Assembly: GCF_964194025.1 (NCBI RefSeq)
Contig: NC_134481.1
Location: 31,124,001-31,188,000, forward strand
Source: Convolutriloba macropyga
Lineage: Eukaryota
DNA length: 64,000 nt
Direction of reading: 5' to 3'
Part shown: positions 1-64,000 of the stretch, in pieces
Layout of the letters: each line of letters starts with the position of its first letter
Position numbering within the stretch: the first letter of the stretch is position 1
Made by a program: the position numbers and the translations under genes
The notes under the pieces: model-generated
What the model was told of the DNA's origin: nothing
The model's input: only the letters and a program-made list of their open reading frames with translations
The model's database searches: none

Positions 1-109
1 CGATTGATAAACCTTGACAATTTTTTTTTCAAAGCGGGTAAAGGCATTTTTCTCAGTTTTAAAGAAAAATCTGCGAAGAAAAACACAAAAAGCAGAGAAA
101 TGTTCCTTA

Positions 110-715
110 AATCAGAAAATTTCAAAAGACACAATTTAGTTTTCTGACTACATATCCCTTTGAATTGAGGCAAAACCTATTAAACCATTCTTCTGAATTG
201 GGTTTCGATCAAACAAAAGCCACTTTTATCGATACATATCAGCATTATATAAATGAGAAGTGTCAGAAAAATTTTTGTTTGAATTCAGAAAATTCAAAAG
301 CACAATTTAGTTTTCTGAATACATATCAGTTTCAATTGCGGAATGAACCATGAAACCACTCTTTTGAATTGACTTGTAATCAAACAGAAAGCTATTTCCA
401 TCGGTTTATCAAATCAGTATCATATCAATAAGACATGTCAGAAAAAATTTTTTGAATTCAGAAAATTCAAAAAACACAATTTAGTTTTCTGACTACACAT
501 CCGTTTCAATTGCGGAATAAACCATTTAACCATTCTCTTGAGTTAGTTTGTAATCAAACAGAAAGCTATTTCCATCGGTTTATCAAATCAGTATCATATC
601 AATGAGAAATGTCCGAAAAAAACTTTTTGAATTCAGAAAATTCAAAAAACACAAGGTTTTTTCTGAATACATATTCATTTGAATTGCCGAATAAACCACT
701 AAACAAACCCCTGAA
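110..715. repeat. Tandem repeat, about 174-bp unit, about 3.5 diverged copies
   Basis: The unit anchor GAATTCAGAAAATTCAAAA recurs at 281, 454 and 629 (a degenerate copy at about 110), each followed by similar CACAATTTAGTTTTCTGA...AATCAAACAGAAAGC blocks. Confidence 0.9.
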
Positions 716-1822
716 ATACGTCATTGCCAGTCGGTTTGATAGTTGCACCTGCATAGGGAAGTAGATAGGCGCCACACCAAATATCAAAACTTTCCTTTGA
801 CGAAAATAAATACCATTTTAATTTTTTTCGGAAAAAACTTCCAAAACTTGATTTTTTTGCAGAAGTCCTCGGTCTCAGACGTTGCCGTCTGTTAAATCCC
901 TATATTTGTATTGGTTTCAGACGTTACCATCAGCAGAAGAGGAGTTTTCGAAGAAAACTGGTTCCAGTAGTCACCAGAAAATTTTATGTTTTTTTCCTAC
1001 TTTCAATTTTTTTGAAAGGCAGATCTCAGACATTATCTGTCGGAGAAAACTTTGGAAGTGTAGTACAGTCTATGCATATTAAGGACAACGAAGAAAGAGT
1101 GAAAAACACCAGATAAAGTCACACAGTTTTAAAGAAATCGAAAAAATTTTTGCAAAACCTGAAAAAAGACAAAACACCAAAGAGTTCTAAAGATTTCCAC
1201 AATATGACCCGTGTCTGCAATTTTTTAGCATTTAGTAGCCCTTATGCTCTTGTCTTTAGCTCTTGTTGCCTAAACGCATTGCTTTTCTACAAATTTCTTA
1301 TCTTTAGCCGTCACAACAACAATAAACTCCTAGAAAAAGAACAGGTTTCAAAGTTATAAATTCGCAAAAAACTGTGACAGGTATCTATTAATCATAGTGC
1401 TCGGTTAGGGCTGGGGAGCTAAAGAAAAGTTTCTTGGGTAGTTGTGTAAGTTTCTGATTGGTATTTTTTTCGTATTCGAGAGAAACAGACGAGTTTATTG
1501 AAGTTTTCAAGAAAAAGGAGTTTAATGTAACAATTATTTGAGTTCGGGTCTAATATTGGTTCAACTGCATAATTGTAGCAAAGCACAGTTTTCCTATCAA
1601 CCACAGTAGCCATACACACTTGTTCAAACAGTTAAAGCCAGCTATTTAAGCAAAACTTGTGTTAAATGAACAAAAAACAAGCAATTATTCAGGTCTTTTG
1701 AACGAAAAACGGTTAAAGCGCGCGAACGTTCGGAAAAGCTTTTAGGTTTTTTTAGTGCAAAAAGCCATATTTAGCAGACAAACCACATCCTAGGACAACA
1801 CTTTTGGGAAAAGTTGCGTCTA

Positions 1823-4800
1823 TGGTCTTTTGAACAAAAAAAACTAGGATCATTAGCATTGAAACCTTAGACAACCTTTTTTAAATCAAAAATTTGCGTC
1901 GCTCCGGTTCTCAAAGCCATTTTTTCACCTTCAGTAACGAGATTATTCACCAACAGCATCAACAATCAGCTTCAACAAATCAGCAGCCACCAAGATGTCG
2001 AAGCAGAACAGCGCTGAATGTCAGTTTGCCATCAATATATTCAAAGCGACAGAAATGTCAATGAAGAAACTGCTCGATCTCCTTGAGAAAACTGTGGAGC
2101 AGAAAAGGAGTTTCCGATCATTGTCTTTGATGGTCAACAAGATCAAAGGCCAGGAAGCAGAGCTCAGGAAACTCTCAGAGGAAGTGATGAGACAGCAGCC
2201 ACATCAAACCACTGAATCATCCATATTGAATAGGCAAACGACATTAATAACTCGACTCAATGAATTGGAACTGCAAGTCGATCTGTTAGACGATGATGGC
2301 CAGCTCAGTCAGTCTTCCAGTCGCATTAGAGATGATTTTTGCATGATCTCCAGCAGAAGAAACTTGTCTCGGCAATCAACACCTGCGCCCAGTGACGACA
2401 AGGAACGAATCCAGCATCAGCGCGACATAGAAGAAAAGCAGACCAGCAGTAACATCTTCAATCAGCTGCCCCCAATACCACCAGGGCTAAGACAACCATC
2501 ATTGTTTCTACAAACATCTAATGAACCAGGACTTAAAAATCAACATGTGCTTGAAGCCCACCAAAGAAGTCCTAGAAAGGAAGTTCATGAAAATCTTCTA
2601 AAATCGAAAAATAACCTTGAAAACCAAACAAATGCTCCCAATCCTTTTCCCTACTTTGAGATAGATACCAGCCAGGAATTAACATCTCTAACAAAATTAG
2701 GGAAACTCCAAATTGCCTCCAATCGGGTAAATAGAGATGTCCGCGAAATCGAAACAGCTCAAATCAACTTGAGTGACAACTTTAAAACGTCGCGGAACCT
2801 TTTGCCTCCAATCCAAAATTTGAAGCTTTCAAGTAATCACTCACTTTCAATTTGGCAGATCGAACTATTCAATTGCATGCAAATGGTCTATTTGCCCAAA
2901 ACTCGGCATTGGAGGAGACCTTTATTTTAAACTTGCCAAAGCAAAGAAACAATCAGGACTCAAATGCCAACAGAAATCCTCAAAATCATAATTTTCCCAA
3001 TCTGCAACAGAATTTTGGACCTTCTCAAGTTCAAAGGGGAATAAACTGTGATCTGCAAAATCTCCCATGCTTACCCACAGTGGCAAACAGAACCTCACAT
3101 CTTCCAAGTAAAACTGATAAAATTGTCGCAGAAAACAATTGCCTACAATCCAATCAATGTATTAATCCTATAACTGGGGTACACTTCGCAAGTGTCTCTC
3201 CAACTACCGTGCAACTCATGGAACAACCGCATCAAAGTACCGTCTTAAATCCTGCAGCTCCTAATTTTCTGCCAAACCAGGTAGCTTCACAATCTCTGCA
3301 ATTTCCACAACCTGTGAACAGTCAACACGGCCTCGTAAGCACAGGGCTCTGTTAATAAAAATGATTCACAACAACACTTCCAATACAGACACGCATCGTA
3401 TAACCTACTTGCAAAATTCTGCGTGTGGGAAAGCAAAGGAATTGATTCATGCTTACTCCTGCGATCCATCTTATTATCAGACAGCACTGAATGAACTAAT
3501 CCTGCTTTTCGTTGATCGTACTAAGGTTCTAAATGCGTTCCTTAACCAGCTCAAAAACTGGCAAATGAAGTTCCAAAACAAGCAAAGCTTCATTGCCTTT
3601 TCCTAATTTTTGAAAAGACTTGTGCAAGCCTTCCTATACCTTGGCTTTACAGCAGACCTCCAGTCTACAACACACATTAAGAAAGCCAAAGAGAAAACAC
3701 TACATCATATGGTTCTGAAATTGACTGAACATTGTCTTACCGAGCTCAGCTCAGACCAAACTCTTGTGGATTTTGAACAATGGTTAGAGTTCCAAGCTCA
3801 AATCTACGACAAAGTGAGTCGAGAAAGCAATCAAAGAACCACCAGTTCTCAAGCCTCAAAGTTTGTCAACTCGAACACCCTGCAAACCAAGCCTTACATT
3901 AGCAACCTCCCATTGTCATTCAACAACGCATCAGCGGAAAACATTAGAAAACATTGGAACTTTTCGCCTCAGCAAAAATAACCGTTAATTTCACAAAACG
4001 TTCCGAATAAAACTTTTAACGATCTTCAGAGAAGTGCAAACAAGAACACAGCTTTGCCACATGCCCTGAGTATCAGTTGTGCTCACCAGGTGATCGATAC
4101 AACCTTGTCAGCCAAAACAATTTGTTTACAAACTGCTTAAGCAACAAACACCACAAACAATCGTGCCCATCGCAAAAACGATGTCAGGTTTGCAATGGAT
4201 TCCACCACACAACTCTTCATGATCCTGCCAAGCAGATCAAACGCCTTATATCAAGCAGCTTTTTCTACTGAAGCTGTTTTTGGTAGCAATCCAACAGCTT
4301 CGTCTAGTAGTAAAGCTTCAAATCAAAATTTAAATACATCTTCTCAACAGAAAAGTCAAACAAAGAAAGCCCCCAACAGCCGTTATGGCCAAACTTTCAA
4401 CAACCAAAACAGCCAACAAACCGTGTAACAACGTAGTTTAAACGGCAATGCAATTAACCAATCGTTCAGCATTAACCAATGCTCAGAAACACCGAAATAT
4501 TGGTATGAGCAATTGCAGCTTATTCCTGTTTCATTCCTCAAGGGGGATAAAGCATTCGATACCTACGCCCTCATAGACCCCGGTAGCCAATTCAGCTTTG
4601 TATTGGACGCCATAGCTGATTTTTTGAGATTCCACGTGAAACTCCACAGTAAGTACCACTACAATTTCTCAATACAGAGAACAGCATGTCCCTCTCAAAA
4701 ATTGTTGAGCCAGTCACAATAACTCCAGATAAGTCAACTGAAATATCGTTTGAACTCTCTCGAAATTTCAGTACCCCGTCCCTGAACGTTGCAGCTGCAA

Positions 4801-7800
4801 ATATTTTTGAACTTAATCAAATTTGTGCTGCCTTCAAGAGTTTGCGCCACATACATTTCCCAAATATTGCCAATGGCAAAATCAGCGTCCTCCTCGGTGT
4901 TAACGCATTCACTTTCACCTACCCTACACATGTTATTCCTGGCAATCAAAATCAACCGTATGGTGTCAAAACTAAACTTGGTTGGACCCTCGCCCGTGAA
5001 TATGAGAATTGTATCTCAGCCACCACACAGCAGCCCTCAAGTCAGCAGAAGAAGAAATTTATTTTCCATGTGTCAAGAAACAGAACTGATGAACCCGGAC
5101 TTGACGAACTTGTTCAACAGTTCTGGAGTATTGCAGCAGATGGCACTCAGATTGACCGTGAACAAGTTACAACAAAACAAGAAGAACAGTTTCTTGAAGT
5201 TTTGAAGAACTCCATCAATCAGAATGGTGAGAGATATGGAAATCAGAAATAAAGTTGGAAAACAACTTCTATTCTGCACTGAACCAAGTCAAAAGCCTCG
5301 ACACACACCTTCAACGTAAACCTTTGTTGCAAGAAAAATACAATAAGACTCTCTTGACAGACCTTGAGAAAAACTATATCAAACCGGTGGAAATGCAAGA
5401 TCCTCAACCAGACAGAATTTGGTACCTGCCAGTCCGCCGAGTTGCAATAACCACTTCAAAATTCTGCGGCCAATCGCTTAATTCAAACCTTCATACAGGA
5501 CCTTAATCACCTTTTAGGTGTCCTGATGAGATTTCGAGAACATACGTTGCAGTCCTTGCGGACATCGAAGGCATGTTTATGCAATTCGCCATTCATCAGA
5601 TTGATTAATCTGCTCTTCGATTCCTCTGGTCAGCAGACAAACAAATACAACAATACCAATTTACCAGACTCATCTTCGGAGCAAATTGCTCGCCTTCGTG
5701 CGCAATATCCGTTCTTAACCATTATGCCAAAAAGAACAGTCAACAATTCCCAGAAGCCCTCAAAGCCGTCAGAAAGCACTTTTACATGGACGACTACATC
5801 CAATCACATGCAACAGAAAAAGACGCTTGTAAGGCAGTTCTTGAAACAAAACATTGTCTAAAAACAAGTGGGTATCGACTCAATCAATCAGCTCTATAGT
5901 CCTAAACAAAATCCCTCCAGAAGACAAAGACAACCAGACAGATATTGTTCAAGTTCATGGTGTTGAATGGAATCTGGAGAAAGAATGCTTTCTTGTAAAA
6001 CCTCTCACTGATTTCCAAAAAGATGCCTTAGCGTACACTCAACGTAAGATCATTAGTCTTGTCTCCTCGATCTTCGACCCAATAGGGATAATGTCGCCAT
6101 CAACGATCCGTTTCAAAATAGTTCTACAAGAAATGTGGAAACTTGGGAAAAAAGGGGACGAACAAATTGCCCCTCAAGTAGTTAAACCACTTCAAAAGAA
6201 TTTGGACTTAAACTTTTCTTCACCAGAAGTGACATTGAACAGGACTCTCAATAAGAGCTGCCGTTCACCTGAAAGTGAAAATGAAATCCATATATTTGTC
6301 GACGCCTCAGCTGTAGCAGCTGCAGCCGTTGCATACTTGCAAACAGTTCCTAACTTAGCCACTGATGTTGAAACTTTTTACTTAATAGGCAAATGCAAAG
6401 TTGCTCCAATTAAACAAATCAGCATACCCAAAATAGAGTTGGAAGCTGCAGTCATCGGAGTGCGCCTTCTTTCAACCATCATGAAAGAATAATCATTTCA
6501 CATTACTCGCTCTACACTCTGGACAGATAGTCAAAAAGTACTTGACTTGTTATCCACAACCAAGAAGCAATCTGTTTTTGTTGCGAATCGCCTCAAAGAA
6601 ATCCTTGCATCAACTGATGCTTACTAATGGAAACACGTTACCACCAAAGAAAATCCAGCTGACCACGGGACACGTGGTCTCAATCCAGACGAAATTCCAG
6701 CCAAGTGGCTAACAGCGCCAGCATTTCTTTCCACAAGACAGCTCAGCGCTCCTGAAAACTCTTCAAAGCATGTGTTAGCAACGCATGAAATTTCACGCAA
6801 TTTGTCGGAGCAAATAATCGACCCGACACGGTTCTCAACTTGGAACAAGTTTCTCCTGAATTTAGCAACAGTCTTCACTTTGGTCTTTCGCATCAAAAAG
6901 CAAAGGCCTAAGGATCAGCAGTATATAACAGAAGACGTCATTCTTGCAAGAAATCGGCTGATCAAAGTGTCGCAGCAAAATTTCTTCTTCTCAACAATCC
7001 AAGCCTTGAAACGTGGTTCCAGGATAGATTCAAAGTTTAAAATCCGTTCCCTCAACCCATTGTTGGACAACAATGCAATACTTCGGTCATGCGGAAGATT
7101 GCAATTTGCGCCAGATAACCGCGAATTCGAAAAATTTGCGATTATACTGCACGCAAAAGACAAGATAGCGAGACTCTACATAGAGCTTGCACATAACATT
7201 TGCGTTCACCGAGGAACAGAGCCAGTGAAAGCTTTTGCGCAGCAAAGATACCAAATCATTGGACTCAGAAAAACACTTTTGAGTATAAAGTACAGATGTT
7301 TTCTCTGCAGACGATTTGCCGCTCAAAACATTTAACCGGTCGTGGCTCCCCTCCCTGCCTACCGTTTCCCGATAGACTCTACCCAGTATCCTTTCGCGAA
7401 CAGCGGCGTCCACTTTTTTGGACCCTTTTATATAAAAGATGCCAAAGGACAGATTGAAAAATACTACGGCCTCATCTTCACTTGCCTGGTTACTAGGTGT
7501 GTCCATCTGGAAGCTTGTCCCGATCTCAACACTGACACTTTTCTAAACGCCTATCGACGTTTTGTAAGCCGCAGATGCCAGCCAACATCATTGCTCAGCG
7601 ACAACGGCAAGACATTTATTGGTGCATCTGAGGAACTAAAGAGATCTGTGAAACGTCTCGACAACGAAAAAATCTACGAGGCAATGTCAGCAACGAACAC
7701 AACCTGGAAGTTCAATCCTCCCTATGGATTTCATTTTGGTGGTATTTAGGAGCGCTTGATCCAGACCGCAAAACGCACTCTATTGATCATTCTAGGCTCC

Positions 7801-8540
7801 AGAAGATTGTCGCATGATGTGTTCAGGACAATTTTGGTCGAGACCGAAGCTATATTGAGCTCCAGACCCCTAACCATTGTCGCTGACCTTCCAGAAAATG
7901 AAATGCCTCTCACGCCAAACCATTTTCTAATCAACAGACCGTTCAACTCTCTCCCACCACGAAAGTTCGACAGCCAAGAACCCTCCAGTTTCAAGTCTTG
8001 CAATAACGTGCAGCAAATGCTCAACCATTTCTGGAAGCGACTCGTCAAGGAGTATCTTCCGACACTGTTAAAGAGGTACAAATGGAGCGATAGTGACCAA
8101 ACACCACTCAGAGTCGACGACATCGTTTGGATTCTGAAAGATTTGACTCCACGTGGAATTTTGCCCCTTGGACGTGTTCTCGAAGTCTACCCTGGACGAG
8201 ATGGACAACACCGTGTGGTGAACGTGAAACGGCTTACGGCACGTACGTTCGCCCGGTCTCCGCGCTCGCACGCGTTTTGGCTGATTAGCCCAGTTTTTTT
8301 TTCTTGACCGTTTTTCGAAACGTTTTTCTAGGCAACTTGGGTTACACCCTCTTCGACGATCCGGTCAAAAGTATGTGATGAGTTATTTGGCCCCCTCTTT
8401 CGCCTGGAGCATGTTGTGCAACAATCAAGTCAGAAGTGAAACTTGAAAAAACATTGACTTTTGTCCTTATCGCAACCAAAACGAGTTGGTTGTTCCCGCA
8501 ACTTGAAACTGATATAAAAGCTTTGTAAACTGTCGAGAAC
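1823..8540 (+). mobile_element. Decayed BEL/Pao LTR retrotransposon (gag-PR-RT-RH-IN), with many stops and frameshifts
   Basis: BEL-type Zn knuckles (NCLSNKH..SCPSQKRCQVCNGFHHTTLH, about 4130-4220); protease YALIDPGSQ (about 4564); KTKLGWTL; RT WYLP and ADIEGMF; YMDD at 5783; RNase H IFVDAS and KCKVAP; NPADHGTRG; integrase H..H..CFLC, SDNG, PLTPNHFL and the C-terminal PRG..PLGRV..VYPG.DG. PBS-like TGGTCTTTTGAAC at 1823; putative 3' LTR start TGTTG at 8412. Outer boundaries are uncertain. Confidence 0.93.
1995..8307 (+). pseudogene. BEL/Pao gag-pol polyprotein pseudogene
   Basis: Chain of ORF fragments from 1995..2930 to 7756..8307 in shifting frames that follow the order gag-PR-RT-RH-IN. The first integrase Asp reads His (GVHFFGPF), and the conserved HHPV..NKPGK segment of RT is missing. 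Confidence 0.9.
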
Positions 8541-8974
8541 AATGTAATTGAATCCTTATCTACATTCTCTTACACTTGTTATATGCCTCTTTTAAAAAAA
8601 AATTTCTAACGGTGTTTTTTCGAATAATTTAAATCACTGGAAAGCCCTGCATTTGTAAAGAATTAGGTTAGAAATGAGCCAAACTTAGGCAGAAATTATG
8701 CAATAGTTAAACTGAACTTCTCACAATAATTGCGTTCAAAATGTGCTGTTGTCTCGCCGCAGGTTAAGTTACAAATAACCTTCAATGTTTCAGTATTTTT
8801 TGATCAATTCTATAAAATTTAAGATTGAAGTTGTCAACTCATCTTCATGTAGATTTGTGCAGAACCAAAAAAGAATTAGTTCTCTGCAAAGATCAATTCA
8901 AAGCTATTTACAGAACGTCAATATGAATTGTTTAATTTATTTTACACGATAACAAAAGTGTACTAATAAAGTAT

Positions 8975-10579
8975 CTAATCTCCTTCGGCTATTGTATTCC
9001 ATTGTCTTCGGTTGTTTGGGTTTTCCCTTCTGGGGTAACTTTTACTGAAATATAACGTTGACCCAAGTCCGAATAGCCCTCCAACCACAAGAAACCCAAC
9101 CTCGCAGAAATTTGCCGGCTCATAACTCCAGTTTTCAAGCACAAATCCACCGGAAATTGCGCTTCCAAGAATTCGCCCAGTCATGATATTGACCAGAACC
9201 CAAGCAGAAGTTATTGATTTGATCGTTGAAGAATCGACATTGTCTAAATGAACCTCTACTAAGTCGTTTACGATGAAGAATCCGGTTACGTAACCCGTGC
9301 AATAACACCATCCAATCACAGCGAGGCAAAACATTATCAAGTATTTATTATGTAATTCTTCGAGTTCCATGGAAAGGCCCATCAAACCAAAACCGATAAT
9401 CCCCAAATAAGGTCCAGTTAAATACAGAAGCCATTTGAAACTTTTTTGGGTCAATTTAGCGACAATTGGGGAAATTAACACGGAAAATGAAGCTGTAATT
9501 ATAAAATACAGAGCAGCGTCGGCTGTTGATATATCGTAATAAAATTGCAAAAATGGACTTAAAAAAACTCCTAAAAATCCGACAGTTGACGCCGACGCGA
9601 CGAACGGTAAACTCGTGACAATTATAATGGGATGTCTGAACAAGTCCAAAACCGACACACTTTTCGTCTCCGAATTCGACAAAAGCGGCGAATTTTCCCC
9701 AAGTTCTGTAGTAGTTGCTGTACGTTGGGGTAATGCGGGTTGAGCACTGTCTTCAGTTTGTCGGGTTTGGGTTTCATTTTCTTCGTTCTGGGCTTCGTCA
9801 GTTGATATAGCTGAATAAGTCATGGGGTCTCTTTCCGCGTATGGGGGTGGCGGGTCTTCGAAATCGGGTGACTCGATTTCGTCTTCTTGATGAGTCTGTA
9901 TGTTTTCATGTGCCCGAATTATGAACAATGCGAAAAACGCCATCACAACTTTAATCAGACCCGGAAAGACAAAGGGCATCGCAAAACCCTGCCACTCAAA
10001 AAGCCAGCTGCCAATCGCGGGCCCAAAAACAATTCCCACTGCGAAAGCATTTTCGATGTAGGCAGCTACCAGAGTTTTTTGATAAGGGTACCAGCTGATG
10101 GCCAGAGGAACAAATGTAAACCACGCCAGCGACGTTCCAGCCCCCATTAGTAATCTTAAAACAAAGCACCCCACAAAAAATCGGGCCTTTTTATCCACCA
10201 TATCCATACAACCAAAAAACACGCCGCAAATCCCGTGAACAAAAACCGCTAGTATGAACAAAGATTTAGTATCTACTGGTCTTATCCGTTGGGGTAAAAC
10301 CAAACAAGATATAACACTCGCGAAATCATAAGCTGCTGAAATGAACCCTATCGAAGTTGCGGTCAATTCCTTCTCTAGTTTGGCGATTGTTGGAAAAAAT
10401 GGTCCCATTTGTGAGGCTATTATTCCGGCGAGGAGGAAAAATAGAAGTCCATAAAGGTATGAACAAAGTTTGAACAGTTCATTTTTGTTTTTGGGACAGC
10501 AGATTGGAGCAATTTCAGCTGATCTTGATGCAGAGCTGTTCGATGATCGACTTTCGCTGTCAGAGTCTTCGGAGTCCAT
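8975..10579 (-). CDS. MFS-type transporter, SLC18B1 (vesicular polyamine transporter)-like, intronless, 534 aa
   Basis: Uninterrupted 534-codon ORF with about 12 hydrophobic segments in two bundles separated by a long acidic loop. MFS/SLC18B1-type motifs: GPFFP, GFISAAY, LRLLMGAG, ENAFAVGIVFGPAIGSWLF..GF.MPF. Confidence 0.9.
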   Translation of the reverse strand: MDSEDSDSESRSSNSSASRSAEIAPICCPKNKNELFKLCSYLYGLLFFLLAGIIASQMGPFFPTIAKLEKELTATSIGFISAAYDFASVISCLVLPQRIRPVDTKSLFILAVFVHGICGVFFGCMDMVDKKARFFVGCFVLRLLMGAGTSLAWFTFVPLAISWYPYQKTLVAAYIENAFAVGIVFGPAIGSWLFEWQGFAMPFVFPGLIKVVMAFFALFIIRAHENIQTHQEDEIESPDFEDPPPPYAERDPMTYSAISTDEAQNEENETQTRQTEDSAQPALPQRTATTTELGENSPLLSNSETKSVSVLDLFRHPIIIVTSLPFVASASTVGFLGVFLSPFLQFYYDISTADAALYFIITASFSVLISPIVAKLTQKSFKWLLYLTGPYLGIIGFGLMGLSMELEELHNKYLIMFCLAVIGWCYCTGYVTGFFIVNDLVEVHLDNVDSSTIKSITSAWVLVNIMTGRILGSAISGGFVLENWSYEPANFCEVGFLVVGGLFGLGSTLYFSKSYPRRENPNNRRQWNTIAEGD

Positions 10580-13062
10580 GTTTAAAGATGATCAGAACGA
10601 AATGTAAAAGTTTAATAGATAATCGTATTAAGTTTTAAAATAATTGTGAATCACAATTCGTAACTATGAAATCACGAAGCAATGTCAAGTTATGTATGTG
10701 GAGATTTTCGATTCAAAACTAATATTATCGTTTTGAGGTTGTAAAAATTTATTCACAATCCGAACTTAAATCTCGAAAGCCCAGTTTAATTTTTTATGAA
10801 TTGAGAAATTCTTAAATTTGCTTCCACAAATCAAGCTCTATTGCTATCGCTTTGGTGTACAATTGCAGCGATATCACCGAATTTGAGGAATTTTCTAGCC
10901 CCGATATAAAATCGAAACTCAAACTGAAGTAATTTTCATTTATATTAGATAGATTGACAATAACTACAAACAGGTTTGAATGAAAAATTTTGAAAATCGG
11001 CTTTTTCAGTCTCAACTATTAACAATTTTATGAAAACAACAGACCATAAACTTCAATTTTACTCCATCATAGTCGCTTAAAAAGTAAAAAATGAAAATTA
11101 TTAAAACACAGATTGATACAATTATAAACTGAACTAACACGCACGGCTTCGAATACATCAAGAGCTCTAAATTATCAGTACGAAAGTTGCTGTTCACTTT
11201 TTGAGATGAACTCATTTTCTGCTCAATTTTTGGCACGAATAAACATTGGCGTGCTTATTTACTTTTTTCACTGACGAAAAAGATTGTATTTTTCAGCTTT
11301 TTTTGCGTTAACGAAAGCAAAATTAAAGCTGTGCATTTACGTAAGTTATTATTGTTTGCATTTTTATTTAATTATTTGAAAATTATCTGGAGTGAGTTGA
11401 AGTTTTTGCAGACGTGAACTAGTTTGAAAAGTTATTATTGGTAGCAATAACTGAAAAACAAAAGTACTTTTTCAACCTTCTATATTGAATTTGGGTACTG
11501 GTTTTGTTCATTTTAACTTAAACTCACTCAAATTGCAAAAAAAAACAAAATATTTGTCGCAGGTTGGTTAGAAAAAAGTAATGAAGAAAAAGAATTGAAA
11601 AAATCAAGTGATAAAAAACGAAAAATGAGACACATGAACAGTAGATCAGTGCTGAAACAGGACAAGTACAAGCAATAGAGAGCTGGAGAAAAACCTGATC
11701 AGACTGTTTTTTACGCTTCACAGAGCTGGTTCAAAGGAAGATCTCTGTCGCTGCAATAAGCGAAGGCTGGAATGCCAGAGTAAGATCACTCATAGAAAAC
11801 TCTGATAAAAGCATTTTCAGAAAAAAATAATAATTTTCTGAAATTAACTCTGCGCAGAGTATTAAAGAACGGAATTAGAAAAATTTTAATCGAAATTGAG
11901 AAAAACTTTTGCGAGAGATTTTGCGAGATTGTTTTTTAGCTTCATTAGAAGTTGCGAACTGAAGCTCAGTTTTTGGTATTTTTTTCTGTATTCTGGGGGA
12001 ACGAAAGACAGACCAAGGTATCTATATTTTTGAGAAAATAAAAAGTTTGTATCTAAGGGGCAAGAAAAGACTCTAAATATTAATCTTTCTCAGGAATCTA
12101 CCAGAAATTTTTAAAATAAACAATCAAATTGAATGAAGCGGTTTGAGATAGTTTTTGAAGAGCAACTAACAAGTAAAAACGAAGTTCTTGGTCAGTTTGT
12201 TACCAATCAACATGTATAATTGGCTCTTAAAAATGAGTTTTAGCATTGTCAGTTATTTTATTCTTCAGGTATCAACGTATTTCTCAAATATTGCAATGAA
12301 TCACGTCATGTGACTATGTTTTCGCTTGTAAACTAGGTTTGGCTATAAAGTAAGTGTTCAATGTAAAAAATCAAAAATCCAGTGGCCAAGGAATCCATTG
12401 TAACTGAGATATATCTAATTTTTCTGATAAAACAAAATTTTTTGGTCAATTTTACTGTCAACTCATTGTATTGACTATATCGTAACAACCGTGAAATGTT
12501 TACTTTAGATTCAGAAATTTCTAAAATTAGAAAATACAAAAACTGTTTTTTTTAGCATTTCAAACATCAAAAGCTTCTTTTTTGGGAAACTGTTAGTGGT
12601 AAAGCTTCACTTGATGTCGGTCAGATTACCTGGGCAGACCACCCAAAGTATTCATGCACTGAACCTGCCTATTTCAACTATTTCAGTATTAAATAGCAAA
12701 GCAGTACCAAACAGACTTATTTGGATCAGAAAAGGTGGTCATTTGGTCCAGATAAGAACCAGCTCAATTTCTCAGATTGTTCAGAGTAATTCCGTAGAAT
12801 AAACAGTTTTTTGAAAATTTTGAAGAAGATGAAACTGTTTGACCATTTCAAATATGCAAGAAAAATGCATACAAAATGCGTCCTGTAATAATCAAAATTA
12901 TTAAACTAAGTACATCTGTCAAACATAGCTTTACCGGTATACTTGCATTCTGCCACTATTTGCAATTTTGTTATTTCCTGCACTTCTGCTGTGTTTACCT
13001 CTATTCTTCTGTTGGGTGTATATTTATTTCTTCTGCATTGTCTTTTCAATTAACAGAGATCT

Positions 13063-13236
13063 GATGTAGCATGGTGTGGGTATGTGTTTGGGGTGATGTA
13101 ATACAGAGCGGGTATTCGTGTGGTTTGATCTAATATTGTGTGGGTGTGCCTGTGTCGTGGTGCAGTATGATGTGAATATGACTGGTGTGATGCAGTATGA
13201 TGCGAGTATGGCCGTGGTGTGATGTAGCATGGTGTG
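13063..13236. repeat. Degenerate pentanucleotide (TGNNG-like) minisatellite
   Basis: Periodic GATGT/AGCAT/GGTGT/GATGC/AGTAT units; these produce the His/Thr-rich spurious minus-strand ORFs. Confidence 0.75.
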
Positions 13237-16200
13237 AAAACGACTGGCAAGTGATTCACAATCAGAACTGTAAAAGATTAAGATCAATGATTTTCAGGTT
13301 GACAATCAGCAATGAAACAAGTTTTGGACAGAATGTTTTTAGGATGACAATAGTTATGCAATTATGTTAATTAGGCTGGTAATTGCGTGATAAAAGTTAT
13401 GTACAAATCAAAATCAGGATATAATCAGAAGAACAATTTTACTCTAACGAAAAGACTGGTCAGTGTAAATTTTGACATGAACAGAATTTGTACAAGTGCA
13501 AAAAAATTCTATGTACTGTTTCTGGTTTTACAATGGTTCAGTGCTGAAATGCTCTGGGTGTTCCTCCCTGGTTTTTTAAAATTTAATCATATTCTGACGT
13601 CATTCCCATTTTTTGAGTTCTCACGAAGTTATAAAACACATAAGTTGACAGACGATAATCTGGTGCATCAAAAATTCGACATGAAAAATTTGCATGAGAC
13701 CATTTTTTTGGGACAAAGTTCACACCTGACATTTTTATTATATATGGCACAGCAAGTTTTAACAGCTGAAATGACCATTTCACAAAACTGCGCTTTTTTT
13801 TTTTAAAAAAAAAGAAATTTGTCAAAGTCCTGACATAGGACCAGATTCTAGGACCAGACAAGTTTCTACAGACGACATAGAAAACATGAAAAATTGAATA
13901 AAAAATCATTCGAATATCTTGAATATAAATCAATTATAAATGCTTAATAAATTTTCTTCTTGCCAGCATTTTCCTCTTAAAAATTCCGCGCATCAGGCTT
14001 TTCTGGTCATTTTTTATTTTGCTGTTCACGTTAATTTGGTCTAAAATTAAGGAACTTATCTCCCAACTTTTTGCGAGCTTTCTCGTCAGTTGCTTGTTTT
14101 TTTGTTGCTTTGAATTTTTTAGATATCCTCTCTCGTTAGTGAAGACATTACCTTTCTTAACTAAAATGAAGTGCATCTGATAAAAGAACTGTAATAATAT
14201 TTGATCTTTTTCTAGATAGAATATTGACCTCTCCACCTCTAATGTTCACTACGTGATTTGAACATTCAGTTCAATCAATATCTTCACATCGGTTGATTTT
14301 TATTTTTAATATGATTATCATAAACATGCACGCATAAGGTTAACTGGTCTGATAATGTTACAGTTGTTTATGAAGGCACAAATTGTTGATCAAAAGAGTG
14401 CGGTTTGTTGCTGAACAATTATCTTTGCTTCGTTTGTCACCTGACAATATCGCAGACTGCATGTTATTTGTGGGCTGTAATGAATAGTTTTAGAGGTCAC
14501 AAATTGCTCAAATTGATGTATAATCTGATCAGCTGAAAACAAATCTGCTTCATGCTTCAAATATTTAAATTCTGCTTTGTGATGTTTAAAATGTTATTAA
14601 CTAAAACTTCAACAGTTTGTTAACATGAAGTTGCTATATATTTACTGTACAATCATGCGAATTGCAATATATATTGTGTTATCTAGAATTTTTAAACAGC
14701 CCGCATATTTGTAAGCTAATAGTTATAAGAATTGATGAATACTTGCATTACTCATAATACAAATCGCAGCATCTGTTGTTTTTCACGTTTTAAAAAAAGG
14801 TGCAATATTGAGAGGTAGTTTCAAAGTCATTAATGGCTGGTAATGTAGTTTCGAAATAACTCAAGTAAAAAAAAATCTTTAAAAAAATCAGATGAGAAAA
14901 TTGACAATACTTCAGAAAAATTTATCCTCCTCATGGAAAAATTGAGGAAAGGATTTTGCCCATCAACAAAAGTGGAAGTTTCCCGTAACGACTAAATGAC
15001 TTTGCCATTAAAGAAGAAATTTTGGACAAAAATCAAACCAGTGATTTTTTTAGTAATTACTTTTAGTTACTTTATAATAAAGCTTGAAAAATCGCAATAT
15101 TTTGGCCATTTATACAATTTATTAAAAAACAACTGAGCATAAAACGACTGAAATAGCAGAATCAGCTTATGAATACTTCTTAACAAATACAGTGGACTGT
15201 CTACGGACAAAAGCTGCGTTAGATGTTTATTTAATTTTAAAGGAAAAAAAACAAAATAGGTGAATAAAAATTATAGCAACACAAGTCCAAAGCAAACCAA
15301 CTACAATATCAGTTAGTTTAATGTGGATAGATCGGCATAATTCAATAATGTTTTGCTTTAAAAAATAAAGATGCGCAAAAATTATGTTATCGGGAGAAAT
15401 CGATGCCTTTTTAAATAAATCAAAATTGTGGTTTTGGTTTTTCTTAGTTTTGATTTTATGATAGTAACCAATTTGCTATATTATCAAAGGAGACTAGGAA
15501 AAAAACAGGTTACAAAATATCCAATTCTAAAACCAAAGGACTGGAAAAACAAAATAGTGTAACTAAAACCCAGATTTGAATTGAACTTTAAAAATTTGTT
15601 CCTTTCAGAAAAACTGTTAACACAAATACGAAAAATCCTACACGATTTTTGAACCCACGGTGTTATTTTTTGCAGAAACAAAAGCTGTGAAAACCAGGCA
15701 TTTAAATTAGTTCTAATAAAATATCCCTATAAAAACTATTAAACAAGAGTGATTGCTAGATTGACCATTAAAATATAACGTATATAAAATCCTATGGGTT
15801 TCAAAAATTGATTGATAAACGTCAAAATGAAAAACAATTAATAAATATATTGTTTTCGAAAAAAATTTTCTCTATAAATACAAACTGGTTGATTTTTGAC
15901 GTCAATAACGACCAAGCAAAATCACAGAAAAATAAAAGTCTGTTTTTCCGGTTGACTGGAGATTCGTGTTTGAAGAAGTTGCACGTCGAAAAAACTAAAC
16001 CGTCTTTTTTTTAGTAATTTTTTTAGTCCTGTTGGTCTTTTTTAAGACGATTTTTTGCGTGGCCGATTTTTGTATGACCCATCAAAACTTTTCGTCCTCA
16101 GAAACGGGATAAGCGTAGCGCCCCGCGGGTACTAACTTCTCTTAGAGTCTTTCAGTTCACTAGTCTCCAAGTATAAGATTCACAAAAACTGTTTCATGAG

Positions 16201-16239
16201 ACTTATACTTATGATGTGAAGGGCGATACTTAGAAATTG

Positions 16240-16456
16240 ACCCCCACATCAGCCGCCCCCATTCCCCCCAATCCCCTCCCCTGCACATCGTTCAGGCCAT
16301 AAGGCCTTGTGCAGCCAAAGATCCCTCTCCCATCGTTGCCCCCCCCCCCATTGTTGCCCCCCACACTTCCCCGGTTCACCCCCACCCGCTGCGCTCACCT
16401 CACGCCCCTTCAATTAAACTAAAGCTAGCCTCACTAAACTGTGGCTAGCTACTAAT
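16240..16456 (+). repeat. C-rich low-complexity tract ending in a hairpin plus CTAA|T; possible Helitron-like 3' end
   Basis: Many C runs at 16240-16410; 8-bp stem AGCTAGCC (16423-16430) / GGCTAGCT (16443-16450), then CTAA|T. The hairpin lies closer to the end than in canonical Helitrons. Confidence 0.3.
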
Positions 16457-17088
16457 GAAGCCGACCGCTCGCCGGTTTCTTGAGAGCAGTTCGCCTGACA
16501 TTAGTCGGTTATGTTCATTTATTATGTTTTCAGCTGCTAAGAATAGTGCATTTATCTTCAGAGAATTTTTTTAAGTATTGAGTTCATATTCTCCTTAGTT
16601 TGGTAACAGATTGTGTCCAAAAGTTTAGAACAATGAACCAAATGGTTCCCAAATACACAAAAATTCTACCTCATCAGAAGTTCTCTTTGATATTAGTTTT
16701 GCTCTTTTGAACACAATATATTACAGTTTCGACAGATAAACAGAAGAACAAGGTGACTGGTTGAGTTGAAATTTGTCTTTGGAATGAATAAAAATATATG
16801 GGAAATGTTATAGAACTTCATATAAAACAGCCAGATTCTTCCGAGGGAACAAAAAATAACACTGACTTTTGTAAAGTTATTGCAATTATATAGTTTTTTA
16901 ATCTATGACAATAATGAAAATCACAAAAAGTGAATAACAGGGGTTCCGGCTTGTAGCGAACCTGGCAGAGTTGTATGATAGTTTTTGGTGAACCTAGATG
17001 GTCATCGTCAGTTTGGTCATATCTGGTTAACGATTTTAGTCATATCTTCGATTGCAATTTTTGCATTAAAATTTCAAGCTTGACAAAC

Positions 17089-17186
17089 CTGTATTGAGAA
17101 TGAGTCATCATCCACGTCATCAATGTCAATTGGTCTTCGCAGTCTTATCTCTCCACTCTTTCGCCCAATCGAGATATACGACTCAT
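17089..17186 (-). CDS. Cadherin gene exon 13 (DESYISIGRKSGEIRLRRPIDIDDVDDDSFSIQ)
   Basis: Acceptor TTTTAG, donor CAG|GTTTGT, phases 1/0. Confidence 0.88.
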
Positions 17187-20100
17187 CTAAAATCAGACAA
17201 AAAGACTGTAAAAAACCAAATTTTGATCTACAATATCAGAAAATACAGTTAAAAATCTTTAGTTTATTGGGACAAGTAAAATTTAACCCCAGGGTTATGG
17301 AAAGAAATTTAGCTCCTCATGAAGAGGTGGGTTTAAATTGTAAAACTTATGTTGACAAATTGAAGCGAAACAAAGTCAGTCAATCAAAGATTAATTTATA
17401 AATATTATGTTCCGAAAGTTTGACTTCGCTTTTACTTTCTAGTACGAAATAATCGTTCTGCCCATGTGCATCGTGCTTTCTTTAATGAGGAGAAAAATTC
17501 TGATTGTTGCAATAAGGTTAGTTAAACCTTTATCAAACAAAGTATTTTTTTACAAGTTAAAATTGCAATATGCGGATTCAGTGCTGAAAATTTCTGGGTG
17601 ATAAGCCCGGGTAGCGCATTAGGTTTAACAAGCTTTCAAAGTGTCTCATTTTTGTTCGTCTAGAAAGAGACATCAAGTATCGTTTCACTGAGAACACAGT
17701 TGCCAGATATCAGCTTGTTCTGATATATTCTAACAGCTCAGGTTCTGGTAAGTAAAGCAGACAAATTTTCAACCTGACCTAAAATATGGTGAAACAGTAA
17801 CAACCTGCCGTGGCTCTGGAGATAGTAGGTTCGAGTCCCCAAAGCTCTAATTCTTTAGCAGTATATGGAGTTAGATAAAAACAGTTGGGCTCTGCTAAAT
17901 TATTCCTTACTGACCTGCGCCAAATCCTGACGTGACCCCTGTTATGTAGTAGAACACACTGGCAGCCCCGTGTTCTCTGGACGGGTAGTCTGCATCGGTG
18001 GCTGAGATTGTAGTTATCAAGGTATTCACTGCCGTTACTTCTGTTATCTGCAAAATTAATCTAAATTAATTAAATGTTTTTTAAACGATGAAAGGTGAAA
18101 AATCTCTTATCTACAGGCTTAAATCTCGATATCTAGGCGCGAAGAAGAAGTGACTGCTTTCTTTAATAAAATAAGGACAAAGTGTGCAATAAGCGTTGAA
18201 AATTCGACTGAGAGAAAATTGATGACAAGTGTTAATGACTTTGAGAATAAATAGCAAATTTGGGCGCATTTAGCCCGTTTCTATCAAATGCAGGTGTTTT
18301 ACTTGCGCTGAACTTCAATTGTTTTCTAAAACATCTGGTGTTTTTATTCTTTATCAGCGCTTTCATTTCTCAGAAAACTTACTCCAAGGATTTCAATAAG
18401 GTAAAAATGGAGAATCGGCAATATCCGTTGGCATGAAATGTTGCAACCCGCATATTATAAACAGTGTACAAAAATTTACAACATGGAAATTGTTGGGTTA
18501 TGGGTCTTCGCAAGCGGAATAAAAAGCGTTTTTAACTAAGTAGAAAAATTAATTTCTCAAAATGAGAGAATAACAAGAATGATTTTTTACAGTAGAACTT
18601 GGAGATTTTACAGGAGAGATCTGATTATTAGATCAAGATGGTGATTTGATTTTGGGGATGAAAAAGGCTCAAAAATCAGCTGTATATATACCCATATACA
18701 TCAGTGCGCGAAAGTAAAGAAACAAAACTAATGTTAGCACCATGATTTACACCGGGGGTCGCAAGGGTTACCCAATATGGTTTGCTTCTGCAAGTTTCCC
18801 AGAAATCAGTCGCAGGGGGTACCATAGATGGTATGCATTTACACTTTTCTAAGAATTCGTTCACATTTCCGGTGATATCTTAATCATTCAATACATGCTG
18901 GGAAGATTTTACATCAAATAATCTCACTCTAATATTAGTTATCTAGATTCACAAATTTGAACCGAATCCTGTTTCTAAGCACCATTTCTTGACGGTTCAC
19001 TTTTACTTAAACTCTGTGATCAAAATCAATTTGCTCTTGTCTTTGTAATCTTGTAAGTTAAACTTTCTCTCTAATTCTTACTAAATTCAAGACTATAGTT
19101 TGATTGATATTCTAACACCCCCACAAAGATTTGAGCGGTTTGCGTAGAGTCTGTTCCCATCAAAAAAGTTCTGAAAGTTTCCACCTTCGATAAGGGTAAA
19201 GATTGCGTGAAGATGGTGGCTGCCATTTTGTCAGTACCAAGATGGAACGTAATGAATTGAAAAAATCCCATCTTCCGTCTTATCTCAAATGAAGGGAAAT
19301 CTTGTCTCAATGTGTTTGCTCCTCTTGTGTATGACTGAGTTTTGGCACAATCTGATGCAACTCTGGTTGTCCTCTCCAATTGCTATTGGATGTTTCTGTT
19401 GAATGCCAAAATCCTCCAGAAGTTGTTTCAGATACAATGCTTCTTGAACTGCTGCTGCCATGACTTGATATTCAGCTTCTGATGAAGAAAGAGCAACTGT
19501 GGCCTGCTTCTTGACGCCCCAGCTTCTTGACGTCCGTGGAGCTTGAAGTAGTTGCCCGTCGTTGATTTTCTGTCGTTTACGTCACAAGACCAGTCCTTAT
19601 CACTTTCCCCCACTAAATCATAACTAGCTTCTTTTGTGTAAGTAAGTTTTAAACCTTTCCAACCTTGAAGATATTGCAGAAGTCGTTTTCCGCACATCCA
19701 GTGATGATTGGTAGGTGCATTCATGTGTCTGGACAGAATGTTGACTGTAAACATGATGTCTGGCCTCGTCTGTTTGGCCAGATACAGAAGTGATCCAACT
19801 AAGCTTCTGTAGATCCTCTGGCCCACTTCTTCGTCTCCATTCTGTGTTGTCTGAGGCTTCAAATTCAAATCAACTGGAGTTCTTGAGGGTTTATGTTGAT
19901 CCATTTGAAACTGCTCAAGCATTGTTTCCATGTAGCGTTCTTTGTCGGCTCTGTCTTTGCCCTCTTCTCGTCTGATTTTTAGACCCAGAAACCAGTGTAG
20001 TCTCCCTCTGTCTTCTATGTGAAAGGTTGCTTCTAGTGCCTTCTTGACATCAAAGACCACTGTCATACTTCTTGATGCTACTATGATGTCGTCAACCCAG

Positions 20101-23100
20101 ACCAGGATGAAGGTGTGACCCTATGTCTCTGCTCTTGCGACCAAGCAATGGTCATTGCTGCTTCTGGTGAACCCTTGTCTCAGTAGGAAGTTTGCCAGTT
20201 CCTTGTACCAGTTGCTAGCTTCTTGTTTCAAACCATAAATTGGTTTATTCAGTCGACATATTAACTTCCCTCCAGCTAATTCTTGTTTTAGAAAATCCTG
20301 TGACTGTTCCAGATAAACTTCTCCCTCTACTGGTGAGTGCAGGAAAGCCGTTTTGAAATCAAACTGGTGCATCAAATGACCCTACCTCGCTGTTAGCTGA
20401 AGTAGAATCCTAAATGTCTCTGGCTTACAGGTAGGCGCAAAAGTTTCAAAGGAGTTCAGTCCTTCCACTTGTTTGAAGCCTTTTACCACATAGCGTGTTT
20501 TGTATTTGTCGACTTTACCACTGGGTCCCAATTTCACTTCATAAACCAATTTGCCCGGTATGACGTCTATGTCAGTGGGTGGTCTCACTTGGTTCCTTCA
20601 CTGCCAGGTGCCACTGATCCCAGTCCTCACATTGCTTGTCTTCGTAGACTGTTTTTGGTTTCCACGTAGTCACCCTCAATCAAAGCAAGGTTAATCCAGA
20701 TTTCTCTAAAACATTGCGGAACATTCTTTGCTCGTGTCCCTCGTCTGGGCTCTGCCCTGTCCGCTTGCTCCAGTGCCTCTTCAAAGAAGCCAACTACCTG
20801 TGAGAAGTCCCCCGTTTCACTGTCTTCCAGTGACTCCGAGTCTCTGAGACTCCCTCTTGTTGCAGTAGATTCTTCATCCAGTGCTGCTTCCTCAACATCT
20901 GAGGCATCTCGTCTCAGTGTTGTTTCTTGAGTGTTCACCCTCTCTGCCTAATGCAACTCCTCCTTTATTGAAGTAGGTATGCCCTGCTCCTCTTTGTTGC
21001 CATCGTCTTGATGACCATCATCTGGGTGCCAGATCCCCAATTGCTGTGACCCCTAATCTAGTAAGTCGGGTGTCTCTGTGTTGTTAGGGATTTAGACCAC
21101 TTCGGACTCTTTGATGATCACATTTCGAACTGCAACTTGCATGTGTTGGGTACGTACACCAGGTATCCATTGTCTCCTTCAGTGTAACCCACAAACTTTC
21201 CTTCTAGTGCTTTGGGTTCAAGTTTGCTGACATCTCTGTCCCGCTTCCTTATGAAGACAGTGCAACCAAAAATAGATAATTCACTAATTGAAAGCTTAGG
21301 TTTTATACCTCGCATCAGCTCTGCTGGGCATTTTTCTTCTCCTCGTCTCACAACAAATTTCCTGATCGCTGCTGTCACATGGAGGATTGCTGCTGTCACA
21401 TCATCTTGGGAAGACCCGAGTCAATGAGCAAGCATCTTCATACAGCCTCTGCCCACCACTCTGGAAGCCTCTCCGTTGGGATTTCGGACCACTGATTGAA
21501 TGGGCACAAAGTCCCGAAACACATCGATGTTTGTCAATATGTGATCTGTATAACCACTGTCCACCAGCAAGCCTGCTGTCTTCCACTGGATGAGAGCTGC
21601 CCGGTTTTTTTCTGGTGTAGCCATTGTTGGACCCATTGCGACTGACTCATGTTTGCATCCTTCTCTTTGTCTCCTGCATGCCCTGTCTAGTTGACCTCTC
21701 TCATCACACCTGTTGCATTGTGGTGTCTCCTTCCTCCTGCAGTCCTTGGCAAAGTTTCCAGGGATCCCACACACAAAGCAGTTTCTTTTCATGGGTCCCT
21801 TCTTGAAGTCACGCTTCACTGCCAGTGCCACTGAGTCACTTTTTCCCTTATGTCTCTGTGCTGTGCTCTCATGGAAGTTCTGCAGTCTTTTTCTCAACTT
21901 TGTGAAGTTCGTTGCCAGGTTAAAGTTTTCCTGAATAACAAAATTTCATACCTCATTGGCAGACCATTGAAGACCAAGGCGTTGAAGGAGGTCTTTGAGA
22001 CTGCTTCCCCTGCTTCTTGTAGCCTTGTGAGCAACTCCTGTCCTCTGATGAAGAAGCTATCCAAATCCTCAGCATCCTCAAGCTGCAGTCGAACAAGCTC
22101 TGACACCAAAGTCCCCATTGTCGGCGTCTCAACACTCTGAAATCTCTCTTGCAAAAGCCTCCCGGCCTGTGCTCCAACTCCGATGCCGTCATCTCCCACA
22201 CAATCATGTCTGATCAGCATGAGGGTTGCTGCATCTAGAGTCAGTGCCAGATGGCACCACATATTGTTCTGTCTTTCAATGATGTCTGCAAATTCCTTCT
22301 CATATGCATGCTTCAGCACCTGGTGGTTCTTGTTTTCTTCATTGCTCGCCCCATTGGCTAGTGGTGTAAGCTCTTTGGGTTGCTCCTCTGTCCCAAGTAG
22401 TGATTTGTAGAGTCTCTTCAACTGCATCATTGCCATATATCTTGTGCTCCAGATTGGAACGTCTTGTGTCTTTCCTGTGTAGGTCAGCAGATTCACTGTC
22501 TGTTGATCCATCGTAGTTTGAGCAGGAAAAAAAGTTGTGAAAAGAAAAGGTACTAAGCATAAAAAGATTATGACTGTCAGCGACATATTATATTGTTTTA
22601 GAAAGAAGTTTTTTGACTTAGAAAAGTGCTGGGCCCATAACCTGTTGGGTTATGGGTTTTCGCAAGCGGAATAAAATGCGTTTTTAACTAAGCAGAAAAA
22701 TTAATTTCTCAAAATGAGAGAATAACAACAATGATATTTTACAGTAGGATTTGGAGATTTACAGGAGAGATCTGGTTATTAGATCAAGATGGTGATTTGA
22801 TTTTGGGGATTGCAAAAGGCTCAAAAATCAGCTGTATATATACCCATTATCAGTGCGTTAAACTCAAGATACAAAATTAATCTTAGCACCATGATTTACA
22901 CTGGAGTTACAAGAGTTACCCAATATGGTTTGCTTCTGCAAATTTCCCAGAAATCAGTCGCAGGGGGTACCATAGATGGTATGCATTTACACTTTTCTAA
23001 GAATTCGTTCACATTTCCGGTGATATCTTAATCATTCAATACATGCTGGGAAGATTTTACATCAAATAATCTCACTCTAATATTAGTTATCTAGATTCAC

Positions 23101-26100
23101 AAATTTGAACCGAATCCCGATTCTAAGCACTATTTCTTGACCATTCATTTATATAAACTCTGTGATCAAAATCAATTTGCTCTTGTCTTTGTAATCTGGT
23201 AAGTTGAACTTTCTTTCTAGTTCTCACTAAGTTCAGGACTATAATTTGATCGATATTCTAACAGAAATTGTCCATGAGGTTACCTAAAGAGTATCTGAAT
23301 ACACTCAAGCCCTTGATTCATGAGCGTATCCTAATGGTCTTTTCCTTCCAAAATGAATTCCAAGCTGTAAGACATTGAAATCTGAAATTGCATTACGTTT
23401 TCAGTGTCCGAAAAATAGAGTGCAGATTCTCGATTTTGTTGGACTTTTCACGACCCATCTTTTAAGATTAGAGTTGTAAGCATGTGGAGAAACGATTGAC
23501 AGCAGGCTAATTTAGTTCAAATTTGTTAAAATTACCCCTTTCCCACGGATGCAGTATATAATTATCGAAATGAAAGGTGGCCTAATTGATGATTAACTTC
23601 AGAAAAGCCATCTCTATACCAATTGTGGATTAAAAAGACTATTAATGGTTTCAAAAGTACCCCTAGCACTGTTCAATTTTAATTTCATAGAAGTGTCTGA
23701 AATTAATCTCGAGTAATTACTAATAGTTCGGTTGATGATGGTTTAGTCTAACTAAATGCTCAAAATGTTACCATGGAACGGAAAAATTATTGAAATTTGC
23801 CTTTTCGGACATGGCCCCGTAATGTGACCTCTGCTGCATAATTGCTAAGAAGCCATGGCTACCAGATTTCTAAATCAACAGTAAAAAATGGTAATAGATT
23901 TATTCCAAAACTAGCCATTTTTTTAAAAAATGTCTTTTCTCTTAAAACTTGAAAAATGAGAATCATATTGTAATTGAGACAATAGCTGATTCTATTTTGC
24001 GTATATTTCAATAAAACATATCAGTAAGTGCCATTTTTAATTATATAGATAAATGCTTTCAAATGTAAACAGGAAAAATTGTGCTCACTCGTTATCATGA
24101 TATACTGATGTTAAAGAAAAAAAAGATCTATCAAAGAGTATTCTTTTAGCTTTAGTTTCTTAAGAATATAATTAAAGAAACTTGGATTCCGTTGTGATCT
24201 TATTCTCAAAGTATTGAAACAAACAACTGGGTTAGTCTATATAGTAAGGTGTATTATCAACACGGCGGCAAGTATAAGCAAAAGAGAGTCTTTTATGTCA
24301 GCAATGTCAAATAAGAGACCCAAATAAAACAACGAAAGAATCAGGCAAAATGTCGAACGAAACAGGAAACAACTTTTTTTTTTCAATTATCCACCGACAT
24401 TTTATTTAAACTGTTTCTGCGACATGCGTTTTAAGTCATTCCACTCAAAACAATTCCGCGGCCAATATTACCAGTTTTCTATCTTCCCATTGGTTGTCAT
24501 TTGATAACAAATTTTAGTCCACAGAAGGTTACCCAGGTCCTTTTTTTCCAATCCCACTATGCTTCTAAATTAACCAGCAGTTCATTGTTTTCTAACCAAG
24601 CGAAAGAAAACCAAACTCGTCGGTTAGCAAAAAATGATACTGAATTTATGAAATAAAAGTACGGGATAAAAGTATGGTTTATATAAAAACAATAGTTTTC
24701 GTGAGAGAGAAAACATTTTTTTAAAAAAAAACTGATTGCTGTTTTTCAATTGTGATGTTTGCTTTGTCAGCCTCACTTATAAGACGTTAATTGACCGGAA
24801 ACGTGTCAGACTCACATTATTTGACCGTTACAGTTGTGTCAAAATGCATTCAGAGAACCAAGTAAGTCATTAGTGCTCAACAAACTAATTACGCAATTGA
24901 TCTTCAAACTTATTGCAAATTAGCTGAACAGATGCCGTTACTCAGGTAAGGGCATTTCAAATTTACTTAAACGCGTAGTCACACTTTCATGAACGGAAAA
25001 TCCTGGTTTAATATTCGAACTACAGGGATCCGGTTCTAAAATTTTATTAATGACTGGAACTACCGGGTTCATGATCGAATGGTTTTATGAATACAATTAC
25101 CGGATTTTTGTTCTAAAATCTGGTTTTACGGCTAGAACTACCGTATAGTTGTTCTGAAATCCGTTTTTATCAGTCGAGTTACCTGGTTAATGTCTAGAAT
25201 CCGGTTTTATGATTAGAACTATCGAATTTTTGTTCTAAAAATAGTTTTTATGAAGCAAACTAACGAATTCTTGTTCTAAAATCCGGTTTTTTTGTTAGAA
25301 CTACTGGGTTCATGTTCTTTGAAATCGTTCGAAATATTTCTCGAATTTTGTCTTGGTGCCTTCATGAGACACTTTTTTTGAAGAAAAAAGGAAATTTGCT
25401 GATGGACTACAAAAACACCTTGCATTGAAAAAAACTTGACATCAAAATCCAGCAAAAAATTCTGATAAATGTTTGAAACAAAACATAAGCGAAATATGCG
25501 GAGAATGAAGCATTTGCAAAAAAGTAAAGAAAGATTATCGGACAAAACATACTCACAAGATCACCAGAAGGAAACTGCATAAAGATGGGGGCCGTACAAA
25601 CGCAGAAAAATGAGCAAAATAAGAGAAGAAGAGAAATCTTTTTCATTGGGTGAATTTTCATCGTGTTTGAAATTTCTCACTCACAAGACAGTTTTTTATA
25701 CAATTTTTCAATCGTACCTCTCATTGGGAAAAATTTAAATAAAATGTAAACTCTGCTCTCAATAGGTGAATTTGAAGCAGAATTTTGTTTATCATCTGTT
25801 CACACTCTTCAGCAGGAAACACAAATTGAGGTGACAAACAACTAATGCAATTTCGCTTTACTTATGTTGAGGGCAACTCATTCTGATGTACGATGAAGAT
25901 AAATGATGCCTTAACTTTTTGTCGTATAATGAGTTAAGGTAAAAAGAATTACTTTAAATCTGCTATGATAAATTTAATTCAACTTGTTTTTTGTATCGAG
26001 TCAATGACAAAAAACAACTTTAGTTAAGTTTTATCCTAAATGTGATGCATAACTATTTAAATCTTTTTGAAAAATGAAAAGTAGACATGTATCGAAAGTG

Positions 26101-29100
26101 AGGTTAAAATGGATTTCTTTTTTAAAACACGGACAGCAATTTGAATCCCAAGATGCGCCAGTTCTGATAAAAAAGAACTCACAATTGGTTGACATTCAGG
26201 GAATCATATTTTGTAGTTTCAAGTCAACCTTATCTTTTTTTACCCCAATCAGATTTTTTGTGATGAGTATTGTCTTCTAAACCGCAAAATTTTCCCTTAA
26301 CCAACTCAACATGAAACTTTTTTAACGTTAACTATTGTGATCTATCTGATTGCAAAAAATTCAGAGCAGTATCGTGTCTGAGGCTTGAGTTGTGTACGAC
26401 CGTTATTTTGAAGAATCGACCGCTCTAATAAAAATTTAAAAAAGATTTGTTGAAAAATCAATATTTTTAATTATATTTTTGATCGTTTGATCAATTCATC
26501 TTAACCATTGTGTCATAGCATTTGAACTTTAACAATAAATCATAGTTATAAATAAATGTATTTATATAGCTGATGGAGATATATTCTCATCCAATGAAAA
26601 CAATAACAGTTCTGCAAATTTTGCAAGTTGAACTTGTATAATCTTGAGAACTAGAGTTTGGTTCCTGAAATATGAGCCTTATATAATATGACGTCACAGA
26701 ACCTCATTTAAGGGGGCTCGACTTCTTGACCTTAAATTAACGGTTTCGCAGAGAAATTGGTCCCCGTCCTCGAAAACGTTTGTTTCCGAACAAAAAATCC
26801 ATTTCGGGTCATGATAATGGTTGCTTAGATTAAAATTTTCTAAGTTGACTCCAGAACCTCCAAAATTTCAAAAAAGCCGCAATACTGGTCTGACCTTTTT
26901 TGAATCTGAAACGTTTAACTACACCCGAAGTTCATGAAAAGTAGACCCGGGTTTATGATTCGAATTAAAGAATTCTTGTTCTAAATTCTGTTTTCATGGT
27001 GGAATCATCGGGTTCATGTTCTCAAAAATTGAATTGTGTCTTAGCGTCATTTTTTGACCGTTTGTCGTTTTTGAAGACCAGAAGTAGTGTGCTGAGGGGC
27101 TCAAGAAACAATTTGAGTGGAAAAGACAAATGATGCCAAAAAGCAACAAAAATTGTTGAAACTAATTTAAAACGAAATAAATATCACAATTTGCTGAAAC
27201 TGAAAAATTCGCAGACAAATGATTATGGTGTTTCGGTCAAAACGCACATCCAAGAACACAAGAATAAAAGAGCATAAGGATGACTGGGGTTCAACTGCAA
27301 AAACAGATTGAAAAGAATAGAAGAAGAGATACTACTGTCACCTTTAAAAATCATCAATTTAAAACTTTTTCTTCACTTTCAAAATTACCCAATCGTTTCG
27401 TTTCGTGAATTTTTTAAAGAAAATTTAAATCGTGCCTATCATTCGGCGAGTTTTAAACAAATTGTAGGCTCTATTCTCGATGGGTGAATGTGAAGCAGAA
27501 TGTTTATCAGTTTTCCCCACTTTTAAGCAAGGAAAATGGAATAGATAATCTAAGTTGAGGGCAATTAATGCTGATGTTCAAATTGCTAATTTATACCTCA
27601 TCCTAATTATAAAGCAAATTCAGTTAAGGCAGAAACTTATCCTAAATCTGTCCCATAAAATCCGATTTAGTTTCTTTTATTGTAACGTGTCGAGTACAAA
27701 AAGCACAATTTTATTAAAATTTCATCTTAAATGTGAGGCCGAATTAAATGATTTTCTTTAAGCAAAGAGAAGTCTGATTGAAAAATTTAAAGGAGAAGAG
27801 AAAAAAATTCATCTTGAATCGTCATCACACAAAGGGTAAAGAGACTTTTTTAATAACACAAGCAGCTAATTTGGTAACAGATATCACATTTGGTTGATTT
27901 GTAGCGGATTTTTTACTTTACCTTTTTTTAAAACTTTCAAATCAATTTTATCTCTTTTTCTCACCAATTATTTTTTTAATGTGTATTACAAAATTGGAGT
28001 CCTACTTACCATTAACTGAGACTTTTGCTCTAAAAACTCAAAAGCTTGATAATTAAATGGAAAAAAAACACAACTGATTCACTGTCAATATATGAAAACA
28101 AGGCGGCTCAGCAATGTGCGATGGCACATAAGGTTCCGACCCCGCCCATCCAGAAATCTTGGCATAATTTTCTACCAAATAAGGAACAGATAGGGAATCC
28201 AAAAATTATTTTTTGGGAATACCAAAAAACCCATAAAAGCCCAAGTATTTTTCAAAAAAATTTTGTATGAATGATAAGATAGCGTCCAAAACAAATAACT
28301 CAGTGCAGTAAAAATTGAAGCATTAAATTGCTGTGATATGCCAATGTTAAGAAAGCGAGTCAAGACGAACAGCAAAATCAAACAACAAAAACAACAACAA
28401 ACATTAATTACATCAAAAACTTTTTGTCCGTTTTAAAAAACAAAATTTAATAACATTTTGTTTTTTAAATCAACATACCATTTAAGTCAACATACCAATA
28501 ACAAAGTCAGATGAACCTAAACCTAAACAAAATAACTTACAAATCAGCAGAAAAGATATGGACCAGTCCATAAAAAGGTTTGGTAACAATTAGACAGAAA
28601 AGAACAAAAACAGTAAAACTAAAAATTTCAAAACTTCAAAGTAATTAAAACTATTAGATATCAAGAAAAATATCAGAAAGATATACTATTACAAATGCCT
28701 CGATAGAAGGGCATTAGGACCTGTCTTTATTCTTTTCTTTAAGTGGCTAAAAAGAACAACAAAAAAAAACAACAAACAAAAATTCAATTAAAACTTGCCA
28801 GAAAACGCTATCAAAACCGTCAAGCCATATTTCGGCCCTCGAAATATATTCGTTTGCGCCTTCTTCAAACAACGACAAAGTAGTATTAGGCCATTTATTA
28901 GTGAGACTAGGTGACCAGTAGACAAAAAAGAGAAACGGGCAAAAATATGTAATAATTTTGATTTTTTTTTCGAAACAAAATTATATCCAAAGTCATGAAA
29001 AAAATTAATTACAAAATCAAAAATTTAAATAGGGTCAATTATTCGTCCAAAACAATTCTTGGAGACCTGCAATTATCCAGAATAATTCTTGCGTCTACAA

Positions 29101-32100
29101 AAAGAACGTCAAACATGACAAAAATCAAATTAATTTACTTTTCTTTGTGAAAAAACCGGTGTCGAAGACAGTAAGGTCATAACGCATTCTTTTAAAAAAG
29201 ATTATGGGACTCAATCCCTTTTGACACCTTCCCCTGACACCCATAATGACATTTTTGACCTGTAACTAACGACATTAGGTACCAAAAAGAAAAATAAGGA
29301 CAACAAACTTGCGAAGATAAAAAGTTTTTTTTTTTTAGTTTTGGAAAACGATTGTTTTCAAAGTCATGAAAGTCATCAGCTATCTACTAATATCAGAATA
29401 TTGGCTCATCTAATCTTCCATGACAAGCCAGTAAAACCTATAACTATACAGTAAATTTCATACAACTGAATTGACAAAGTAAAAATGGCAGTTATAGACA
29501 AATTTAAAAAATTCAATTAATTTCTTGAAGAAAGAATTGTCGAGGCCGTTAAAACGATAATCTATATTTTTAAGGATTTTAATATGTTCAACTGTGTTTC
29601 ATTTTGAACGCTAATTATGTGATATGGGAACTTTCAGTAATGTGATAATGTGACTAGAAAACGTGAAAAACTGGCAAATTTCTAAAAACAAAAAAATCTG
29701 AAATCTAGTAGTATTAGAGCCAGAAAACAATAACTTCAGGCTTAAAAACGCAATCGAGACCAAATTTCAAACCAATAGAATGAAGAAGCATTCTTTCTTT
29801 TCTGACACTAAACTGCAAGTTGACCAAATTAAGAAAAAATATGGAGGAAATGTTCATTAAGCCTTTATTTATTTAAAAATCAATTTTAAAAAGTCGAAAT
29901 TTTTTTAAAAGTCGAAACGACCATAAACTTCCAAGTAAAAACTAAAGGCAATAGCTTGGAGTTGCTTAGGAAGCCAACTGAACCGGTCACTCCTGCGCTT
30001 TCATTTGATATATTCTGTTCTTTATTAATAAAAATAGGTATTTTTTCAAAAAAAAGTCGACTGATTGCAATACGAATTCTTTTTGGATTGTAAAAGTCCA
30101 CGATGGACTTAAAACTAGCCCTCTTAATGCTTATTGTCTGTTAGGAACTATTGATTTTTCGAATATTGTAGAAATAGATAATTTGTTGGTTGAAAACTCA
30201 AAAAAAATTCTGCATTTTTGATAATAAACGAGTAAAGCTAGCTTAAAACGACAAAGTTTTAATTACAGAGCACTGTCAGCGGAAGTTGAAGTAGGAATAA
30301 CCCCTTCTGAGTCTACAAAGATTTTATTAGTGTTGTTTGGGGGTGTAGTGCCGACAAATTTAATCAAAGTGGACTAAAGTAGCTTATTTCGTGCTGTTTT
30401 TGATGAAAAAGGCTGAATTTTGCAATATTTATCCAGATTTTTTGACCAAAAAAATTAAATCAGAATTATCAACAAGGCTTGTTTGTCTTTAAAAATAAAA
30501 ACAACGACACTATTCTTAAAAATTTCAACAAATTTTAGCAAAATTGACGAAAATTTAGGCAAAAATTTTGGAAAATGTGAATAAAAACAACGTGAATTTA
30601 CTCTGCTTTTCTCAGAAGTTTAAACCTCGATAACTCCCTGTAGAAATTAGAAATTGAAAAAATCTTTTTAATTCCATGTTCTACGCTGGACGAGCTTTCT
30701 AGTGATACCAGTCTCAACTCTCTGCGATGAATATATCGATCGGCGAAAATTGACTGAACAAAAAAAACCCTGTGAGTATATAGTTCCTCCCCCCTCAAGA
30801 GGGGTCGGAACAATGAAAACTACCTATATATATTAAAATTGTTTGGGCACAAAAATTTAGTCAACCCATGAGTCGATGCAAACAATGCAGGTCAAGATAT
30901 TCCTTATAATGTAAGCAAAACCTGCAAAAGTTTGTTAATTTAGGAAAAAAATGTAATCATAGATGTTGTAATCCTAACAATTTTGTATGACTTCTTGAAT
31001 TTTTAACGTCGATGCTTTATAATATGAATCATTTACGGTTAAAGTTTTGTTGTCATCCCGTGTCATTACTAACCGTGGGAGCAGCAGGCGTAGCAGCCAG
31101 AACAGGAGTGATGTCATTAGAGGACAAAATGTCAGCCCAGACATAGCTGGTGACTGTGTTAACACCATCTGTCGCCTGGATCGTTATCTGTAAACGCAAA
31201 CATGACTACTTGACACTTGAAAATGCCCTATCGATTAAAAAATTATCGAGAAATTCGGACATTGTAAGATCTCAGAATACAACCATATAGTCTTGCATGA
31301 TAAAGAGAGGTTTTTAAGTCTAGTCAAGCCCTGTATTTTAGCAAGAGTTTACTTCCACAGTTTAAAATGTTGTTCTCACCTAATAAAGTTGGGAGAGAAA
31401 CAGATACTAAAACTCACAACTCTAGCTTTTAGTAACACCTGATGTGACATCAGAAAATTTAATGACGCAATCAGTTTTTTAAAAATTAATTTTGACCCCT
31501 AAGCTACCTATGTCAATTTTGTATCAGAGGTAACCAAATTCTAAATTCACAATTTTTTAGAATATAAAACAAATATCTAATCTCGTTCAATATGAGCCAG
31601 GGCGTCGACCAAATGAACTGGACAATTTGGTCCATTTTACTTCTTTAACTCCAAAAAACGAATCTTAATAATATGAAAAATTGACCTTATACTAAAGGCA
31701 GTTTATGCTAATTGATAATTATAAAACGTCTGTGTCGCCAAATTCCACAAATGAGCGCAATACCCGGGTCGACTTTTTAGGTGAATTTTTGAAAGAAATG
31801 CGGTGATTGCGGTGAATGCGGTGAAAAAGAAATATTTCACCGCATTTCTTACAAAAATTCACCGCCAAACCTCGACCCGGGTACTATTTAAATGTCGTAA
31901 TGAACGCTGGATCGTATAATGTTCTAGAATAACAATTATGGACTGTAGTTTTTCCTGTAAACTGTTTACCTTGTACGAATCTGCATTCATCGTGTCTGGA
32001 TTAGGACTGGTCGCAAGAGCCAAAGTGCAACTGGTCGAACATGCAGCCATACTGAACAAACCATCATTAGGAGCTTGTGCAGTCATTGTAGTAGCCAAAG

Positions 32101-35100
32101 TTCCCGCCGTGTCTGGATCTGTCACTGTGAAGGACAAAATGTTGCCAGTAGGCTGACCCGCTCTGATCTGGAGGAAGCTGACAAGGCCGTTTATTTTGGG
32201 TCGTTCGTCGTTCACATCGTCAATCGTGATCGTTAAAATTGCAGTTTGTCCATCTGATGTAATGGAATGATTCATTTTCTCCATTTTTAAAAACTATTAG
32301 AAAAAGAGTGAAGTTGGATAAAGTTGTGGTTTTAGACAGTTTCGGATAACACGTGAAACTATTTTTTCGAAAAGTTACTATGACACACTTAATTTATGGC
32401 GGTTCATGACTAGTAAAGCATTAAACAAAAGAAAGTTTTTAGTTTAATTTTATGGAAAATTAAACTTAAAAAAATCGTATCCAGAAAAATATATTTAATG
32501 ACAGATTTGGGCATAGTGTTCAATTATAATTAAAGAGTGGGTGAACTGTTTACATCAATCCTAGTTGAAAATTTTGACCAAAAGTTTATAAAATTCTAAT
32601 AATTTTGATTTATGCATTGACTGTCTGATGCCTTGTTTACTGTTCTTTTTAATTTGAAAAATTTTTATTGAACATTTTGATAATTTTAATAGTTTTACTT
32701 ATAGTTCAACAGAAGTACTTCACTCGAATTTTTGCCGTGTTAGACTTATAACTGATGCCTCCTATTATTCTACCGAAATTGCCTCTTATTATACATATGA
32801 ACACCAAGAAATAGCAACAACACAGTAAGGCGAAATAAAATCTATATATGGTAACTCAGCATTATTTCATCAAACTTGGAGTCCAACAGAATTGATTCCA
32901 TTACTAAAAAACCACCTATGTATTTTATCCAATGTATTTGTTTTAGAAGTCCTAATAGGGTGATTTTTCATTAGAAAATAATAAAAAATCTCTCAGAATT
33001 TCTCGAATTGCTTGATTCTTGAAAACAGCTTTAAAGAAAACAGAGCAAAACTCAACATTCAAAATCTCACGTGAAGAATTAATATATTGTTACAGGTTTA
33101 GAACTTTATTCAAAAAATTTTAACCATTGAAAAATGAAAGTTAAAGCCTACTATAAAAGTTATTTTCAATTAATCAAAAAAATCTAGAGTTTCATTTAAA
33201 AAATTTTAAGATCAGAGGGCTGCGTTGAACAAATTTTCACTTGAGAATTTTGTTTATCCAAGAGTAGGGAGATCCATTTCACTGCCGATTGATGTAGGTG
33301 GTGTTCAAACTATTTTTTTAAATTATAACCACAACTGGTATAATTTTCTCGCAGTCAAATTTTTTCAGAAATTCACTTGTTTCAGAAAAAAAATTACACG
33401 CTTGGGCGAATAAAGGTGTTTTTCCGAGCAATGCTTCTTTTGTGATTTTTTTTGGTAACAATTAAGTTTTACTATTATAAAATCATTTTAACAGGAAATG
33501 AAAAAATATGGATTTATTTCTAAAATGAACGGTAGGGAGCTTTTGTTTTTTCTGGTCACAAAACTGTGGATTTTTATCCCCTTAAACCAAATCTATTGTT
33601 GATGTACTTTTTTGCGTCCGCAATTAGAAACGTTTCTACGTTCACAATATAGAGTAGGCAAACAACGTTCACTAATTCATTAACATCTTCTCAATATAGC
33701 CTATCTTTGGTGTATAATGAAGATTATGTTGAGTTGAAAAATTAAAAAGAGCCATAATTTTTGTTGTTCTGAGCAGAAGTTGTGAGGAAAATTTCAAGCT
33801 TAGTTTTTAGATTTTGGAAGCCAACTCAACCCTGGTAAAAAAATGACGCGGATCAAGTTTCTAATGTCTTGCAGATTAATCTGAAACAAGAGTTTTTATG
33901 CTAGATTTCTTTCACTAATTGAAATTGATTTTAGATATCATTGCTGCAAAAGACGTCAGCTTTTTTATTTGTTTTAGTTGTTCAAGTATCATTGACAAGT
34001 GTTTATGTAATCTGCCAAAACTAATGGCAAAATCCGTTTCAATTGTGACTTTTTTCGATTAATATTACTCGGAGTCTAATTTGTGGTCAACGGTCTTTCG
34101 AAAATAAAGAGAAAATTGATAACATTTACTTATCAGATTTTTCTATTTTCAGAAAGATATTATTCGTTTTCTCTGTGGCCGGAAACGGCTAGACTTTGGA
34201 TTTGCCTTCGCTTTTTCTCACTTGAAAAAGTAATATATTGTTACAGGTTTATAATGTTAGTTATAAAATTTTAAATTGTGAAAAATTAATGTTAAAGCTT
34301 AATCTGAAAGTTGTTTTCAAACAATAAAAAAAACTCGAATTTCATAATAAAAATGTAAGCATGTAAGCTCAGAGGTCTGCGTTGTACAATTTTTCACTTG
34401 AGAATTTTTTTTATGCAAAAGTAGGAAGATCCATTTTACTACTACGCGATGTAGGTGGTGTTCGGACTATTTCTTTTTAATTAACCACAACTGGTATAAT
34501 TTTCATGCAATTATATATTTTCAGAAATTCAGTAGTTTCAGAAAAACAATTACATGCTTGGGCGAATAAAGGTGTTTTTCCAAGCAATGCTTCTTTTCTG
34601 ATTTTATTGGTAACAATTTAGTATTACTAGTATAAAATCAACTTAAAGGGATATGAAAAAACGGGATATGTAGAGCAGTTAGCGGAATACGTCACAATTT
34701 TTTTTGATTAAAACTATTGTGTTACGAGATTTATAAGAGCAGATTTTACGATCTTGCTAATGGAAAAATGTGTGTTCTTCGAAGAACATCATTTCATTTG
34801 CAGAAAAAATTATTATTGGAAAAGCATTTCAATATTGTTTCTGTGAAGACACGACGAGGACAGCTGCAAACTACAGTATTTATTTTCAAGTCTTTTTTTC
34901 TTTCCAATTCTTTTCAGAAAATTAGCGGACTGTTTACTAAATATGTAGCATAAAAAAGAGTTTTTCCTACATATACATATCACGTAAATTAGGTGAATTT
35001 TTGTGGAGAAAAGGAAACTGATTATCCCTGGAATATTTGGAAACACATTCGAAGGAGCATCGCGAACAACATTGACAGTCAGAACATACTCTTGATTCTG

Positions 35101-38100
35101 CTCGTAGTCAATTTGGGAGTTCAGACACAAATCTCCAGTGCGGGCATTGATAACAAACGGGTCATCGGAGGGAGAGAAGGACCAGAAGTGGTCGAAGTCT
35201 TCTTCTGTGTCTGACCAGGACATAATTGATCTTAGTTGTTTGCATGTTGTTCCTACAGTATCCGATTCCGAGAAGCTTGTAGTCGCATCTGACAATGTAT
35301 GTACTCCGCCATCGTCATAGGCTTCAACCTAAAATGTAGCCTTCGTATCGGTTTATGGAACCTCAGATTCAGGTCTCGACTTACGAAAAGATCATTTTCT
35401 GCCCTAAAAGTGGCACACTTCTAGGGCAGAAAATGAAAAACACGCTCGATTCAAGTAATACATAAAAAAGACAAAGACTTCAGCTCTGCTTTGGAGGTAA
35501 TAGCGACTCTAGCTCGACACAGTTTTTGCTGCTGGACTTTAGATAGACTTTTTATCTTGACTTTAGTTCGGTGGACCCTGTAATTGTAGTCAATATTGGA
35601 TTATAGATTTCTAAAGTCTTTTCTGAAGTCGAGGTCAACACCAGAGAATGTGTTCATCTCCCTTTTTGTTCCGACCTACTTTAATTGGGGGACGAACTAT
35701 ATACTCAAATGATTTTTTGTCTGTCAATTTTCGACGATCTCTATGTTCATCGTACAGGATTGTGCGTGGTATCATTGAAAAGCTCGTCAAGCGCAGAATA
35801 TGGAGTTAAAAGATTTTTTTTTATTTTTCGCTTTTTTGTTAAAGAGTTAAGTTAACGAGTTTTAAAATTTTGTGGATAATAGACGAATTTTCGTTTTTAT
35901 TCACACTTTCCGACATTTTTGCCTATATTTTTGACAGCTTTGCTAAATTATGTTAAAATTGTAAAATTGTTTTTGAAGAAGTGTTGTTGGTTTCCTTTGG
36001 AAAGATAAAGGCGTGTCGATGAAAAATGTCATCAAAATCTTGGCTTAACCTTCTTCTATCTTTTTAAACAATCAACCTAATTTTTCATCGAAAATTGCAA
36101 AAATTAAGCTTTTTTAGTCAATTTTGCTTACTTTTGCGGGAAGTGAACACCGAAAAATTGCTGACATAATTTGCTTTAGCTCAAAAGAAGGCTAATTTAT
36201 TTCTCCGTTACCTTTAAAAGTTTTCTGGGTTGGAAGTATTGCCGGTTTTTAGCTAATATATCTCAATAATTATACAAACAACACCATTTTTCTTTGATAT
36301 GTGAGCTTTTTTTGTCCAATTGTCTAGATCTATTAAACTGGGAACCATTTCATGTTCTTAATGTGCAACGAGTATTAGCAAGGCTAGTTATGGTCTGATT
36401 GTGGAATTTTAAAATCCAAAAATTTATCCGGATTGTAATCAGTGGCTATCTTTTTTTTCAAAAACAGTTACAAACTTTTTATGTTCATTACAGAACAACA
36501 CAATTCATATCGAGGCTCACTGTTGACAGCTCCAATTGGCTTCATGAACAATTACCAGTTAAAATTTTTAAACTTTTTACTCAAATGGTTTGTCGTTTTG
36601 AATTTAAAATTGTTTGTTTGAAATAAAAAGGCGATTATAGAGCTCTGCCATTGTTTTTTTTGTGACGCTAAAGCAAAATTTTAACAAAGACAGAAAGCAT
36701 TTTCAGTTTAGTGAATTTTTAATCTCTATGGCGGTTTTAGGCTTTCAGTAAAAGTTTTCTGGCTCGAAAACTTCTAGTTTTAAACAAAACTGATTAATGG
36801 ACATTTGCAAGTTCTTTAGATTCTTTTTTTTCTGGTTTTGTCAGTTTATCAAATACTTTATAAGACAATTTTCAATTTAAAATTGATCAAAAAAGGCACA
36901 AATAAACATATAATTTTTCAAGGAATAGAGTGTTTTTAACGGCTTTGACACCGTTTTCTAGAAAAATTTATTACAATTTCTTCACTTTTGTCTGTTGTTG
37001 CCTTACTTCTTGTTCTCATATGACACTTTCTGTATAATAAATTGTCTCAATGATGTCGATTCTTGTTTTGGAGGAATATAAGAGCCTATTTAAGCATTTT
37101 AATTGATAGCGGATGGTTTTCATGTCAAGAATTATAACTTTTTCAAGAAATGTAAGAGATCTTTTGCAAAAAATTTCCAACTTCTGTTGTCTTTGCATAT
37201 TTGTTACCTAGTATCATCAACCACAGGTTACACATCGCACTTTGGAGATTGTACGAACACGCAATTGGAGACATCTAGTGTAAAGTGGAATAATTATGTT
37301 TTGATTTGAAAACGGTTTTTCATATGACAAATTCGGCTTTTTGCCAGGAAGTAGTAGCTTCCTTGGAGAATAATAAAAACATTTACTTATTTTAATGAGC
37401 AGCTGATAGATTTTCTTGACACTAAAAATAATTGTTTTCAAAAACAAAATTTTTTTGAAAGTTTTTGTTTTTTTGTCTCTTTGTTAACCACTGTTAATAG
37501 ATGCAACACAAATATCACTTTTCTGGCATCAGAGGAAGATGAATTTGATTAAAGTTGTTTTTAAAAACTTATTTTTTAACGGCTTCGACCCCAGTTTTTT
37601 GCCAAAAATAATTAATATTCTTTTAAGTTTGTTTCTGTGTTTGAGTGTTTTTGTAAACGTATAACAATTTTTGGTTGAGGACAAGGCTCTTTGGCTTCCA
37701 TTTAAAAAATAAAAGAACCTGTTTAAGTATTTGAATTGATAGCTCATGGTTTCCAAGATTTGCATTAATATTGTTTTCAAAAAAATTAAAATTTTTTAAC
37801 TTTTTGACTTCTGTTCTTTTCTGTCTATTTTCGTTAAATAGTTAGTTTTTTAACTACAAGTCAAATATCTCAGTATTGTTGTTGAAAAAAACGCGCAGTT
37901 GACTATATCTAAATTTTTCAAGCGAATTGATTAAAGTTATAACTGGTTTGACACCAGTTTTTCGATTTGTTTTCTTTTTCGATATTTGTCTGCAATTGAA
38001 GTTAATTTTGTTAATGTATCACAGTTTCTGATAAGAAAAATTCTCTTGTTTAATGAATTGATATTTTTGCCGATTGGTTAAATCACTTTAAAGGTAATTG

Positions 38101-41100
38101 TTTTTTAAAAAGATATTTTGTAACTCTGCTTTTTTTGATCCTTTCGTCTATTTGTTGCCTAGTCTTATCAGTTACAAGTCACAAATCACATTGCTGTTAT
38201 GAAAGTAAGGCAAAATTTAATATTTCAAAAGATTTAAGTGAATTCTATACGGTTTTAAATGCTTCAAAGCTCATATTTTTATTAAAAATTTTTGATTTTT
38301 CGGTTTTTTTCTGTAACTGATGTTTTTTTTGTAACAGGACATATTCTGATCACCAAAAAATCTAAACGGTTTCCTAAAGGCTAATAAAGTAACCCAATCG
38401 TTTATTTCAATTTATAGCTTCTGATTTTCATGACGTTTTCGTCAATTGTTCTCGAAAAAAAACAATACGTAATTTATAACTTCGCTCTTTTCCTTCTACT
38501 TGTTATCTAACCTGATAAATGAGTGGTCTTATATAACTTTGGTGGCTTAGGGGATCATAGTTCTTTCATTGTTCTTTCTTAGTTACTCTTAGGGAATAGA
38601 TTATGATTTCAACTGCTTCGACACGGTTTTCCCGTAAAATTGATTTGAGTTTTTCTTTTTTTCTGTACTTGTTGTTTTTTTGGCAGTTGTAGGAAAAAAT
38701 CTTAACAATGACAGGTCTCAATGTTTTATCATATAGAGTTGTAATTGATTGTATCACAAAACTCAAAGCATACCAATTCATATCTAATTCTTTTCATTAC
38801 TTTGGAACCAATGCTTTCAAAAAACATGAGTTTTTTTATGTTAGCCGCTTTTGTTGTTTTTTCACAACTTTTTACCGCGACTCATTAAGTACCGGTTGCA
38901 ATTCTTTTCTAGTGAAGAACAATGAACTAGTTATTTTTTATTAGTTTATATTTTTTCGGCCGCTATTTATAATTTATTAAAAATTTTTTCTACTTATAGA
39001 CATCGAGTTTTGGATGTTATTAATGTTTGTTGTTAGTATTTGATTTTGTTGTTCATCTTGTCTCGTACTCCTAATAGTGGCAGATCTACGTAACATTCTA
39101 AAGCGGCATTCTTTAGTCCACGGAGTATTCTGAGTTGAACGCAATTTTTATTCGTACACTAGTTATTTTCGAAAAATACTTCAATTTTTAGAAGTTTCCT
39201 ATACCATCCTCATTTGGTAGACAAATAAACCAAATTGTGGATGGGCGGGGTCAAAACATTTTATGCGAACGCACATTAACGAGACTCCTTGTTGGTAAGT
39301 GGACTTATAAACAGAAAAATGACCCTATTTTATGTTTACCTTGTGATTTAGGCAGTTTCCATCTTTTCAAACTTTACCGCTATCGCTTTAAGGTTAATCA
39401 TATAATCCCTGGAAAATACCTGACACAAACTTCATCATTATTAAGCTCTCATATTTTTACCCATCATACAAACCTTTCCCTATTGGTGCGCGAGATAGAA
39501 CTTTTTCTTCATATTCGGTTTTTTTAAATCCCATGAACCATTACTGATTAGAAGAATAAACAAGGATGCTAGGTAAGGTGCGTTTGCACATAACGTTCCG
39601 ACCTCGCCCAAACACATTTTTGACTTAATTCTACCTAATGATGAAGAGTTAGAAAATTTTCAAAAATTCACATATTGTTCAACAAACCACTAAATTAATC
39701 ATTTAATGCCGCATTAGATGGCCGAAGAGAACTGGAATTAAAGAGAACATAAGACCAGACAAATTTAAAATTCGACTAGCAAGAAACAATACTTTTCACA
39801 AAAGTCGATATCTATATTTAAAAAAAACCCTAAAGCAAAATCAATATGGCATCAGATAAAACCTTAACAGTACAAATTAAGCTGTGCTGCACAAAAAAGT
39901 CATGGCACCTGGTCTTAATGAGAGTTTTTAACGATTCGATAAAAACAGCACAGATGGCAAACTTCAAAAATCATTTTCTGTTTTGAAAGCCATTTTTTTC
40001 TAAGCGATTAAAACAAGTAGGCATCAACTGAAATCATTCATTCCCTCTGAGTTATAATTGTGGGAACAATTGGTACCTCTTCGTTTATATCTCTTGAGGA
40101 AGCAATTTGACGCTCAAATTTTAAAAAATCAAACAACTTATTAAGAAAATGCATTCGCAGCCGTTAAAATTATAAGCAAATCACCCAGAACATTCAGTAG
40201 CTTCAATTGCACATTTATATTATTTCAACGTGAAAAAGATTTGCCGATTACAGTGATATTGTGTAAAGGAGACAAAAAACGAACCTCGAATACGGGCAGA
40301 TTTCTAGAAATCGCATTTCATTTAAACGAAAGTTTGTAGTATCAAATCCAACAAACAATTAGTTGAAAACAAAACACTTACACCACTCACTAAATATTGA
40401 CAGAAGTAAGATAAATGTGACAAAGTTCAAAATTCATTGGTTTTTAAAAACATTTTTTTCCGAAAATCACAAAAAAACAAGCTTTCAACTAAAACTATTT
40501 TTGGAATTTTTACTATTTGAGCCGCAATGTTGTAAAAATGAGTGAAAATAAGGTGACAGTTCCTTTAACAGCGGTATTTTACTGACCTCGACCACAACTT
40601 CCACTTGTTGGGTATTCTGTGTGCCAGCAGGATCAGCCCAGTCTGTGACCTGAAGGGTGAAACAGAATGCGAAGTCTGTCCCTGCACAGTTAGCGTCGTC
40701 CCTTTCAACCGAAGTGTAACTTATTTCACATGCGCCGATGTAGTCAGCCACTGCTGAACCTGAACACAAATTCAAATTACAATGCCCTGCTCATAGTATG
40801 AATCAGTTAAAAATCCCTGAAAGCGGTCTGAGATCTTTACTGTATCAGTACTGAAACAGTCTGGGTGAGAATAACACAGGCATTTTGTTGCAAAATCTAG
40901 ACTTTGAGGCTTTTGTGGACAACAGTGACAAAAGATTCAACTGCCTACAATTCATATCTAGTTTTTTTATTAATTACATAAACTATTTAGAAACCAAAAA
41001 TTTCTCAATAGACATGATCGACAAAAGCCAGTTTGCAATTTATAATTAATGCCGAGGGCTTTTTTTGTAATAACTTAACAATTTGGCTAATTGATAAATT

Positions 41101-44100
41101 TGAGTAAATTTACTAGAACAAATAGATTAGAATAGATTATAGATTAGAATTTCCATACGCTGTATAAAATACGCTGCAAATATACCCATTGCAGCGTAAT
41201 GGGGTACAAATATGAATTTTTAGACCGTGGAAGAAGAGTATTGAAGAAAGAAAAGTTCACAGATGTGGCAGTCTTATATGGACGAGCTATTTTGTTTTTG
41301 TTCATTTGTTGATAGGTTACCAGTGGCACTGACGACTGAAAATGCGCTGTTGGGTGCCACGAGAGAACATCCAGGCTGGAAAGAAAGTCTGTCTGGATCC
41401 AGACACTCTACCCTCGCCAGAGACCCACTCCACCCATCTCGCACTATATACCTACAACAAATAAACAACAAAATGTTACCCATGCCGAGAAAATCGATAA
41501 CGTGAAACTAGTCTGCCCCTCGCCCCGACCCGCACTTACCTTACAACTGACGAGTAGCAAATGAGGGGGAGGTCATTGAGATTCTGGATATTGACTGGAA
41601 CCCTCATAGTGGGATACTGGGTAGAGGAGAGTGAGTTCTCGTCGTTTATCTTATCGGACACTCTCAAATAAACCTCTAGACTTCGCATTGCAACCTGGAA
41701 ACAAAGGAATCGGGAAAATTAAAGAAAAAGAATTCATTTCTCCTTAGAAATATGTGAATAGAACTGTGAGAAAGATTAACAATATTACTTATGACTATAT
41801 ATCGATTAAAAAACTAATCAGAATTTTCTGAAATTTGACAGGATTTTTGGAGTATTAGGGGGAATCAAATTTTCAAACCTATTAATGTTTCTATCAGGCT
41901 TCAAAATCTTCCGAGGCTAAATACCGTTTGAGTTTCGTTTTTATCATTACGTTAAAAGTTTAATGTGGCTCCATGATTGGCTGATTTCAAAGGAAAATTT
42001 AAATTTAACATAAAGATCAGCAAAAAATTCCGTTCAAAATGTTACTATCAATCTTTCCGATCAGAATGACTTCAATTTTTATCAATGAAATGATAGGAAG
42101 AACTATCGAAGTTTGATTTGGTTACATACATGTAAAGCATAAAAAACTGAGTACAGTGACCGAAGTGAGAGATGATTTTTTGTTAGAATAATTGGATGTT
42201 TTTATGGAGGTAGGGTTCTTACGTCATCGTAGTCCATTTCGACAGCTGTTAGAATGGTAGGCCCTGGAGTGCCCACATTGACCTGATCTGTGCTCAATTT
42301 GAAGAACTTGGCGTCCTCTCCTAAACAACAAACATCAACGGTGTTCCTTTATCAAAACAAAGTCACTAATAATCAAAAACAATCCAATTTTTTTTACACT
42401 CAAGTTTCAACATTTACCCCGAAAATTGTAAGTCTGACAAAAATTTTCCGCTTCAACCGGAGATTTTCGGCATTCGCACCTCGACTAGTATTGATATTTT
42501 TCTAATGAAAAAAAATCTTTTTACTCTTGATTGTTTTTTTTCGGATGAGAAAACTGTTTGGCGATAACTCTTTTCGTCGTCCTTTCTTTGTTGCTTTCTT
42601 GCAATAAATCATTGTTTTCGTCATTTTTTTGCTTAATTTGAAAAAAAACCTCATTTGTATCCGTTGCTCTTATTTTCGATAATTTGAGCAAAAAGAATAT
42701 TTTTTTCATTTTCTTTGGTAATTTAGGCAAAATTTATTTATTCATTTCTTCCCTTTTTGATAAAATCTAAATGCCCTCATTAATTGGGTTATTATCTTAC
42801 CTTCTAGCCAGTACACAAGTGCACTTGTATCATTGTCTGGATCTGCGACATCTGTGGTGAGTACCTGGTACACTGTGGCGCCAGCTGCCACTCCATCATT
42901 CAGAATGACTGGTATCTTCTCATTTACAGTGAAGTACGGTCTCTCATCATTCACACCTGTAATCTCTACTGTAAAGGGCGCCAAGGTCAAGGTGTCGGAG
43001 GAGCCACTGTCGTCTATCCTATAACATTACAAACTGCAATCCGTTGCTATACAAATTGGCACAAACAACAGTCGAGTAAATGCTGTCAGGACAAAATACC
43101 CAATACAAATATACCCAATATACCCAGATCTTGATTTATCCAAGTGCTAAATTAAGGACTCTTTAGAATTAACGGTCCGTAGTACCAGCGCTAAAAACGC
43201 AGAATTATGTAAGATTGACAGTGAATGCGTTGAATTTACGTAAGATCTACGCTTGAGGCGGTGAAAAAAGGCTCTGCGTTGAATTAAGCGTTGATCTTGA
43301 AGATTTTTGCCTTTTCAAGAGTAGATCGTACGCAATTTCGGCGTTTCCAAACGTAGATATTACAAAATTTTTATAATAAGAAAAATATTTTACTTGGTTC
43401 ATTGCTGACATGCTTCTAAATTATATTAGTAGTCCTCTATCTGAGTTTAGCGTCCCCGCTTGTTCTTTAGTTTCATCAATTGCTTTCTTCATAGTTTCCT
43501 TCAACTGAAGCAATTTTTTTTAAAATCTCCTCTCATTGGGTGAGGAGAGGGGGAGATTTACAGTATAAAAATATTTTCATTCAATAAAAAATTAATGTTG
43601 TCTCAGATTGTCAACGAAAAAGTTTTCCTACGGAATTTTGCAACTTTTGAAACAAAATTTTTGAAATGTTTTTTTTTATCGTATATTTTTTTATTCAATT
43701 CCAGTTGAAGTTTGTGAGGTAGATCGCCATATATATAAAGCTTTTCATTATGAAAAAAGTTGGTGCAATTTCCAAGAAAAAAAACTGGGTAATCATAAGT
43801 AATTTTCAACATTTTGATGATGTCCTCGGTCAAGGATTTTTCAGCAACTTATCCAAAAAAACAATCTTGGTAGGGTTAATACCACCCTGTTTAAATAGAG
43901 AACCAACGAAAAGAAAACGTAGCTTGCGGGAAATTGCTACGTTTTGCGATGCCTTCGTTCGGGTATAGGCGCATGACGGAAAAAAAGATATTTTATGTAA
44001 GGTTTGCGCATAAAAAAGCCAATTTCCTGTAAAATCTACCACTGAAAACTCAAAATTTTGTCATTTCTAAGCTTAGAAGCGCCAAGAAAATGTAAGATTT

Positions 44101-47100
44101 ACAATTAGAAACCCTAAGAAATGTGAAATTGGAATCTGATTTATAGAGAATTTTGTGTTAGGAAACCTTAGGTAACGTGGAACAGTGGCAGTAAAGGCAA
44201 CAAGCATTAAAAATTTCAGTGGTTCAAGTTTCATAGAGCAAAGTCTAACCGTTATAAGAATGCTAGAGAACCGCGTAGACTCTCTAAATTTCTGTTTAAT
44301 AATTTTTGTTATATCTAATTTAGTGACAAAAAATTACGTAAGATCAATGCTTAGAAAATATTTTAAAACCTATGCTTAGAAATGCAAGATATTGTGAAAA
44401 ATGTGGTTACTGGCTTTGAAAAGTTCTCAGAAACAACGCATGTTTCTTGCATAGTTTTTGCGCTGAATGCCTTAAAATTTTTATCTAATTTGAGCGCTTT
44501 CACAGCAAAAATTTGTAAAAAAAATTGGACTGACTTATCTAAGTTGTCTACGCTAGTCACCGATTATCTTACATATTTTTGCCAAAATTCCTAGGGCCAG
44601 TGTGTTAATGTCAAATTGAGATAATAGTTTATATTTTAACTAAATTTATTTATCAAATTTTAAATGTAAGACTAGTTATTTTGGCCATGCCTCGCGTGCG
44701 TGCCACAGCGCTAACTCAGCGGGTTGTGGGACCTGATATGAAAAAATCACAACTGGTCATGAGAATACACAAAGGGATGATGTGTGTAATACGAACTACT
44801 AATTGGTAATGATACTATTTAACAAATACTTCGGAAGGGGATTAAATTGGATATTATGGCAATGAGTAAATTGTAATGTAACTGTATTATAATATAAGGG
44901 AAATAACATTGTTGCTCGCGTGTATCATGAAAGAAAATCCGATTGGAATTTGGGTAGTCTATTGAGGGTAATTAAAAGCCATTTTTGTTAGTAAAATCAG
45001 TTATCCTTAAACGTTTCAGTTGGTACGGTTACGTGACAATTTACCCAACTCCATTCTACTCAATGCAATTTTAACCAGGTTGCCATTTACCCAATGCCAT
45101 TTAACCCAATTTAACCCAAAAAAAAGAAACTGCCGTGCTCAGGGTTCGAACCTCTCATTTTCGACATGTCAACAAATTCTTATTCCACTGCGCGAATTCA
45201 AGAGTGCAAGACTTAATCGGATAATTGTAACGCTTTGTTTGCTCGTGATAATTTCATATCAAGTCCACGATCTGAGTTATGGTAGATGTTTTAATGCCAA
45301 AAAAGTGTTCTGCTCATAGCGAAATTGAATAATATCAATAAAACTGAAGGGTAACTTTTTAACATAATCTATGAGATTTCCGAAAAAAAATTAAATTACA
45401 AACACGGTGAAAGCAATTTAATTAAGTGAATATAAACTAAATGTAATTAAGTGCGGTGAATGCGCTGAATGCTGCTATAGACCACAAACAGTATGACATT
45501 TCACCTCTAAAGTACCGACGCAGCTCAAGTTTCTTACTTGACAGTGACACTCCAAGAACTGATGGAAGCAGTGTCGAAGTTGATCTCATCTTGACTCACA
45601 ATTATACATCCATTCTCCCCATTCACCACGTCAAGTGTAGATGTACACGCTGGCACGCATGTTATCCTGCAAACAACAACGGTGGATAGAGGAACTTTGT
45701 ACAACTTTTGGAAGAAATGCGCTGATTTGAAAAAGTTTTATCAGCTCAAAGTTTTTACCGAGAAAGGCACTGCTTCAATCCGATTGGGGCTTAAATTGTG
45801 TCAACACGATAAACTTTAGTAAGCAATGTGCCGAAAAAGCAATGTCGTTTCTTCTCTTAGAGTCGTATTAAACAGTCACCAAAAGTCATAATTGAGTCAT
45901 GAAAATTGAATTGAAATCAATAATAGCCCTTCCCGGGTCGAGGTGTCATCGCCATTCAACACAAAATTATGTAAGATAAGCGGTGAATGCGAAAAATTTT
46001 GTAAGATAAGCGGTGAATGCGGAGAAATTACATAAATCAGGCGGTGAATGCGGTGAAAAAAACCTTTATCGCCTGGTAGCGGTGAAATTACATAAAATCA
46101 CCGCTTTAAAAAAAGTGTCCAAATTATGTAAGATAAGCGGTGAATGCGGTGATATTACATAAATTCGCAGCTTGACTTAGTGGTGAACTTACATAAATTC
46201 ACCGCTTAGAAAAAAGTTAAATTTTTGTGAGAACAGCAGTGAATGCGGTGAAAATACATAAATTCACCGCTTAACTTTGTGGTGAAATTGCATAAATTCA
46301 CCGCTTAACTTAGTAGTGAACTTACATAAATTCACCACTTTGAAAAAAATTGTCCAAATTATGTTAGATAAGCGGTGAATGCCGTGAAATTACATAAATT
46401 CACCGCTTAACTTAGTAGTGAACTTACATAAATTCACCACTTTGAAAAAAATTGTCCAAATTATGTTAGATAAGCGGTGAATGCGGTGAAATTACATAAA
46501 TTCACTGCTTAACTTAGTGGTGAACTTACATAAATTCACCACTTAACTTAATGTGAACTTAAATAATTTCACCGCTTTTGAAAAAAAGTGTCCATATTTT
46601 GTAAGATGAGCGGTGAATGCGGTGAAATTACATAAATTCACTGCTTAACTTAATGGCGAACTTACATAATTTCACCACTTAACTTAGTGTGAACTTACAT
46701 ATTTTCACCGCTTTGAAAAAAAGTGTCCCTATTTTGTAAGATAAGCGGTGAATGCTTACATAAATTCACCGCTTAAATTAGTGGCAAACTTACATAAATT
46801 CACGCTTAGAAAAAAGTGTTAAAAATTTGTGAGAATTGTGAGAACAGCAGTGAATGCGGTGAAATTATATAAATTCACCGCTTAACTTAGTGGTGAAGTT
46901 ACATAAATTCACCGCTGAGATGAAAAGTGTTAAAATTTTTTTTAAGAACAGCAGGAGCAATATGTAAGATACGCGTATGTAATTTCACCGCTATATATTT
47001 TAGCGGTGAATTGTGGTGAATTTTTGTAAGATCACCGCTTATTCTAGCGGTGAACTTGCATAATTTCACCACAATCACCGCATTTCACCGCAAAATTATG

Positions 47101-50100
47101 TACAAAAATTGCGGTGAAAAAACTAACTTTTCACCGCTTATCTTACATATTTTTCCAATTTTTTTCTCGACCCGAGTTACTATCTCTAGGGGGCGGCTGT
47201 TAAACAGTTAAAACCGTGAAAAAAAAATTTAAAAACTCTATCGCCAAAAAATGAGACCGATAAAAAAGACAAAAAAGCATTCTTCTCACTCAATTATGCT
47301 AATTTTTTACCGACTCATTTAATATTGATTATCTTAAAATATACTATATCTTTAGTTCTTACGAGCACTCGAGTGGGTCCAGTCCATTTGGGTTATATGC
47401 GGCCACAGTGTACAAGGCAGTGTAGACTCCTGGCTTGGTCTCATCTTCTGGAATTGACACTGTGGAGGGAGGGGTCAACGGGTTCACTGGATTGGCCCCA
47501 TCTGAAATTCAACAGAAACATGAAGCATCTCACTTACAATAGAGGTTTTTGATTCTGACTCTTCATTAAAAGACAGTAGCTACACAACTTAACGCCATAT
47601 TTATGGATGGAAACGAAGCCAAAACGAAAGTTAATAGATCTTGATAAGAAAAAATATGAAACAGGTAAATGTTGCTAAGATCATGACGTTGCAAATGGTG
47701 AAAAACGTTAAGATTTGTACGATTTTGCAAGATCTTAACATGGGTACAAAGAAAAAAAATCTTGGCAAGATATTCCAGAAAGCTAAGCCACGACAGAGTC
47801 AGACATAGAATTTTCAAAACCAAACATCATCTTTGAAGAAGATTTAAGACGAAATAATAAGTTTTAGCAACAAATATCAGCAATCATCAAGAAAAGTCGG
47901 AAAATTGAGCTGGGGTTAGTTTGATATCCAGCAATATAATTTACGTTTTCCAGTAAAATTTTGTAAGTGATGCAAGCTAGTTATATAGATAGTACATAGC
48001 TTGTGCAAGGAAGCCAGAATGCCCCATGAAAAAAAACTATAAAAAAGTATAAAATTATTCAACATCAGACTAAACAAAATTGTTCATCAATGAAAATTAT
48101 ATTACTTATATTTTGAAAGTTATTCACAACTAGTATAATCTTTTAATATGATCTCCAATAATATTACTTTTAATTCGAATGTTATTAACAGCTACTATTA
48201 TCCGACGGCCCACTTAACGGGTGTTGTATTGTGTGGATTGTTGAACTCATTTTCTTCCGAATGAATGGCAAATACGTTGCCACATATTTGAGAATAAGTA
48301 ATCAAAAAACAACAGGAATACTCGATAAACTAGGTACCGATCTACAATGCTCATTAGGTTTTGTTGGACAGTGTTTTGGGGGCTCCAAAACTTGCTGTTC
48401 TCTTCACACTAATGCGCCAACAATTGAACTAATTGAGGTCATGAAATTTTTTGACAACTTCCAAGGAGAGACTTTGGAGCATATTGTCTGAACAGTTATT
48501 TTCAACCACGCTTGGCAACAGGCACGCCTCCCAATTAATGTATCAGGTATAGGGTTAAGACCATCTCAACGTCAAAAGAATGCTGCGTACGCGGGACCCC
48601 TTCTAGCGTCAAATGATTTGTTATATAAATCACAGGTCAGTCTCCGATAGAGGAACTTACTTTTGCTGCACTATACGAAAGCTTTGATACTTTTGCGTTG
48701 ACTATATTTAAACAAAAAAATCGAAGAGAGCGTAGATCTCCAGAAACTTTCGTACCTGAAGGAAGATCATACTGCAGTGAGGGAAAAGGCTAGAATTGAG
48801 TCGCTGCCTCTTTCACAAGCGTATGGGTAGTTGCAGCTCCTATACCTCCTCTAGGTCTGTGTTTATGCCCTAATGAATTTGGAGTGACATACTTGGTATC
48901 AAAAATAACAAATTTGAAAGGAAATGCCCTGATTGTGCTTCGGACTCTCTTGATGTTTTTGGCGACTGTTCTATCGTATGTCAAGGAAAGAGAGACGCCA
49001 TTGCAAGACACGACAAAATTTTTGACCGGGTCGAAACAGGTTCTTCAACAGCTAACTTATCTTGAGTGGTAGAAAAACGAAACATTATCGCTGATAGCAA
49101 TTCCCGACCGGAAGGCTTTTTCTGCCTTCATGGACGTCCAGCAGGTCTGCTGCTCTTGATGTTGCGAACTCTTTTCTGCAGCCAAACATTATAACAAGCG
49201 GCTGAGAAGTCAGGTAACGCAATTGATGCAGCTGAGGTCCGAAAGTCCAAATGTTCTCAGCAAGATATTACGTTCGTGAGATTGGCAGCAGCAGTATTAG
49301 GTGGTATGTCTACAATTTTCAGGAATGCATTAAAACAAATAGTCTCTCATTTTCAGACAGTTGAGCCGCTTAATCGGAAAGGGATTTTCCTTTGCTTTCG
49401 ACAGATGCGCTTTGTCTCTCTCAGTAGTTGTAATTCGTGGGTTGCGGTAATGTTGGTTGCCCGGGCGTCGTGGGACTTTTGAATGTCTAGCGAGAAATTT
49501 ACGCTCACCATAGTAAAGTGAAACTTCCCAAATTCGTCTAAATAGGGAATAAAAATATCATATTTAATCACGAGTTTTACCTGACAAAAGTGGAGAGAAT
49601 AGAAAAAACTTTTCATGTGTGAAAAATGAAATGGATTGATAAAAATAGATTTTTTTTTCAAATTGTTGATCTGCTGTTTTGATGAACATAGTCGTTGTAA
49701 TCCAGTTAATTGTTATTTCAAGAGTACTTAGGGATAAATTAAATGACAACAGAAATGGCTGAATCTGGGAAACATTAAAAAAAACTGAAGTGATACTTTC
49801 AACTGTACTTATAACTTTCCTAATATAATTTCTACCCAATCAACGAGATTTCAGTGATTGGATTTGTTGTCCAAGTATTTAATAATCTTCATATTGTTAC
49901 TTCAAAAAACTCCTAATTGTAAGATTTAACTATGGGTAACAGGCTAAATGCCTAAGTGGCTCAAATTAGTACTAATAGATAAAAAACAGCAGCATTTAAT
50001 TAATTTATTACTTTGATTTTGAGGAAACTGAGCCCCTTAAAAAATTGCTTTAATTTATGAAAAGAGCTATGTTTGATTTATAAAGTTTTAGTAAGCAACA

Positions 50101-50546
50101 AACACTGAGTGCTTTAGCGAAGTATATTAATGAACACTAAAGCATTATAATTTTATATTCAGTATTGATTTTGGTTCTCAAACTCGTTTCTTTTGATCAA
50201 AATTTTTGGTTATTATTGCATGTATTATTATCGCTACAAACCTTATTATTGCAACCAAATTATCGCATATCTTGCCGACTCTCTGTTCTTTTGCAAGATA
50301 CACAAGATGTGCAAAAGCAAACAGTCTGTTTTTGAGGTCTTGCAAAAACCATCTGCAAGCAAGACTTCTTTTGAAAGACTTCCAGATGATAGCCTGTTTT
50401 CGCGAGAGATGTAAAAAGTCGGTCTGATTTCGCAATAGTCTTGTTAGATCTGGCATGATAACCGGATCACCTTGGCTAGAGCTCTTCACAAACTAACCTG
50501 TAACGTGGATAATGACCCCCAACAGCAACAGCATCAAAACTGGCAT
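17089..50546 (-). CDS. Multi-exon cadherin-repeat protein (signal peptide plus at least 6 EC domains; 13 exons, 674 aa recovered; 3' end not located)
   Basis: All 13 exons join in frame with matching phases and AG acceptors. 12 of 13 donors are GT; the donor after exon 9 is GG. Cadherin motifs: VSIPEDE, TGVNDERPYF, DPDND, MDYDD, QNLNDLP, INARTGDLCLNSQIDYE, IDDVNDERP, VTDPD, ISATDAD, SGEIRLRRPID. Confidence 0.92.
17915..18047 (-). CDS. Cadherin gene exon 12 (ITEVTAVNTLITTISATDADYP...FYYITG)
   Basis: Acceptor TTGCAG, donor CAG|GTCAGT, phases 0/1; follows a 13-kb intron. Confidence 0.9.
18491..19117 (-). repeat. Copia 3' LTR (627 bp)
   Basis: Direct repeat of 22643-23263; preceded on the minus strand by the PPT-like GTGGGGG (19118-19124). 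Confidence 0.96.
19120..22586 (-). pseudogene. Copia gag-pol pseudogene lacking most of the integrase
   Basis: ORF fragments 21894..22586, 21421..21897, 21118..21399, 20627..20938, 20382..20588, 20121..20375 and 19428..20066. Confidence 0.92.
22629..22642 (-). promoter_or_regulatory. Primer binding site GGTTATGGGCCCAG (copia-type, internal fragment of initiator tRNA-Met)
   Basis: Exact motif immediately after the terminal CA of the 5' LTR. Confidence 0.92.
22643..23263 (-). repeat. Copia 5' LTR (621 bp)
   Basis: Direct repeat of 18491-19117; plus strand reads TGTTGG...CTAACA; abuts the PBS. Confidence 0.96.
24960..28010. repeat. Two old direct copies of a 1.1-1.3 kb repeat (about 24960-26330 and 26905-28010)
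   Basis: Collinear shared blocks: GGGTTCATGTTCT, GCATAA(A/G)GATG, AGAAGAAGAGA, ATCGT.CCT.TCATT, GGTGAAT.TGAAGCAGAAT, GTTGAGGGCAA. Confidence 0.75.
24997..25320. repeat. Minisatellite, about 41-bp unit (GTTCTAAAATCCGGTTTTATGATTAGAACTACCGG-like), about 8 copies
   Basis: Recurring GTTCTAAAAT...GAACTAC motif with about 40-bp spacing. Confidence 0.85.
28095..29900. mobile_element. Dispersed repeat with an AAACAAGG plus hairpin terminus (Helentron/HINE-like), copy 1
   Basis: Terminus AAACAAGG, hairpin ATGTGC-gatg-GCACAT and GTTCCGACC; homologous to 39558 onward and to the reverse complement of about 39000-39293. Far boundary is approximate. Confidence 0.5.
30340..30812. repeat. Dispersed repeat, inverted partner of 35667-36180
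   Basis: GAGTATATAGTTC..GGTCGGAACAA at 30774-30813 is the reverse complement of TTGTTCCGACC..GAACTATATACTC at 35666-35706; the match extends about 450 bp. Confidence 0.8.
31074..31187 (-). CDS. Cadherin gene exon 11 (ITIQATDGVNTVTSYVWADILSSNDITPVL...PT)
   Basis: Acceptor TTACAG, donor GTTAGT, phases 0/0. Confidence 0.9.
31763..31881. mobile_element. 119-bp MITE with TIR CCCGGGTCGA and TA target duplication
   Basis: TA|CCCGGGTCGA ... TCGACCCGGG|TA, with internal GCGGTGAA/TTCACCGC motifs. Confidence 0.85.
31970..32253 (-). CDS. Cadherin gene exon 10 (DGQTAILTITIDDVNDERP...VTDPD...DSYK)
   Basis: Acceptor CATCAG, donor AAG|GTAAAC, phases 1/0; lies within ORF 31859..32284. Confidence 0.92.
33065..34670. 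repeat. Direct repeat pair of about 450 bp (33065-33510 and 34215-34670)
   Basis: Shared AATATATTGTTACAGGTTTA, TTTTCACTTGAGAATTTT, GATGTAGGTGGTGTTC, TAACCACAACTGGTATAATTTTC and GCTTGGGCGAATAAAGGTGTTTTTCC. Confidence 0.88.
35028..35328 (-). CDS. Cadherin gene exon 9 (VEAYDDGG...INARTGDLCLNSQIDYEQNQEYVLTVNVVRD...NIP)
   Basis: Acceptor TTTTAG, phase 0. The 3' boundary is inferred at CCAG|GGATAA (non-canonical GG donor, phase 1), so that coordinate is less certain. Confidence 0.85.
35392..35436. repeat. 45-bp palindrome (21-bp arms, one mismatch, 3-nt loop)
   Basis: TCATTTTCTGCCCTAAAAGTG-GCA-CACTTCTAGGGCAGAAAATGA. Confidence 0.9.
35667..36180. repeat. Dispersed repeat, inverted partner of 30340-30812
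   Basis: Reverse-complement similarity to 30340-30812, including GGTATCA.T.GAAAGCTCGTC.AGCG.AGAA.ATGGA.TTAAAA. Confidence 0.8.
36700..39950. mobile_element. Two opposed copies of the AAACAAGG-terminus repeat family; the left copy has internal 300-370 bp tandem units
   Basis: CCTTGTT at 39287-39293 and AAACAAGG at 39558, with arms that are reverse complements for several hundred bp. AACGGCTT(T/C)GACACC.GTTTT-like motif recurs at about 36935, 37575, 37940 and 38610. Outer boundaries are approximate. Confidence 0.55.
40587..40759 (-). CDS. Cadherin gene exon 8 (GSAVADYIGACEI...LQVTDWADP...VEVVVE)
   Basis: Acceptor GTTCAG, donor GTCAGT, phases 1/0. Confidence 0.9.
41321..41451 (-). CDS. Cadherin gene exon 7 (YIVRDGWSGSLARVECLDPD...SAT)
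   Basis: Acceptor TTGTAG, donor GTAACC, phases 2/1; the upstream intron is 88 bp. Confidence 0.9.
41540..41694 (-). CDS. Cadherin gene exon 6 (VAMRSLEVYLRVSD...VNIQNLNDLPLICYSSVVR)
   Basis: Acceptor TTCCAG, donor GTAAGT, phases 0/2. Confidence 0.9.
42223..42320 (-). CDS. Cadherin gene exon 5 (GEDAKFFKLSTDQ...AVEMDYDD)
   Basis: Acceptor GTTTAG, donor GTAAGA, phases 1/0. Confidence 0.9.
42801..43018 (-). CDS. Cadherin gene exon 4 (IDDSG...VEITGVNDERPYF...DPDND...YWLE)
   Basis: Acceptor TTATAG, donor GTAAGA, phases 2/1; overlaps ORF 42742..42990. Confidence 0.92.
43190..44600. repeat. Older degenerate relative of the GCGGTGAA/GTAAGAT MITE family
   Basis: AATTATGTAAGAT..AGTGAATGCG at about 43203 and TTATCTTACATATTTTT.CCAA at about 44564 parallel the two ends of 45932-47176. 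Confidence 0.5.
44672..44706 (-). mobile_element. Helitron-like 3' terminus (GC-rich imperfect hairpin, 7 nt, then CTAG|T)
   Basis: Minus strand reads GTGGCACGCACGCGAGGCATGGCC-AAAATAA-CTAG|T. Confidence 0.45.
45118..45198 (-). repeat. tRNA-derived SINE-like head (Pol III A and B boxes)
   Basis: Minus strand: A-box-like GCGCAGTGGAA, about 30 nt, B box GGTTCGAACCC, then a T run. No complete cloverleaf. Confidence 0.45.
45538..45666 (-). CDS. Cadherin gene exon 3 (ITCVPACTSTLDVVNGENGCIIVSQDEINFD...VTVK)
   Basis: Acceptor TTGCAG, donor GTAAGA, phases 2/2. Confidence 0.88.
45932..47176. mobile_element. Expanded MITE (TIR CCCGGGTCGAG) whose interior is a tandem array of palindromic GCGGTGAA-N10-TTCACCGC units
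   Basis: CCCGGGTCGAG at 45932 and CTCGACCCGAG at 47166. Repeated GCGGTGAAATTACATAAATTCACCGC-TTAACTTAGT units; a higher-order block of about 120 bp is nearly exactly duplicated (46321-46440 vs 46441-46560 region). Confidence 0.88.
47363..47501 (-). CDS. Cadherin gene exon 2 (DGANPVNPLTPPSTVSIPEDETKPG...LECS)
   Basis: Acceptor TTTCAG, donor GTAAGA, phases 1/2, open frame. Confidence 0.88.
48190..49482 (+). mobile_element. 5'-truncated, decayed CRE-type non-LTR retrotransposon (RT thumb, Zn finger, restriction-like endonuclease) in cadherin intron 1
   Basis: Conceptual translation across frameshifts gives FDNFQGETLEHI, AWQQARLPINVSGIGLR...NAAY, EKARIESL, APIPPLGLCLCPNEF, CPDC..LDVFGDCSIVC..ARHDKI, SRPE..LPSW..AALDVA, AIDAAEVRK and VMLVAR, in the order typical of CRE-clade proteins. 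Confidence 0.8.
50498..50546 (-). CDS. Cadherin gene coding exon 1 (signal peptide MPVLMLLLLGVIIHVT)
   Basis: ATG at 50546, hydrophobic 16-mer, donor G|GTTAGT, phase 1 matching exon 2. Confidence 0.8.
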
Positions 50547-51304
50547 CTCGTTTCCGAACTCTTTCCGTTTCCCAATTCTGTTGTTCTGGTTCCAATTTTC
50601 CAATAAATTTCACTCGGTAAATTTTGATGCAAAATAGAAAAGTTATTTGTGGTTATTGTTTATAACTGCTTTTGTTCTACTCTTTTATTAGTTGTTCAAA
50701 AAGTACTCATCGCAAAAGTTTGCTTGCGTGCGTTCAAGACAGCTCATTTTTCATTACAGAGTAGTGTGATTCCGACCGTGTTTACAACACATAAGTTTAT
50801 ATCTAAGTTTATCTTACTTTTAAACGTTTGTTTAACTGTACATTAGAAAAGGTTTGTGAATTTTGGTTTCTTATATTTTTGAACTAGAGCAATTTTGAAT
50901 TTGATGTTTTTCAACAATGACGTCAATGTTGTTTGGCAAATGGCTCTTGTAACCTGTCTTCAAAATGACACTTAAGAAACTGTGAAGATGAAAACAAAGA
51001 CAAAACACAAAAGCTCGGTATTTTTCGTTGAATGAAGTTTCTGATTTTCAATTTTGCTCACTTTTTTCAAAAATGTGAAACACAACTTATTGTTGTAATG
51101 GGTATCAAGGATGACCAAATTACTCTGACTGTGATCAGAAGGTAAAAAAATGATAATTTTTTCTTACCCCTCAAAATTTCCCAAAGGGCTTCAACTCTGA
51201 CTATGGATTCCAGAACTAAACTGCATTTAAATGACCATCAAATTGTTGCGTTCCTGGAACCCCTAAAAATTTGATTGATACCTTTTGTAAAGTTTCTAAC
51301 TAAC

Positions 51305-51638
51305 TGTGTTATAGCAGTAGAAATACTGGATGTATACCTCCAGCCAATCAGAGACCGAGAAGACACTATTCTCTTATATAAAGCGCATGCTGCACTAACT
51401 CTAGTCAGTCTGTTAGTTTAGATACACCATGTGTATACTCTCAAATCCGGTGCTGTCTTGTATTACCACTGTATTAAAATAAGTTTATCTTCAGTGCTTT
51501 ACAGAGTCGGTTTTTCTTAGAGATATAAGTAAGCCTAATTCACGCGCAGAAATAAGTAGCCCTAGCTCTTTATACCTTAAGGCTGTAAAAGGAGCCCACA
51601 AAGGGTCTGCCTTAACTGATTCGGCCAGTGAATTAACA
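51305..51638 (+). promoter_or_regulatory. Putative 5' LTR / promoter of the gypsy element
   Basis: Starts with TG; CCAATCAG (about 51344), TATATAAA (about 51375), TCAGT initiator-like sequence (about 51405); candidate end TTAACA at 51638. No partner LTR or clear PBS to confirm the limits. Confidence 0.5.
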
Positions 51639-53099
51639 AACTCTAACCGTAAAAAGAACTCACACGAAACCCACTATTCTTTTTTGAGAAAAAGACTTAG
51701 ACCTAGTTTATATAGTCTTATTTTTTTACACTTAAAATTTAGAAAACGGGAAAGACAATGCCAACAAATAATTTAATAAGTTACATAACAACACTATTAT
51801 TAACAAAACGAGCCGTCACACTGGCCAAACGTCATCCAGATTGGACACACATTCCGACAAATTACAATTAGTTGTTCTGGCACAACAGAACAAACGTCTA
51901 CTGCATAAAATTCTACCATTTAAAATCGCACATTATAAACAACAAGATGAACTAAACCTACTTTTAAACACAGCAAAACTAATCAAATACAACTATTTTG
52001 CAGTAGAGCAACAGCTATTTTTCTGTTTGCCAGATAGAGCTTCACATGTCTCACGAACAGCTTTCCTGTCATATTTATCGGAACTCAACTCAAAAAAGGC
52101 ACAATTCTTGAGCTGGTGCATTTAGAAAATCTTTATTTTTTGGAATTCAGAAACAACTAGCGTCAACACTAAATACCGCCGCGTTACTATCACACAATCG
52201 CTTGACAAGATATTTAGGGTTTTGATCATCTTATAAAGACGTACATAAGTTCCGTAAGGGATGCAGATTTACCGGAAGCCTTCACACATTTATCTTGGCT
52301 CATACACAAATTATTGAAAAGTTAAGAAGGACACATTTTTTCAGCAATAAAACTCATAGCAGTGAAACTCCCTCAATTAATGGATCAATTCCAGAAACAA
52401 AACACTTCCTTTATGACCCAAATTGGTTTTCAGAAAATTTTGTAACCATCACAGAAGTACCGTCTGAAATTATACAAGAAGTTACAATTAAACAAAGTAA
52501 TTTTCAAATTAAAAATTAAAATTCAGGAAATCAACCATTTACATTCACAAACATTACAGGAGACATAAATACATCCATAGAAGCATCACCAATAGAAAAC
52601 ATTGATACTCTAGCCCATTCACGATCAAAGGATTCTAATTTAAACGAAACCTCAGAAACAGACTATAATTCCACACTACTAGATGATGGAACACTTTTTG
52701 CATAACACACGCTTTCACTGAATGATTTTCAAAATAATGACAACTAAAATAATGTTAACGAGGTAGGTAATGATAACAATAATATAGAAATTTTTCTGAA
52801 AACCATAGAAACAGACAATCTGTGAATTCAACCAAATTAACACAAAATTTGGATCAACTAAGAATAACTCTTGAGCTAATCCCATATATAAATACATCTC
52901 ACGCTTATAAGGCAAAATTCAGTACCGTTTAACACTGAACCTGTCATTTTAAATACATCAACTCAACCAGCATCAACAAACAATCAAATTATACGATGAA
53001 CCCCTCAACAATTATTAAATTTTGTCAGACAATTTAATTCTCAAAATACTCAACAGACAAAAACGCTCCAAACCCTAACTATTTGACAGCAGCGTCTAC

Positions 53100-56000
53100 A
53101 CAAATACCTTCGACGGTAGTTAGAGGAAACAGAAATGATATATCCCTATTTAAGCGGTTCAATATCTATACAACAGTCTCTGAATCCGTCTGATGTTACT
53201 GTCTCCACATACACCACACAAGATTTTAAAATTAGTTAAACGCTATCACAGCGAACATGGTAATGACAGCAGGACCCGTACAAGTCGATTCAATTTTTCT
53301 TGAAGCATGAATTCTTCAACGAAGCGCCATGATACAAACAGCTTCAATTGACCCTGCACAGCAACGGTATTCAAGTTTATCGCTAGAAGTTAAACAGATC
53401 TGGCAAGCGTTTTGCAAAGAATTTCAAAACATCTTTGATAACAAAGAAATGCAAACACAAGCGAGACTAGTTTTAGAAAGCATAACAAGTGCTTCAGGAG
53501 GACAAATGAAGATCGATGTTTGAGAAATGCATAAATGAATCATGCACTTGTCAAAGCACTAGATCCACAACTAGCAAGAGTAGCTCTTAAAAAACTGCTC
53601 ATCAGAAATCACTAGCATTTGAAACACAGCATCCACTCGGACAGTTGGACAGAAAATACATCAAAAAGACATCACCAGAATGCATATAGCTGAATATAAA
53701 ATAAGCGCAAAGTCCATTCTTTCATCATCTTTAAATAATATATCTTTGGATAAAATAATCTCAGAGTAAATGATGTACGCACTACGGAACAAGATTTTGC
53801 ATATGGGATAACCGTTGTACAGCACAAGTACTCAAATGATTCAAAAATTTTGGTGAAATCACTATTCCTTTAAACACAGTCTTTCCACCTGCCCCGATAC
53901 AAAGTACATAAAACCACTTGACAAACCTAACTTTCAAAAGCAAACTTTTAATCAGGCAATGAACGGAAAACAGATCTTCCCAAATAATTAAATCATATCA
54001 AATTATATGACTGGTAAACAATTACTATTTCCTTACCGCTCAAGGAGCAGTATTAGAGAAAATCGAGACTGTTCTCGACACAGTAGCCTCAATATATCTT
54101 CATTTCCTAATTTCAAACCGTACTATGGAACCACCAATATAGCTGTAGACGACCAAGTAGAACGAGTTTATCATACCCGAGACAACAAAATTTTAACGCA
54201 GTAACTCTACTTAAAAAAAGAGAGTCACTGAACATTGTCTTAGACGCCCGTCAACTAAACACAATGATTGACGAAACTAAATGTACTTGGCCGATAGAAC
54301 CAATACAAATTATACTCACACGGATAAAGGGACCCCATTTTTTAATAGCTGGCATGAACAGCGCATATAACCAAATGCCATTAGGTAAACCCTCACAACG
54401 ACTCAAAAAATTATTTTATTGCGGGACAGCAATACTGTTTTAAACGATTGTTTTATGGTTTCTCTATCGACCTAGCCGCTTTTCCATCTTTCTTGACCAT
54501 TATATGTTAACCACTAATTCGTCAAAACAATGTCATCACGTATCTTGACGATGTATTCCTTTAAAATACCACAACAGACACAAAGATAAAAACTTTAGAC
54601 AAATTTGATAAAATTCTCATAACTGAAAACCTCAAAGCCGCTGCAGACAAGTTTTCTTTAGAATCAGTAAAATTTTTAGGACACCAAATCCAAAAAAACA
54701 TATACAATCACTTAAATCCAAAAAAGATAGTTTTAGAAAGCAACAACCACCTAAAAAAAGTACTAAACTTTGTTGGATTTTTAATATTTAACTCAAAATG
54801 TATTTAGAAGTTACAAGTAATCCTGAGACCCTTCTATCGAACTTAGAGATACAGTAGATTTTAAATGAACACTAGAAAAACAACAAACTTATGACAGCGT
54901 TAAGAAAGAATTCAAAGACGGCAAATTACGTTTTGCAATTTCTAATTCAGAAAAACACTTTTATGTTTTATGTGACGCCTGAAACTATGGCAACGGAGCA
55001 GCACTTCTTCAGAAAAATCAATTTGGAAAAACAAACTTGTTTTCGCGAACTCTCGTCTGTTTTCTACCACAGAATTCAGACTTTCAACCATTTTCCGATA
55101 ATGTGCTGCAATAACTTTTGCACTTTCGAAATACCTATGCCTTTTTCATGGGTCACAACACAATAATGTTTTAGATACTGACCATCAAACAATACTTTTT
55201 TATTCTCGCAATAGAAGAAACCAAATCACAGAGTTTACGAGTTTCAAATCATCATAATGAAATTTCCAAACTTAGATATGGTCTGCATAGAAGCAAAGAA
55301 CTTTTCACTTCCAGGCCTATTAAGGTTTTCACTCGCGACGACAACACGGTATGAACATCGTCTACAGACAGTCAAAATCCCTGATTGATTGAAAACCTTT
55401 ATGACTCATATCCAACAAACACATCTAATACAGTGCCACTATGCGCTGTCAAAAGAATTTATTAACACAGTAATTCCAGACACTGCTGTAGAGTCACTAC
55501 ACCTTCCTGTATATCCCAAATTAAAATGTAACTATTTCAAAGTACCACTAGAAAACAATCTCTATCATTCTGTCTCATACCACGATTATAAAAAAGCACA
55601 ACCGTTAGAGCAAGTGCACCACCATTAAATTCAACAGTTAACACAAAATCACCAACTCTCGAAACCCACCCTCAAATACAACACTCAGATGTTACACTAA
55701 ACATGAATAAAACAGAGCCTTTTACTCTCAAAAATAAACTATGCTGATCTGATAGATAGCATAAAATTTTCCTATCTCGCAAATTGATGATTCCCTACCT
55801 AAATCACCAGATTTATACAATTATTTTAATGACGAACAAACACAAGTCACTGGCAAATTTAACAAGCAACACAATAAAAGACCCTTTTTTTGACAAAGCT
55901 TTCTTTGGAAACAATTCAAAAATCGTCTTACTACTCCTAGTTTAACAATCAGAACAAATAAAGGAATTTTGCACTACTATAGACATTTCCAAGTTTTTGC

Positions 56001-56494
56001 GTAAACGAAATCAATCATTTTTAAAATTATCTCGAAGAGACACAATCGCCAAACATCTGTTTACTTTTTTCAGTTCTATTAACAGTATTTCATATTGCAC
56101 ACTCACACGTTCCTTCAGGCCATTCCGGTCGTGAAAAAAACCATTCGACAATAACGGAAAATTATTTTTTTCCAAACAAAAAACATGGATAGCAATAAAT
56201 ACACAAGTTTGCTGGAATTGCCAAATGAGCAATTTAAGGCCGAACCTCATTGCTCCACAAAATTCATTTTTTGGAATTTCATCATACTTCGACACCGTTT
56301 TTCAATGAACACAAAAAGTCCAATTTCTCCGTCTTCAGACGGAAACTTCTACGTCTATGTTTTAGTAGACGCACTTACACACTAGTTTGTTCTTCACCCT
56401 TCCCCCTGAAATGATGCAACAAAAGCATTAAATGTATTATTAGGCTATTCGATAGTCAAACTTCGGATTATCTGATACTTTAGTGACTGACAAT

Positions 56495-56496
<2 letters not shown>
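53100..56496 (+). pseudogene. Gypsy gag-pol pseudogene (protease and RT N-terminus apparently deleted; integrase truncated)
   Basis: Motifs as listed for the element. Only about 300 bp separate the gag C-terminal region from the RT LDAR motif and no aspartic-protease motif is visible; many stops. Confidence 0.85.
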
Positions 56497-56559
<63 letters not shown>

Positions 56560-56613
56560 ATATCCATTGTCAGTTACTAAAGTATCGGATAATCCGAAGA
56601 TTGACTATCCGAA

Positions 56614-56663
<50 letters not shown>

Positions 56664-56680
56664 ACATATATATATATATA
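56448..56680. repeat. (TA)n microsatellites with a 50-bp inverted duplication
   Basis: (TA)n at 56497-56563 and 56615-56680; 56448-56496 and 56564-56613 are near reverse complements. Confidence 0.95.
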
Positions 56681-59256
56681 AACCACTATTATAACACAAA
56701 AGTTTACCTCTCTTACTTTAACTAGCCAAGCAAAATTTAGCATATGCTCTAATTACACCTTAAATAGAAAGCCATTACAAATATAATTTCCCAGTTCTCC
56801 CACACGAAGGGGATGAAGATGATAACTCGGGTAGTTCTTTCACACCTCTTCCCTATAACACAATTATTTTCACTGAGAAAAATAACAAAGCTTATTGACT
56901 AAGCTAACAAAGAATGCGGACTATCCTTTCACCTGCTACCCTAGCAAAATCACAAAAACCCCTCCACCAGGAATTGGAAAAGAGGGAATTACAGGCCATT
57001 CCGCAGGACAATAAAAGAAAGTAAATTAACTAAAAGTTAAGTTAGAAGCCGACCCAGAGACCGGTCAGGCAATAATTGCCCAATCTAATGTCCTTAAACA
57101 GATATAACTTCTTAAGTTTTTTTCATCAAGAAGAAAAGTAGTGGTTAGACTGAATCACATCGTCTAAAAACACTTCGCAGCCCACCGTGCTTACAACTGA
57201 GTTGTTTTTCTTGCTCTCTCTTCTTAATTCAAAATTTGCTTGAAAATTTTCACTCATACCTCTCTCAACTCTTTATCAACTCTCAACATCTTGCTTTTGA
57301 AAGCCTCCTTTCTCAATTTTGCTTTGTAACTTGGAAAAACGTACTAAATTTCTCCGCTTTCACTCTGCTTTCTCTCAATAACTTGAAAGGTCTGTCTCAC
57401 TGCCCAGTGTTTTCAGCCACTCACACCACCGCAACTGAACCCAGACCAATCAACAATACAAGCTGATAAAACTCACAGAAGCACACACTATATCTCAAAT
57501 TACTTCTTTCAGTCTGACAGTATTGAAAGTTCATGTTTTCAACACAAAAGAGAAAGGTATGCAAATAATTTCACAACATAGACTTGAATTGTTGTATCGT
57601 ATGACTCCTTACACTGTTTTTTTAAATATATTCAAAGTTTTAAAACAAAACAGATACGTTTTCAAGATTTTTCTATAACATATACCACATTTGTGGATAG
57701 GCTTTTCAGATGAGAGAATTTAATAACGAACATACTGCTATCTTTTTTCTCCCAATCTTTTCACCACAAGCAACACAAGCAAAGTTCAGAACTTCTTTAC
57801 ATTGATATATTTCATACAAAAAATCTGGACGCTATTCCAGCTTCTTACGATACGATATAAAATGAATTAAGGAACTTCTTAAGTAAGATGAACAATATCA
57901 ACAACTCGAAAAACTGCAACCTGCATTATAACGCTGTAGATCCACACGTCGAAGAATTGTTAAGAGTTTTCTTGGCTGATTTTTAAAATCTCATCTATCA
58001 TCACAATGTCCTCCCACCAGATTCAACTTTCGCACCAATTTGAGTTAGTATTTCTACTTTACATTTAAAATTAATTGTAGTTCTATTTTCAATCATTGTA
58101 AAATATTCTATTGTGATCACTGCCCTACTCTGTGACAACAATTAACGTCACAATTGCTTCATCTATTCAACACCCAGCACTAACCCGAGTGCTCCCCTGC
58201 CCCAAAGCAACCAAGTTACTCATACAGTGACTCAACCAAATAAACCAACCCCAAAAAGTCATCATTTAAACTCTTTAAAAAAGTCACAAGCGCAAGAAAC
58301 CGAAAAACATTCCTACTCGGTCGTTACTACTGCCAAATCTTCAGATAGACATCATTCTACTGGACACCCCCCACTTTGTCCCACAGACAATACTCGGGTA
58401 CCCGCCTATCATATTCAAACGCAAGTACACCAAGCGCAAACACAACAACAACAACAACAACAACTAAATACACAAACTTTATTGCCGTACTCAGGCTTTA
58501 TTGCAAATGCAACTTTACAACAACCAAACACAACTTATACTCGTTCCACCACTAGCACCACAATCGGAGTTGATTAATTATTTGAACACACCACAATTAG
58601 TTACTCAAATAATAAGTTTTGCCAACGCTAATAAGACGCGTCACAAGATATTAGTCTTTTTTCAGACACTTCCACTTCTGATCCACTTAGTTCTGAATTA
58701 ATTAAATCAACTCAACCACAGATTGCAAGTCATTAATTTAGTCCACCACATGAACCTGTAAATAATTTTGACCGTAAATTTTCACTTGGTTACTGGAATC
58801 ACTATTATATATTCAATTCATCACCTTCTTTTCAATGTTCAATACCCACTACAACTTTACCACTAAAATCTGACCCAAAATTTGCAGTACCCTTTTCGGA
58901 GAGCACAATAATGGTAAACAACTATATAATTGGGCAAAGCAAAACATTACTAAATCCTATAAGATTTATTCAGTACAAAAACAACGAGCACACAATTTGC
59001 TAAAACAAAAAAAATCGCTTTCCCTCGAAAAAAACTGTAGTCGAACAAGAAAAATTAACCTCTCCGCTGCCCCGACTAATTTTCGTGTTAACTGAAATCC
59101 GTCACCCTTTATTTGTCAAGAAATACACTACAAATTTGACAGATACACAAAGAACACCTCAGGTTAATTTGTTTTCTATAACACTCACTCTGGACACATG
59201 ACAAATACAAATTCAATCATACTCCTAATTCTTTTATTCTGTGTACACCCTAACCC

Positions 59257-61500
59257 ATGAAACAAGCAATTAAAACTGAGAAACGTACTAATTCCACTCT
59301 CAAGTCTGGAGTTCAGGACCTGATAGTAACTCACTATTATTGCTGCTCACACCATATCACAAATATGCAGTATTATAAGCTCATAAGATTGGCGAAAGTA
59401 AGATCAAACCAGCAGACTTTCAATATCTCCTTGCCCAAGTATCCATCTTCTCACAAAATCGAAAACTTCAACTACGCGCATACGCCATACATGCAAAACT
59501 CAGCGACAAAGAAAGCTTTAGTCACAAATCCCACTTAGGTGAGGCTTCCGGGTTGATTACGGTAATTGGTATGTTAACGAAATGGAAACACAATTATTCC
59601 CACAGAAATTGATGCTCGTAGGGATCTTGCACGCATTGATCTTATAAATAAGCAAAATTATCACCCACAGTAAATAAAATATGATTTAATTTTTGATTCA
59701 CATTGGCAAGCTAACGTTGAAGCCAAGCAAGGCGGCTTCCAATTGCATCGCTACCGCATTTAGCATTCCGGCGCAGAACTCTTTCATATAATCCAAGGGA
59801 TCACGATTGGATCCCAAACGCCACAGATAATCCTTTAACTAACTGCCCCGGCAAGACCCAAAACTCGAATATCATTTCATCAACACACTAGGATGGTCAC
59901 TTCAATTAACAATCATCACGCTTAATTTTTACGTAAAACTGAAAGTATCGGTAAAAGACGCATTAAATGTAATCTAGAAACAGGGTATTGTTCCCCCAAT
60001 CACGTTATTAAAACAACAGTCATTTGCGAAACATATGACCATTTTCGCGTTTTTTGATGTCAGAAGATCACATGCACGAATTATAAAATTTCATAAACGC
60101 TATTTTATTGAAACACTCACAAATAAAGAAAGTAACATTGGGAACAAAAAAATGCACACATGTACACAAGTTGTGTTCAAGACCACCTATATGATGAATC
60201 AGTACATGCTCGTTTTGAGATACTCATTAAACTTCTTTATAGAAGAGGATTGATCTTATTACGAAATTCAATGCCAATATATTTTTGTACAATATCACGA
60301 TAGCTATAATATTGCTACGGGCAAAGCCTCTCAGGAATTTAGGGATGTACACATGACAATCCCAAACAAAGCAACTTCTCTCACACCTTCCACTAAATCG
60401 GACAACCGCAATGGATATGTAATCCCACAGGAATCATAGTTTATCGCAAACCTGAAAACAATGAAGTCTTTCGAAAACAGGACTGGTTTGGAGCTGTACA
60501 TCCTAACGTACAGATAGACGCAAAGCCCGACTAAATGATTGGTTGTGTATTACTTGAGTTGGACCACACGAGTACTACAATATACAAAAAACTCTGCGAT
60601 CTTGTGGCAATTTAAAACAAACCGCCTTCATACTACTAACTCAAAAATTTCCCATTAGTAGGATATTTTATCGCACGACAGCAAAACACACTCGCTACGC
60701 TAAAAAACTCTAACGCTATCTCTGTTTTTCAATTTATAACTGTTTTCTCAGCACTTCATGTGTTAGAAAACCAATGTTTCGAACGCATCCCCATATTTTT
60801 ATCGGAACAAACTTCAATTTTTAGACCAAGTCACACTTAAATCTTTTCCTTGTTCTATTACAGCAACATGTAAAGCTAAAAAAATTGATCAGCAAACATC
60901 ACTCAATTCAGAGGGCGATGAGACATACCGCTTAACGCCTTACCCAATTAAAGCGCAAAACTCCGTTAAAGTTTTCACACCTCACGATGTTGATAACCGC
61001 TTCACCCACTCGGACTTCATTGCAAAAGAACTTGGCATTTATAGCCAAATAGATTGGACAAATTCAATAGATAAAATTAAATTTAACCCACTAATAGATG
61101 ACGTCGCTGAAAATTTGAAGTAGAACAAGCTGTTAGCTTTGCAGATCTTGCAAAACAAGTACAATTACCAGAACAATTCTAACAATTACAAAACAATACA
61201 CGATTTTTTTAAATGAACTCTTTATTAATGGAAAAGTATTTACACTTCGTCTTCTCGATTGGCTTGAATTAATCAAAGGCAACGATTTAAAAGAATCCTT
61301 CAGAGGAATCTTTGGATACCTCTGGTAGGTATTAAAAGAATTAGCCATAATATGCACTGTTTTTAAATTTTCACAGTGCTTATTTGGACAATTTCGTAGC
61401 GCATTTATAGCATATGATCTTAAACCAATTTTAGATCCTAATATCACACTAGCTAATATAATTGCTTCCGGACTTTTTGGAGTATTTTCACGAATCATCT
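59257..61500 (+). pseudogene. Env-like fusion glycoprotein pseudogene (class III, chuvirus G / herpes gB-like Cys pattern)
   Basis: LIVTHYYCCS..TNMQYYKL (about 59320), CNLETGYCSP..TTVI (59968), KKLCDL (about 60590), NQCFERIPIF (about 60770), ATCKA, and a C-terminal hydrophobic segment FRGIFGYLW.VLKELAIICTVF (about 61300). Confidence 0.65.
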
Positions 61501-62917
61501 TCTATGTGTTACAATCAGACTCTTCTGAATATAAATCACACACACCGCACTCCACACTCACAAAATGAATTGAACGTAAAACACAGAAGGTTTAACAATC
61601 TCTTTAAATATTTTCCTCTCCTGCACACAAAAACTCTAATAAACATCGAGCTTCTACTCTGCCCATATCTAATTATGAATGTTACGGCCTCCGAGTAGAA
61701 TCTCTACAAAATTTCTGATTTTCAATCACTACATTTACACGTTTTCCACTCTAGTAAACGCAAACGCTCACAAGCTATATCATTTTTTAAAGACTCTTTT
61801 GAAGATGATTCTGATTATCAGGACAACTCTGAAAAATTCATTTTAAAACTACCAAGTAGTCGTATCCGACAATCTTCTATTTTAGCAACAACACAGCTGC
61901 CAATCCCGGTCCTCAAGACTGAGTTTAACCTCTCCATCCTAACGTCAATCCCACAGCATATTATCTTATTATGCTGGACGTTGACGATATCCTGCCATCG
62001 CACTCGCACCCAGGGTGCTGTCTCCTCCATTATCAGAACCAGTGTGTGAAATGCAGACGCCGGCCCTCTTCACAAAGGCCAAGGCTCCCCCCAGAGCACC
62101 AGCATATGGACTTGGCCACTCACGGTCGGGTGAATCCACTACCTTCACCTGCGACTCCTTTCTCATCATCAGGAGAAATCCATTTTTATATCGAGAGCGG
62201 CACAAGCTCACCAATGGCACCAACAGGACCACTGAGTGCATCACAAGAACTCCTATTACAAGGGCAACAGCTGGTTCCACAGCTACCACAATCGTTGCCA
62301 GAGTCACCACAAACCTTCTAAACGGTTCAACAGCCATCACCACTGCCCCCACACAGTTCTTCTTGGTATGACGAAGTTGGCACTGAAACACAGGACGCTC
62401 AACACCCAAAACTCTGTCAGGATTGGCGGCCCTCACCCTCGTTCACGACCACTCACATACCCAGCTGTGATGCCAACACCCGTGTTAAAGCCCATGAGCA
62501 TTCACCAATCGAGGTATGGAATACCCACAGTCCCTCCACCGACCTCAGTTATATTTTCCTCAAACAAGAATCCTTCACCAAGGAGGCACCCCAGAGCTAC
62601 GACGCACAAAATCTACCCTGCATGATCATCGCCGATTCAGGATTCACAGTCGCCTGCTCGCTACACAGCCAGCCCACAAAGAGGCTCAAAGCCCTCATCC
62701 TCCAAATCAAGATTGAATCCTCTCACTCTCACACAAGGAGTGTTGCACAGAGCACCTGGCCAGAATTTTAAGTTTCATCAGTTCATGAATCCTCTGGGCA
62801 TCAACACGGATCACGATGTTTGTGTCCCAGAACGGATCAATTATGTGGCCCAACTGTCTTGTCACACATTGAAACCAACGACCAGCTCATCTTCACTAGG
62901 ACACCTCAAAAAAGAGT

Positions 62918-63595
62918 TTGTGGATGAAGGACGCGAAAAATCCCACCTGCCAGGGTACCTTCATTTCCCCATCAATCCACAATTCACGGAGAGACTCAGG
63001 CATCTCCAAATACTTCTTCGCTCTCGCCTTTCGTCAGAACGATTATCTCAATACCATGTTCAAGAGAGATATTGCCCCCTATCGTATTTACCAGAAATAC
63101 GACTCCTTCTACCTTCAGTTTTGTTTTTGGCATCCAACACAAATAGGTGTAATTAACCAAACACACAAAGTAAATCGGACCAAGATGTTGCATAATATCC
63201 ACAACTATCCCTTTGTTCAGCATCACTTGCACAGAACGAATCCCTTGATTCACATCATTTCACGCCTTCAGTACGTCAACACCATACTCACTTCGCCCTA
63301 CTACCATAATTACAACTGCATCATCAACCCCAACTACTGTAAAGGCACCATCCAAAATTTTGAACCAATCAAGAACTATTTCCTGTTTTTGCAACTCTCC
63401 GTGAAGACTCATCTCCTGATACTTGATCCTATCGAGTACCTCCGGTGTGTAGAAGGAGGAGCCACGAAGCGCATGTATGAGCACAACTTCAAACACTTCT
63501 ACAGGGACCGGATAGTGGACAAGTTGGCAAACCACGAACCATCAGCCGAAGAATCGCAAATCCTCAGTAATCTCCTGGCTAAGTTTCAGACGTAG
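62918..63595 (+). CDS. 225-aa ORF of unknown function, probably the surviving part of a longer mobile-element accessory ORF
   Basis: Long open frame with protein-like composition; the same frame continues upstream with two isolated stops; no motif recognised. Confidence 0.35.
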   Translation: MWMKDAKNPTCQGTFISPSIHNSRRDSGISKYFFALAFRQNDYLNTMFKRDIAPYRIYQKYDSFYLQFCFWHPTQIGVINQTHKVNRTKMLHNIHNYPFVQHHLHRTNPLIHIISRLQYVNTILTSPYYHNYNCIINPNYCKGTIQNFEPIKNYFLFLQLSVKTHLLILDPIEYLRCVEGGATKRMYEHNFKHFYRDRIVDKLANHEPSAEESQILSNLLAKFQT

Positions 63596-64000
63596 GCCAC
63601 AGTCCTACAATATTGGGCTCACAGACCCACAAAACTCAGACTCACTGTTCTGAAAACTCACAAACTGAAAGTTTAAGTGAATAGGTAGCTCACACAAGCT
63701 AAAAGTCAGATTGTCACTAGAAGGTAAGCTGGTAAACCCAATCGGATCAACCCCTGTACCAGATGGAGATAAAGAGAAATCTTCTTGTACAACCGACAGA
63801 GACTACAGGCTACAAGCAATCCTTCAACTGGGAACAAATCCCCATCACATGAAATCAGAGACAAATGGGTACTTTGACAGGACTGACGATACTGGCCAGT
63901 ACATCCTGTAATTGGCACCTTCACTGGTTCAACAATTGAGTGGACTGCTCACTGAAGACACACGTCAACACTCTACTGGCAGGAACTTCAGAGGACGGCA

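Follow-up and report, generated by a model that had tools for sequence, protein, structure and literature searches.

A decayed Ty3/gypsy-like LTR element with a predicted class III envelope gene, likely a further family of gB-type env-carrying elements

The window analyzed here, a stretch of 64,000 nucleotides, carries on its forward strand a decayed Ty3/gypsy-like LTR element that begins at about 51,310 and extends beyond the window end at 64,000; all features described below lie on this strand. The original prediction placed the element at 51,305 to 61,700, and its start agrees with an LTR from about 51,310, but its end does not hold, as the element continues past 64,000. With the 3' LTR placed by contigs of sister copies, the complete element measures about 14 kb. 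Every part of it is multi-copy by contig depth in both runs, X1 and X2, and many diverged sister copies exist. The window also holds an unrelated BEL element at 5,845, in which Pfam finds a Peptidase_A17 domain.

The 5' LTR (51,310 to 51,616, about 305 bp) is delimited by loose contig ends and depth, with 167 and 164 contigs (X1 and X2, respectively) ending loosely at 51,312, which marks the start at 51,310-51,312, and 107 and 109 contigs at 51,614, which marks the end at 51,614-51,616. Across the two bins that contain the LTR, summed depth is 13,117-27,198, compared with 30-33 in unique flank. The LTR includes a TATA-like box at 51,375 and an ATTAAA at 51,473, and is directly followed by a stretch that, by this position, resembles a primer-binding site (51,617 to 51,630) and departs from most sister copies at two positions. 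No tRNA gene for comparison with this site lies within the 64-kb window, and its 11-letter motif is absent from the supplement table available for a recent survey of env-carrying elements (Chary and Hayashi, eLife 2026, PMC13524379). At the other end of the element, a 3' untranslated region (63,596 to 64,000) is assigned from sister-copy records; in three of these (X1-2, X2-9, and X5-18), the sequence of 63.7-64.0 kb is followed by LTR sequence, and the 3' LTR would lie just outside the window, at about 64,120-64,130.

The first reading frame, a decayed ORF1 (51,758 to 53,990), is likely, if weakly, identifiable as gag from its layout (an N-terminal domain, a low-complexity linker and a capsid-like part), a WxxFxxxFxxxF motif at 53,401-53,436, and a Pfam score for Retrotrans_gag (E 0.094) below cut-off; the gag piece had no PDB sequence match. 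Of the predicted order gag-RT-RNase H-integrase, the three pol domains are borne out and gag weakly so. The pol order is protease-RT-RNase H-integrase, as in Ty3/gypsy, with the aspartic protease reduced to a remnant (54,030 to 54,190; D-T-x-A-S motif at 54,077-54,091). After this motif about 1 kb is deleted, comprising the rest of the protease, a spacer and the start of the RT, and the window has no match for residues 1-351 of the relative P0244 or 1-330 of P0058; this deletion, like the long frames flanking env, had been missed earlier. Family searches gave no match that would make the spacer between protease and RT dUTPase-like.

The broken RT and connection region (54,195 to 54,900) aligns to P0244 with 70.7% identity over 215 codons, with three stops and three frameshifts, and contains LDARQLN (54,240-54,260), MNSAYNQMPL (54,354-54,383), and YLDD (54,541-54,552), the motif A aspartate being replaced in this copy. 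The RT signature, singled out as unusual in the original prediction, is common to the whole family and is not a product of decay. RT relatives match RVT_1 in Pfam. When ranked by bit score against eight solved structures, a ranking rather than a phylogeny within a group, Ty3/gypsy, that is itself poorly monophyletic (PMC12440569), P0058 scored highest with Ty3 (113.7 bits), followed by foamy virus (83.6), CaMV (82.5), and HIV/MLV (about 35), and the RT family profile again placed Ty3 first (96.5 vs. 72.8 and 62). The search, which covered proteins of up to 2,000 aa, returned 45 RT matches, all fragments of 146-652 aa, and no uninterrupted full pol, while a pol-wide one-frame query gave a single distant and irrelevant match.

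Immediately 3' of the RT lies a broken Ty3/gypsy-type RNase H (54,900 to 55,260) with CDA at 54,971 and TDH at 55,177. The window frames score below cut-off for RT_RNaseH (E 3.6e-4) and RT_RNaseH_2 (E 1.3e-3), and P0058 matches RT_RNaseH_2 at E 1.3e-18, with CDAS and REC motifs. A region matching no Pfam family (55,260 to 56,050) separates the RNase H from a broken integrase (56,051 to 57,170), which is recognizable by CxxC (56,210), LVDA (56,362), and TDNG (56,486) motifs and by an Integrase_H2C2 score below cut-off (E 0.0033, window frames). Runs of (TA)n, together with an inverted duplication (56,451-56,609, 95% over 160 nt), interrupt the integrase core.

Downstream lies a decayed env gene (59,198 to 61,866), of about 2.67 kb rather than the 2.2 kb first estimated, consisting of a signal-like start, an ectodomain, a membrane segment (hydrophobic between about 61,330 and 61,500), and a long tail. 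The motifs quoted in the original prediction were all located in the sequence on the forward strand, those of env being HYYC (59,332-59,343), CNLETGYC (59,968-59,991), KLC (60,589-60,597), and CFERIPI (60,775-60,795). A frameshift-aware alignment extends across residues 1-911 of P0014, a natural protein of 911 aa, with 60.9% identity in 878 codons, a match beyond what chance would give. With six stops and about 19 frameshifts in env, and a broken pol, this copy is dead, as had been proposed. Six relatives of env were matched (E 1e-85 to 6e-32), and their clusters include uninterrupted members of 881-911 aa, among them P0014 and P0015, which are 99% identical to one another. Neither gag nor pol was seen whole in the records examined.

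The family assignment of env was made from natural relatives, since the env frames of the window itself, with stops entered as X, gave nothing in Pfam. P0014 matches Monjiviricetes_fusion (PF24664) above cut-off (E 8.9e-15). The structural model, built from the natural relative P0001 with a 40-row alignment, reached pLDDT 69.5 and pTM 0.53 (pLDDT 31 from the single sequence) and has a 46-residue central helix that contains the KLC motif. All 34 PDB rows shown by Foldseek for this model are herpesvirus gB (best E 7.8e-11), and the best-matching entries of a viral library are glycoproteins of chu-like viruses and of xinmo- and qin-related ones (E 2.6e-22 to 2e-19, 11-14% identity). VIA-align similarly placed gB in its top five rows (Z 8.8-6.5), with pseudorabies virus (PRV) gB domain IV at Z 7.9 and an rmsd of 4.2 over 159 residues, although the TM-scores against gB, taken globally, reach only 0.24-0.26; no PDB sequence match for env was found. 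The chuvirus, jingchuvirus and xinmovirus glycoproteins (PF24664) and gB, its best structural matches, share a predicted fold and cysteine motifs with this env at only 9-14% identity, and differ in being encoded by RNA or DNA viruses instead of a retroelement. Collectively, the Pfam and fold matches of its relatives uphold the chuvirus/gB-like reading of env as a predicted class III fusogen; Pfam and Foldseek both assign it positively to class III, and not to the baculovirus/paramyxovirus F-type class I env of insect errantiviruses.

In addition to these genes, long frames occur on both sides of env. The decayed frame between pol and env, here called orfX (57,720 to 59,198), has 9 stops in 493 codons; in a stop-codon test it counted 10, while the two remaining frames counted 29 and 30, and 1 of 200 shuffles was as low. 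It has one hydrophobic stretch (58,026-58,139) and a middle rich in Ser, Thr, Gln and Pro, lies in DNA that is multi-copy by depth, and was given no family at a useful E by searches of Pfam, PHROG and NCBIfam. After env (region 61,968 to 63,595), one frame has a single stop in 268 codons (61,968-62,771) and another none in 232 codons (62,900-63,595), with 23/200 and 10/200 shuffles as low. The stop test, applied to 18 regions with 200 shuffles each, missed known coding parts (capsid 140/200, integrase 171/200) and flagged the LTR/leader (3/200), so that it is a weak test and the value for orfX is only a lead. OrfX is likely an extra gene, and the post-env frames are possibly one or more accessory genes. 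Proteins of other copies (P0144, P0147, and P0177) continue past the end of env into 61,872-62,778, where P0147 matches in frames other than the long frame, which marks this DNA as element-derived and does not thereby establish coding. The post-env frames had no Pfam, PHROG or NCBIfam family and no PDB sequence match, and the Atlas returned nothing at 0.9 or more; an SGNH/GDSL reading had no family match.

While a class III env had been considered undescribed in gypsy elements, this claim does not stand, as 221 of 1,512 env-carrying Ty3/gypsy elements across animals are of gB type, and a chuvirus-like glycoprotein of BEL/Pao adjoins gypsy pol in 114 elements (PMC13524379). The same study prefers an ancient acquisition of env over recent independent capture. 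The element shares with these HSV/gB-type "ancient errantiviruses" the order LTR-gag-pol-env, Ty3/gypsy-type RT and RNase H, a gB-like class III env that has both a signal segment and a membrane anchor, and multi-copy occurrence in an invertebrate. It differs in that integrase and env are about 2 kb apart with a long frame in between, that long frames take up 1.6 kb after env, that the total length is about 14 kb and that, in its relatives P0244 and P0058, about 200 additional residues lie between protease and RT; neither the 2-kb gap nor the extra frames are mentioned in the available text on the published set. Six peptide motifs of the family were also unmatched in a text search of the available supplements, files that may lack protein sequences. 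A precedent for gypsy-like elements with additional ORFs, and with a dUTPase domain and small membrane proteins, is provided by LTR retrotransposons of bdelloid rotifers (Rodriguez et al., 2017, PMC5408684). These, however, carry a paramyxovirus F-like env, and their extra ORFs are GDSL esterases or DEDDy nucleases, families that had no match in our element. The element is a new, apparently unnamed family of an already described kind, in which only the likely extra genes look new. We consider it probable that the locus is a dead copy of a multi-copy Ty3/gypsy-like LTR element with a predicted class III env, belonging to a likely host-restricted gB-type "ancient errantivirus" family.

Among the alternatives, a deep LTR-retroelement lineage of its own, beside or outside Ty3/gypsy, with an independently acquired class III env and the accessory genes of a complex endogenous retrovirus, survives best and is nevertheless improbable. 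The odd RT motifs LDARQLN, ADMNSAYNQ and RLFYGI recur across the family, none of the 45 RT matches or close env matches (all ENA records) is a named relative, and viral, JGI metagenome and prokaryote collections hold no related locus; no phage match was found either. In a quick, unrooted env tree built without named rows, the close relatives group with P0083 on a single long branch (support 100) that is separate from 15 distant PF24664 proteins, and the additional protease-RT residues and the frames flanking env may be read in the same direction. Yet Ty3/gypsy scores best for RT and RNase H, a fast-evolving host would equally give a long branch, and published gB-type env groups show 18-32% identity within one phylum (PMC13524379), which makes such divergence ordinary.

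Far less probable is an accidental link, in which env would itself be an endogenous viral element of chuvirus-like type, or would come from some other element, inserted within or next to a gypsy copy. While about 2 kb of DNA of no assigned family lies between integrase and env, the top fold matches are glycoproteins of negative-strand RNA viruses, and GC rises to 44-51% after env compared with 35%, the strand and skew are the same along the whole element, with no second LTR or repeat boundary found internally, sister-copy proteins span both env borders (P0087, P0144, P0147, and P0177), and the 3' end is joined to the same LTR in sister-copy contigs. Moreover, 4 of the 22 env-bearing contigs equal in length one of the 47 RT-bearing contigs (0.006 expected by chance), a linkage inferred from equal contig sizes rather than read DNA, with the other 18 env contigs having no matching RT record. 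The proposed tie of env to a gypsy-like pol in other copies gains indirect support beyond the copy in the window.

A BEL/Pao element of the Anakin type, which likewise has a chuvirus-like class III glycoprotein as env (Dezordi et al., 2020, PMC7642597; PMC12440569), or a relative of loki-, Odin or foamy retroviruses, as foamy Pol ranking second or third among structure matches might suggest, is least probable and largely refuted, as the pol is Ty3/gypsy-like rather than BEL/Pao, Peptidase_A17 is absent by Pfam from the element frames and RT relatives yet detectable in the window's BEL element, the acidic motifs of the first RNase H are retained, immediately after the RT, whereas in Retroviridae, lokiretroviruses and Odin this domain has degenerated to a tether and a second RNase H has been acquired, and lokiretrovirus env is F-like while Odin has none. 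Troyka, which has no env gene (PMC12440569), is excluded by the env of the element.

If the locus is a decayed gB-type errantivirus, its intact ancestors would have been transcribed from the 5' LTR, and the RNA reverse transcribed inside Gag particles from a host tRNA primer and then integrated. Env, as a membrane-anchored trimer, may have fused particles with another cell, with transfer probably from soma to germ line by analogy with Drosophila gypsy. Our best guess for orfX, given its one hydrophobic segment, is help at the membrane or in particle release, and for the post-env frames a regulatory or counter-defence role. No RNA records bearing the element are listed, which has no bearing on expression.

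At its most far-reaching, the family could represent a lineage of complex endogenous retroviruses, 14 kb in length, from an animal group not yet surveyed, with its own RT clade, a chuvirus-type env, at least two conserved env-flanking accessory genes and recently active members, a reading that we regard as rather unlikely. As it stands, the published gB-type env-carrying Ty3/gypsy elements gain one more family. Conserved genes flanking env, if true, would matter more, because accessory genes mark complex retroviruses and are undescribed for gB-type elements in the available literature. The composition would be consistent with an acoel flatworm; acoels go unmentioned in the available text of the survey (PMC13524379), and if the host phylum is missing from it, the family would offer a test of whether gB-type env arose in the Pre-Cambrian, as has been proposed.

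The gypsy-like element on the forward strand is a decayed member of a multi-copy family, and its anatomy can be read directly from the DNA. When contigs from three public runs were aligned to window 47,000-64,000, their loose ends accumulated at 51,312 and 51,614, which marks a 5' LTR of ~305 bp; three contig records from these runs (X1-2, X2-9, and X5-18) carry the sequence of 63.7-64.0 kb followed by the LTR, placing the 3' LTR at ~64,120-64,130, beyond the window. The original prediction was right that an element lies here, with all of its quoted motifs found on the + strand in the expected order, and wrong in its 10.4-kb extent, as these borders give ~13.1 kb for this copy. In run X1, summed depth (which does not equal copy number) is 13,000-27,000 over the LTR, 246-3,124 over internal bins, and 30-33 over unique flank, so that LTRs far outnumber internal parts. 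Only 685 of the 13,261 X1 records aligned are at least 99% alike and 6,646 are <90% alike, indicating that the window holds an old copy from a diverse family.

The window (35.8% GC) is animal DNA, given its cadherin domain, MFS transporter, and BEL/Pao and copia elements; four public runs from one study contain 81-84% of words sampled from it. The decayed BEL/Pao element (1,938-8,307, +; Peptidase_A17, E 1e-31) has integrase-like frames and the decayed copia element spans 19,428-22,649 (-; RVT_2, E 1.6e-11). The transporter gene is one ORF of 534 aa (8,975-10,579, -), with a second record in the collection 98.6% identical, and cadherin-like exons occupy 31,859-35,328 (-; the frame at 34.8-35.3 kb matches Cadherin, E 9e-8). 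A satellite-like array at 45,940-47,180, with very high depth in public runs, has units of ~34 bp in 102/136-bp higher-order repeats, the last part inverted. Just upstream of the gypsy-like element, one high-depth contig of run X5 omits 2,996 bases (47,501-50,498); these are therefore a 3-kb low-copy insertion interrupting another repeat, and no Pfam family matches the short frames it carries at 48,800 and 49,195.

A search with 82 RT residues returned 45 relatives among 67 candidates (146-652 aa, 57-82% identical), all unnamed ENA records, and the odd RT motifs of the window copy occur family-wide. Among solved structures, Ty3 gives the highest score for the most complete relative (113.7 bits), ahead of foamy virus (83.6), CaMV (82.5), and HIV and MLV (~35); the family profile also ranks Ty3 first. 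The RT is followed directly by a gypsy-type RNase H that retains its acidic motifs. Gag has a weak Pfam match (E 0.094). A BEL/Pao identity was rejected for this element, its defining features being absent. As predicted, the copy is dead: the RT has three stops and three frameshifts in 215 codons, the env is similarly interrupted, (TA)n runs together with an inverted duplication break up the integrase core, and ~1 kb has been lost from between a protease-like motif (54,077) and the RT (54,195). Two relatives, P0244 (residues ~70-270) and P0058, have ~200 additional residues between protease and RT, without a Pfam match; we take this insert to look dUTPase-like. Another record, P0037, is an RT fragment passing straight into sequence matching 58,904-58,960, suggesting that a sister copy has lost a large internal stretch.

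Using one window env frame as query, with stops read as X, we found six relatives among 1,414 candidates, whose clusters include 881- and 911-aa proteins free of interruptions. One of these uninterrupted proteins, P0014 (911 aa), aligns end to end with window 59,198-61,866 at 60.9% identity, the window copy having six stops and ~19 frameshifts; it has 12 ectodomain cysteines, a hydrophobic membrane segment (720-742), and a match to Pfam Monjiviricetes_fusion (E 8.9e-15). All 17 of the more distant relatives examined match that family too, two of them below cut-off; 16 of the 17 are 23-32% identical and the other is P0160. For a predicted model of a natural ectodomain, P0001 (40-row alignment; pLDDT 69.5, pTM 0.53), the Foldseek matches listed against PDB are herpesvirus gB in 34 of 34 rows (best E 7.8e-11, TM ~0.25), the best viral-library matches are chu-like, xinmo- and qin-related glycoproteins (E 2.6e-22), and VIA-align places five gB entries first (Z 8.8-6.5) and unrelated coiled coils next. 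Collectively, these matches uphold the class III (chuvirus/gB-like) assignment and predict a fusogen nearer chuvirus-type G than gB. Other full-length PF24664 glycoproteins (P0123, P0132, P0141, P0155, P0174, and others), 23-30% identical to the window env, lie on 3-13 kb ENA/NCBI contigs and are viral or retroelement candidates.

The env could be an accidental neighbor of pol. Indirect evidence makes this unlikely: four of 22 env-bearing contigs match one of 47 RT-bearing contigs by exact size (38,938; 24,469; 138,474; 15,779), with 0.006 expected by chance, and LTR joints are shared. The predicted class III env behind a gypsy-like pol stands, and the claim that the system is undescribed does not: gB-type env in Ty3/gypsy elements is already published, reported from cnidarians, ctenophores, tunicates, nematodes, flatworms, bryozoans, and arthropods and making up 221 of the 1,512 rows tabulated, alongside 114 elements in which a chuvirus-like BEL/Pao glycoprotein adjoins gypsy pol (Chary and Hayashi, PMC13524379). 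That survey first required a pol-env distance of <=1,000 nt, with manual wider extension for some groups; its accessible text and supplements name no acoel, and in them we found no mention of accessory or extra ORFs. An acoel host is a tentative guess for the present element, based on composition and on GC and LTR content reported for acoel genomes (PMC9911081). A description of this family was not found in the literature, largely excluding subscription papers. Troyka (PMC12440569) and Odin/loki (PMC9040795) were rejected because their defining features, as given in the accessible parts of those sources, are lacking here.

Extra frames flank the env. Between integrase and env (57,720-59,198), a 493-codon frame contains nine stops and one hydrophobic stretch, and after env (61,968-63,595) lie frames of 268 codons with one stop and 232 codons with none; neither region has a match in Pfam, PHROGs, NCBIfam, PDB, or Atlas. 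Proteins called from other copies extend out of env into the post-env DNA, which is thus part of the element. Bdelloid elements offer a precedent for extra ORFs (PMC5408684, in the parts accessible). As the stop-codon test is weak, failing to pick up established coding regions and giving a positive for the LTR leader, these frames are likely, although not proven, accessory genes. We consider it less likely than not that the family represents a complex, 14-kb retrovirus-like lineage carrying accessory genes, from an animal group not yet surveyed.

The window copy is incapable of any life-cycle step. By analogy with Ty3/gypsy, the LTR would drive transcription, with tRNA-primed reverse transcription inside Gag particles and then integration; as in Drosophila gypsy, Env may mediate entry into another cell, probably of the germ line, and entry via gB-type env is itself described as unknown by Chary and Hayashi (PMC13524379), who, in the parts accessible, favor an ancient acquisition of this env. 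In a quick tree, a distant env (P0083, 30% identical) joins the close env relatives on one long branch, and P0058 carries a distant RT (46% identical); these two, which may belong together, suggest that the lineage has been long resident.
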